Below are positions 1 to 64,000 of a stretch of DNA of 64,000 nucleotides, piece by piece. The stretch is from Squalus acanthias (lineage: Eukaryota), in NCBI GenBank assembly GCA_030390025.1, contig CM059432.1:66156001-66220000 (forward strand). The letters are read 5' to 3'. The notes under the pieces are model-generated. The model made no database searches. It was not told the DNA's origin and saw nothing but the letters and a program-made list of their open reading frames with translations. Positions within the stretch are counted from its first letter, which is position 1, and each line of letters starts with the position of its first letter. A program made the position numbers and the translations under genes.

Positions 1-3000
1 GAGTAATTCCTCCCTGTAGGCCTTATATCCCTTCTGTGCTCTGAGTCTAGAAGCACATGTATTTGACAGACCTAGATTAGACATTGAAAAGAAAAGTGCC
101 TAAAGATATTGCTGCAGAACTTGCACACACTACACCCTTGTGATATGGCATCAGGAATCCAACATGCTGTGTAAACATAAGCCCCCAGCCAAAAGTAAAT
201 AATGGCAGCACTCCACATACACGGGTCAATTAGAATGACAAAGCCTGCCACACTTCTGGGTGGAGCTGAAGCTTTTGAAGCACAAGGCTCTGAATGAGTG
301 GCACACTTAATGGCCTTTCTGGAGCAGCAAGTATTTCCATTACCAGCTGTCACTGTGGGACACCAGTACAAGCTTGTCTCCGGGTTACAAGCTTCCTCCC
401 TAGAGATTAATGTGTGCACCAAGTCCATGGCAAGTTTTTAACCTTTTCAGTGCTAAATATCTTTATTAAACATGTTCTGCAAAATGATTGAAATGAATAA
501 ACTTGGTGAAAGCAAACCTCCTGTTAGCCAATGTTGAGCAGTATTAATGGACAAGTCTATGCGCCAGCCTACCCTATTTTCTTGGCTGACGAACAGCCTG
601 GAGACAATAAGGCAGCAAAATGAAGGATACAGCAAACTGCAAAAACAACAAAAAAAGATCAGTAAGACAGAAAACTGTCTTTCCCCTTGTTCAAAATTTT
701 TGTCCCAACTTGGAAAAGAAAAGAGAAACAATGTTGGAAGATGGTCAGGAATTTTACTGGTTATTAAAACTGGATGCAATTTAGTCCATAAACTCCATGT
801 GGTGGAAAAAAGTCATTTTCTCAGCATGATTTTTACAACATGGAATCACGTCCAACACTGAACTCAGTAAACACTACTATCTCATTCCTGGCATGGTTCC
901 TTTTTATTCTTAGGAACAGGAATGCTGGGTGGGTAAAATAAAAAAAAGCTACACAGATTTTAACACTGGAGTCTGAGTGTGTGGGGATAATGGACAGCAG
1001 GGCAGCACATTAAAAGCCTCAAGAGTCATTTGCCTGAATAGTGGTCACCACAGGGACTCACTTGTGCCCACCTGCCTGATCCAGAAATGACTGCATATAA
1101 GTCTGGCTGAAAGATTTAAAAACTGACTGATCCATTTTTATTTAGTGGGCACTAGAAATGAACAACAAGCGGCTGAGGTACAGACCTTTCTAAATGCTGG
1201 TACGATTCATTATAATTGAGTAGTCTAAGCAGACGCAGAATACTAAGTAGAACTCTCCATTAGCCTCAGCGCAAAACCAGAAACCTTATTCATTTTTGAT
1301 TCAGGCAGCTGATATGATTTAGAGCTCAATTTTCGCCACATGGTGGCAAGCACTGAAACAAGAACAGAATGGGGTCCAATTTTCCTGATTTATATCTATG
1401 TGCAGTGTGACTATTTTCCTTCAGGAGTGCAGAGCAAAATAAGATTATTCAAATTTATCTGTAAATGTCCTACCCTTACTGACCATGACTGAGTGTGTAC
1501 AGGGCCCTTTATAAGTTCAAGTGGACAGTCCTCCCATGTGTTAAAACAAACTTGGTGGCCGAGATTTTCCGGGGGGTCAGCGGGCGCGATCGGTGGCGGG
1601 TCGGGGGAAAATTATTTTTTTCCCCAACGGGTTGGGACTCAGCTGTGAACCGACCACTGGCCTGCCCCAATGTCAGGTCTGTCAGCGCTGAGCAGACCCG
1701 ACACGCAGCGGCGGGGGACCCAATTCAAGTAATTTTGACCTTGTTTAGAGATCATTAAGAATGCATTTGAGCTCACCTTTTGATTTTACGTGCTCACCCG
1801 CGGACCACGTCTGTCAAGCTGAGGCGGGAGTTTAGTGGCCATTGAATCAGCTGTTGAGTTGACAACTTCAAATGTAAAGTAAAAGCTCCCACCTTACAGA
1901 GATATCTTCCCTCACTGCATTTCCACAACAGATTCACATGCTGCAAATCTTTACACAAGTCTCCATCCACTCCGACCTCATTACCTCTCTCACCATTGAC
2001 AGATCGCTTCTGTCATCTCTAATTCACCTGCCATCTAATCCATCAGCATGGGATTTTTTTTTTTATTCGTTTATGAGATGTGGGCGTTGCTGGCAAGGCC
2101 AGCATTTATTGCCCATCCCTAATTGCCCTTGAGAAGGTGGTGGTGAGCCGCCTTCTTGAACCGCTGCAGTCCGTGTGGTGAAGGTATTCCCACAGTGCTG
2201 TTAGGGAGGGAGTTCCAGGATTTTGATCCAGCGACGATGAAGGATCGGCGATAGACTTCTAAGTCAGGATGGTGTGTGACTTGGAGGGGAATTTGGAGGT
2301 GGTGGTGTTCCCATGCGCCTGCTGCCCTTGTCCTTCTAGGTGGAAGAGGTTGCAGGTTTGGGAGGTGCTGCCAAAGAAGCCTTGACGAGTTGCTGCAGTG
2401 CATCTTGTAGATGGTACACACTGCAGCCATGGTACGCTGGTGGTGGAGGGAGTGAATGTTTAAGGTGGTGGATGGGGTGCCAATCAAGCGGGCTGCTTTG
2501 TCCTGGATGGTGTCGAGCTTCTTGAGTGTTGTTGGAGCTGCACTCATCCAGGCAAGTGGAGAGTATTCCATCACACTCCTTACTTGTGAATTGTAGATGG
2601 TGGAAAGGCTTTGGGGAGTCAGGAGGTGAGACACTCACCACAGAATACCTAGCCTCTGACCTGCTCTTGTTGCCACAGTACTTATGTGGCTGGTCCAGTT
2701 AAGTTTCTGGTCAATGGTGACCCCCAGGATGTTGACGGTGGGAGAATCGGCAATGATAATGCCGTTGAATGTCAAGGGGTGGTAGTTAGACTCTCGCTTG
2801 TTGGCGATAGTCATTGCCTGGGACTTCTGTGGCGCAAATCTTACCTGCCACTTTTCAGCCCAAGCCTGAGTGTCGTCCAGGTCTTGTTGCATGCGGGCAT
2901 GGACTGCTTCATTATCTGAGGAGTTGTGAATGGCATTGAACGCTGTGCAGTCATCAGCGAACATCCCCATTTCTGACCTTATGTTGGAGGGAAGGTCATT

Positions 3001-3858
3001 GATGAAGCAGCTGAAGATGGTTGGGCCTAGGACACTGCCCTGAGAAACTCCTGTAGCGATGTCCTGGGGCTGTGATGAATGACATCCAACCACCACAACC
3101 ATCTTCCTTTGTGCTAGGTATGACTTCAGCCAGTGGAGAGTTTTCCCCGATTCCCATTGACTTCAGTTTTACTAGGGCTCCTTGATGCCACACTCGGTCA
3201 AATGCTGCCTTGATGTCAAGGGCAGTCACTCTCACCTCACCTCACTTCTGGAATTCAGCTCCTTTCTCCATGTTTGGACCAAGGCTGTAATGAGGTCGGG
3301 AGCCGAGTGGTCTTGGCGGAACCCAAACTGGGCATCAGTGTGCAGGTTACTAGTGAGTAAGTGTCGCTTGATAGCACTGTCGCTGACACCTTCCATCACT
3401 TTGCTGATGATTGAGAGTAGACTGATGGGGCGGTTATTGGCCGGATTGGATTTGTCCTGCTTTTTGTGGACAGGACATACCTGGGCAGTTTTCCACACTG
3501 TCGGATAGGTGCCAGTGTTGTAGCTGTACTGGAATAGCTTGGCTAGAGGCGCAGCTAGTTCTGGAGCACAAGTCTTCAGCACGACAGCCGGGATGTTGTC
3601 GGGGCCCATCGCCTTTGCTGTATCCAATGCACTCAGCCGTTTCTTAATTTCACATGGAGTGAATCGAATTGGCTGAAGACTTGCCTCTGTGATGGTGGAA
3701 ACCTCAGGAGGAGGCCGATCTGTATCATCCCCTCGGCACTTCTGGCTGAAGATGGTTGCAAATGGTAGAGTGAGGGATATGCCGAGCCATGAGGTTACAG
3801 ATTATGGTGGAATACAATTCTGCTGCTGCTGATGGCCCACAGTTGATTCATCTGCGAC

Positions 3859-5570
3859 CTCATGCCGGGCTGGGGTTGTGCTGAGGTAGTGGCGGGTAGC
3901 ATGCTGCGGGATGGAGTTGAGGACACTCACGTCGAAGACAGAGTCTCGGTTAAGGAGGTCTTCGAAGTGCTCCTTCCAGCGGGCACTGACTGCCTCTCTA
4001 TCCTTGATGAGTACCTCTCCATTCTTGGCCCGCAGTGGGGTAGGACCTTGGGTGCTTGGGCCGTAGGTGGTCTCGACTGCGCTAAAGAATCCACGCACGT
4101 CGTGGTTGTCGGCTAGCTGCTGGATCTCCTGCACTTTCTCCACCCACCATCTGTTCTTTAGGTCACGAGTTTTTTGTTGGACCTCGGCCTTCAGGCATCT
4201 GTAGAGCTGCTTTCTTGCTCTCGAGTTGTGTTGCTGTTTCCAGATCAGGGATGCCTTGTGCTTGCAGCTTATTAGATCCTGAATCTCCTGGTCATTCTCG
4301 TCGAACCAGTCTTGGTGTTTCCTGGTCAAGTGTCCGAGCGTCTCTTCACAGGTGCTGATCATGGAGGCCTTGAGTGCAGACCAGGCGCTGTGGACACTCT
4401 GTGTCTCTGAATCACTGGGAGTCATCAGGTTGGTTGTGAGGCGTAGGCTGAATAGGGCTTTCTTAGCAGGGTCTTTGAGTGCTCCAGCGTTGATTTTCCT
4501 GCGGCATTGTTTCTGTTGCCGCCGCTGTTTTGGGGCTACATTGATGGAGATGACAGAGCGGATTAGGCGGTGGTCTAGCCAGCAGTCATCAGCTCCTGTC
4601 ATGGCGCGGGTGATGTGGACGTCCTTGTGGTCCTTCGCTCGGACGATGACGTAGACCAGCAGATGCCAGTGCTTAGAGCGAGGGTGTTGCCATAAAGCCT
4701 TATATTTGTCTCTCTGACGGAACAAGGTGTTGGTTATGACAAGGCCATGTTCTAATGCACGACGAGGCCTTGGACAACGTGGACCACTTTCCATACCTCG
4801 GGAGCCTACTGTCAACAAGGGCAGACATCGATGATAAAGTCCAACACCGCCTTCAGTGCGCCAGTGCAGCCTTCGGTCGCCTGAAGAAGAGAGTGTTTGA
4901 AGACCAGGACCTCCAACCTGGCACCAAGCTCATGGTCTACAGAGCAGTAGTGATACCCGCCCTCCTGTATGCTTCAGAGACATGGACCATGTACAGCAGG
5001 CACCTCAAAGCACTGGAGAGGTACCACCAATGCTGCCTCCGCAAGATCCTTCAAATCCATTGGCAGGATAGGTGCACCAACATCTGTGTTCTTGCTCAGG
5101 CCAACACCCCCAGCATCGAAGCTTTGACCACGCTCGATCAGCTCCGATGGACGGGCCACATTGTCCACATGCCCGATACGAGACTCCCAAAACAAGCGCT
5201 CTACTCGGAGCTCCGACACGGCAGCAGAGCCCCAGGTGGGCAGAGGAAATGCTTCAAGGACACCCTCAAAGCCTCCTTGAAAAAGTGCAACATCCCCTCC
5301 GACACCTGGGAATCTCTGGCCCAAGACCGCTCGAAGTGGAGGAGAAGCATCCGGGAAGGCGCCGAACACCTCGAGTCTCTTCGCCGGGAGCAAGTGGAAG
5401 CCAAGCGCAAGTCAACCCAAGCACCCCACCCACCCATCCCTTCAACCACCGTCTGCCCCACCTGTGACAGAGACTGTAGGTCCCGCATTGGACTCATCAG
5501 TCACCTGAGAACTCATTTTTAGCGTGGAAGCAAGTCATCCTCGGTTCCGAGGGACTGCCTAAGAAGAAGA
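3859..5570. mobile_element. RTE-clade LINE, 5'-truncated and 5'-inverted (3859-4754 minus; 4755-5570 plus)
   Basis: The minus part encodes the APE C-terminus and linker (LVITNT, WQHPRSKHWH, DHRLI, RWKEHFEDLLN). The plus part encodes the RT C-terminus and a C2H2 finger (FPYLGS, LYASETW, QLRWTGH, CPTCDRDC..GLISHLRTH). It ends in an (AAG)n tail at 5561-5570. Confidence 0.93.
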
Positions 5571-6489
5571 GGACAGGTGCATCTGCAACAGGTAGATTGG
5601 TGAGGACGAGGTCAAGTAGGTTTTTCCCTCGAGTTGGTTCTCTCACCACATATCGCAGGCCCAGACTGGCAGGTATGTCCTTCAGGACTTGGCCAGCTCG
5701 GTCAGTAGTGGTGCTACCGAGCTACTCTTGTGGTTGGACATTGAAGTCCCCCACCCAGAGTACATTCTGTGTCCTTGCAACTCTCAGTGCTTCTTCCAAG
5801 TGGTGTTCAACATGGAGGAGTACTGATTCATCAGCTGAGGGAGGGCGGTAGGTTGTAATCAGCAGGAGGTTTCCTTGCCCATGCTTGACCTGAAGCCATG
5901 AGACTTCGTGGGGTCTGGAGTCAATGTTGAGGACTCCCAGGGCCACTCCTGTATACCACTGTGCCACCACCTCTGGTCTGTCTTGCCGGTGGGACAGGAC
6001 ATACCCAGGGATGGTGATGGAGGAGTTTGGGACATTGGCTGAAAGGTATGATTCTGTGAGTATAACTATGTCAGGCTGTTGCTTGACTAGTCTGTGGGAC
6101 AGCTCTCCCAATTTTGGCACAAATCCCCAGATGTTTATGAGGAGGACTTTGCAGGGTCGACTGGGCTGGGTGTGCCGTTTGCCATGTCCGTAGCTGGTGC
6201 CGAGGTCGATGCTGGGTGGTCCGTCCGGTTTTATTCTTCGTAACGGTTTGTTACAACTGAGTGACTTGCTGGGCCATTTCAGAGGGCAGTTAAGAGTCAA
6301 CCACATTGCTGTGGGTCTGGAGTCACATGTAGGTCAGACCAGGTAAGGATGGCAGATTTTCTTCCCTAAAGGACATTAGTGAACCAGATGAGTTTTTACG
6401 ACAATCCGATAGTTTCATGGTTACCATTACTGATACTAGCTTTTTATTCCAGATTTATTTAATAAACTGAATTTAAATTCCCCAGCTGC

Positions 6490-6572
6490 TGTGGTGGGAT
6501 TTGAATTCTGGATCATTAGTCCAGGCTTCTGCAGTACTAGCCCAGTAACATTACCGCTATGCTACCATGCCC
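6490..6572 (-). promoter_or_regulatory. tRNA-derived head with Pol III A-box and B-box-like motif at the LINE 5' end
   Basis: The minus strand reads GGGCATGG-TAGCATAGCGG-TAATG...GAATTCAAATCCCACCAC. TAGCATAGCGG (6554-6564) fits the A-box consensus TRGCNNARYGG. ATTCAAATCCC (6496-6506) is a degenerate B-box. Confidence 0.7.
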
Positions 6573-7282
6573 TTTATACTCTCTCACCTTGGTCCTCAGA
6601 ATCCCACCACGATCAGCCCCAATACCAGCACCAGGCACACCAGAAGCACCAACAACAACACCACTAACCTTCTCCGCAATCACCTGATGCTGCACAGGAC
6701 ACAGGGCATCAGCACCCGACCACATTGCTGCCCGGGAGGCCAGGGGTGGCCGCACCATGGCCAGATTTACTTCACTTGATGCTGTACACCCTGGCTGCCA
6801 CATGATGTGCCAGGTTGGCACCACCCCACACCAACACCATAAAGCTTCCCTACAATGCCCAAGCCATTCCTTTCACACTCATCACCATTGCGGGGGTGGT
6901 ACCGTTATGTCTCACCATTCACTGCAACTCACTAAGACACTTCCAAAGGTGCACACAAATCTGTCCAAGAATGCAAAGTGTTGAAAATAAAGGTTTCAAT
7001 GTTTGACACCACATGAACAGAAACTTTACATGAACATTGCATAAAACACCCAAGTGCCTACCCTTGTGTGTTGTTAGTTGGTATGATTGCATTAGGATGA
7101 GGGTGAGTGTGAGGGGTAGCTAGTGAGATGGGGATGTGATAATGTAGATAGAGAGGGATGGGCGGAGGTGCCAGGTAAGTTGATGTGAGTAAGGATGTGT
7201 AGGAGTAGGGTTGGGAAGGCAGAATGATGGGGATGTGATGAGTGGCACAGCAGGATGAGGTTGAGTGTGGCTTTGTACTAAC

Positions 7283-7510
7283 CTTTTGTGATCTACTGAG
7301 ATCATTGAAACGTTTGCGGCACTGCACCCAGGTCCTCCTGACCACATCCCTGCTTGTGCCCTCCTCTGCAATGTGCAACCAGGCTGTGTTGATCTCCTGT
7401 GGAGGTCTCTTCTGCCTATGGGAAGGGAAGAGGACGTCCCTGTGTGCTGTGACTCCCTCCATAAGTATATGGAGGGTGTCATGGGAGAGCCTGGGTGCAC
7501 CATTGTGCAA
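7283..7510 (-). pseudogene. Harbinger Myb/SANT-like DNA-binding protein, exon 1 remnant
   Basis: APRLSHDTLHILMEGV..W..IAEE..RTWVQCRKRFNDL followed by the donor AAG|GTTAGT. Homologous to 40325-40534 and 28843-29082. Confidence 0.85.
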
Positions 7511-8819
7511 TGATTGTCAGTGTTTGCAGCACCTCAATGCTGTGGAACACTGACAGCACAAATGCCAAAATAAATTTGGACATGGTCCAAATGACATCAC
7601 TAGACCCGCTTCCTCTAATTGGCCGGCAAACGCGCTGGGCGAGCTAAACAAGCCCAATCAACTGAAAGTAATTTCAGACAGTGGGATGGAGCCAACAGCA
7701 GGTTTGGGATGTCGCCCGCCATGGACCCACCGAGGTCAGCAAAATCGCGGCCATTGTCTGTGTTTGCAGCACTTCAATGTTGTAGAACACTGACAGCACA
7801 AATGTCAAATTAAAGTTGGCCATGGTCCCTTTAAGCAAACCGGCTGATGACCCGTCATCAAATGACACCACCAGACCCGCTTCCTCTAATTGGCCGGGAA
7901 ACGCGCTGGGCTTGCTTAACAAGCCCTATCAAGCGAAAATCATTTTACAGTGTGGGCTGGAGCCAGCAGCGGGGTCCGGACCCACCACTGACATCGTCCA
8001 CCACGGACCCACCGAGGTTAGTAAAATCCCAGCCACCGTTTCCTGGATTCCAACTCCAAATGGAGGCATAGTCAATTTATATTTTAAAGCAATAATTTAG
8101 ATGGTTAGTTTATACAAATAAGGCTCACTTCAGATGTGTATTCGCAGCAAAATGAATTCAGGAACCTGTTTCCAACCAGTGGGCAATAAAGACTGCCTGG
8201 CTAAGAGGTCCAATTGTCTCCGCACCCTGTTGGGAGAGTCATATTTCCAAAAGGCTTATGACTCTGTGAGGACATTTGATAACTGCATTGTTTGCTTCAC
8301 AAATAATCTGAAAAGATTTTCCTTTGAAGGTATTGTGAAGATTCAGGCCTTCCAGCAACCTGTGATGATTTTATAGCCTGAAAAGTTTATATCCAGCCTC
8401 CAGTGACAGTTTCATACTATCTTAAGGATTGCTTCATGCTCTGTAACTATTTTGGTTTCCAGAACTTGATTCTTTTCTTCCTTCTTACCCCAGAACTTCC
8501 CTTTGATCCAGTTGGCTGTGTATTTTTTTTCTAAGTTCTCCAATTGGCAAGTTGTGACTATCCAATCATTGAAATAAACAGCTTCAGAATGGACAAGAGC
8601 TGCGGTAGGCTGGTTTGCTATTACTGCAGTTATCCTGCAGGTACTGTCCGATAATGATGCCAGCTTCGAAAATGGTGTTAGCCAGCGGCACTGAATATTC
8701 CTCACTGTGGCCTAAGGAAAGGCAACCGCTGTGGCCACGTACTTAAATACATGCACAGAGCTCTGCTGACTGGCCACTGAATGCCAGTGGCAGTTTTATG
8801 TTCTCTTTTTCTTCTTTGT

Positions 8820-9125
8820 TAATTTTCTCCCTTTCTTCTGCCGACTGCATGCTGAGGAACAGTTCCAAAATTCCCTTCCATTACCTCACTCAAGTGTCCA
8901 TTGTTTGTGTGTACTGGCAGGTTATTTGACCACAGGGGACATCATAGCCGAGCATAATCCTGTCATCACCACACATATGCACTTCCGCCAGTGGTTGCTG
9001 AAAGCCTGGGTAATTTCCCACTCCACACTCAAGGGTACCAAGGCCACTGCAGACACGATCAGCTTCTTTAGCGCAGACTGGGAATCGAACCTGGGACCTT
9101 CCTTGTCTGTATGGCTGAGCTACTA
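8820..9125 (-). mobile_element. Old tRNA-derived SINE remnant
   Basis: B-box-like GGTTCGATTCCC on the minus strand near 9080-9092. The body resembles 60980-61350. Confidence 0.5.
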
Positions 9126-9639
9126 ATATCATGGTGGTCAGTGGGTGCATTGAACTGCATTCGCTGCCTGCTCCTTGAAAAATTTGGTGCAGAGGCCTGA
9201 GGCCTACAATGCACTCAAGGCATGAAGAGGACAGCAAATGCAAAAGAGACTAGGAGCCCATCCACAAGTTGTGCACTGGGCTCATTAGGCTCCCTATTTT
9301 CATTTTAGTTAGGCCTCTGTCCTATAATGTGGCTGGAGTACCTTAGCAGCCCTCCAGCTATATTGCGCCCATTTTGTATTGGTGCTGAAGGTCACCTTTA
9401 AGTTAATAAAATGTGTGCATCTTTGTCCTTTGCCCCCACTCCCCCTCCACCCCCCTTACCCCGGTGCCTGTGTCCCTCGTTCCCGGTACCCCTTACCCGT
9501 TTCTCCTTTCTGGTGCCCAATGCCCAACCCCCGACATGCAAGGAAATTACCCAGTACACAGCGGGCAGCCAGCGGTCCCTCACTGATTGCTGGCTTCAAT
9601 AATGTGGCAATATATTGTATAAATGAGCTGACCTCCTGT

Positions 9640-10865
9640 TGTTTCCTTTATGAGATCCACAATCTGCTCCCTCAATTCCCACCCACTGACCAGGCCCCTT
9701 AACACTAAACTACCACTACTTGGCCTAATGCTTGATCTATGTGTTAATCTCTCCCTTTCCTCAAACATCATTCTCTCTCTTAAAAAAAGTATTCTTAACT
9801 CATTTTCTTAAAAAGCCAGCCTTGACCCCTCTGTCTTCTCGAACTACCACCCCATCTCCAACTTCCTCTTCCTTTCTAAGCTCCATTTCTACCCAACTGC
9901 ATATTACTCATTTTCCATATTTGAATGTTGCATTCCATGACATCCCATGGTAAACTGACCTCACCCAACTACTATCATCCTTGATTCCTCAACTATCACC
10001 ATGCTGTCTGACTGCCTGTCTGACATTAAGCCCTGTTTGTTTGATATTAAGAGCTCTCTTCAGCTTAATAACGACAATGCTGAAGCCTTTTCTTTGGCTC
10101 TCACCAGAAATATCAGTGTACAATCTCTGTTCTCAATATTGCCATTGTTAAGCTGAAGAAAGTTTGTGATATTAGACAGACAGGACTTGATGTCAGGTAG
10201 ACAGATGAATAGCATGCTGACCATGGACTGAGATTCAAATCCCAAACTTATTCCATTGCAAACATCATTTACTTCCAAACTGGCACATCACCTGCCTATG
10301 TCCCGACCTCAACCCACTGCTGCTAAAACCCTCACCCTCGCCTTTGTCACCTGACTTCTTCAATACTGTTCTCACTGTTCTCTGCAGCTCCAAGTCGCAG
10401 AAGCTCCAAATAATCAAGAATTCTGCAGCTTATACCTTATCCTTTGCAGAGTCCTGCATACCTATTACCATATCCTCACTGAACTGTACTGATTCCCTGC
10501 CCCCTAGCTTATTGACTTCAAAAACCTTGTTTTCAAATTCCTCACGGCTTTACTTCACCCATATCTCTGCAATATTCTCCAACCTACAACCCAGCTTGCA
10601 CCCTCTGCTCTTCTAATGCTGGGCTACTAAGCGTTCCCTCTTCCTTTGGTCCATCATTGGTGGCAGAGCCTTCAGTCACTATCCCCATGCTCACTGGAAT
10701 TTATTCATGTTGAAAAAAAACCCCTTGGAATGTGCCTTTGGTCACCTCCTCTAATTTCTCTATTATTTTCCACTCAATGTTCAGCATTCTTCCTGTAAAG
10801 TATATTGGGACATTTCATTGCATGATATATAAATGAAATAAGCAAAATAAATGTAAGTTGTTGTA
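9640..10865 (+). mobile_element. Old degraded L2 LINE 3' fragment with a local inverted duplication
   Basis: Similar to the younger L2 at 14456-16808 (CTACCACCCCATCTCCAAC, GGTGGCAGAGCCTTCAG) and ends in AAATGTAAGTTGTTG. Confidence 0.65.
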
Positions 10866-12409
10866 ATTGCTTTTTGTTAGTCTTTCCTTCCCATTTAAAA
10901 AAGGGAATAAACTACTACCCATACAGTTTGAAATGCAAACATTATTTAAACTTTTATTGTATCTGAAATAGCATATAATTAGTGAACTTCAATTAATCTC
11001 TGAAATGATAAAATAAGTTAATATTTGTTTAATTAAACAACCTTAACACCTCAAGACTGAAAAGCCATCACATAGCCAGTGCTTCAATTGGAGCTGAGCA
11101 TCGAATCAAATGATATATCAATCTAAGTTTGACTGATTTGTATCCATTTAAAGCTTTCATTTATCTATTCACCTTACAGGGTTACCTGCAGTAGCAAACA
11201 TTCTGTTCCTGTAAATAACCCACAATATGGCACAGAAACTCTCCTCTACTTCTTGAGGAAAGTACCACCATCAGCAAATGTAAGCTTTTATTCTGATCAC
11301 AGATGGGATGAGCTCTGAACCCACTCATTCAGACCAGAAACACATCTTTGAGATTACTGTCCTCTGCTGATCTTCCCCCAACACCAGTGAAAGTCCAGTG
11401 GTAAAATGATTAAGTCACGATTGCAAATTTTGTAGTAATTGTGGGTGTTGTGAATAGGATATTAAATACCTATCCAGGCACACAGCAGAACACTTTATTG
11501 AAGCTTCAACATGCTGGAGAATGCTATGATATTGACTCCCCCTGGAGTGAGCTGCTAATCTCAGCCATGAGATTGTGACATCTAGTGGAAGCCGGGAAGA
11601 GGCTGAAAATGAGAGAACTTGTCACCATGGACCACTCTTAAGCACTTCCGTGCAGTGATGTTGCTGGCAGCCTGGGAACAGGCATATTACACGCTCCCAG
11701 GGTATGTTGTGTGACAATGTGGGACTTCAGGGAAGGAGTGGGGAAAAATACAAACTAATTTACAGAAGTAAATAAAATAAGTCACACAAGTACATAAAAG
11801 GCCATTTAGCCTTTGGATTACAGTAGGTGTCTTTGTTGCACTGTGATTATGTCTAAATAAAATATATATACAGTTTCAGGGTGGACCAGTGCCACAACAC
11901 ATTGGCTTACTATTGCCTGCACAGCTGAATGGTGGGATGTGGCTTCACGCCTGTGATTTCCCACATGGCGAGTTCCTGATCTCAACTGAGCTGTCAGAGC
12001 AGCTATGAGTGCAGGCCAGGTATTTCTCTACAAGGAGGGAGGGGAAAAACAGTGAGTGGGAAAACAAGGGGAAGTTTTACACGAATGAACAGCAAAATAA
12101 TGAAAGGGAACTGGTGAAAACAAATGCTTTAAAATGCGTTTTTGTATATTTCTAATGAAAATTATAGATTTTAAAATATCTATTGAACGGGGTACTGATG
12201 GACAATCAATTGCTAGATCTGCAGTGTAAGACTGCAGAGAATGGCAGAGATGTCTCAGTCGGTACTCCTATGCTAAAAAGACTGTTTGATTGGCACCTTG
12301 TCGACATGGTAGAGCATCTTGCGAGGGTATTCCTAAACAAGTCTGACTGAACTCATTCAGTAAATCAAGACCTTCTAGTATCACACCGGGACAAAAATAT
12401 TTATTGATT

Positions 12410-13040
12410 AAGAACATAAGAACATAAGAATTAGGAACAGGAGTAGGCCATACGGCCTCTCGAGCCTGCTCCGCCATTCAATAAGATCATGACTGATCCT
12501 TGATCTCAACTCCACTTTCCCGCATGATCTCCATATCCCTTGATTCCCCTGGAGTCCAAAAATCTATCTATCTCAGCCTTGAATATACACAATGACTCAG
12601 CATCCACAACCCTTTGTGGTGGAGATTCACCACCCTCTGAGTGAAGAAATTCCTCCTCATCTCAGTCTTAAAAGGCCGACCCTTTATCCCGAGACTATGC
12701 TCCCTAGTTCTAGACACTCCAGCCAGAGGAAACAATCTCTCAACATGTACCCTGTCAATCCCCCTCAGAATCTTATATGTTTTAATGTGATCACCTCTCA
12801 TTCTTCTAAATTCCAGAGAGTATAGGTCCAATCTACTCAATCTCTCCTCATAGGACAACCCTCTAATCCCAAGAATCAATCTAGTGAACCTTCATTGCAC
12901 TGCCTCTAAGGCAAGTATATCCTTCCTTAGATAAGGAGACCAAGACTGTGCACAGTACTCCAGGTGTGGTCTCACCAAAGACCTGTACAATTGTAGCAAG
13001 ACTTCCTTACTCCTGTACGCCAACCCTCTTGCAATAAAGG
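12410..13040 (-). mobile_element. CR1 LINE 3' fragment
   Basis: ORF 12568-12879 (LSYEERL..LYSLEFRRMRGD..FFTQRVVN) and an (AAGAACAT)n tail. Flanks ATATTTATTGATT (12397-12409) and ACATTAATTGATT (13041-13053) form an 11/13 TSD. Confidence 0.92.
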
Positions 13041-14455
13041 ACATTAATTGATTGTAGCTGTCCTGGCTTAATGCCAGAAAGCCTAACTTTACACTGAATT
13101 AGGGATTAGGGGTTTACTGAGGAGGCAAAGTACTTATGCGCTGTCAGTTCAGTTGGCGTAAACGCTTTTACCATAAATATATTTGCTGTCCTCGCAACGA
13201 ACCTCTCTTATCCATATACCTGATATAAAATGTGCCTTCTATCATTCCATCAAGACAGACACCACTGATCAATCAGTCCAAATAAACTGTGGTTCTAGCT
13301 CATCGTTTATAATACTTCCATCTTCAAATCTAAACCGGCATTTTTTCAAGAGCTCACTGTTTCAATTAAAAGTCCTGAAATAAAAATTACAAACTGAAGA
13401 GTAATACAGATTTTGTTTGCTTAGCGTAGTAAATCTTAACAGCATTTGCTTAATTTCTATGGGAATTTTATAACTCCAAGAAGTAAGAAGATCTAAATTT
13501 CAACATTATTCCTACTGATTCTGTTTATTAGCAATATTAGAAGCATTTGGAGAAAAAGCTTAAGGCTACAAAACTGCACAATTGTTCAATCAGAATGTGT
13601 TCTAACATACAGGTAGGAACTAATTAAACTTGCTTGCTAAAGAACACTCAGTAACGGCCATTATAAAGAAGAGCGATATTAAATTTATCGCACTGCAGGT
13701 CAATTACAGGACTGTGTCATGCTCATGTGACACTGCGCTCCATTCTTCTCCCTAGGACTCTGGCTGAGTACATAACCCACATATTCCTCTGCTGTCTTTA
13801 TTATCTATATAATGGATAGCACTTGGAATAATGTTTTAAAAGTAGGGTTATTTAGCTTTTAGCTGTAAGTAGGAAAAATAAAATTATTAAGCAATTTGGG
13901 GCTATGCATAAAACAAAGCACAGCACTAGAATACAATGGGAATATTAGAGAGGATACGAGTTTGTGCTGTTGCCTATCCTTCTACAGAAATGGGGCTAGG
14001 TAATAGGGATACAGGATCCTACAGCAGTACTATGCGCATGTAGGTCCACTTAAATTACTTAAGTCCTAGAGTAATTCACCGATTTCACCCACTGACACTG
14101 GCAACATTATTTAGTAGCGAGCATCCAAAAAAAGACTGACTAAAAATGGTCTCTTGTGCAACTAAAAAAGCCTTGAGGTTCATGAGCAATGATTTGATGC
14201 AGAATTTATAATATGGTATACTTTGAAGAAGGTTCTAGGATGTATCACGTAATGCAGTCCAAATAGTTGTCAAATTCCAGAATAGCTTACCGTATCAGTA
14301 ATATGCATAAGCTCAAGTAAATGATTTTCAGAATGGATAATTTTATTATTGATTGTACTATTCTAAACTAGTATATTACAATATTATTGCTTATTAAACC
14401 TAAAGAAATTAGGAGAAACAAAGAAACTGAAGAGAAAATGCACTACCAAACAGGT

Positions 14456-16808
14456 CAACAACAACAACTTGTATTTATATAGCATCTTTAACGTAGTAAA
14501 ACATCCCAAGGCACTTCACAGGAGTATTAAAAGACAAAAAACATTAGCACCGAGCCACATAAGGAAAAATTAGGGCAGGTGATCAAAAGCTTGGTCAAAG
14601 AGATAAGTTTAAAGGATTGTCTTAAAGGAGGAAAGAGAGGTAGCAAGGCGAAGAGGTTTAGGGAGGGAATTCCAGAGCTAAGGGCCTAGGCAACAGAAGG
14701 CACGGCCACCAATGGTGGAGCAATTAAAATCAGGGATGCTAAAGAGGGCAGAATTAGAGGAGCGCAGATATCTCGGGGGGTTGTGGGGCTGAAGGAGATA
14801 ACAGAGATAGGGAGGGGCGAGGCCATGGAGGGATTTGAAAACAAGGATGAGAATTTTGAAATCGAGGCATTGCTTAATGGGGAGCCAATGTAGGTCAGCG
14901 AGCAAAGGGGTGACGGGTGAATGGGACTTGGTGCGAGTTAGGACATGGGCAGCCGAGTTTTGGATGACCTCAAGTTTACATAGGGTAGAATGTGGGAGGC
15001 CAGCCAGGAGTGCGTTGGAATAGTCAAGTCTAGAGGTAACAAAGGCATGGATGAGGGTTTCAGCAGCAGATGAGCTGAGGCAAGGGCGGAGATGGGCGAT
15101 GTTACGGAGGTGGAAATAGGCGGTCTTAGTTATGCTGTGGATATGTGGTCGGAAGCTCATTTCAGGGTCAAATATGACACCAAGGTTGCGAACAGTGTGG
15201 TTCAGCCTCAGACAGATGTTAGGGAGAGGGATGGAGTCAGTGGCTAGGGAACGGAGTTTGTGGTGGGGACCGAAAACAATGGCTTCGGTCTTCCCAATAT
15301 TTAATTGGAGAAAATTTCTGCTCATTCAGAACTGGATGTCGGACAAGAAGTCTGACAATTTAAAGACTGTGGAGGGGTCGAGAGAAGTGGTAGTGAGGTA
15401 GAGCTGGGTGTCGTCAGCGTACATTTGGAAACTGGCACTGTGTTTTCGGATGATGTCGCCAAGGGGCAACATGTAGATGAGAAATAGGAGGGGGCCAAGG
15501 ATAGATCCTTGGGGGACATCAGAGGTAATGATGCGGGAGCGGGAAGAGAAGCCGTTGCTAGTAATTCTCTGGTTATGATTAGATAGATAAGAATGGAACC
15601 AGGCGAGTGCAGTCCCACCCAGCTAGACGACGGTGGAGAGGCATTGGAAAAGGATGGAGTGGTCAACCATGTCAAAGGCTGCAGACAAGTCAAGAAGGAT
15701 GAGGAGGGATAGTTTACCTTTGTCACAGTCACAAAGGATGTCATTTGTGACTTTGATGAGAGCCGTTTTGGTACTGTGGTAAGGGCAGAAACCTGATTGG
15801 AGGGATTCAAACTCAATCTTAGAGACAAAGGAGTCAATGAGCTCCTCACACTTGTTGTCGGAGGTGAGGGTGGAGGAGACAGGGGAGAGCGGTTTAAGAA
15901 GACGGTTACAGTAGAGAATAGGAGCCGGGGCTTATCTTTGCATTCCAGAATGATTCTGGAATAGTGAGCAATTTTGGCAGGCGAGAGTAGGACCCGATAA
16001 TGCTTTATGTGGTGCAGCCAGGTCTGGCAGTGAATGGCTAAACCAGTTGTCTGCCATATCCGTTCAAGTCTGCGGCCCTGCGTCAAGGGAGCGAAGATGA
16101 GGGCCATGCCAGGGTGAGAGAGAGTAATTGTTTTAATAGGGACTAGGGCATCAAAGGTGGTGGTGAGGGTGTGGTTGAGCAGATCGGTAGCTGCAGAAAT
16201 GTCATGGTGAATGGAGGGCCAAAGGCTGGACAGTTGGGATTTCATAAGTGCAGTTGTAAGAGAGTTGGGAGAGAGTTTTATCCAGGGGCGGACACGGAAG
16301 GAAGTAGGGTTGAGGGGGGTGGAAGGGGGATGTGTGTGGAGAGCAATACATGGAAGTGGTCAGAGATGGCCTTATCTGCAATTGACACGATGGGAGTAGC
16401 GAGGCCACGAGAGATGGCAAGGTCAAGGGGGTGGGCGTGAATATGGGTCGGGGAGTTTACATGGAGGGAGAGATTAAGGGAGGATAGGAGGCTAGTGAAC
16501 TCCGAGGAGAGAGAGCATGGTGAATTGAGATGGAGGTTGAAATCACCGAGGATGTGAAGTCGTTCGGTGCAGAGGCTGAGGAAGGAGAGCAGTGAAGATA
16601 TCTCGGTAATAACATTTTTATGGTACTTGGGTGGGCGGTAGAGAACAAGAATTTTAAATGAGAGGTGAGAGGGGTGGAATAAGGTGAGATGCTCAAAGGA
16701 GGAGAAAGTGCCGGAGGTGTAGGGGGACAGACGAGAGCAGTGAAGATATCTCAGTAATAACATTTTTATGGTACTTGGGTGGGCGGTAAAGAACAAGAAT
16801 TTTAAATA
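14456..16808 (-). mobile_element. L2 LINE, 5'-truncated within the endonuclease
   Basis: ORF 14678-15325 (LQLNIGKTE, RNLGVIFD, SRLDYSN, LHWLPI) and APE motifs (YRPPK, LGDFNLH, SDH) in 16278-16730. (CAA)n tail at 14456. Confidence 0.93.
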
Positions 16809-17612
16809 GAAAAGAGAACTAGAAATCAAAATGAGAGGGGAACAAACACTTAAACCAGAAACCAGAATGAGAGAACTCGAAACAAGAACAGAAGGAAAGA
16901 GAACCAGGAAATAGAAAGAGAGGAGAAATAGAAGCAGAAATTGGAACAAGAGGGGGAAGAAAAACAGATTTGAGAATGAGAGGAGAAAATGAACTAAAAA
17001 ACAACAAGGTGAGGAGGAAGAGAAACAGAATACAGAATGATAAGGAAAAGCGAAAACAAACCAGAACACAAGGGGGAAAAAAACAGAAATGAGAAGAAGA
17101 AGGGTACAAGAACGGGAAATCAGAAAAAGGGGGTAAAGAGGAAGAGAATTCGAAGTGAGAGGGGTAAGAAAATGAGAGGGAAAAGAGAAACAGAAATCAA
17201 AATAAGAGGGAAATGAGAACTGGAAATCAGAATAAGAAGTGAAAGAAAACCAAAAACCAGAACAAGAGGGGAAAGAGAGTTAAAATTCAAAATGAAGTGG
17301 AAAATGAACCTAGATCAGAACAAGGGAGAAATGAGAACTAGAAACTAAAATAAAAGAGAAAAGGGAACCAGAAATTAGAACTATGTATTGGAATGAGGAA
17401 GAAAGGGACCAGAATCAGAACAAAAGGAAAACAAACCATTAATCAGACTAGAAATCAGAATAAGTGTGGAAGCTAATCAGAAATCACAATGCAAGGGAAA
17501 AGAGAAATAGAAATTAGAAGAAGATTGGAAAATGAACCAGAAATCAGACCGAGAAATGTAAAGGATTAGAAATGAGAATGAAATGAAAAAGTGAAACAGA
17601 AGCCAGAACATA
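16808..17612 (+). repeat. Degenerate purine-rich minisatellite, unit about 30 bp
   Basis: Consecutive units such as GGGAAAAGAGAAACAGAAATCAAAATAAGA and GGGAAATGAGAACTGGAAATCAGAATAAGA. It continues at about 17775-17810, with an inverted piece at about 17875-17925. Confidence 0.8.
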
Positions 17613-17614
17613 AT

Positions 17615-17772
17615 GGGATAGATTTTGACTTTGTGTGATAATGTAAAACGGATGATAGCAAATCGGTAGTCTGTTTTACATCTCTCCTGATATAAATCGG
17701 AAGAGATGTAAAATGGGCAGCCAATTCACTATCACCTGTTTTACACTATTGCACAAAGTCAAAATCTACCCC
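17615..17772. mobile_element. Fold-back (hairpin) MITE
   Basis: The left half GGGATAGATTTTGACTTTGTG... is an imperfect reverse complement of the right half ...CACAAAGTCAAAATCTACCCC over about 75 bp. Confidence 0.8.
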
Positions 17773-18747
17773 ATGAATTAAAAATCAAAACAAGAGGGAA
17801 AGGAGAATTATTCTTCAGTGTTCATCCTGCACACATCACTCGGATGAGATGAGCAGGCACTGGGGTATCTATTCCTTTTATTCAGATTTCTAGTCCTCTT
17901 TCCCCTCTTGTTCTGATTTCTAGTTCAGATCAGGTCAACTGGAAGACTGGGCAGCCTGTCTTTCAATTGGAAACACTGATTCCTCTCTGCATATCCTCAG
18001 GGTCTTTTAAAAGACCTGGATAGAAGTGGTGAAGGTGATTTTGATAACCTTTTATTGGTTCTCAGACATCTTGCACATTGTCCCATATTGAGTTTGAGAG
18101 CAGGAAGAAATCACATGGGGTAGTCCACTGATGTCACAGTGCCATAACATCACAAGCCTCTTAAAGGACAGGTTGTCCTTCATGTGCTAATTTTCCCTCG
18201 GAAATGTAAAAAGTGCTGGCTCTCTCAGTGGTGTGTGGAGAATGCTCCCTTAGAAGAAGGATGAAGGTAGGCAATCTCTCTTTCTTGGAAAACCTTAAAA
18301 ACTTCAATGTTTTCAAAGTAAATAATTACTTTCTTTTTCATATTTGAATCAGTTAATTTTCGATTCCAGACATTTAATGTTCCAAATTGCCACCTGCAAG
18401 CTAGAAAAGCTTAAAATTTGGACAATTATAAAAATCACAGTATGCTAGTCACACTAAACCTCCTGGCTTTCAGCAGGAGATTGAAAAATTTACATGCTGG
18501 TGCAATAACTGTTCAGGCAAGAGGGTTCTGGTAAAACAAGCACACTGGTTTATCTACATAAGGAAAGAATGTGTTGTTGAGAAAGCTGCTTTCAGTCTTC
18601 AAAATTGTTCCTATTGTGAAATCTAGTGCAGAAGTCATCGCTATGCTTATACCATGTGAGTTTAGCAGAGCAACGTATACACATGAACAAAGTTTCTTCT
18701 GATGCAACAATCAATACGAAACTGTCCCATCTGCTCAGCTTAGTGCC

Positions 18748-19091
18748 AGTTTAGCTCAGTTGGTAGCATTCTGGCATACAGGTCAAAATTGTGGGTTCAA
18801 GCCCCATGTCAAGGTATATGCTCACAATCTAGGCTGATCCTCCAGTGCAATGCTGAGGCAGTGCTGGATTGTCAAAAGTGCCTTCAGGCAATTCATTAAT
18901 CCAAGGTTGTTTTTGCCTGCTCCAGTGATTCAGGTTAATATTAAATATCCCATGGCACTATTCAAGAAAAGGAAGCAGTTCTCCTGGTGCCATAGCCAAC
19001 AATCTCTCCTCACACCGCTTATGAATAACAGATTAACTGCTCATTCATTTGTGGGACATTGCTGATGCAGAATGGCTGCTTCATTTGCTTA
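18748..19091 (+). mobile_element. tRNA-derived SINE (Deu-domain-like body), 5' part; its tail resumes at 22436-22527 after a CR1 insertion
   Basis: A-box TAGCTCAGTTGG and B-box GGTTCAAGCCC. The body is homologous to 54093-54312. The tail at 22436-22527 resembles the SINE tails at 30090-30250 and 31220-31325. Confidence 0.75.
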
Positions 19092-22000
19092 TCATAGAAT
19101 CATAGAACTTTACGGCACAGAAGGAGGCCATTTGACTCACAGGCCCAGAAATTCCGTTCCCTACAGGTGTGTACGCGCTGTGTACTCACCCGTAGGGCCA
19201 ACGGAAGTGCCGGTTTTAGGCATGCACTGCGCATGCGCTGGAAACTGGAACTTCTGTTCTGTGAAGAAAGGGCTTGACTGGTCAAACGCCTGCGCCGGAT
19301 AGGCAGCGCGTACGGCTGAAACTTCCATTTTTTTCACAGTTGCTTCAGTCCACGTAAGTCGGAAACAGCTGCGCCTAGAAAAGCAGGCGCAAGGCCTGCT
19401 TTTACCAGGCTAATAGTTGAAGAAAGTTAAAAAAAAAAATTTTTCCACTGATTTATCATTTTAAAATACTTTAAAGAAAGGTAAGTTTATTTTTAGCCCC
19501 GTTAAAAACTTTAATTATTTTTTTCAAAAATTAAAATTTTTGTTTAAAATAGTTAATTTATGTAATTTATATTCATTTTAAAAATGTGATGTTTTCTTTA
19601 AAATTTATTTGAAGTTTTACTTAGGTTTTGGGGCTGATCTCTATTCATAGATTTGACAGGTCTTCCTGTCAAATCTATGAATGGAGATTCCCTGCTCTGA
19701 TTGGCTCCCCATGGCCCACGTGATCCCAGGGACGCTGCGAACTACCTGCACCCCTGGGATACACGTGCCCTACACACCGGCAGTTTGAAGAGGCACAGCA
19801 ACGGAATTCTGCGCCTCCCGGGAGCCCTCCGGTCCAGGCGGAGATTTTTCCAAATCGCAGCCCTCCGCCCGCGGGAGGGCTGCGAACGGAATTTCTGGGC
19901 CAATGTCTGTGCCGGCTGAAAAAGAGCTATCCAGCCTAATCTCACTTTCCAGCTCTTGGTTCATAGCCTTGTAGGTTATGGCACTTCAAGTGCATATCCA
20001 GTACTTTTTAAATGTGATGAGCGTTTCTGCCTCTATCACCCTTTCAGGCAGTGAGTTCCAGACCCCACAACCCTCTGGGTGAAAAAAGTTCTCCCCAACT
20101 CTCCTCTAATCCTTCTACCAATTACTTTAAATCTATGCCCCTGGTTATTGACCTCTCTGCTAGGGGAAATAGGTCCTTCCTATCCACTCTATCAAGGCCC
20201 CTCATAATTTTATATGCCTCAATCAAGCCTCCCCTCAGTCTCCTCTTTTCCAAAGAAAACAACCCCAGCCTATCCAATCTTTACTCATAGCTAAAATCCT
20301 CCAGTCCTGGCAAAATCCTTGTAAATCTCCTCTGTACCCTTTCCAGTGCAATCACATCTTTCCTGTAATGTGGTGACCAGAACTGTACACAGTACTCTAG
20401 CTGTAGCCTAACTAGTGTTTTATACAGTTCAAGCATAACCTCCCTGCTCTTATATTCTATGCCTCAGCTAACAAAGGAAAGTATCCCGTATGCCTTCTTA
20501 ACCACCTTATCTACCTGTCCTGTTACCTTCAGCGATCTGTGGACATGCACTCCAAGGTCCCTCTGTTCCTCAACACTTCTCAGTATCCTACCATTTATTG
20601 TGTATTCCCTTGCCTTGTTTAGCCCTCCCCAAATGCATTACCTCACACTTCTCTGGATTGAATTCCATTTGACACTTTTCTGCTCAACTGCTCAGTCCAT
20701 TGATATCTTCCTGCAGTCTACAACTTTCTTCCTCACTATCAACCACACAGCCAATTTTTGTATCATCTGCCAGCTTCTTAATCATGCCCCCTACATTGAA
20801 GTCTAAATCATTGATATATAGCACAAAAAGCAAGGGACCTAGTACTGAGCCCTGTGGAACTCCACTGGAAACAGCTTTCCAGTCACAATAACATCTGTCG
20901 ACCATTACCCTTTGCTTCTTGCCACTGAGCCAAAGTTGGATCCAACTTGCCACTTTCCCTGGATCCCCTGGGCTTTTATTTTTCTGACCAGTCTGTCATG
21001 TGGAACCTTTTCAAAAGCCTTGTTAAAGTCCATGTAGACTACCTAAAATGTTCTACCCTCATCAACCCTCCTTGTTACCTCCTCAAAAAATTAAATCAAG
21101 TTAGTCAGACATGACTTTCCCTTAATAAATCCATGCTGACTGTCCTTGATTAATCCGTGCCTTTCTAAGTGGCAATTAATATTGTCCCTCAGAATTTTTT
21201 CCAACAATTTGCCCACCACCGAGGTCAGGCTGACTGGCCTGTAATTACTCGGTCTATCCCTTTCTCCCTTTTTAAACAATGGTACAACGTTCGCAGTCCT
21301 CCAGTCCTCCGGCACCACACCTGTAGCCAGAGAGGATTAGAAAATGGTCAGAGGATGGTCAGAGCCACCGCTATTTCCTCGCTTGCTTCTCTTAACAGCC
21401 TGGGATACATTTCGTCCGGGCCTGGCGATTTATATACTTTCAAAGATGCTAAATCCCTCACTACTTCCTCTCTCACTAATATTTTACACTCCTCCTCAAC
21501 TTCAACGTCTGCATCGTCCCTCTTTTTTGTAAAGACAGACGCAAAGTATTCATTAAGAACCATACCCACGTATTCCACCTCCACACACAAGCTTCCTTTT
21601 TGGTCTCTAATAGGCCCTATTCTTTCTTTAGTTATCCTCTTGCTCTTTATGTATTTATAAAACATCTTTGTGTTTTCCTTGATTTTACTTGCCATTATTT
21701 TTACATGCTTTCTCTTTGCTTTCCTAATTTCCTTTTTAATTTCACCCCTGCACTTTCTATACTCCTCTAGGCTTTCTGCAGTATTTAGCTCTCGGTATCT
21801 GACATAAGCTTCCCTTTTTTTCCTTATCCTACCCTGTATGCACCTTGACATTCAAGTAGCTGTTTCCAGTCCACTTTTGCTAAATCACATCTCAGATGAG
21901 TAAAATTGGCCTTTCCTCAATCGAGAACTTTTACTCCTGGTCTATCTTTGTCCTTTTTCATAACTACACTAAATCTAACTGAATTATGATCACTACCACC

Positions 22001-22435
22001 AAACTACTCTCCCACTGATACTCCTTCTACCTGCCGAGCTTCATTCCATAAAACCAAGTCCAGAACCGTTCCCTCTCTTGTTGGGCTTGCTACATACTGG
22101 CTAAAAAAGTTCTCCTGAATGCATTTTAAGAATTCTGCACCCTCTATATCTTTTACACTGATTCTATCCCAATTAATATTAGGGTAGTTGAAATCCCCTA
22201 CTATTACTGCCCTATTGTTTTTGCACTTCTCAGAAATTTGCCTACATATTTGCTCTTCTATCTCCATCTGACTATTTGGGGGTCTATAGTACACTCCCAG
22301 CATTGTGATTGCCCCTTTTTTGTTCTTCAGTTCAACCCATATGGCCTCATTTGATGATCCTCCTAAAATATCATCCCTCCTCACAGCTGTAATTGTTTCT
22401 TTAACCAATATTGCGACCCCCCCTCCTTTTTTATC
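19092..22435 (-). mobile_element. CR1 LINE, degraded ORF2 (APE to 3' tail), with a MITE nested in its 3' end
   Basis: APE (YYRPPN, VGDFNYP), KSPGPD, NYRPVSLTS, QHGF, GVPQGSVLGP and LADD motifs in ORFs 22004-22408, 21348-21851, 21091-21318 and 20684-20953. (CATAGAAT)n tail at 19092. Confidence 0.93.
19142..19901. mobile_element. Harbinger-type MITE with perfect 18-bp TIRs
   Basis: GGCCCAGAAATTCCGTTC ... GAACGGAATTTCTGGGCC, with CpG-rich ends and an AT-rich core. The TSD is not clean (ACA/AAT). Confidence 0.85.
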
Positions 22436-23099
22436 AACAGTAACTGCACCAAAAAGTAACTAATTGTGTGAAGCACTTTGAGAGATTTAAACATAATAAG
22501 GTGGTATATAAATCAAGTATTTTTTTTCAATCACATGTGTGTCTCTCCACATACTAATAAGTTTATTAGATGACATTTCTGCCACACCAAGACAAAAACT
22601 TGCCTTCTCTCACTCCAGCAATGCCTCATATAGATAATGGGGGAAAAATTGGGCTGTGTAGTGCCCATATTTTAGGCGCTATGCGGCCACCTAACGCCCA
22701 GAAATGGGGTCCGTGATCCAACGGGAAGTGCGTAGGACACCATATTGGTAAAGGGGTTTGTGATCGTGCACCTAGCGACAGCCTGCAGAGCAGGCAGATC
22801 ATGACGCGAATCAGTGTGCAATGCTGATTTGATGCCAGTGCTGCCATTTTCCAACTAAACACTTGTGCCAATGCCCTGTCTTAACCTTGCACAGCTGAAC
22901 AGACATTAAATGGAATGAAGGACCTCACAGCAGTGTTAGTTGCTGGATTATTTGTTCTGAATGCTGGTGCAATTGTACGCATTTTGGAGCTTTCCTATAC
23001 TTGGCTAAAGTTTGAATAGTTTATAGGGTCTGGGCTGGGTGGTGCTGAAATACTTTTTCATTCATTTAAAAGCTTGTCCTGATACAAGATACTTCCAGA

Positions 23100-24265
23100 C
23101 ATTGGTGGCCTGGTACGGCTTCTTCCTCTGGGAATTGAACATGACTGGAAGAATGAAGAGATGCCACACAGAGCAAGAAAAGCTGCTAGAAGAGGGAGGA
23201 GGAGAGAGGAGGGGAGAAGGGCTTGCAGCAGGAAGCCATATCCGTGTAGGGTCATTAGGGTGCAATTCTCTTCCCTCAACCTCAGTGAGGCTCAATGCAT
23301 GAGACGTCTTCACTTCACAAAAGAGGACATGACTGAAATCTGCCAAGTGCTGCAGGCACAACCTCAAAGCAGGGCAAGGACAGCATTGCCTGAGGCTTCA
23401 AAGGTGACCGTTCACCTTAACTTTTATGCGTTTGGCTCCTTCCAGGCTGCTGCTGGGGATATAAGCAACATCTCACAGTTTGCATACATTGCTGCATAAG
23501 GGAGGTCACTGAGACTCTCTACACACAGAGAAACAGTTTAATCTCATTCCCTCTTGCCAGAGGTAAGCAGGCGGAGCGAGCACGAGGGTTTGCATGGATT
23601 GCAGGCTTCCCCATGATGCAGGGTGCCAGTGACTGCCGCGCATTGCCTTGCATGCGCCTCATATGAACATGGCCATTTTCATGAGCGAAAGGTGCTCCCT
23701 CAATGTGCAGCTGGTGTGCGACCTCAGGCAGCGCATCAAGCAGGTGACTGCCCGTTATCCTGGCAGTAGTCATGATTCCTTCATTCTGTGACAGTCCTCT
23801 GTGCCACCTGCATTTGACCCACCACAGCAAGTCAAATTATGGCTACTGGGCGACAAGGGTTATCCACTGACATGGCTCATGACACCAGTTCGGAACCCAC
23901 GCACACGTGCACAGCAGGCCTACAATGAGAGCTATGCTGCCACAAGGAACATTATAGAGCACACCATCGCCATCCTCAAGCAACACTTCCGCTGCCTGGA
24001 CTGCTCTGGAGGAGCCCTGCAGTACTCAGCTGAGCAGGTATCAAGATTTGCAGTAGTAAGCTGCATGCTGCAGAACCTCGCCATTATGAGGGAACAGCCC
24101 TTGCCACCACCTATGAGGTGAGAAGTTGAGGAGCAGAAGGAAGTGGAGGTGGAGGAAGTGCAACAGGAAGTGGAGGAACATGAAGAAGAAGATAGGCTAC
24201 AATGTAGACAGCCGCTTTCTGCCCGAGATCTACGTGACCAAATAATTCACGAGCAATACCAGTAA
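23100..24265 (+). pseudogene. Harbinger DDE transposase (HARBI1-like), frameshifted and with stops
   Basis: LNFYAFGSFQ, GFPMMQGASDC (GAIDC-like), LNVQLVCD, YPGSSHDSFIL, WLLGDKGYPL, RNIIEHTIAILKQHFRCL, CMLQNL and an acidic tail. The start position is approximate. Confidence 0.92.
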
Positions 24266-24436
24266 CCTCAACCACACCTCCCCACTCACCAACAGTCCCA
24301 TGCTCCTTACCTTTCCTCTATCACTGATCATCACATCATCCTTTTGCCGATAACACAAAAATAAAAACCACCAGAGAATGCACATTCTAATCCAATTTAA
24401 TAAATTCAATCATTATATAATGTATACAAAAATAAT

Positions 24437-27400
24437 CTAATCACCCTTGTGAATTCCCTTAGTGCCTGTGTTCCTTGTACCATTGCCACTCCTACTGCTC
24501 CTACGAGGTGCTTGCCCAGTGGCTACAACAAGGGTGGTGGAAGGCTGCTGACCTTCTGTTGAGAAGACTGCAGATGGCCTTGGAAGGCGACCTTGAGCAG
24601 CTCTGGGACTAGAGGGCCTGGCTTCAGACTGCATCTGCTTGGATCGGGCTGCAGCAGTCCGTGCTGGCTGGCTGACAGGCAACAGCAAGGGCACTAGTGG
24701 AGTGGCAAGAGTGGGAGCAGGAATGCTGTCATCCTGAGAGAGGACAGCAGGTTCATGTTACATGGAGCCACTGCCACTCCCCCGGGCCAGTGCATCAGCA
24801 ATCCTAGTAATCAGTTGGACGCCCTGGAACCCCTTTGAACAGTTGTATCCAGAGCCATGATGGCAGGAGTCTGAGCTTCCACAACAGCACTGAGAATTTT
24901 GGTGGAAGCTGTTTGTGCTGCAGTGCAAGCTGTGACATCGGCCAGCAGATGCTTCATCATGGTGGATTCCACAGGCGTACTGTTGGAGGTGACCACGCGT
25001 TCCATGTTGGGAAGGATGGGCTCCAAGCTCTGCGCAAAGCCCTGTGCCAAGTTGGTGCTGGAGTCCTCCATGCTCCTTGACATTGTGCGCAGGCTTTATG
25101 GCAGGCCTTCCAGTGAACCAAGCATTCGGTTATGTGGCCCCATCTGCCATCTTCTGTAGACTGGTCCATCGAAGTTATCATCTGACCTTGCCCTCCGGCG
25201 AGCTGGCACCCGCAATAACCTTTCCCCTCGCCCTGGCTCCTGCGCACTTGTGCCCGGTATCTCACCACGTGCAGATCCCTCATCTATCATAGCCTCTAAA
25301 ATATGCACAGTGTCAGTATCTGAGCTGGTGTCTGCGAATGTAAGATCAAGTGGCTGTGTCTCTTCATAACCACTATCTTTTTCCTATTTCTCCTCTGACT
25401 GGGCAGTTTCCAGTTCTTGGATATCTGAAATGACAAAGGAGCAAGAGATGGGTTGTGATGAGGGGAGAGAGAAAGTAAGAAGAACAAAGAAGACAAAGAA
25501 TAAAACTGGATGGACCACCCAGCATCGACCTTGGCACCAGACACGACAAAGGCGCACCCAGCCCAGTCGACCCTGCAAAGTCCTCCTCACCAACATCTGG
25601 GGACTTGTGCCAAAGTTGGGAGAGCTGTCCCACATACTAGTCAAGCAACAGCCTGACATAGTCATACTCACAAAATCATAACTTTCAGCCAATGTCCCAG
25701 GCTCCTCCATCACCATCCCTGGGTATGTTCTGTCCCACTGGCAAGACAGACCCACCAGAGGTGGTGGCACAGTGGTATACAGTTGGGAGGAAGTGGCCCT
25801 GGTAGTCCTCAACATTGACTCTGGACCCCATGAAATCTCACGGCATCAGGTCAAACAAGGGCAAGGAAAATTCTTGCTGATTACCACCTACCGCCTTCCC
25901 TCAGCTGATGAATCAGTATTTCTTAGTGTTGAACACCATTTGGAAGAAACACTGAGGGTGGCACAGAATTTCCTCTGGGTGGCTCAGCAGCACCACTACT
26001 GACCAAGTTGGCCGAGTCCTGAAGGATATAGCTGCCAGACTGGGCCTGCGGCAGGTGGTGAGAGAACCAACTCGAGGGAAAAACCTACTTGACCTCGTTC
26101 TCACCAATCTGCCTGTCGCAGATGCACCTGCCCATGACAGTATTGGTAGCAGTGACCACCGCACAGCCCTTGTGGAGACTAAAACCCGACTACCACCGTG
26201 CTAAATGGGATAGATTCAGAACAGATCTAGCAGCTCAAAACTGGACATCCCTGAGGTGCTGTGGGCCATCAGCAGCAGCAGAATTGTATTCCACCACAAT
26301 CTGTAACCTCATGGCCTGGCATATCCCTCACTCTACCATTACCATCAAGCCAGGGGACCAATCCTGGTTCAATGAGGAGTGTAGAAGAGCATGCCAGGAG
26401 CAGCATCTGGCGTACCTAAAAATGAAGAGCCAACCTGGGGAAGCTGCAACACAGGACTACATGCATGGTAAACAGCAGAAGCAGCATGCTATTGACAGAG
26501 CTAAGGGATCCCACAACCAATAAATCAGATCAAAGCTCTGCAGTCCTGCCACATCCAGTCGTGAATGGTGGTGGACAATTAAACAACTAACGGGAGGAGG
26601 AGGCTCCAATGACATCTCCATCCTTAATGATGGCGGAACCCAACATGTGAGTTCAAAGGATAAGGCTGAAGCTCTTGCAACCATATTCAGCCAGAAGCAC
26701 TGAGTGGATGATCCATCTTGGCCTCCTCCTAAGGTCCCCACCATCACAGAAGCCAGTCTCCAGCCAATTCAATTCACTCCACGTGATATCAAGAAACGGC
26801 TGAGTGCACTTGGATATAGCAAAGGCTATGGGCCCCGACAACATCCTGGCTATTGTGCTGAAGACTTGTGCTCCAGAACTAGCCGTGTTTCTAGCCAAGC
26901 TGTTCCAGTACACTAGCATCTACCTGACAATGTGGAAAATTGCCCAGGTATGTCCTGGCCACAAAAAGCTGGACAAATCCAACTGGCCAATTACTGCTCC
27001 ATCAGTCTACTCTCAATCATCAGCTTAGTGATGGATGGTGTCACCGACAGTGCTGTCAAGTGTTGCCCAGTTTGGGTTCCGCAAGGACTACTCAGCTCTA
27101 GACCTCATTACAGCCTTGGTCCAAACATGGACAACAGGGTTGAATTTTAGAGGTGAGGTGAGAGTGACTGCCCTTGACATCAAGGCAGCATTTGACCGAG
27201 TCTGGCATCAAGGAGCTCTAGTATAATTGAAGTCAATGGGAATCAAGGGGAAAACTCTCCACTTGCTGGAGTCATACCTAGCACAAAGAAAGATGGTTGT
27301 GGTTGTTGGAGGCCAATCATCTGAGCCCCAGGACATCGCTGCAGGAGATCCTCAGGGCAGTGTCTTAGGCCCAACCATCTTCAGCTGCTTCATCAATGAC

Positions 27401-29082
27401 CTTCCTTCCATCATATGGTCAGAAATGGGGATGTTCACCGATAATTAGACATTGTTCAGTTCCATTCACAACTCCTCAGATAATGAAGCAGTCCATGCCC
27501 GCATGCAACAAGACCTGGACGACATTCAGGCTTGGGCTGAAAAGTGGCAAGTAACATTTGTGCCACACAAGTGGCAACAAGAGAGAGTCTAACCACCACC
27601 CATTACCATCACCGAATCCCCCACCATCAACATCCCGGGGGGTCACCATTGACCAGAAACTTAACTGGACCAGCCACATAAATACTGTGGCAACAAGAGC
27701 AGGTCAGAGGCTGGGTATTCTGCAGTGAGTGTCTCACCTCCTGACTCCACAAAGCCTTTCCACCATCTACAAGGCACAAGTCAGGAGTGTGATGGAATAC
27801 TCTCCATTTGCCTGGATGAGTGCAGCTCCAACAATACTCAAGAACCTCAACACCATCCAAGACAAAGCAGCCCACTTGATTGGCTTCCCATCCACCACCT
27901 TAAATATTCACTCCCTCCACCACCGGCGAACCGTGTCTGCAGTGTGTACCATCTACAAGATGCACTTCGGCAACTCGCCAAGGCTTCTTCAACAGCTCCT
28001 CCCAAACCCACGACCTCTACCTCCTAGAAGATCAAGGGCAGTAAGCTCGATGGAACACCATTACCGCCAGGTTCCCCTCCAAGTCACACACCATCCTAAC
28101 TTGGAAATAGATTGTCGTTCCTTCATCGTCGCTGGGTCAAAATCCTGGAGCTCCCTCCCTAACAGCACTATGGGAGTACCTTCACCACATGGACTGCAGT
28201 GGTTCAAGAAGGCAGCTCACCACCACCTTCTCAAGGGCAATTAGGAATGGGCAATAAATGCTGGCCTTGCCAGCGACACCCACATCCCATGAATGAATCA
28301 AACAAATGTGTGTGCTTATACCATCTGCAGCTTGTGAGTCAGAAGAGGTTGTGGGATGAGGGAGTAGTGGGAAGAGAGAAGGAGGATTAGTTATGCAGAT
28401 ACCCTGATCATCGATCTCTGCAGCCCCACCAGTGGTCACAGCCTCAGCGATGCCCCTTCCAATTATGGCCAGCATTGTCTCCTCCATGTGAGTTAAAACA
28501 TGCGCTTGTCCTCCTCCAGTTCTTTCCTGCTGCCTGCTGTTATGCACCACCTTCTTCTGCAAGAAAGAGTGAAGTGTGTCATTGAGTGCCCTGCAATATT
28601 ATTGGGTGACGTGGATGTCGTGGTTGAATAGCTGCCGGCGTGTGCGAGCTGTGAGTTGTGGGTGTGAGGCTTGCAACTGTGCTAAGTGTGTGAGGGTGAG
28701 GTAAAGCATATGAATTGAAGGGTTGAGTACTGATTAATAGATATTGTTGGTAGGTGGGTGATGGGGTTGTAGAGAATTGAGCAGTGGTTGAGGCTAGTGG
28801 TGCAGATGGTAGGATATGCCATTTGAAGATGAACTCACTCACCTTGGCAACTCATGTCAGATCTTTAAGCTTCTTCCTGCACTGCATTCTTGTTCTTGGA
28901 GCAGCAGTACTGGCATTGACCTCTACCGCCACTTCTTCCCACTGCCTCCTGGGCATATGTCTGGAGGGCCTCTTGCCCCCCTGCGAATACAGGATGTCTC
29001 TCCTTCTCTCCACTTCTTGCACCAAGAGCTCCAGTGCATTGTCAGAAAACCTTGGTGCTCGCTCTTTCGCATGTTCAGCCAT
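24437..29082 (-). pseudogene. Three-exon Harbinger Myb/SANT gene (exons 29082-28843, 28556-28403, 25424-~24437)
   Basis: MAEHAKERAPRFSDNALELLVQEV..QWEEVA..QCRKK. Splice sites AAG|GTGAGT, TTCTTGCAG|, CAGG|GTAT and CATTTCAG| have consistent phases. There is an in-frame stop at the end of exon 1 and frameshifts in exon 3. Confidence 0.85.
25497..28297 (+). mobile_element. Second copy of the 2053-6572 LINE family, 5'-truncated just upstream of the endonuclease
   Basis: Near-identical peptides to the first copy (CKVLLTNIWGLVPKLGEL, LDIKAAFDRVWH, SHLLTPQSLSTIY...HHHLLKGN). The 3' end is CATCCCATGAATGAAT. Confidence 0.93.
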
Positions 29083-30089
29083 TCCTCAAAGTATCACAGT
29101 CCGGATTCACTTTTCAAAAATCTCCCTTCACCTTTTGTAGCCACACTACCCCTCCCCTTTAAGAGGTGCAGGTTGCCTTTAAGTAGCGCTAGCCATTCGC
29201 GATATCATGCTCCCTGCTGATGTGTGCAGCCAATGAACAGTGCGGGTAGCACTGGCTGCACACAGAAATCATTTAAAACACAATTTAACGTGCAGCCTGC
29301 AACACAATGAACGGGCGCGGGTTAATTGCGTACCATGATCCCCATGCCCGTTTTCAGGGGTTAGCCACTTTAACCCACAATGAGTGTTTCCTTTTACTTT
29401 TGTTGAGGGATTAGAATGATCAGAGCATAAACAAATCATATATTGGCACTTTCTTGTGATGTTCCACCAGTCTTTATATACATCTATTTCATCCATAAGA
29501 TTAGTAAACACGGTTACATTGCATTCCTAGTCCTAGTCACATGTGGAAGTTTAACATCAGTGAGCTCTGTTTTTGAAATTGCTCATGACTCCAAGTTGGT
29601 CACAAGTACAAATTCAGAAAATGCTCGGGGCTATTTCCTTTACATTCTAAATGAACTCATTAACACAACAGTGTTCATAGTTAAAAATATAAATGTCTTG
29701 AAGAATGTAGCGTCACAGAAATAGTCTCTCAAAGCCACAGCAAGTATCCTTCAACCCTTGAGCCTTTAAGAAAAATTCCAATGCAGACTGACCAAATCAC
29801 TTATGTAAGGACCATTTTTTCAAATGTAACTTAGATTGTTTCTGCTGGATTGAGCATTGTGTCTAACCTCATACAGAGTGGACCTAAAAATAACAAACAT
29901 GTATACTTTATCGGGATGTAACTACACTGCAATAGTAGCATACCCCTCTCTCCTGCATTTTAACAAAGTTTTTAGGTCATTTAAAATGGTATGCTACCAG
30001 CACACAGAGCAATTTCAACATGAGAAGTATAATAATGAGGGGGAGGTATACATATATCATTAAGATGCCAATGTGCAGTGTTTAATTTA

Positions 30090-30250
30090 TACATTTACTG
30101 TTTGTGGGACTTCGCTGTATACAAATTATCTGCTGCTTTTGGCTACATAACAAACAGGAACTGCACTTCAAAAGTAAAACCATTGATGGTAAAGTGCTTT
30201 GGAATCTCCTGAGGATGTGTAAAGGCATTTTATAAATGTAAGTTTTTCCT
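30090..30250 (+). mobile_element. SINE 3' fragment
   Basis: Matches the SINE body and tail at 19040-19090 plus 22436-22527 (TGTGGGAC..CACTTCAAAAGTA..TATAAATGTAAG). Confidence 0.6.
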
Positions 30251-30267
30251 TAATATGGAGACTCTAA

Positions 30268-30899
30268 GGGCTGGATTTTCTCAGCCCCGAGGAGGCGGGT
30301 ATGGAGGCGGGACTGCCGGGAAAGTTGCAGAATTTGGGGGCGGGTGGCAAACCCGCCCCCAATCCGCCTCCGTGCCCTCTTGCCAGGAGGCGGGAAGCCG
30401 TCCTGCCCTGGGTCCCGTCTCCTTGGAGGCAGGAAGGGATTAAAGCCTATTAACTGCCTGTTAACTTACCTTTGTTTCTCCCTACAGCCTTCAGCCGCTG
30501 TGGAGCCGTAGTCCCTGACATCTCCATTGTAGAGATCACAGACTGGCTGTTGGATCCTCCAATCCAACAGCCAGCTGATTTCTGCAAAGTAGAAAGGTTT
30601 GATGAGTCCTGAACACAAAGCCTCATCAAACCATACAGAATGTCAGTGTTTGACAGCTTCACAGAGCTGTCAAACGATGACATTTCTTCTTTCAAAAATT
30701 CTTGACAGATGACACATCATACGTTGACGTGCTCTGTCACTGACTTCCCCCTAATTGGCCTGCTGAGCCCTTGGGCGGGCTGAACAAGGTCAATCAGGGG
30801 AAAATCCCGCTGGTTGGCCAGAAGCTGATGGAGGTGGGACTGAAACCGGGCAAGCAGCAGTCCCACCTCCAACACGTCTCCATTCATAAAATCCAGCCC
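30268..30899. mobile_element. Harbinger MITE
   Basis: Perfect 12-bp TIRs GGGCTGGATTTT / AAAATCCAGCCC and a canonical TAA TSD on both sides. Confidence 0.93.
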
Positions 30900-31542
30900 T
30901 AAATTATTCAGTAAAATCTAGTTGCCCATTTTATCTTGCAGCTTCTTCTGTCCGACTCAAAAGTAAAATCAATTTTACAGAGAAGTAAACTAAAAATCTA
31001 AGCTTACTGCATCTATTTTTTAGTTTTTTGTTCCATTTCACTTCAATATTAGTTTATGAAGTTTTCTTCCTATAAAAATAAATTAATTTAAGAAATCAAT
31101 GGAAATCTATTAAAATAGGATAGAGCTGTAGTCTTAACTCTTGCTGTGCTATGTTGACCAATCAGGATATGGGATGTTTGATGAGCATGCAACAGAGTCA
31201 ATGAATTTATTTGTGAATGAATTTCCTACATTACAACAGTGACTACACTTCAAAACTACTTCATTGGCTGTAAAGTGCTTTGGGACCGTGAAAGGCGTTA
31301 TATAAATGCAAGTCTTTCTTTTTTCTTTGTGGGTTTGGACAGTTCTGTGACCGGAGTGGAAGCCACAGACTGTTTATTTGTTTTGTGCTGGTTTCAGTCA
31401 CTTCTTATTGTAAGCTTTTCCCTTGAAAATCATTCAAGCACTCCTGAGTTTCAAATGATGAAACTTGGTGCTCCCTTGATATTTAGGCCACGCAGCCTAG
31501 GATTTTCCTGAATACCTGCTGTTTGTCTCTCCCATTCCCCAC

Positions 31543-31908
31543 TAGGGTTGCTAACTCTGGTTGGACGTATTCCTGGGGGTTTCATCACATAACTTCCTGC
31601 CTCCAACTGCCCACAGTCCCAACGCGTCCATTCTCACAGCACACCACCTCCCTACGTCAGTTGGAAAGCACAGAGACTCTTCATTACCTGATTAGATGAT
31701 TCTCGACTATCAGTCAAATAGCCCTGTTTCCCCATCTCCAACATTTTTTATAACTAATAAGCGAAAATGTTCAAAGAAAATGAAAAAAATCGCACAATAT
31801 TTTTAATGCTCCTATGAGTTTTCTCCCTGGTTGCTCACAGCAGTGTCTAGGAGATGAATATTTAATTCCTGGAGATTCCATGTCAATCCTGGACGGTTGG
31901 CAACTCTA
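31543..31908. mobile_element. hAT-type MITE
   Basis: TIRs TAGGGTTGCTAAC / GTTGGCAACTCTA and a perfect 8-bp TSD TTCCCCAC (31535-31542 and 31909-31916). Confidence 0.92.
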
Positions 31909-32112
31909 TTCCCCACTGTGGAGTTGTTGAAAACTTAAGGATATGTGGAGAGGCTTGCTGACATGGAGAAAGCAGGCAGTAAGCAAGTGATTGTAGAGAA
32001 ACTGGAGAGCCTGGTATTCAGGATTGGTAGGAAATGCAGTAGAATGGTTGTTCAGTGGAGAGAATTACAGATGTTGGGACAGGTGGGGAGGGGGTGTCTG
32101 GTAAGAGTTAAG

Positions 32113-32812
32113 GGGGGGAAAATTTGGTCGCGCCCCCTTTGGGGTGCTAACTTCGCCGCGGCGCCAAAGTTAGCACCCCTGTACCATAAATTGAGTGGTA
32201 GCGCCCCAAGCAGGAGGCGGGACGCTACTGGAAGCGCTCCCCCTCCTTCCTGGGGCGCTACCATTCAATATTGCTGCGCCACGTGCATTGGCACGTAGCG
32301 CCGCGGTATTACAGGACTCCCTCCCCTGATTAAAGGGGAGGGGCCTAGCGCAGCTGGACCACCGGGGAGCGGGGTGCCAGGAAAACAGCTCAATACTCAA
32401 GAGGAGTGCTTGGCTGACCGATTGCGGCCGGCAACCCACATGAAGAAGCGAAAGGGCGCAAATGCTGGCAGGCGGCCCCAAATAAAAGGCTGCCCAGCAC
32501 CTGCCCTTTAATTTGCACCGCTGCGACCACAAAAACGCCACCCTGACCCTGTCAGACGTATCGTCCGGCGGTAGGTCAGGGGGCGCGACCGAAGTTTGCG
32601 GCCGGGGCACGAGCGGGGCGATGCGCATGGCGATGACGTCATCGCCAGAGGCGCAGCACCGCGGGGCGCTACCGGCTACCGCCGCTGCTAACCTCCCGCT
32701 GAATTTCGCTGGAGGCGTTAGTGGCGCCATGCCCGGGTGCTAATGGCTTTGCGCCCTGTTAGCGCTCCCGGGGGCGCTAACGTGAGGCGCAAAGCAACCC
32801 AATTTTTCCCCC
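32113..32812. mobile_element. CpG-rich Harbinger MITE
   Basis: TIRs GGGGGGAAAATT / AATTTTTCCCCC, an AAG TSD, and many GGCGCTA/TAGCGCC subterminal motifs. Confidence 0.85.
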
Positions 32813-32914
32813 AAGGAGTCTCAAATAATATTACAACAATCACATATATTACTCATACAGTGAATCCTGCTGGCTATACACTCAGAAATGACAAAAGAAT
32901 GAAAGAAAGAAGAA

Positions 32915-33030
32915 AGTAAGACTTAAATTTATATAACGCCTTTCGCAACCTCAGGACATCCCAAAGCGTTTTACAGCCAACTAAGTAAAAAATGTTTGAA
33001 GTGTCGTCTCTGTTGCAATGTAGGAAACTT
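32915..33030 (-). mobile_element. SINE tail fragment
   Basis: Reverse complement of the SINE tail at 31220-31325 (CCTACATTGCAACAG..CACTTCAAA..TTGGCTGTAAA..TATATAAAT). Confidence 0.6.
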
Positions 33031-35179
33031 GGTTATAAAATGGGCCCAATGTATTGCGCAAAGAATTACAGCAAGCTCAGCAGTAACATTGAAAACCATT
33101 GATAAATTTGTCATTCCTACTTTACAAATCATAGCAGATCTCTTTCTATATTGAGTTAAAATCAAGGTGCTGAAAGAAATACTTGAAAGAGATCACTGGG
33201 CCATTGAATGGTAGCAAAGTACAAGTTAGTCACTTTATTTGCCAGGGAAAAATCTCATTGTGTACTGGGAAAGTGGACAAGCCTAATCCACATGAATGAA
33301 CGTCTTTTTACATTTATGTCTATAACAATATTTTATCTTCTGGTGTGCACACAGTATTTTGCCTCTAACTAGTTAATATGCATGTACCTGTCAACATGGA
33401 CAGTTCTCATTGTGTTTGTAAATGAATGCTGTCAATATTAGCCTACAGGCTACAAAACTCCACATACTAACAGAAACCCCATTTTGTGTCAATTTATTCA
33501 GAATTAATATTATGCACCTCTGAACACATTAATATCATGTGCAATCATGCATAACTGTGTCTGTCAGGACATATGTAACATTGTTGGGCTTGATATCAAT
33601 GTAAAAAAAAAAGTGCATTATTAATTCAAAATTATTTTTGGCCAAAAACAATATGGTTAGATTTAAGAATTCAAATTTGTATATCACTGCTTTGTATTTG
33701 GCACAAATCATGTAAAATTTTACCTAAACTAAGTCCAGTAAGATGAACTTGTCCTGTGAAGTCAATTGTAAGTATTGCATTTAATTTAGTTAGTAGGCAC
33801 CATGGGTTAAGTAGAACTGTAAAAATGGAACCTTTATTTTTAAATGAGACTGAGCATCTGAAATGGGTTGATTCAAAACAAAATGAACGACTAACAGTAA
33901 AATAGCACCCAATCAAATATTAAACCTCTTGTGACTTGATTAGGCCAGTTTGAGTTAAGTTGTTGAATATCTAACTTTGAACCTGGAGTATGAGCTAGGT
34001 TACCATGGAGTACGACTGCAGTATCCATCTAGTTTCCTGGAAGTTTTCGGTGACCAATGGGTTTTGACTGTAATATCAATCTGTATTTGATCATTTTCTT
34101 TTGAATTACCTGACACTGATTTTACTTTGGACTTCCCTTTTCCTCTTATAAGTGGCTGTATATTTGCTCTGGCAGTGGGCCCATGATGTTCCAATATGCA
34201 CTCGCACTGTGCAAGATACCTTGTCATATGTGAGGCCTGGGAAAATCTACCTCAACATGTGACAAGTGTGTTGCATTTTTCATATAATGGGCAGTCTCAG
34301 AGCCAGTTGCATCCATTGGGCTTCAAACATGTTCACCTCAGTTTGGTCAGTTTAATTATTTCCCACCTTCACTACTAGCCAGTCACACAGCAGCACTATG
34401 TTCCTGCCGAACGCGCTGCTGCGAGTTAAAAAGTCTGAAATATGTAATCGACCCTGACTTCTGAATGCCGATGAGGCTCTTGCCTAGATGGGGTGAGGGC
34501 TTTGCATGCTGCCCGAAATACGCCTGTCAAAATGGTACAGTGCGGATCCAGTGAATAGGACGCTGCTCCCATTTTAATCCTTCGCACTCCCTGTTCTCAT
34601 TGTGTGCCAGGGGTTAAAATCAGGGCTACTTTGTCTTTTGTTAACAATGTTACCATTCTGTTAGCTGTGTTGGCAGGAACAGCTGGGATTACTGTCAGTG
34701 AGTCAAAATGCTTTGTCTCTCGGCCCTGTAAGAACCTTATATTCTTCTTGAAGGGAAACTTCAGAAAGACATCAAGCTCAGGAAAAACACTAGTCATATA
34801 TGTTAAGTAAAGCTATCTTCACATTTCCACAATAACATGATTTAATTGCAATCTCAGAAGAGCACCCCTTACTGCATCAGTGTGATTTTCTCACACCAAG
34901 GCACTGAGAAAGCATCTCTTGAATGAGATTGCCAATTTATCGGTAGTTTTACTTTGTGAATCCACCATTGTGTGCCCCTCAAAACAGCATGTGAATTGTA
35001 GATACCAAGGTTGTGGTAATGCCTTTGGTTACATCACTAATCTATTTATCAGATTTACATGAGTGCCAACATGATGCCTCAGAAACCGACGCCTATAGGA
35101 CGTCACAATGTCAATAAGCACACAGAAGTTGGTCAGAGACTAATTCAGCTCAATCCAGGAACAGGGCAAAAAAAAACAC

Positions 35180-36040
35180 TTTGGGGGTCCTGGTGCACGA
35201 AACTCAAAAGGTTAGTATGCAGGTGCAGCAAGTGATTAAGAAGGCAAATGGAATGTTGTCTTTCATTGCTAGGGGGATAGAATATAAAAATAGGGAGGTA
35301 TTGCTTCAGTTGTACAAGGTATTGGTGAGACCGCACCTGGAATACTGCATACAGTTTTGGTGTCCTTACTTAAGGAAAGACATCCTTGCTCTCGAGGCAG
35401 TGCAAAAAAGGTTCACTCGGTTAATCCCGGGGATGAGGGGGTGGTCATATGAGGAGAGGTTGGGTAGATTGGGACTCTACTCATTGGAGTTCAGAAGAAT
35501 GAGAGGCGATCTTATTGAAACATATAAGATTGTGAAGGGGTTGGATCGGGTGGATGCGGGGAGGATGTTCCCGATGACGGGTGAGACTAGAACTAGGGGA
35601 CATAGTCTTAGAATAAGGGGCTGCTCTTTCAAAACTGAGATGAGGAGGAACTACTTCACTCAGAGGGTGGTAGGTCCATGGAATATGCTGCCACAAAAAG
35701 CTGTAGAAGCTACATCATTAAATAAATTTAAAACAGAAATAGACAGTTTCCTAGAAGTAAAGGGCATTAAGGGTTACGGGGAGCGGGCAGGAATTTGGAC
35801 ATGAGTCTAGGTTCGGATCGGTCATGGCCCTGTGGGTAGTGGAGCGGGCCCAGGGACCGTGTAGCCTGATTCTGCTCCTATTTCGTGTGTGCAATTCTGT
35901 TAGATACAGGAGATGGTTCTGTGATAGATAGTAGATTGGCGGTTACGATCAGATCAGCCATGATCTTATTGAATGGCGGAGCAGGCTCGAGGGGCCGATT
36001 GGCCTACTCCTGCTCCTATTTCTTATGTTCTTATGTTCTT
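35180..36040 (+). mobile_element. CR1 LINE 3' fragment with an uninterrupted ORF2 C-terminus and a doubled 3' UTR
   Basis: ORF 35181-35804 (LYKVLVRPHLEYC, LEAVQKRFTR, YSLEFRRMRGDLIE) and a (TTCTTATG)n tail. Confidence 0.93.
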
Positions 36041-36326
36041 AAAAGCTCTTCTGTAACTCCAACAATCTCCTAAGAACATTTTTTTCAGGCTCCAGGTTTC
36101 AAAGTAAAGCACTTCTGCCAGTATCAGCTGATATTAGCAACAGGTACACCTCATTTATTTTGTTCCAGGTTACCTTTGTGCAATGGGAACACAAATCACG
36201 GGATTTGGGGACTCCAATGCTGTTCCTCCTCATTTTAACAAATGCTAATTACCTCTCAGCCGCATCGATGAGCACACACTTGGAGAGCCCTAGATCACAA
36301 TGGAAAATACAGCACAGCCATGACTT

Positions 36327-36412
36327 CACCTGACGAAGGAGCAGCGCTCCGAAAGCTTGTGATTTCAAATAAAGCTGTTGGACTATAACCTAGTGTTGTG
36401 CGACTTCTTATA
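36327..36412 (+). mobile_element. Solo Penelope 3'-end (pLTR) fragment containing a minimal hammerhead ribozyme motif
   Basis: CAC-CTGACGA-A-GGAGC-AGC-GCTCC-GAAA-GCTT-GTG (36327-36361), followed by AATAAA. Confidence 0.75.
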
Positions 36413-37639
36413 ACAGGGTGGAAACTCAGCGGAAATGGGTCTCACTCCGGAATTCATCTTCAAAACTTTGTAAACAATATACACACCAAAAATGGTAAGT
36501 AATTTTGGGGCAGTTATATATATTTATGAGTAGAATATTTTTGTATGTCACATTATAAAACAGAAATTTGTATTCCACTGATGCTTGGTTTTATAAGGTT
36601 ACAGGTGATAAATCTTGCAGTACTTTCAAGGACAATTAATTCTAAGTGTACCTGTGGTTGTTAATTATACTGAAGTAATGTAAATGTACGTGCAGTATTA
36701 CGAGCTCTTATACTTTACATGATTATGGTGATTAACTATAAAACAATTTTGAATATAGCAGCGCAAATACTATTTTTTTTAGTTCTAAATCCAACAGGGT
36801 GCAATGCAATACAAGCCTTTTCATTGAATCTCTTAATGCTCATTAGCGAAACATCACTAGAACAAACCAATCAACAACATGAAAAAACAGGGAGCATTAA
36901 GATTCTATTACTTCTAACTAGTGGATAACACACTTTTCATTTGCTTTGAGACTTTATTGCTACCTGGTATATAAATATTTTGTGTAGAAGTAAATAAATA
37001 GTTAATTACCTTTTAATCAACATGCCTTTACGAATCTCATAGATTAGAAAGAAATAGCAGTGCTACTATTTAGAAATCTGTACACCAACTAAAGTATTTC
37101 TTAGTTCACAAACAATCTTATTAAAACATTGGAGTAAATTATATGACCTAGTGGTCCAAGTGCAGAGTTTCACAATGTAACAATGCATATTGGAAATTCA
37201 GATGTAAAGATCAGCACACCCGATTTGTGGGTTACATGATTTTCCATCCATTAATTTCAATGATCAGAAAATCATACAGGTTGCAAATTGAGCCAGGAGA
37301 AACAGAAGTTCTCCCCCGATTCTCCACAGTCATTATGATTGCCAGCCACCACCACCACCACCACCGCCTCCCCCGCCACCGCCCCCTCCCCATTCCCCGT
37401 TGCCCACTTCAGCCCTGCTCACGGGACATACCTTCGGGTTGTTTCTGGCAAGGCAAGCCTCCCGACATTTATCATCTTCACAATGTTAATGAGGTCATAG
37501 GGCAAATTTTGGGCCAGCCTCAGGCCTCCGAGATGAGGCACGTGCTGTTGACGCAGCATTGAGTCAAACAGGCCCAGACAAATTTTCACCCCCAAACCTT
37601 CTGCTTATTCTGGGAGAAACAGTTCCACTGAATCATCTA

Positions 37640-37832
37640 GCGGGTAATTTTAAACTAGCCTGCCCAGTGCGAATGAGGATGGTTCAGGTCGGATGCTTGT
37701 TTTACACTCTACTTGATTATACGTTCCATTGACTTCAATGGAGCATAAAATCGGGCAGGGTGTAAAACAGGCTTTTGACCCAAACTCATCCCTTTCTTGC
37801 TGGGTGGGCGAGGTCGAGGTTTAAATTACCCC
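37640..37832. mobile_element. Fold-back MITE
   Basis: Ends GGGTAATTT / AAATTACCC, paired TGTTTTACAC / GTGTAAAACA, and a central CCATTGACTTCAATGG. Confidence 0.7.
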
Positions 37833-38768
37833 ATAGGTTCCACTTGGCTTCTTTCCTGTTAACCTGGACAAAATCAAGAGCTCTCTGCAGTTCCTATTTT
37901 ATTTTAAAATTATAGTATATACTGGATTTTTAAATAGTTTTTGTAGCTGTTATATTAATACAAACTATATAGTGGAAAAAGCACTTCAGACTTAAAAGGA
38001 TCACAATAGATATTATTTTATCTATGTGCATGGAATGGCAATGAAAATTAAAAGGCATGGGAGCCAATTATAATCTGTTGGGTCACTCATGAAAGTTCAG
38101 ACATACTTTGCACAAAACTGCATTTTTTATTTAATCATGGGCACAGCACAGTGACAATGAAACTTTTCTTAAATTAGGTACAAATGCTCTTTGTGCCATC
38201 TACTGCCATCTGGAAAGAATAGAAGCAGGGAACAAGGTGCAATTCCACAGTACCCTTTTCCTAAAATAGCACTCAAATAATTTAAAACATTGCTGTAGGT
38301 CTACTGTTCCATTGCATAGAGTTGGTTTTCTGAAATGTTTAAAAAGATGTAAACCTTTGCAGTTCGGGACTGCTGGTTAAACTGCCACTTAAACAAGCCC
38401 TCAGCATGCCTGGGCTGTGGTCTCCTTCTTCTGCTCTTCCACAAACCAGCAATGGCTGCTAAGCTCATCCTCTGGGCCAGAAAACTCCTTTGTACTAAAT
38501 ATTTGTGTGACTTTTGTGGTGTACTTCAAATCTTCTTGTTCTTTAAGTTGACTGGTGCTAAGTGTGACTGGCATTTAATACTCATTTTTTAGCTTCCAAT
38601 GGTGCAGATAATTTGCATGAGTTCCCTTGATTGGCCTTTAAAAAGCACAGAAAGTTTTTAATTAAATCTTTTTCATTAAGTTTGGTTAATCCATTGTTGG
38701 AGTAGTAGGAACCATCAGAGAATGGACAAATAGTCCATTAACCCAGACAGTCACCAGATTTCAGCATT

Positions 38769-39718
38769 GGGGGTGATTTTGCCAATGGGGGCGCGTTGGA
38801 GGCGGGACTGCTGCTTGTCGGGTTTCAGTCCCGCCTCCATCGACTTGTGGCCAACCCATGCTATTTTCCCTTGATTGATCTTGTTAAGCCCGCCCAGCGG
38901 GCTTAGCAGGCCAATTAAGGGGAAGCCGGTTACAGAGAACATCGGCGTATGACGTTTCATCTGTCAAAAGTGTCGGGTCCCTGATTTGCGAATGGACCCG
39001 ACACCTAGCGGCGGGAAATGGATTAAAGGCAATTACCTGCCTATTAACAGGTACTTGTCAGTAGTGTTCAGTCTGTTTTTTGATTTTCCCGCTTCTGGGT
39101 CATGTTTCCCGATGTCCGGACAACATGCCAGGTAAGTGTGGAGTGTTGTGAGTCTGGTGTAATGTTTGTGAAAAGATGACAGCTGCAGAAGTGGTGTGAA
39201 GGATGCAATGTTGCACATGGTGAGTTTCAGAGCAAAGAAAATGTTGGTTACTGCATTTTTAAAACATATACATATTTCTTTAGCTTACAAGTTTTTAAAT
39301 CTAACTATATGCCCAGTGCCACCTCATTGGGAGAACTTCTCTCACCAGTGACAGATTGCTTCTGTCATCTCACCTGCAGCTGCCATCTATTCCAGCATAT
39401 GGAGGGAGTCATGGAGAGCCTGGGTGCAAGAGTTCACCTTTGTGCAGTGATTTTCAGTGTTTTCAGCACTTCAATGCTGTCAAACACTGAGAAATCAACT
39501 GTCAAAATAAAATTGTGCATGGTCCCTTTAAGGAAACTGGCAGATGACGTGTCATCAAATGACATCATCAGACCCGGTTCTGTTAATTGGCTGGCGGGCT
39601 TAACAAGTTCAATCAAGGGAAAGTCACGTCTGTGGAGCGGAGGCAGCTGGGGGCGGGACCGGAACCCGGAAACCAGCTGACCCGCACCCATCCCGACACC
39701 GAACGCCAAATCGCGGCC
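38769..39718. mobile_element. Harbinger-derived non-autonomous element(s), probably composite
   Basis: 38769-38970 matches the reverse complement of the right end of 30268-30899. About 39310-39718 matches Harb-A 1950-2050 joined to about 7468 onward. The flanks (ATT/AGA) are not a TSD. Confidence 0.7.
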
Positions 39719-41832
39719 AGAGTCTTTGCATCAACTACTCTATCTGGAAAGTCTATTCCACATGTTGATCACTTTTTGGAGGTAAATTTACCTGTTATTG
39801 TTGGGTGAAATAGGAAAACAATGGCGAATTGACTAACCGTTTTATACCCTGCCCGATTTTCTCTTCTATTACCTTCGTGTGAAACAAAATTTCCCTGATA
39901 TCAGTTCTAAAATTGCCTTTTCATAGTCTGAACCTGTGTCAACTTGTTCTACTTCCACACTTAAATTTAAAGTAATACTCAAGGTCAACATTTGGTACAC
40001 TCTTAATGCATACCTCTATAAGACCATCTCTCAGACACCTCGGCTGCGATTTTCCCAACCTGGGCAGGTCCGATGGCATCGGGATCCATGGTGGGCCACG
40101 AGGCCGCTGCTGCCTTCATCCCGCTGCAAAAGAAGACTTTCCCCTAATGGGCCTTGTTAAGCCCGCCCAGTGCGTGACCCGGCCCCAATTAGAAGGGGCA
40201 GGTCTGGTGACATCATCGCTGACGTGTTTGGTGCTTGTGTATTTAAAGGGACCATGGCCACATTGCATTTGAAGCTACATCTAGAATCCTATTCAGGACA
40301 GTTGAGATTTGTAAGGCTACCGTGATGGCTGGAACAAGGCAGAGGGCTGCACCTAGGTTCTCCGATGACTCCCTCCATGTGCTTGTGGAGGGAGTCCAGG
40401 TATGCAGGGAGGTCTTCTTCCAGGACACCAAGAAGGACTGGTTAGAGATTGCCGAGGAAGTTAACAGCAGGGCAGTTGTAAGGAAGACCTGGGTGCAGTG
40501 CCGAAAACGTTTTAATGATCTGAGATCAGGAAAGGTGAGTACAAAGCCACACTCACCTTCAGCCTGCTGTGCCTCTCGTCACATCCCCATCACTCTGCCT
40601 TCCCAGCCTGACTCCTGCACATCCTTCCTCAAATCAACATACCTTGCACCTCCACCCATCCCTCTCTCTCTATGTACATTATCACATCCCCATCTCACTA
40701 GCCACCCCTCACACTCACCCTTATCCTAGTGCAATCATGCCAACTAATAACACGCAAGGAGGCCACTTGGTATTGCCACCCCACTCCCTCATAGTCACAC
40801 TCTACACATGTAACCCTTCCAGTTCTTGCACTCATTCCATCACTCTCACTCAACCTTTTCTTCTTTCCCTCCTTGCAGGAGAAGAGAGCCCGTAATAACA
40901 GAGAGACACAAAGAACGGGAGGAGGCCCTTCACAATTGGACACATTAACAAGTGCAGAGGAGAATGCCCTGGAGGTCTCAGGAGCGGGGGGAACAGATGG
41001 ACGTGGGGGATGGAGAGAGGGGCTCAACACAACAACCTGGTGACAGAATCAGTTTCCATTCAGCTACATGGCATTCATCACTCACTCATATGGGGGTTGA
41101 TATCAGGAGACATTGCATGCTCATGATGTGCATAATGGTATCTGTATGCAATGTACATAGATATATCTAACTGGTCTCTTTACTCTCCCACAGGTCCATC
41201 AAGAGCCCCTCCCCACTTTCGAGACCCAAGAAGAGGATGACTCATCAAAGGAGCCTCCAGCCTCTCAGGGCGCAGCGGCACCAGAAACAAGTGCACCCCA
41301 GCACCAGCACAGATATGCACACCTCGGTGGGTCCATCGCGAGATAGAGTAATGTCATCTGGTGTCTCACACAGCACAAGTGAGTAACAACAGATGGTGGA
41401 GACAGCGAGAGCAGTGTAAACTCCTCATCGGAGGGTGCAGGACTCTCCCAGCTCTGCTCAGCTGCATGCATACGCTGAGCCTCGGAGGCCATCCACAAAG
41501 AGGGTGATCCTGGAGCTCCAGGAACAAGTGCAGGAGGCTCTGATAGGTTTGCAACCATGGTGACTGCGAGTGTTCAGAGAATGGAGGAGTCCATCTCCAA
41601 CATGACCACCACCGTGGCGCACGCACTCGCGACTGTAGGTTGGATAGGATGGCCACCTTCATGGAGGACCTAATGCACCAGTCGCAGGAGCACATGGTGC
41701 CAATGCAAAATAGATTGTCATCTATGGAGGATAGATGGCTATCTATGGAACATAGATGGGCATCTATGGAGGAGAACAGAAAATGCTGGAAGCACTCAAC
41801 AGGCCAGGCAGCATCTGTGGAGAGAGAAACAG

Positions 41833-41869
41833 AGTTAACGTTTCAGGTCTGGGACCCTTCATCAGAACT
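41833..41869 (-). ncRNA. Minimal type-I hammerhead ribozyme motif (Penelope left arm)
   Basis: The reverse complement is AGTT-CTGATGA-A-GGGTC-CCA-GACCT-GAAA-CGTT-AACT. Confidence 0.7.
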
Positions 41870-42043
41870 GGAAAAGGCTAGAGATGTAACAGATTTTAAG
41901 CAGGTGTAGAGGCAGGGAAAGGGGGAGGAGAGGGGAGGAAGGAACTGAAGGAATATTCTGTGCTAGTGTAGGAGGCAGGAGAGATTAAATGTTGCAAATG
42001 AGGATGGCAGAATCATAAACAGCCTGAAAAATGGGGGCAGGGG

Positions 42044-43126
42044 TTATAGCCTGAAATTGTTGAACTCAATGTTGAGTCCAGAAGGCTGTAAAGTGCCTAA
42101 TCGAAAGATGAGGTGCTGTTCCTCGAGCTTACGTTGAGCTTCATTGGAACAGTGTAAGAGGCCGAGGACAGAGAGATCAGAGTGGGAGTGGAGCGGAGAA
42201 TTAAAGTGACAGGCGACCGGAAGCTCGGGGTCACCCTTACGGACTGAATGGAGGTGTTCCGCAAAGCAGTCGCCCAATCTGCGTTTGGTCTCCCCAATGT
42301 AAAGGAGACCGCATCGTGAGCAGCGAATACAGTATACTAAGTTGCAAGAAGTACAAGTAAATCGCTGTTTCACCTGGAAGGGGTGTTTGGGGCCCTGGAC
42401 AATGGGAAGGGAGGAGGTAAAAGGGCAGATGTTGCATCTCCTGTGCTTGCACGGGAAGGTGCCGGGCGAAGGGGGAGGGTTGTTGGTGGTGATTGAGGAG
42501 TGGACCAGGGTGTCGCGGAGGGAGCGGTCACTTCGGAATGCTGAAAGGGGACGTGAGGGGAAGATGCGTTTGGTGGTGGGATCACGTTGGAGGTGGCGGA
42601 AATGGAGGAGGATGATCCGTTGAATATGGAGGCTGGTGGGGTGAAAGGTGAGGACAAGGGGAACCCTATCATGGTTCTGGGAGGGAGAGGAAGGGGTGAG
42701 AGCAGAAGTGCGGGAAATGGAATGGACATGATCAAGGGCCATGTCAACCACAGTAGAGGGGAATCCTCGGTTGAGGAAAAAGGAAGACATGTCGGAAGCA
42801 CTGGTATGGAAGGTGGCATCGTCAGAGCAGATGCGGTGGAGATGGAGAAACTGGGTGAATGGAATAGAGTCCTTACAGGAAGTGGGGTGGGAGGAAGTGT
42901 AATCCAGGTAGCTGTGGGAGTCAGTGGGCTTGTAGTGGATGTTTGTCGATAGCCTATCACCAGAAATGGAAACAGAGAAGTCAAGGAAGGGAAGAGAAGA
43001 GTCGGAGATGGACCATGTGAAGGTGAGGGAAGGGTGGAAATTGGAAGTAAAGTGAATGAAATTATCTAATTCAGGGCGAGAGCAGGAAACGGCACCGATA
43101 CAGTCATCGATGTACCGGAGAAAGAG
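42044..43126 (-). pseudogene. 5'-truncated Penelope RT/GIY-YIG ORF, about 360 uninterrupted codons
   Basis: RYIDD, LPFLD, KPTDSHSYL, CKHRRCNIC, LVYCIRC..LYIGETKRRL..EH and PSGLNIEF. Confidence 0.92.
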
Positions 43127-44254
43127 GACTCTTCCCTTCCATTCCCTTCCTTGACTTCTCTGTCTCCATTTCTGGCGATAGGCTATCGACAAACATCCAC
43201 CACAAGCCCACTGACTCCCACAGCTACCTGGACTACACTTCCTCCCACCCCGCTTCCTGTAAGGACTCTATTCCATTCTCCCAGTTTCTCCATCACCTCC
43301 GCATCTGTTCTGACGATGGCACCTTCCATACCAGTGCTTCCGACGTCTTCCTTTTTCCTCAACCGAGGATTCCCCTCTACTGTGGTTGCCATGGCCCTTG
43401 ACTGTGTCCGTTCCAATTCCTGCACTCCTGCTCTCACCCCTTCCCCACCCTCCCGGAACCACGATAGAGTTCCCCTTGTCCTCACCTTTCACCCCACCAG
43501 CCTCCATATTCAACGGATCATCCTCCGCCATTTCCGCCACCTCCAATGTGATCCCACCACCAAACGCATCTTCCCCTCACGTCCCCTTTCAGCATTCCGA
43601 AGAGACCGCTCCCTCCGCAATACCCTGGTCCACTCCTCAATCACCCCCAACAGCCCTCCTCCTTCGCCCGGCACCTTCCTGTGCAAGCGCAGGAGATGCA
43701 ACACATGCCCTTTTACCGCCTCCCTTCCCATTGTCCAGGGCCCCAAACACCTCTTCCAGGTGAAACAGCAATTTACTTGCAATTTAGTATACTGTATTCA
43801 CTGCTCACGGTGAGGTCTCCTCTACATTGGGGAGACCAAACGCAGATTGGGCGACCGCTTTGCGGAACACCTCCATTCAGTCCGTAAGGGTGACCCCGAG
43901 CTTCCGGTCGCCTGTCACTTTAATTCTCCGCTCCACTCCCACTCTGATCTCTCTGTCCTCGGCCTCTTACACTGTTCCAATGAAGCTCAACGTAAGCTCG
44001 AGGAACAGCACCTCATCTTTCGATTAGGCACTTTACAGCCTTCTGGACTCAACATTGAGTTCAACAATTTCAGGCTATAACCCCTGCCCCCGTTTTTCAG
44101 GCTGTTTATGATTCTGCCATCCCCATTTGCAACATTTAATCTCTCCTGCCTCCTACACTAGCACAGAATATTCCTTCAGTTCCTTCCTCCCCTCCCCTCC
44201 CCCTTTCCCTGCCACTGCACCTGCTTAAAATCTGTTACTTCTCCAGCCTTTTCC

Positions 44255-44291
44255 AGTTCTGATGAAGGGTCCCAGACCTGAAACGTTAACT
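44255..44291 (+). ncRNA. Minimal type-I hammerhead ribozyme motif (Penelope right arm)
   Basis: AGTT-CTGATGA-A-GGGTC-CCA-GACCT-GAAA-CGTT-AACT has core boxes CUGAUGA and GAAA, stem I AGTT/AACT, stem II, and a palindromic AACGTT in place of stem III. Confidence 0.7.
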
Positions 44292-45479
44292 CTGTTTCTT
44301 CTCCACGGATGCTGCCTGGCCTGCTGAGTGTTTCCAGCATTTTCTGTTATTATTTCAGATTTCCAGCATCCACAGTATTTTGCTATTGTGTTTATGGAGG
44401 AGAGATGGCTATCTATGGAGGATAGAAGCCAGAGGCTCATAGATGTCCTTTCTAAGAGGGATGTCAGGGTACATGTGGGTTCTCATGGCCCCACTGATGT
44501 GCAGCAAGGTGCTCTCCAGCTTCTTGCTAGCAGGGAAGTGCAGCTGGCCCATGAGAGGGATGATGGTGGGAGGGGTCATGGAAGTGGAGGCTCCTCTTCA
44601 AGCGCTCGCACATCTTCCCCTCTGCCAAACCCTCGCTCAGAGCCCCAGATGCGACCCCGGACAGCGATAGCCGAGTCTGCCCCTGCACATTTGCAGGCGG
44701 AGCAGACTTTGGCGGGGACATCACAAGCTCCAAAACCCAATGGATGACTGCCAAAGGCATTTAAGCAGGCGCAGCAGGGAAGTGAGGAGGCTGCCTCCAC
44801 CTCTGCTGAAGCCACAGGGGTAGCACTTCGTAGAAGCACCCAGAAAAGAAAGAAGCCTCACAAGTAATTTCACAAGGGTATTCACTTGGGTGTTTTGAAC
44901 AAGATAATGTCCAGTTTGTCTTGATTTCATTTGTTGTATCAAGTTAATTATTTTGGAGACATTTGTATGCACAATAGGAGGTGGCTTAGTTAGCTAGAGT
45001 GAAGTGTCAGACCTAACGGTTCCTCCAGCAATGGTGCTGACTGTGAAAGGAATGGATTGATAAATGCAGGGATGCTTTCTGGTGTGGCTGCAACCTGGCG
45101 AGGCAGGTGGCAGCCATATGGGTGTAATGAGTCAGCTGATTCAATGGCCACTCAACTTCCACCTCAGATTAACAGACGGGGTCCAGGAGCAGCGTGGAAG
45201 CTGTGGGCAACCTGCTAAAGTCAAAAGGTAAGGTTAAATTGACTCTTAAGAGCTTGTCAACGAGCCAATTATTGTTTAAATTAGGTCCCCCGCCGCTGCA
45301 GTTCGGGTCTGCTCAGCGCTGGCAGGTCCGACATTGGGAAAGTCCAGTGTGCACGATTTGACAGTGGGTTCCCGACCCGCTGTCAATCATTTTAAATTTA
45401 ACAGCTGACCCGCCACCCATCCCATCCGCTGAGCGCCGGCAAAATTCCGGCCCTCCTTTCATCACCATCATCATCATCA

Positions 45480-46102
45480 TCAACGGCAACAATGACAATG
45501 ATAATAACAACATGCATTTATAGAGTGCCTTTAAGATAGAAAAATGTGCCAAGGCACTTCACAGAGGCATAATCAGATAAAAATGGACAGCAAGCCAAAG
45601 AAGGAGATATTAGGCGGAGTCAAAAGCTTGGTCAAAGAGGTGGCTTTTAAAGAGGGTCTTAACGGAGGGCAGGAAGATGGAGAAACAGAGAGATTTAGGG
45701 AGGGAATTCCACAGCGTGGTGTCTAGATAATGATGTCACAGCCACCAAAGGTGGTGCCTGGCGTGGGGCGGGGGGGGGGAGCGGGGGGCATGCGGGGGAG
45801 ATGCACAAGAAGCCAGTCAGAGGAACAGGAAGTTCTGGAGAGGTTGTAGGGCTGGTTGATGTTACGGAGATAGGGAGGGAAAGGCTATGAAAGGATTTAA
45901 ACACGAGGATGAGTCTATGATCATTTTAAATTGGAGGAGTTGGGGGACCAGGGGCCATTGTAAGTCTTCAAGAACAGGAGTAATAGATGAATGGGACTTG
46001 GTGCGGAATAGGATACGAACAGCAGAGTTTTGGATAAAGCTGAAGTTTATGGAGTGCGGAGGACATTGGCCGGCTCGGAGAGCATTGTAATAGTCAAGTC
46101 TT
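45480..46102 (-). mobile_element. L2 3' fragment
   Basis: RLDYYNAL..QNSAVRILFRTKSHSSITPVL, with a degenerate (CAA/CAT)n tail at about 45460-45512. Confidence 0.85.
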
Positions 46103-46197
46103 GGGATATCTTTGTTTGGGGAGGGTATATTGCTCACATCTTCCCTTGTGAACGCTTGGAGGTAATAGTTATTTAGAATATTTACTATTTTGTGCTT

Positions 46198-46736
46198 ATT
46201 CTGGCCGGTCTCCCATCTTCCACCCTCCATAAACTTGAGCTCATCCAAATCTCTGCTGCCCGTATCTTAATTCGCACCAAGTCTCGTTCACCCATCACTC
46301 ATGCTCACTGACCTACATTAGCTCCCGGTCCGGCAACACCTCGATTTTAAAATTCTCATCCTTGTTTTCAAACCCCACCATGGCCTCACCCCTCCCTATA
46401 TCTGTAACATCCTCCAGCCCTACAATCCTCTGAGATCTCTGCGCTCCACCAATTCTGGCCTCTTGCGCATTGGCGGCCGTGCCTTCAGCTGCCTAGGGCA
46501 AAAGCTCTGGAATTTCCTCCCTAAACCGCTCCGCCTCTCTAACTCTCTCTCCTCCTTTAAGATAGTCCTTATAACCTACCTCTTTGACCAAGCTTTTGGT
46601 CACCTGTGCTAATATCTCTTTATGTGGCTTGGTGTCAAATTTTGTTTGATTACGCTCCTGTGAAGTGCCTTGGAACGTTTGGCTATGTTAAAGGTACTAT
46701 ATAAATGTAAGTTGTTGTTGTTGTTGTTGTTGTTGA
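46198..46736 (+). mobile_element. L2 3' fragment
   Basis: Collinear with the reverse complement of 14456-15010, with a (GTT)n tail at 46711-46736. Confidence 0.88.
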
Positions 46737-48589
46737 TATCCTAAGTTTCAAGCCCTTTTCTTTACCTTAGTTGTTTCACTCCACTGGTTTTATTTTCTGA
46801 CCCAGAAGCTCCATTCCATGCTATGTCGTTTCAAAAGCTTTGGAGCATTTAATTTATTGTGGAGTGGGGTTCTAATGGTGATACCTCAATCCTAGATATA
46901 AAGTTTAGTAGTCCTCGCTGTCCTTCAGCCTCGACGTATTAGGATTAGTAATTCTGGATCACAGCAGCTCTTCAAGGTCACAACCATGCCTACTTGCGTT
47001 TAGCTAAGATCTTACAAAATTCATCATAATTGGACTGATAGGCTTAAGTGTCATTGTATTACCTTTTAACACTTATTAGTGTAACCTGGCTGGAGAAGAA
47101 CTAAAGGCTGATTGAAATCTGATGGCTTTTAAATTTATGGTTTAAGTGAAACTAATCACGACCAGAAAATTACTTAGAAGTGTAAAAAAAATCTAAAAGC
47201 TTTAAGTACATTGATGGAATGTTGTGTAGTTATTTATCATCGTTCTTCACACATGTGATAGGCTGACACTGTGTGCAGCTTTGGGTACCATTATAGCAGT
47301 TACTGATGATAAACCTAAAGAGCTAACACTAGTACTGGAATCTGTCTTCTACTAGAATCACTCCATTTCAACCTTTAATAATCACCTAATATTTAAACTG
47401 ATATTGCTTTCACATTCTAATGGATCAAGTGGAGTCTTGTTAACTTTCACGGAGCACATTAATTGGTAGCATTGCTGAGAATATAATGAAGTCCCTGTGT
47501 CAGTAACAGGTGCCCACATCCTTGAGACTAGTGTACATGTATAGAATACTGAACAACGAGGGGAAAGTGATGCTGCTTGATACACTTGGAGAAACTAAAC
47601 CCTGTGACTGGATGTTAATGAGATTCCCCATGAGTGGTACTCATCACACTAAACATATTTCCAGAACAATTGCACATGCCCTTGGGTCTTCTACAATAAA
47701 TTGTCTTGGGCCTACCGAATATACTGCAAACCATTACATTAAAACAGGATAACCCTTACTTTCAAAGATCAAAACTGAGATTTCAAAGTAAAATATTAGC
47801 TTGGACCTCATTTTTTTAGTAAGAAACTAACTACTAGAGTGAACTGACTATTCACAATCAGATAATCAATTTTTATTACTAGCTCCTATCCCATGAGAAC
47901 AAAAAGATCTTTTTAACTGGATTATATAAGTTTATTTACAACAGCATTTCTTGTCAGCTGCATTTAGCACTACAATGTGATGTCTGTAAACACTACAGAA
48001 CAGACAGGTCTTACAGAAATCTTTTCTGAATGGGATTTTTTGGAAGAAGATACAGACTTCCTGAGCCAGCCAAGAGCAGAATACAAGAATGATTTTCCTC
48101 ATCAACAGTAAAGCAGTAGGCAAAAAAAATTAAAATGGTCTTCAGAGACTAGCACAGGGATGTGTCATAATGATCTCCAAGACAGAAGGACTACACTACA
48201 ATGTAAGAGACCAGGAACGATGGAGAAATTTCATGGAATAGCCAGCAAGGGTTAAGAGATACAACTATTATGATTGGTCTAATGAAAGTTCAGTACTAAT
48301 TTTGCAATTGAGGAATCAGCTTCAGAAGATACAAATGTGGCAGCCAGAGATTTAAACATAATAGGTGCAGGCTGAACAATCACATGCTTATGAGGAGGGA
48401 GAAGTACTCCTGGCCTTCTGTCAAATTTTCCTGCTGGAGTGCTTAGACTTCCCTTACATTTGCTGCCCCTTCTGCGGGCACTAGGCCCTCCCAGGGTACA
48501 GCCCTGCACCAGGAGTGACCCTGAACAATTTTAACAGCCCAGGACAGGAAATCCTGCACTTTGGATGCTCTGCACCTGTCCAGAACAAG

Positions 48590-49120
48590 AGCTGAGGAGA
48601 GAGCAGAAAAATGTTGCTGAGGGACAACATATAGATGAGGAATAGGAGGTATCTAAGGAACCTTGGGACACACTGTAAGTGACTATGCCTGTACCGAAGG
48701 AGAAACCATTGTAGGAGATGAACTACCTAAGTTGTGAATAGTAGGACTGGAACCACGAGAGGGAAGTATCATGGAAGTCGACCAAGGAGGAGAGTTGGTG
48801 GAGGAGGATGCTGTGGTTCATCATGTCCAAAGCCACAAAGAGGTTGAGAAGGACCAGGAGGGATAACACACCATGATCAGTGTCAGTGGTGGCTTTGACT
48901 TAGGCATTCTCGGAATATAAGCCAGACCAAAGAAATTCAGAGTGGTGGGCAAGGAGTTGGGTGGCACTGACATATTCCAGAACCTTGGAGAGGAAAGGGA
49001 GGATGGATGTAGGCCAATGGTTGCAGAGAACGGAGGGATTGCTGGTAAGCTTTTTAAATAGTAGGGTGTTTATAGCAGTTTTGAAAGGGGGAACGGAGCA
49101 ATGTCTGAGGAGAGTGACCC
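48590..49120 (-). mobile_element. Old L2 RT fragment
   Basis: Degenerate similarity to 15470-15800 and 62545-62940. Confidence 0.55.
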
Positions 49121-49219
49121 ATTGGTCAAAGTGGGTAACTACACTTCAAAAGTACAAGTGTTTTGGGACATCCTGAGGTCATAAAAGGCACATAAAATAC
49201 AAGTTCTTTCTTTTCTTTA

Positions 49220-50560
49220 CAATTGGGAAATAGCGACCACAATAGTTAGGTTCAATGTAAGAACAGAAAAGGACAATGAAGAGTCAAAGACAAGACTGCC
49301 AGACTGAAGAAAGACAAAGTTCAGTGAGATAAAAGGGGATCTGGCCCAAATTAACTAGGCAGAAAATTTGTAATAAGTAAAATATCTCACAAGAGGCTTG
49401 TTAGAAAAATCCAGGTATCTGGGATAAGGGCAAAAATTATTCCTTGGGTAGAAAATAGGTTGATGGTCAGAAACAAATAGTTAGAGTAAATGAGCATTGC
49501 TCAGACTGGAGAAGGGTTCGACAGGTTGTATTCCATGGATCAGTGCTGGGTCTACTTTTGTTCTCGGTATGTATAGGTAATTTGGATTTGGATATAGGGA
49601 ACACAATCTCCAAATTTGCTGTTGACACAAAAGTAGATTTGTCAAACAGTGAGGAGGACTGTAATATACTTCAGGAAAACATAGACAGGTTAATAAAATA
49701 TCAGTCAGGTGGCAGATACAACTTAATGTGGATAAGTGTGAAGTACAAGTAATGAGAGAATACATTCAATGGAAAGACACTGAAGGGTATGGATGAACAG
49801 AGATACTTAGGGGTTTGAATGCATAATTCCCTGAAAGTGCAAGTGCAGGTAGATAATGCTGTAAAAAAGACCAGTTGAATTTTAGGGTTTACAAATAAGG
49901 ACATCAAGTATAAAGGTAAAGAAGTAATAAAGAATTTATACACAACATTGGTTAGGCTCAGTTAAAGTAATTTGTGCAGATTTGGGCACTGCTTGAAAGA
50001 GTGCTGAAAGCAGATTCAATAGTAACTTTCAAAAGGAAATTGGATAAATACTTGAAGGGGAAAAAACTGCAGGGCTGTGGAGAAAGAGCCAGGGAATGGG
50101 ACTACTTGGATAGCTCTTTCACAGGCACTATAGGCCAAATGACCCTTTCTGTCCTGTATGAATCTACTATTCTATGATTATAGAATGAATATTAAAGCCA
50201 TGTAGATTGTACAAGATAGATTTACCAGGGTGATGGGAAACTATACTTATGAGGAGAGACTTGAGATACTGAGACTATTTCTATTGGAGCAGAGAAGACC
50301 AAGAGGAGGTTTAATGGCGATTTAAAAAATTATGAAGAGTTTTCATAGAGTGAATAGGGAAAAACGATATCCTCTGGTTGGGGAGTTGGTGATGAGTCAT
50401 CAATTAAAAATATTATCACTCAGAGAACGAGATGGAGAGTTGTTGGAGCACAGGATGCTTTGCCACAGGCAGTAATTTTAAGGGAAATTGGACAAATATT
50501 GAGGCAGAGAAAGATACAAGACTATGGGGAGCGAGTGCGACAGTGGGATCGCTTTTCACT
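49220..50560 (+). mobile_element. Old degraded CR1 fragments, with a second CR1 3' end nested at about 49990-50185
   Basis: GGATCAGTGCTGGG (QGSVLG), ISKFAVDTK, TATGAGGAGAGACT (YEERL), and a tail-like ATTCTATGATT at about 50169-50180. Confidence 0.65.
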
Positions 50561-51544
50561 CATTCAAAACTGCACCAGCACTTGTAGGTCAGTGTAAAAC
50601 GACCTATACATGTTTGAATTTAAGCACACTTAACCAGAGCTTTGCTCCTCCAACTTCACAGCACCGCAAGATGACAGTGAACATTTCACCTCCTGTAACA
50701 GCACAACAAAAATACAGTTGTACTGTACAAAAAGTGGCCTTAATGTACTCTTTATGCAGCCTGCCTATCTGTGAAATGTTTCCTTTATTTCTCTCACTCT
50801 CCATCGCGAGAGGACTGTTTGGATTCAGAGCTATTCCAGCATCCATAGTGAAGTAAAAGGCCTCAATTGCAATATTAGTAACTCTATCAGCAACAATACC
50901 AAATTTATGAAAATTGCTCCTTTATAAATGTGAGGAACATACTATGTGCACCATTTATTTTAGCCAGATGAACACTGGTGTTAAGATGTTGTGGCACCAT
51001 CACTGGCAGCAGGGTGTAATTACAGTGTGACAAGGTTAAGTAAGCAATTTCCATTATAAATGTGGATACATGAATTTATCATGAAAAAGGTTGCCAGGAA
51101 GTACACACAGTGTTTTTAATAGATTACTATTAATAGGTCTCCTGTGGCTTTGTACACAGGGAGTCATATAGTCTCCAGGTGAAGCGGGCTTAAGGGCGGT
51201 GAGTAATTGGACCAGGCTGTGCATATGTAATTCAGTCCGCATTTTAAAGTCATGCATTCTACCTTCATTTCTATGTATTATTTGATTTGATATTATATTC
51301 TACAATATATTCGAAATCTTACATCAGTGTTCACTTCCTGTCAACTTTTTCCATTATAAATTCCTATGTTCACATTTATAATGAAAATTGCCTATGTAAA
51401 CTTGGTACACTGTAATTACACTCTCCTGTGAAGTGCACACAGATGTAAGATATTTAATATACTACAGATAGATACTAAATCAAAGAAGGTGGTGAGAAGA
51501 AACTTTTAGCTGCCATGTTGTTTTATGGGTCTATTCAAGACTTT

Positions 51545-51837
51545 GGGGCTAATTTTGGTTTGCTGCAATAATTGGGCACATGCCACACCCATTGGTCCAC
51601 AAAAATTCCATTGGGGTACCTACAACAGGCGTAGGACCACAATTTAAATACTTAAATAAGGCTCCCACCTGTTTCAGATGGGATTTCTGGATGCCTATTT
51701 TGATGCCCACCCGAAGTTCACATGGGCGGGCCCCTCATATGATCTCCACGGGATACGCGTCTTGATGATTTTCGTGCTGTTACCGCCCCATTCTCAGCAT
51801 CCAGGAGAGTCCAAGACAGCTGACAAAAATCGGCCAC
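51545..51837. mobile_element. Harbinger-type MITE
   Basis: GGGGCTAATTTT ... AAAAATCGGCCAC with TTT on both flanks. Confidence 0.55.
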
Positions 51838-53479
51838 TTTATATAGAGAGATTAATTACTAACACTGGAGAAGACTGAACACACTAAAGGACCTTAAATG
51901 TTATTTTTTAACCACTATTTAACTTAGAATATGGAACAGAACTCTTATTAAATGTTAGGCTGAATAAAACACATCAAAATTGATCAATGTTGAATATAGA
52001 AAAAATTGAATTTAGAAAAATACTCACTTATGATTCAATAATATTGCTACCAAGACTGGAAGTGATATAAGCAAGTCTTTTGGTGCTCCTGGTATGTTCA
52101 ATGTCTAAATAACGTGCTCATCAATGAAGTTTTGTCATTTTTGGTCATTTATTTCACTGTTCTTAATTTTCTACAGTTCTATTTCTTCTTTCTATAAGAC
52201 CAATGCTGATTGCTTTTGTCCTTCAATTTCTTGCCAAATGGTCCCCACAATGATCACTCAAAGTTTCTCATACCTGCTTTTATAGTTTCTTGCTGAATAT
52301 TGTCCTCTTGTGCTCTGTGCTTTCTCATTAATGGTGACTCAGTGATTGCTTTCATTTTAGTTTCTTGCCAGCAATCTTGCTCCTGTCCTGGATTTATTTA
52401 CTTGAGATACAGGACTCCAAGTGAATGCTGATCTGCTAGACTGAGTCACGCAGTTTTTAAAACACAGTGCTACAGAACACCTGATATGTTTTGGTCAGAG
52501 TGTTGGTTCTCATGTTCAGTATACCGGTGTGGTCCAAATCCTGCGCCTATTCCATGACTAATAGCTGGTCTCTCCCATACACTCTCATTATTCAACACAC
52601 TGAAACTGAAACTTGTCAGTGGATTTGCTCAGTCTGCAAGCCCAAAGGCAAATTGAATCAGTGTTCATAACCAACCACAGTAGAGATGACAAGTAAGTGT
52701 GCCAGACATTGATTTAAAATAACGTTTACATATTCAAATGCTGGTTGCCATGTGTCACTGTCAGATAGAATGTAGTCTTTGTGCTGGACAAGCACACAAA
52801 CTCTAGTAGTGTTAGTGCTAAAAGTAATTATAAATTTCAATGGCTCTCAGTCTCTTTTATAGTCAGTTAATCTTTTCTTTTCCTTTCAGTTTTGAAATGG
52901 AGATATAGATTAGCTTCTCTCATCATAGTGCCCCAACATACAGGGTACTAGCCAAGCTTTCTGAAAATTGTTTGTTCCATTTTCAGTATGATACATTGGT
53001 ATCAATAATCCCAATAGAGGTTGCTTCAATACTGTCAGTAGCTACCTATCTAAAATAGGTTGGTTCCATCCAACCTCGCAACAGACCAAATGGTCAGGTT
53101 TTTTTAATTGTATATAAATGATCAATAAGATGTAAATTTTTCAAGGCTCAACTCCTAGTGCTAAACCTCACTCGACAGAAACGGGAACTGGAGAATCAGG
53201 CATAGAAGTCAGAATGCCCGACTTAACTACACTTCATGTCGGGAGTAGAGCCTCACAAAGTTCTGGTGGTTAAAATTAATGACCAGATAATTGGAATGCA
53301 CCAAATCAGACATGCTGCTCTCCGTACATGATTCTCCATCCCACGGCCATGTCAAGCTATGTTCCACAACGACAGCCCCGCTTTGCAAAATTCACCCTTA
53401 CAAATCCAACAATTTAAAAAACATGTATGGCCCTGAAGGTGGAAGAAACAGATGTATATTTTGAAAGCTTAACCCATGA

Positions 53480-54025
53480 GTACGGGGACAGTTTAGGGTG
53501 CCTTACTTTAGGAAGTATGTTAAGGCCATGGAGAGGGTGCAGAGGAGATTCCAAAACGATAACACCAGTACTCAAAGACTTTAGTTATAAAGAGAGATTC
53601 GATAAACAGGGGCTTTTTTCATTAGATCAAAGAAGTTAAAATTATATTTAATAGAGGTGCTCAAAATTATACAGGATTTTGCTAAAATAAATTGGGAAAA
53701 CTAGTGAGTCGGTAACTAGAGGTTGTAAATTTAAGATCATCATCAAAAGAATGAAAGGAGAGATTAGAAGAGCTCTTTTTTATTATATAGAGGGTTGTTA
53801 GGACATGCAATGCCCTACTCGGAAACATCGGTAGAAGCAGAATCCATAATAGCTTTTAAAAAGGATGTGGATAAATATTTGAAAAATAAAAATGTAAAAG
53901 GGTATAGCGAAAGGGCAGGTGAATGGTATTAAGTCTCTAATGAGACAAAGACATTAAGAGAGCCAGCATAGGCATGGTGGGCCAAAGAGCTTGCTCCTGT
54001 GCTGTAAAATTCTTCTGTTATGTTA
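53480..54025 (+). mobile_element. Old CR1 3' fragment
   Basis: FSYKERFDKQGLFSLDQR, GAGGGTTGTTAGG, and a CR1-type 3' UTR. Confidence 0.7.
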
Positions 54026-54092
54026 TGGGAGAACCCCAACTGCATTTAAATGGTTAGTGCCTCATCAAGAATCATTTAATTTGTACATATGT

Positions 54093-55045
54093 CACCCCAC
54101 TCTAGAGACTTGAGCATATAATCTAGGCTGACACTTTAGTGCATTACTGAGGGATTGCTGCACTGTCGGAAGTGTCGTCTTTCAAATGAAACATTAAACT
54201 GAGGCTCTCTCAGGTGGACATAAAAGACCCCATGGCACTATTCAAAGAGCAGGGGAGTTCTCCCAGTGTCTTGTGTAATGTTTATCCCTCAAACAATATC
54301 ACTAAAACAGATTGGGTTCAAAACTCATCTCGGACCGTTTTCAGGCCTAGACTCACCTGTGCCCGAAGCAGGAGGCCCGAGGATCAATAGAAATTGCTCC
54401 TTGGGTCTCTTCTTCATAGTCGGGGCGAGCTGCCAGCAGTGGTCACATCCCTAAGGCAGATCGCCCTGCAGGAGAATCCAATTTAGGGCTGCCTGCCTCA
54501 CTGACAGTGGCCCTCAGGTAAGTCCCGGAAGGGAGGGTTGGAGCGGGCAAGGAGAGGAGTGGGGCATTGGAGTCGTGATACCTGTGTGGTCGGGGGAGCA
54601 CTCTTGCTCCTCCTGGCTCTATGGAAGGGTTTTTTTTTAGATTTTTTTTCCATTTTTAGTTTTAGCTGGCGGCCGCAAGGGCCACTGAACAATTCTGAGC
54701 GGAGTTAGACCAGACCCATGCCCTGCTCATCAGGAATTAATTTCTACAAGGGGTTCTCAACATGCGTTAGGCCACTCATTAAGATATTCAAGGGGCCTAA
54801 TGGTTGTTTTGGGCATCCGCGCAGGACCCCTAAAAATGGGCTTCACAAATTTAGCAGTGGGACCAATACCTACACAGATTGGGCGCAGGCCATCCCACTG
54901 CTAAATTCATATGTTCTGCGATCTTTTTATGCCAAAAGAAACAGGTGCAACACATACCAATTTCTACCCTGTTATCTGATCATTAATCTCATTGCTGCTT
55001 GTGGAACCCTTCTGTGTGCAAATTGGCTGTTGTGTTTCCCTCTAG
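54093..55045 (+). mobile_element. SINE body (Deu-domain-like) interrupted by a GC-rich MITE at about 54313-54970
   Basis: 54093-54312 is homologous to 18810-19030. The body resumes at about 54972 (ATTGCTGCTTGTGGAACC..GCAAATTGGCTG). The insert ends in AATTTCTACCC. Confidence 0.7.
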
Positions 55046-56079
55046 TAAACAGCATAATTTAACAGGGATCACAAATTATTCCTCTGGGTGACTTAATTAC
55101 AATTACTTTCTAGAGGAAACTATTGGTTCAACTTGTGATTCAACTGTCCCAGATACTGTAAATGGGCAAAAGTACTGATACTTCTTATAACTACACAGTT
55201 TACATTTAAGTATTATTTTAAAAAATGGCCCTGCATTACCTTTGGCTTGGTGCACAGGGGACGAGTAAAATGGGCGGAAAAGGCCTAGTGGGGGTCGAAA
55301 TCAGGCGGGTCCCAGTAACACCAGGTTTCCGCCCCAAAGAAACAAGCTTGCAAAGTCTTATTGGCGCTTGGGGCAGGTGTAAATTCTATCCATCAATAGA
55401 ATGCCCATGACATCACAGGGGGCAGGACTAGCAAGTCATCTTCCGCTGCCAGAATTCCCAGGGCTCGTGCCTCATTTGCATTCAGCAAACCGGATGCCAG
55501 GAAGAAACTGGCATCTGTATCAATGCAAGGCAGAAGTGGGTTCCATTGTGGTCTCCGGGCTGGGGTCCTGCCATCCCCTTGTATCTGTCTAGCACCAAAC
55601 CTTCTTCCTCACCTCCAGCAGGTGCCCAAATTGTGCCCATAATGGTGTGGGCGCCAACCAGAGTTATGTAAATTGTCTGACCTTACCTTGACCTCAGATA
55701 CTCTAGTGGGGACAAGAGCCAAGGTCAGTGGACAGCGAGATTCCTGGCTCACCGCACTTATAGCAGTGAACCGGGTCTGAGGATTTTCAGCTGTATTGTA
55801 TTTATTTCTTTATCTGTATTACACCTTATTTTTAAAATGATTTTTATCTTCCCATTTAATCTTCATCTGATTGTTTCACGTTTAATTTCATTAGACTTAA
55901 TGTTAGCCAAAACATTTTTTTATAACGTTTCTGCAAATTCTGCATTACAGGATCAGTTTGCAAAAACTGAAATATGGGTGCGAGGAAATAATGATGTACA
56001 TTACAAGAGTGAGATAAGCGCTGTCTTTGTATGAAGCTCTGTGCTCGGAGTACTAATTTGTAAAATTTACCCCAATGTA

Positions 56080-57440
56080 CATGAATGATTTGGACATGGA
56101 TACACAGGGACTAACATCAACATTTGCGGCAATATCAAATTGGGGGCATGGAAACAAGAATTACACAGAATTAAATAGAAATTACAGCACAGAAGCAGAC
56201 CATTAGGTCTAACTGGTCTACGGCCGTGTTTATCCTCTACATGAGCCTCCTCCCACCCTACTTCATATATCCTTCTGTTCCTTTCTCCCTCATGTACTTA
56301 TCTGGCATCTATGTTATTCACCTCAACCACTCCATGTGGTAGCAAGTTCCACATTCTAACCACTCTCTGGGTAAAGAAGTTTCTCCTCAATTACTTATTG
56401 GATTTATTAGTGACTATCTTATATTTATGACCCCTTGTTTTGAACTTCCCCACAAGTGAAAACTGTAAGGAAGAATGCAGTAAGACCTAAATATGTTCAG
56501 GGTCTCAGCAAATTTTTGCAAATTCCATATCGATGCGGAGATATGTGAAGCATCATACTTTGGGGAAAAAAACGAGAAGGATAATTTTGTTCCTGGCGGG
56601 GAATCGGAGCGTGGGCGAATTTCCAATGTGCGTTCCTGATGGGCAAGGCATGTAGCGAGAAGTGTGAAGTTAGAAAATTATCCCAATAATCTAAGTTGTA
56701 AAATTCTTCATGCAGTGAAGGAATAGAGAGAGAGGAACAGAGGTACAAGGAGTACAGATTTTTGAAAGCAAAATTGCAGGTGGAAGAAGCCACAAAAAGG
56801 ACAAACGAGATTCTGGATTTTATATATAGTGGCATTGAATATAAAAGCAAAGAAGTGATGGTGAATCTAAAAAAGACATTGGCTAGGCCTCAGCCACCGT
56901 ACTGTGTTCGGTTTTAGGCACCGCATTATGGAAAGAATATTGGAACCATGGTAAGGATACAACATTGATTCATTAGGTTATAGAGATAAGTAGATATAGT
57001 TATGATGAGAAGTTTGAAAAAAAGGACTGTATTCACCATAGCAGAGAAGGTTAAAGGGACTTAATGGAAGTACTCAAAGTTTTGAAAGTGTCTGACAGAA
57101 TAAATAGTGAAAGATTATTTCCACTAGTTTGGTGAATCGGTAACAAGGAAGTATAAATTTATGATTAATATTAAAAGAACAAAGGAGGGGTTTAGATTTT
57201 TTTTCATAAAAATGGCTATTAGAATATGAATACATTAACACAAGTGACGATTAAAGCTAAGTCAATCACTGCATGTAAGGGGGAATTAGATAACCGCTTG
57301 AAGACAAAAAATACTAAGAAAATCCGAGGGAAATACAGGGAAAGGACTGGGAATTGAATTAAAGTACACATCTCTAAAGCGGAGCTAGCACTAGCACAAG
57401 CATGGTGTGCTGAATGGCCTCATTCTGCACTGAAATGCTT
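56080..57440 (+). mobile_element. Old CR1 RT/3' fragment with an opposite-strand CR1 3' end nested at about 56160-56465
   Basis: ACATTTGCGG (FAD), GGCCTCAGC..TACTGTGTTCGGTTT and TATGATGAGAAG. The nested piece resembles 19092-20200. Confidence 0.65.
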
Positions 57441-57626
57441 TAATTAGTTGAAACTTCGATGGAAGTGCGGCAGAAACCCTGTTTACAGAGTTTCCAACGC
57501 GCTTCCAGCGAAGTAGTGCCAACAGCTCCAAGGAATTTCCCAGCCAATATTATTCTGTTATATCTTTGTCGATATATATAAATAAATACATAAATACTAT
57601 TTAAAATAGAAGCTTAACTAAATACT

Positions 57627-58023
57627 GGGGTTAATTTGAACTCCCAGAAAGTTTCGGGTGAGTGGGGGTGTGATCACGGGGCTGAGCGGAGTGAGGGTGG
57701 GGCGCAGTGAGTGCATAAACAAACTCGCTGGCCCAGATTTCTGGCCTAGGATATTTTAACTCACGGGCCTCATCTGCAATGCTGCCAATCAGCTACCCGC
57801 CTGAAACAGGCGGAAAGTGGCAGCTGGCCGGTGGGAGAGAGTGGACGTTGTGCAGCCAGATGCTGCTGGCCAGCAGCAAAGGAAGGCTCAAAGGCAAGCA
57901 GGCAAGTTACGGGGAGGGGTCTCGCCGGAGGGTGACCAGCCGGAACAGGGCAGTAAGGCTCAGCACTCCATTTTAAGGACCCCCCCACCCCGTTTCTGAC
58001 AAGCGGGGTGTGTTAAATCTCCC
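57627..58023. mobile_element. GC-rich MITE
   Basis: Ends GGGGTTAATTTGAAC / GTTAAATCTCCC in an AT-rich context. Confidence 0.55.
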
Positions 58024-58883
58024 ATTATTTTTATTTAAATTTAAAATTAAAATTAGATTAGAAACAAATTGTCTTTGTGCATTTCGGGTATCCATGACCT
58101 GCTTTGGCCTAAATCAACTGTTTTTTTTAAGTAATTTAATTCAGAAGGTTACTGTGAAAAATAGCGAGTGTTTGTCCTCTGCCTTAAGAGTAGGATGACC
58201 TCTGCTGGTTACTTGATTTTCATTTTATGCACAATTATTGCTTAGTCAGTAGTTTTCAAATCTTCAAATGCTAAAGAGCATAAATAAACAAAACATAATC
58301 TTTTTATATTACAATTTTGATGGTTAATTAATTTCTTCTATTGCAATCCGAACATTGCACATAAAACACTCATGAAATTATACTGTATCTGTTCATTCAT
58401 TTATTCATTTCAACATTTAAGCAGGACAATGGAATGAGGCTACACATCTTATTTACCCAGGACCTTGGGGGAAATCAAAGTCTGGGAGGGTTTTCCCTGA
58501 GGGAAACTATACTTAGTTTGCGCCCTTGTCTTTGTAATCAGTGCTGCGTGATCTCCTTTATCAAGACAGCCAGATGGCATCTTGAAATAGAAACAGAAAA
58601 TATTGGAAATACAATGAAAGATTCATCACCATTTGAAAAGATAAAAGACAGGTTTTTTTTCGATACTGATAGACTTGCTGTAGTTTTCCAGTAATTTCTG
58701 TTTTTATTTAAGATTTCCAGCAGTCAGATTTTTTTAAATCTCAGGTGGGATCTTAGTTTAATACTACATCCAGTATAATACTTAAAACAAAGCAAACAAC
58801 TCTATATTGAGGTATTAGTGTTCTATATGAGTTTATTTCCCAGGGATGGCCCAGAAGCTACAGCGGTACCAAAAGAAACACTG

Positions 58884-59034
58884 GAGGTTAATTTCTGCGG
58901 GGTTCTGTTGCTTGGTTGCCGTAACTTTGGTGGAAGAGCTTGGAAAAATGGCATAAACGGCTGGGATTTACGCAGCTTTCTCCGCTGTAGTTACGGTGGA
59001 CGAGCGGAAGAATCCCTGCGGAAGTTCATCCCCA
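58884..59034. mobile_element. Fold-back MITE
   Basis: Paired CCGTAACT / AGTTACGG and TTCTGCGGGGTTCT / AGAATCCCTGCGGAA. Confidence 0.6.
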
Positions 59035-59707
59035 TTGCTCTTAGTGCAAAAGGATGACCACAAATTGACGAACAATCATTCCGACAAATTCAATACTTTA
59101 ATTCTACTGTTTATAATGATGCTTTTGATTCAATGCAGTCTTTTGTAATGTTAAACAAAAAACAATGGAGGGGTTGTAGCTGGGAATCTGAAACAGTGGA
59201 GGTACAGTCAATAAGCTATTACTGAGTTAAGCATACATTTTGTCAGTTAAGTACAGTCATAAATAATCCAGGCACAATTTTCCTGTTAGTATCAAACATT
59301 TCGATTATTTCAACTCTGGGATTTGGATTTGAATGCAGACCAAACTGTTGGGGTGAAAATCTTCCCTTTCTGCTGGCTGTTAGATTCCTACTAAAATGAA
59401 TGCCAGGGTCGGGATAGAAGCCCACAACAAAAAACTGAGCTTAATTTGGAACAAAGTTTCAACTTCACCCAGAGAGACCATGAGGATAGATACAGTACAA
59501 CACAGAAAATTCACAATGGTGCAGTACTGTTCGATGTGACAAAAGTGACCCAAGTGTGCTTGATGCTAATACTAGGTGGAAAAGTTGCCAAAAGTGTTCC
59601 ACCCTCCAGCACTGACATCCATCGCTATGAAGAACACAATGTTTACCCAAATATAAAAAATGCAGAATAATCATACTTATTCTTTTCTAAGATTTAAAGG
59701 AATTAAG

Positions 59708-59820
59708 GGGGGGTAAAAATTCAGCTTCAGTGGGGAAGTGGGGGGGGGACGGCAGTGGATCAGCTGCCCCTTATATACCCCACCTGATTTTCCTTTCGAT
59801 TGAAGTTGAATTTTACCCCC
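59708..59820. mobile_element. Short MITE
   Basis: GGGGGTAAAAATTCAGCTTC / GAAGTTGAATTTTACCCCC with AAG on both flanks. Confidence 0.65.
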
Positions 59821-60979
59821 AAGATGGTCATCAGAAGTTATATCTATAAGATGGGCCCCTCCTCATCCCAATGTCACTTTTAGGGGTGTAACAAGCAGGA
59901 TTTTGGACTCCTCGGAAGTTTTGTCAGTTATGCCTCTTGTCCGACCATTGTTAAGTAGGCATGGAGACCCAGATAGCAATTATAGTGCCCTAGCGGTGTC
60001 CCCACTCATCAACTAAATCGTAACAGACTAAAAGAATCAAACTTGGGACCTCCCTGATCTATATATCTCAGAACCACATTAGGTGGTGCATTTATTCACA
60101 GAGCCATTGGTGAAGATTTCAGCCACTATTAATTAATTAACTGTTGAGGGTAACTGCACAATCAGCTGAAGTTTTGAAATACATTTATGCTTTCTTAAAA
60201 TAGTCAGTCACAACTGGCATGATTAATCAATCCACAAATTAAACATGATGTCCCCAAAATCTGCGATTGGGCACATGTTGACGTATATGCTGAGATGTGC
60301 CTGCTGGGAACCTTCACCAATGACCCCAGTGGACTATCCGAGGTCACAGAGAGGTTTCCTGATTTGCACGCCAATGGCAGGGGGCCTGTGCCACTACGGA
60401 CACATCAAGGACAAAGGTGCCCATACAGTGGAAGTGCTGGGTTCCCCACTCCAGAAACTACTTTATGATGGCCCCAGCTACCCACCATAAAGTTGCTTAA
60501 AAATTAATATTAAAAAAAATTGGATCTTCTTGAGGGATGGGAGGGGGGTGGGGATCCAGGCCAGAACAGAAGCCTGGACCTCCAGATGGCCTCCATTTCC
60601 ACTCCAGTCACCAAGGTATGCCTGTCTGACCAGATGCCTAGTCCCACTGAAGGCCAAGACCGTGGGAACTCTAACATTTGGCTTTCCCACCTCTCGTCTC
60701 TCCCCCTTGTAATAATATCCATGTTTGGGGCAAGCTGAAACTCTGTCCGTAACAGGCCATCAAGTAAGCTGAGCCCGGCCTAGTTTCCAGCTGTTCTGGT
60801 AGAAGCTCACTATAGTTATGGCAGGAGTAAGCCAGAATGGCTGTAGATATTCAAGGTCGATACCATTTTGATTGTTCTAAAATCATAACTCTCAATGTGA
60901 AATAAGACGGTGTTATATTTTGTGTCACAAGAATCCACTATTTTAATGAGTACTGAAATAAAATGTAATTTTTTAATCA

Positions 60980-61350
60980 CTATTTTTTCCTCTTCCTTCC
61001 CCTTTTGAAGGTGCTAATTCTTGCTGTGATATGGTTCCATAAGTGCCAGTAAGCCTCTGGAACTTGTCCAAGTGCCCATTTTTTATGCGTGGGACTAGAA
61101 AGTGACATTTCTTAGGGTTATTCAAATATTGAGGGCATCACATACAACTCTAATGCTGTACTCACACAATGTCCACATACATATACCTTCCAGCTGGAGC
61201 CAATGGACCAGGAGTGGGGAACTTTGCTGATATATCCCCCTCCCCAGCTCAGAGGTGCTGAGGTTTATTGTAACTTAACACAAAAATGGGAACCTAGTTT
61301 GCAATTTTCTGGTCGATATGGACTTGATCCTATATAGATGGTGCCTTTTA
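60980..61350 (-). mobile_element. Old SINE remnant, same family as 8820-9125
   Basis: Shared blocks CCAAGTGCCCATT, GGTTATT..GGGCATCAC and CACATA..CTTCC. Confidence 0.45.
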
Positions 61351-61599
61351 CCGAGTTAATGGGCAGCTATTGAGCTAAATTCCAAGATTTCATCTCTGAG
61401 AAGTCAGTAGAGTGAGAAAATAGGCAACAAAGTGAGTAGAGGGAGTTTGGTGCTGAGATAGAATGGACCTGAATCTGCAAGACCTGCAGGTAAGAGAGAA
61501 TTACTACCAATTAATTAACTATATAGCAGTTAGGATTTTAGAAAGGAGGACTGAAGACAAATTCCAGTTATAGTAAATGATCCATAGCACATATGGAAG

Positions 61600-61975
61600 T
61601 TAGTGAAAAATGTGTTTGGCAGAAAATGGAAGAATTAAATATCCATAAAGCTCCTGGGCCAGATGAGTAAATTCTAGATCCCCAAGGAATTAAAGAAGGA
61701 AATTAGTGATGCTTTGGTTGATATTTTTCAGAGCTCCAAAATACTGGAGAAATATCCAAGTTCTGGAAGATGGCAAGCGTTGCAAAAATTCAAAACAATT
61801 CAAAAATGAAGTGAGGCATGAACCTAGTAATTACAGGCCAGTTAGCCTAACACCCACGGTGAAAAAATGTTTGAGAGCATTCTATGAGATATTATCAATG
61901 AAGATTAAAAGAGCACAAATATATAGAGCTGTCACTGTGGTTTTAGGAGTATTAGATGATGCCTTCTGGAATTCT
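61600..61975 (+). mobile_element. Old CR1 fragment
   Basis: AAAGCTCCTGGGCCAGAT (KAPGPD) and PSNYRPVSLT. Confidence 0.65.
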
Positions 61976-61989
61976 CTGAGCAGATAACT

Positions 61990-62940
61990 CAGAGACCTCG
62001 CCCCTCCCTATCGCTGTAACCTCTTCCAGCCATACAACCAATGTTCCCACAAAGCTGCACACGTGCATGGCAGCACAGTAATCTGAAAGATCCCACGCAG
62101 GCTGGTCACAAGCTTTTACACAGGAAATACCACACATGCGTAGACATTTAAAGGGACCGCGCATTGAAAGAAACAGGCTGCGCAGAACAAAAGCGCAGCT
62201 TATAGGGAACAGACAATGTTCCCACTAAGCTGTGTGCACGCGTGGCCATGCAGTCATCTGCAAGGTCCTGCGCAGGCTGCTCACCGGCTTTTACATTGAA
62301 GATACCGCGCATGCGCAAAATTTGGAATGGGCCGTGCATTGGGGGAGCCAGGCCACGCAGGAAGCAGTGCAGCTTACGGGGGACAATGCCTACAACCCTC
62401 CAAAAACTCTGTGTTCCTCAAACTCTGGCCTCTTGTGCATCTCCCACCTCCTTCGCCCCACCATTGGTGGCCGTGCTGTCTAGGCCCTAAGGTATGGAAT
62501 TGCCTCCCCAAACCTCTTCGCCTCTCCACCTCTCTGGACAACTTAGGAGAGGTGTTGGAAGAGGAAGATGTGGTCAACCATGGCAAAGGCTGCAAAAGGA
62601 TCGAGAATGATGAGGAGAGATAGTGCACCACAGTCACAGTCACATAGGATGTCAATTGTGACTTCGCTAAGGGCCATTTCAGTGTTGTGGGAGGGGCAGA
62701 AACCTGATTGAAGTGTTTTAAACATGGAGTTCCAGGAAAGATAGGCACAGATTTGGGAGGTGACAGCTCGTTCAAGGACTTTGGAGAGGAAAAGAAGGTT
62801 GGAGATGGAGCGGTAGTTTGTAAGGACAGAGGGATCAAGAGTCGGTTTTTTGAGGAGGGGATGATGATGACTGATTTGAAAAAGAAAGGGACAGTACCAG
62901 AAGAGAGAACGTGACAGGGTCGTGATTGGCAGAAACTGAA
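61990..62940. mobile_element. L2 fragments (plus about 61990-62535, minus about 62540-62940)
   Basis: The plus part matches the L2 3' region (IGGRA). The minus part encodes LQSGFCPSHNTEMAL..LDPFAAFAMVDH. Confidence 0.75.
62039..62388. mobile_element. hAT-type MITE tandem dimer (2 x 175 bp)
   Basis: Both units begin CAATGTTCCCAC and end GGGAACAGA / GGGGACAATG. An 8-bp TSD CATACAAC / CCTACAAC flanks the pair. Confidence 0.85.
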
Positions 62941-62942
62941 AA

Positions 62943-64000
62943 GGAACATAAGCATATAGGAACTTAAGAACAGGAGTAGGCCATTCAGCCCCTCGAGCCT
63001 GTTCTGCCCTTCAATGAGATCATGGCTGAGCTGTGCTCTAACTCCATATGCCCGCCTTTGGCCCATATCCCTTAATACCTTTGGTTAACAAAAAGCTATC
63101 AATCTCCGATTTAAAATTAACAATTGACCTAGCATCAATTGTCGATTGCGGAAGAGAGTTCCAAACATCTACCACCCTTTGTGTGTAGAAGTGCTTCCTA
63201 ATTATACTCCTGAAAATTCTGGCTCTAATTTTTAGATTATGTCCCCTAGGCCTAGCGGGAGAAATTCATTATAGCCCCGTTTGGGGCGCTAATTTTTCAA
63301 AGTTGAAAAAATTAGTGCCAGGCACTAATGTTTTTCAACTTTTAAAATTTTTGGTTTTGCGCTCCAGGAAGGAAGTGGAGCGCTAGATCAAGCGCTCCAC
63401 TTCCTTCCTGGAGCGCAACAGGCAGCAGGCGGGGTGGTAGATGTGCAGCGCTGCCACGTTGGAAGGCTCCTTCCCTCCCTTAAAGAGAAGGGCCATCGTT
63501 GCAGGCACTGCAAGGAAAAAACTTACCTGGTCCCCAACGGCAGCCATAATCTGGCCCGATCAGACCAATGCACTGCAGCAGAGTGCCGGGCTGATCGATC
63601 GCTGGCAAAGAAAAATGAAAAAAAAACCAGAAAGAGCATTTGAGAATTTTTTCCACTTACCTCGGCCACCTCGCCTTTAACTATCACCCCTGAAGCGCCC
63701 AGCCTCCCGATGAACGCCTACTGCAGCTGTCGGTGTTTTCGCCCGGTGATGCTGCAGGAGGCGGAACCGAAGTTTGGGTCCGGGGCGCTACCGGGGCAAT
63801 ACGCTTGGCGATGATGTCATGATCTCCCGGCGAAGGAGATCAGGGCGCAATGCCGTACCGCCGCCACAAAACTCCCGCCGAATATAGCGGGAGTCGATCT
63901 TCTTGCCACACCTGGTCGGTAGGTGCCCAATTTCTAGCCCCTAGGATCCCAACCAGTGGAAGTAGTTTCTCTCTATCTACCTTATCTGTTCCCCTTAATA
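62943..64000 (-). mobile_element. CR1 3' end running off the window, interrupted by a MITE
   Basis: A GAACATAAG-like tail followed by GGAGTAGGCCATTCAGCCCCTCGAGCC, homologous to 12410-12760. Confidence 0.85.
63256..63941. mobile_element. CpG-rich Harbinger-type MITE related to 32113-32812
   Basis: Ends CGGGAGAAATT / AATTTCTAGCCCC with TAG flanks. Shares CCCTCCCTTAAAG, GAAGTTTG and GGCGATGATGTCAT blocks with 32113-32812. Confidence 0.8.

Follow-up and report, generated by a model that had tools for sequence, protein, structure and literature searches.

A decayed LINE in the stretch of dogfish DNA analysed here (64,000 nt, hereafter the window) is a copy of CR1-Zenon, a known elasmobranch family of about 3.3 kb with one APE-RT ORF and a poly(A) tail, and it begins with a tRNA-like head. 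Judged from published consensus sequences, this head is a family trait of Zenon in sharks and a ray. Head ends were also found joined to Zenon tails, and the short forms to which such joints belong may be SINE-like internal-deletion derivatives of the LINE.

Anatomy of the element

The two copies of the element and the repeat around copy 1 consist of the following parts (positions in the window):

~6572 to 2054, minus strand: decayed CR1-Zenon LINE, copy 1, in two parts split by a later RTE-type insertion
6490 to 6572, minus strand: tRNA-like head, the 5' end of the element; 5' edge 6568-6573, 3' limit approximate, from empty-site joints and a by-eye match to SquAca_Zenon-1
6554 to 6564, minus strand: A-box, exact to TRGCNNARYGG, element position +9
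6498 to 6506, minus strand: B-box, one mismatch in copy 1
6245 to 6489, minus strand: conserved SINE-like stretch within the 5' UTR (the body); head-to-tail joints exit at ~6245-6256
6136 to 6244, minus strand: A-rich linker and basic open extension before APE, partly by eye
5569 to 6135, minus strand: APE endonuclease region, decayed, with a frameshift and a stop at 5722
3843 to 5568, plus strand at 4741-5568 and minus strand at 4740-3843: RTE-type LINE, a later insertion, 5'-inverted at ~4740
2119 to 3842, minus strand: remaining part of the one ORF, with the RT; decayed, lacking 335 nt at ~3761 and closed by the stop codon 2121-2119
2054 to 2118, minus strand: 3' UTR with a hairpin, AATAAA and then an 11-nt poly(A) at 2064-2054
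6573 to 7588, minus strand: host repeat 5' of copy 1, with a Myb/SANT frame at 7516-7058; it resumes at 2052 and below
25493 to 28306, plus strand: second copy of the Zenon LINE, 5'-truncated, 83-85% identical to copy 1 over long matches; headless, with no clear poly(A)

The head of copy 1 passes into the APE leader without an intervening A-tail, and the leader measures 438 nt from the element start to the APE motif at ~6135. A first-pass annotation of this DNA had described a tRNA-like 5' head with a perfect A-box and a degenerate B-box, running without poly(A) or TSD through about 0.4 kb of leader into APE and leaving no space for ORF1. This description stands: the A-box (6564-6554) is exact, the B-box (6506-6498) has one mismatch, and no ORF1-sized frame fits in the 438-nt leader of copy 1. 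The RT of copy 1 (P0002) matches RVT_1 with an E-value of 4e-16, and its APE matches Pfam Exo_endo_phos with an E-value of 6e-5, narrowly below the cut-off. The fold of the 3' end (2060-2200) gave a z of -2.77 against shuffles. Position 5722, considered as a boundary of the element, was rejected; it is a stop codon within decayed copy 1. The insertion at 3843-5568, which we take to be of RTE type from its protein and GAA tail, ends in a GAA-repeat tail, and a C2H2-like motif lies at the C-terminus of its protein. A 10-nt motif lies at both of its junctions and may be a TSD remnant, and ~125 nt of Zenon are absent beside it.

The sequence runs X1, X15, X21 and X22 were placed on window positions 1900-6900 at 80% likeness. 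Empty-site joints, which connect 2052 to 6568, 6572 or 6573, were seen in 18 contigs of X1 and in 7 of X15 (the two are not necessarily from the same animal); run X22 yielded 2 reads only. Because these contigs join the host repeat directly across the element, we conclude that the head and the A-tail bound a single insertion. No TSD flanking copy 1 was seen in the empty-site contigs. The 5' edge is uncertain by ~5 nt, and the outermost 5 nt may stem from the target.

Copy 2 starts at 25493, which corresponds to position 6241 of copy 1, ~105 nt before APE. Since it is truncated just past the head and body, it is uninformative on both the head and ORF1, and the earlier observation that this copy (given as 25497) also shows no ORF1 does not count as evidence. 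The window thus holds one head only, copy 2 being without one. Copy 2 fills two gaps of copy 1, and the two combined account for ~3.25 kb plus small deletions.

Other repeats in the window

Myb/SANT frames, which we presume to be typical of PIF/Harbinger transposons, occur at 7058-7516 (minus), 40247-40729 (plus) and 28690-29058 (minus). Copy 1 lies within a Myb/SANT-bearing repeat, and the end of copy 2 is ~400 nt from a related Myb/SANT frame. A separate tRNA-type SINE fragment at ~8900-9130 (minus) has an exact B-box at 9091-9081 and no match to the Zenon head. Other decayed LINEs lie at 14678-17279 (minus) and 20609-21345 (minus); they comprise an APE-RT element rich in T, in which 19 T4+ runs were counted, and an RT that shares 32-40% identity with that of Zenon. 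Finally, an inverted repeat of 1.2 kb (41775-42999 and 43136-44348) has arms of 94% identity placed ~135 nt apart.

The head is shared by Zenon elements of sharks and a ray

The A-box consensus is TRGCNNARYGG. Exact matches to it are not rare in the window (5 found, 3.39 expected), so only the position of the box, at +9, is informative. A 7-nt deletion precedes the B-box of copy 1 (by eye, against SquAca_Zenon-1), neither ARAGORN nor Rfam called a tRNA in the decayed copy 1 head (the window copy was scanned, not the consensuses), and the folding energy of the head is average (z of 0.03 against shuffles). With an A-box sequence this common, a mismatched B-box, silent tRNA searches and an average fold, the window by itself is merely suggestive of a tRNA origin.

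Stuart et al. (2026, PMC13343379) report Zenon from elasmobranchs, coelacanth and hagfish and describe it as universally lacking ORF1 and ending in poly(A). Their Supplementary Table 2 has 10 Zenon rows, two from hagfish, one from coelacanth and seven from elasmobranchs: SquAca_Zenon-1/2/3 (dogfish), CarCar (white shark), RhiTyp (whale shark), ScyCan (catshark) and HypSab Zenon-1 (stingray). We compared the first 400 characters of each. By eye, the head stands at the start of 7/7 elasmobranch consensuses (5 species) and of 0/3 from hagfish and coelacanth, which begin differently. All seven fit the A-box, at +6 to +11, and six have an intact B-box 10-mer, the stingray row being one base short. 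When five exact B-box 10-mers were searched in the whole supplement (consensus table of 1,004 rows, 400 characters each), six rows matched, all of them elasmobranch Zenon. After the A-box comes, judged by eye, a stem of 5 bp closed by a 7-nt loop and resembling an anticodon arm. The spacer between the boxes varies by species yet retains a hairpin, a second one, in which two compensatory pairs distinguish white shark from dogfish (by eye).

In the seven elasmobranch rows, the head and the conserved body of ~250 nt run collinearly into the leader, and in HypSab-1, SquAca-2 and SquAca-3 the APE start is visible within the first 400 nt. Copy 1 shows no structural difference from these consensuses; by eye, it is nearest to SquAca_Zenon-1 (3,314 characters), with which it is collinear and near-identical over the first 400 nt. 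A 17-nt motif from the window marks all 7 elasmobranch Zenon rows of the supplement and no other row. The element shares with Zenon a single APE-RT ORF without ORF1, an A-tail (A11 in copy 1) and, by eye over the first 400 nt, its sequence. The fusion of head and APE, first seen at this locus, is common to 7/7 elasmobranch consensuses; it is no one-off, and full-length copies with an ORF1 and another 5' UTR, the other outcome that would have spoken against it, did not appear. The absence of ORF1, earlier taken as unusual, turns out to be ordinary, since Zenon is described as universally lacking it (PMC13343379).

In protein searches, the RT gave 89 matches with 27-42% identity over most of the query, mostly unnamed, and the Atlas label for the element protein is RT only. 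No longer relatives of P0001 were present among 647 candidates. A search for relatives of near length returned 14 fragments, among which P0010 links the body frame to APE and P0008 seemingly starts in the body; both are mis-predicted genes and lend weak support. A 22-nt body motif matched no contig of metagenomes, viruses or prokaryotes, and protein-seeded locus scans found no relative. A basking shark NCBI protein named '3'-5' exoribonuclease 1 isoform X3' (P0058) matches the Zenon RT piece over one third of its length at 79% identity, and is either exonised Zenon or a mis-annotation.

Head-to-tail joints and probable short derivatives

The first-pass annotation had proposed that the LINE might be the parent of an internally deleted SINE made of head and tail. 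Head-to-tail joints with several breakpoints were indeed found: 8 of the 15 joints listed (of 2,945) connect 6245-6295 with 2117-2200. In seven joints whose in-between letters were read, the leader is left at ~6245-6256 and the tail is entered at ~2130, 2146, 2156-2161, 2168 or 2200, that is, at no fewer than five points, the deepest lying 79 nt into the ORF. Raw reads of X21, from another organism, gave two classes of loose ends, at 2129 (4 reads) and 2181 (3 reads). These joints rest on a short side of 21-54 nt at 80% likeness and cover the 3' end of the head only, not whole short elements. What they contain is head ends joined to tails, in keeping with SINE-like derivatives of Zenon formed by internal deletion. 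The LINE shows a single junction and the short forms many, which speaks for deletions that arose repeatedly from the LINE.

Summed contig depth in X1 was 1.59M and 0.86M for the head bins and 0.61-1.14M for APE, a depth that equals neither copy number nor expression. In X15, which we guess to be RNA, the head bins reached 69,652 and 17,945 against 4,542-6,030 for APE, again a measure of neither copy number nor expression.

SINE2 elements are short and non-coding, and their 5' end bears an A-box and a B-box. The boxes are in place here (A-box exact at +9, B-box damaged in copy 1); the full element, of ~3.3 kb with APE-RT, is neither short nor non-coding, and only the head-plus-tail derivatives could qualify. 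As in SIDEs, the joints of the short forms link the 5' and 3' ends of the partner LINE. A headed LINE that undergoes internal deletion would at once give rise to SINE-like elements, which would retain its promoter and tail and rely on the parent's enzyme.

T-runs on the sense strand

T4+ runs are absent from 2,780 nt of copy 1, where 4.2 are expected by base shuffle (P 0.013) and 2.2 by dinucleotide shuffle (P 0.089). Over 653 codons, 2.1 are expected from the element's own codon usage (P 0.084) and 4.2 under uniform synonymous usage (P 0.007), and in 3,239 non-redundant nt there are 0 against 4.5 by base shuffle (P 0.008). The deficit thus has a P of 0.007-0.09 depending on the null, and it is not significant under the stricter ones (dinucleotide and own-codon). 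Since C4 runs are likewise under-represented (P 0.013), the deficit is not specific to T. Copy 2 has one T4, at 27145, which is specific to that copy. By eye, T4 occurs within the first 400 nt of 0/7 headed consensuses and of 3/3 unheaded ones. The earlier remark that TTTT runs are scarce in the leader holds as an observation, there being no T4 in 6572-5571, and carries little weight, as merely 0.57 are expected there. On these counts the Zenon RNA is compatible with read-through by Pol III.

Translation start

No AUG in frame with APE and common to the consensuses was seen by eye, and the first 330 nt contain nine AUGs, one of them possibly target DNA. The A-rich linker, with lengths of 34, 34, 34, 33 and 30 nt, shifts the frame between species; copy 2 has an open frame of basic character before APE. 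Three candidate starts were rejected. The AUG-to-APE frame of copy 1 (6306-5722) does not serve as a family start, since the consensuses stop or leave the frame there (by eye) and the linker varies in length; it looks peculiar to this copy. Read-through of AUG-GCC-UAG would be in frame in merely 3/5 species. The AUG at the end of the linker is out of frame in the sole consensus that shows APE with this AUG intact, and it is ATA in both window copies and in SquAca-3. The N-termini of 17 of the 89 RT relatives settled no start codon, and a by-eye synonymous count favoured neither of two extension frames. We infer non-AUG initiation or recoding for APE-RT.

How Zenon might be transcribed

We propose that an ancestral Zenon gained its head from a tRNA or a SINE by template switching, in the stem lineage of sharks and rays or before its spread among them. 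TFIIIC would bind the A and B boxes, and Pol III would start at the first bases of the element and read through 3.3 kb free of T-runs. The full-length transcript would regenerate the template for target-primed reverse transcription, and APE-RT would be translated at a low level from this uncapped RNA, by a route that does without a conserved in-frame AUG. That Pol III transcribes the full 3.3-kb Zenon RNA from the internal boxes, as part of this best explanation, seems to us somewhat better than an even bet; the complete proposition, an autonomous vertebrate LINE read end to end by Pol III, with APE-RT translated from uncapped RNA that has no conserved AUG in frame, and with SINE families arising from the LINE by simple internal deletion, we would put slightly below even.

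The Pol III reading is favoured by the conserved A and B boxes and the absence of T4 runs. A Pol III mRNA is also feasible: type 2 Pol III promoters drove luciferase once TTTT had been removed, in a manner sensitive to a Pol III inhibitor, as reported in PMC8223928. Several observations weigh against this reading, namely the non-significance of the T4 deficit under stricter nulls, the depletion of C4, the T4 of copy 2 at 27145, the damaged B-box of copy 1 and the silence of Rfam and ARAGORN on the head. Pol III processivity is furthermore said by Kojima (2024, PMC10886601) to restrict length, and Pol III RNAs, having neither cap nor poly(A), are doubted as templates in PMC6023835.

The strongest competitor, which we regard as unlikely while giving it real weight, is that Pol II makes the coding RNA. 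Head and body would then be an internal promoter for Pol II or for both polymerases, or TFIIIC-bound open chromatin, and Pol III would serve the short derivatives only. LINEs are described as transcribed by Pol II (PMC10886601; PMC5786205), and type 3 Pol III promoters show Pol II activity, 7SK and U6 being made from the same start (PMC6023835). The element also has AATAAA and poly(A), and strict nulls leave the lack of T4 weakly supported. The AATAAA before the A-tail fits Pol II equally. Yet full-length consensuses of five species retain the boxes, at tRNA-like positions, despite the changes in the spacer, and the 5' end of the element is located where the start of a type 2 promoter is expected. 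A capped RNA, moreover, would meet the nine AUGs of the first 330 nt and no conserved in-frame one.

We consider it distinctly improbable that the SINE came first, as an independent, abundant, Zenon-dependent family whose head was repeatedly captured by LINEs through template switching, with selection on the boxes acting in the SINE. The 5' breakpoints do cluster at ~6245-6256 as at a module boundary, head depth exceeds APE depth in X1 and far more so in X15 (depth being no copy number), and chimeras of small RNAs with L1 are known (PMC13174262). Against this, the head-to-ORF junction is collinear in 7/7 consensuses while the short forms vary in tail entry, as expected if one parent was deleted many times over, and the consensus table offers no alternative 5' end for elasmobranch Zenon. 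The L1 chimeras with tRNA are few as reported (21 loci), mostly halves and antisense (PMC13174262). That a SINE merely lies beside a truncated LINE at this locus, as the single head in the window and the headless copy 2 might suggest, is refuted by the same fusion in the published consensuses of five species and by empty sites that show one insertion.

Comparison with known systems

In the usual division, LINEs are coding and transcribed by Pol II, and SINEs are non-coding and transcribed by Pol III (as stated in PMC10886601). With a type 2 promoter layout conserved in five elasmobranch species, headed Zenon opens two questions to direct test: can a transcript that Pol III makes in nature serve as mRNA, and can SINEs arise head-first from their own LINE? 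If the Pol III reading is true, Zenon would be a natural protein-coding gene of Pol III and an 'autonomous SINE'. Shark repeat libraries may list headed Zenon as two entries, one SINE and one LINE, and its short forms may represent SINE-like families missing from the catalogues.

A SINE-type 5' end and SINE-like offspring of this known LINE family have apparently gone unremarked. The main text of PMC13343379 contains 'tRNA' 0 times and its preprint contains none of 'tRNA', 'promoter' and 'polymerase', so head, promoter and short derivatives are not discussed there in such terms; a whale shark preprint names CR1-Zenon once in the text available. No description of a shark Zenon with a tRNA head turned up in the literature searched, although repeat databases may list the short forms and other papers may mention the head. 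Four motifs of the window had no match in bivalve SINE supplements, a weak test.

A parallel is Persaeus, a SIDE of lepidopteran Zenon (Wang et al. 2019, PMC6740152), in which a Zenon LINE likewise yields short, internally deleted elements of 5' and 3' ends. Persaeus is stated to be without tRNA, 5S or 7S homology or a Pol III promoter (PMC6740152), whereas the 5' end of the shark Zenon parent is itself tRNA-like, and the shark derivative would for this reason be SINE-like from birth. RTE-1_DAn and related elements are LINEs with a tRNA-like sequence that matches many SINE2 elements, and unlike Zenon they belong to the RTE clade (Kojima 2018, PMC5786205). They are a precedent, mentioned in passing, for a tRNA-like part in a LINE; the name RTE-1_DAn was found in that paper only, within the literature searched.

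TRNA-derived heads are also known from SINEs of cartilaginous fishes, SacSINE1 (Deu) and CmiSINE (CORE), both in PMC5499810, and HE1 (V-SINE, PMC4824008). Compared by description, the tail of SacSINE1 and CmiSINE is that of L2-2_CM (PMC5499810), whereas the Zenon short forms end in the Zenon tail. Bipartite SINEs (Bov-tA with Bov-B, SINE2-1_ACar with Vingi-2_ACar), as described in PMC5786205, also combine a tRNA head with 5' and 3' parts of a LINE. In the model given there, the LINE is headless and the head is added after the deletion; in shark Zenon, the LINE carries the head first.
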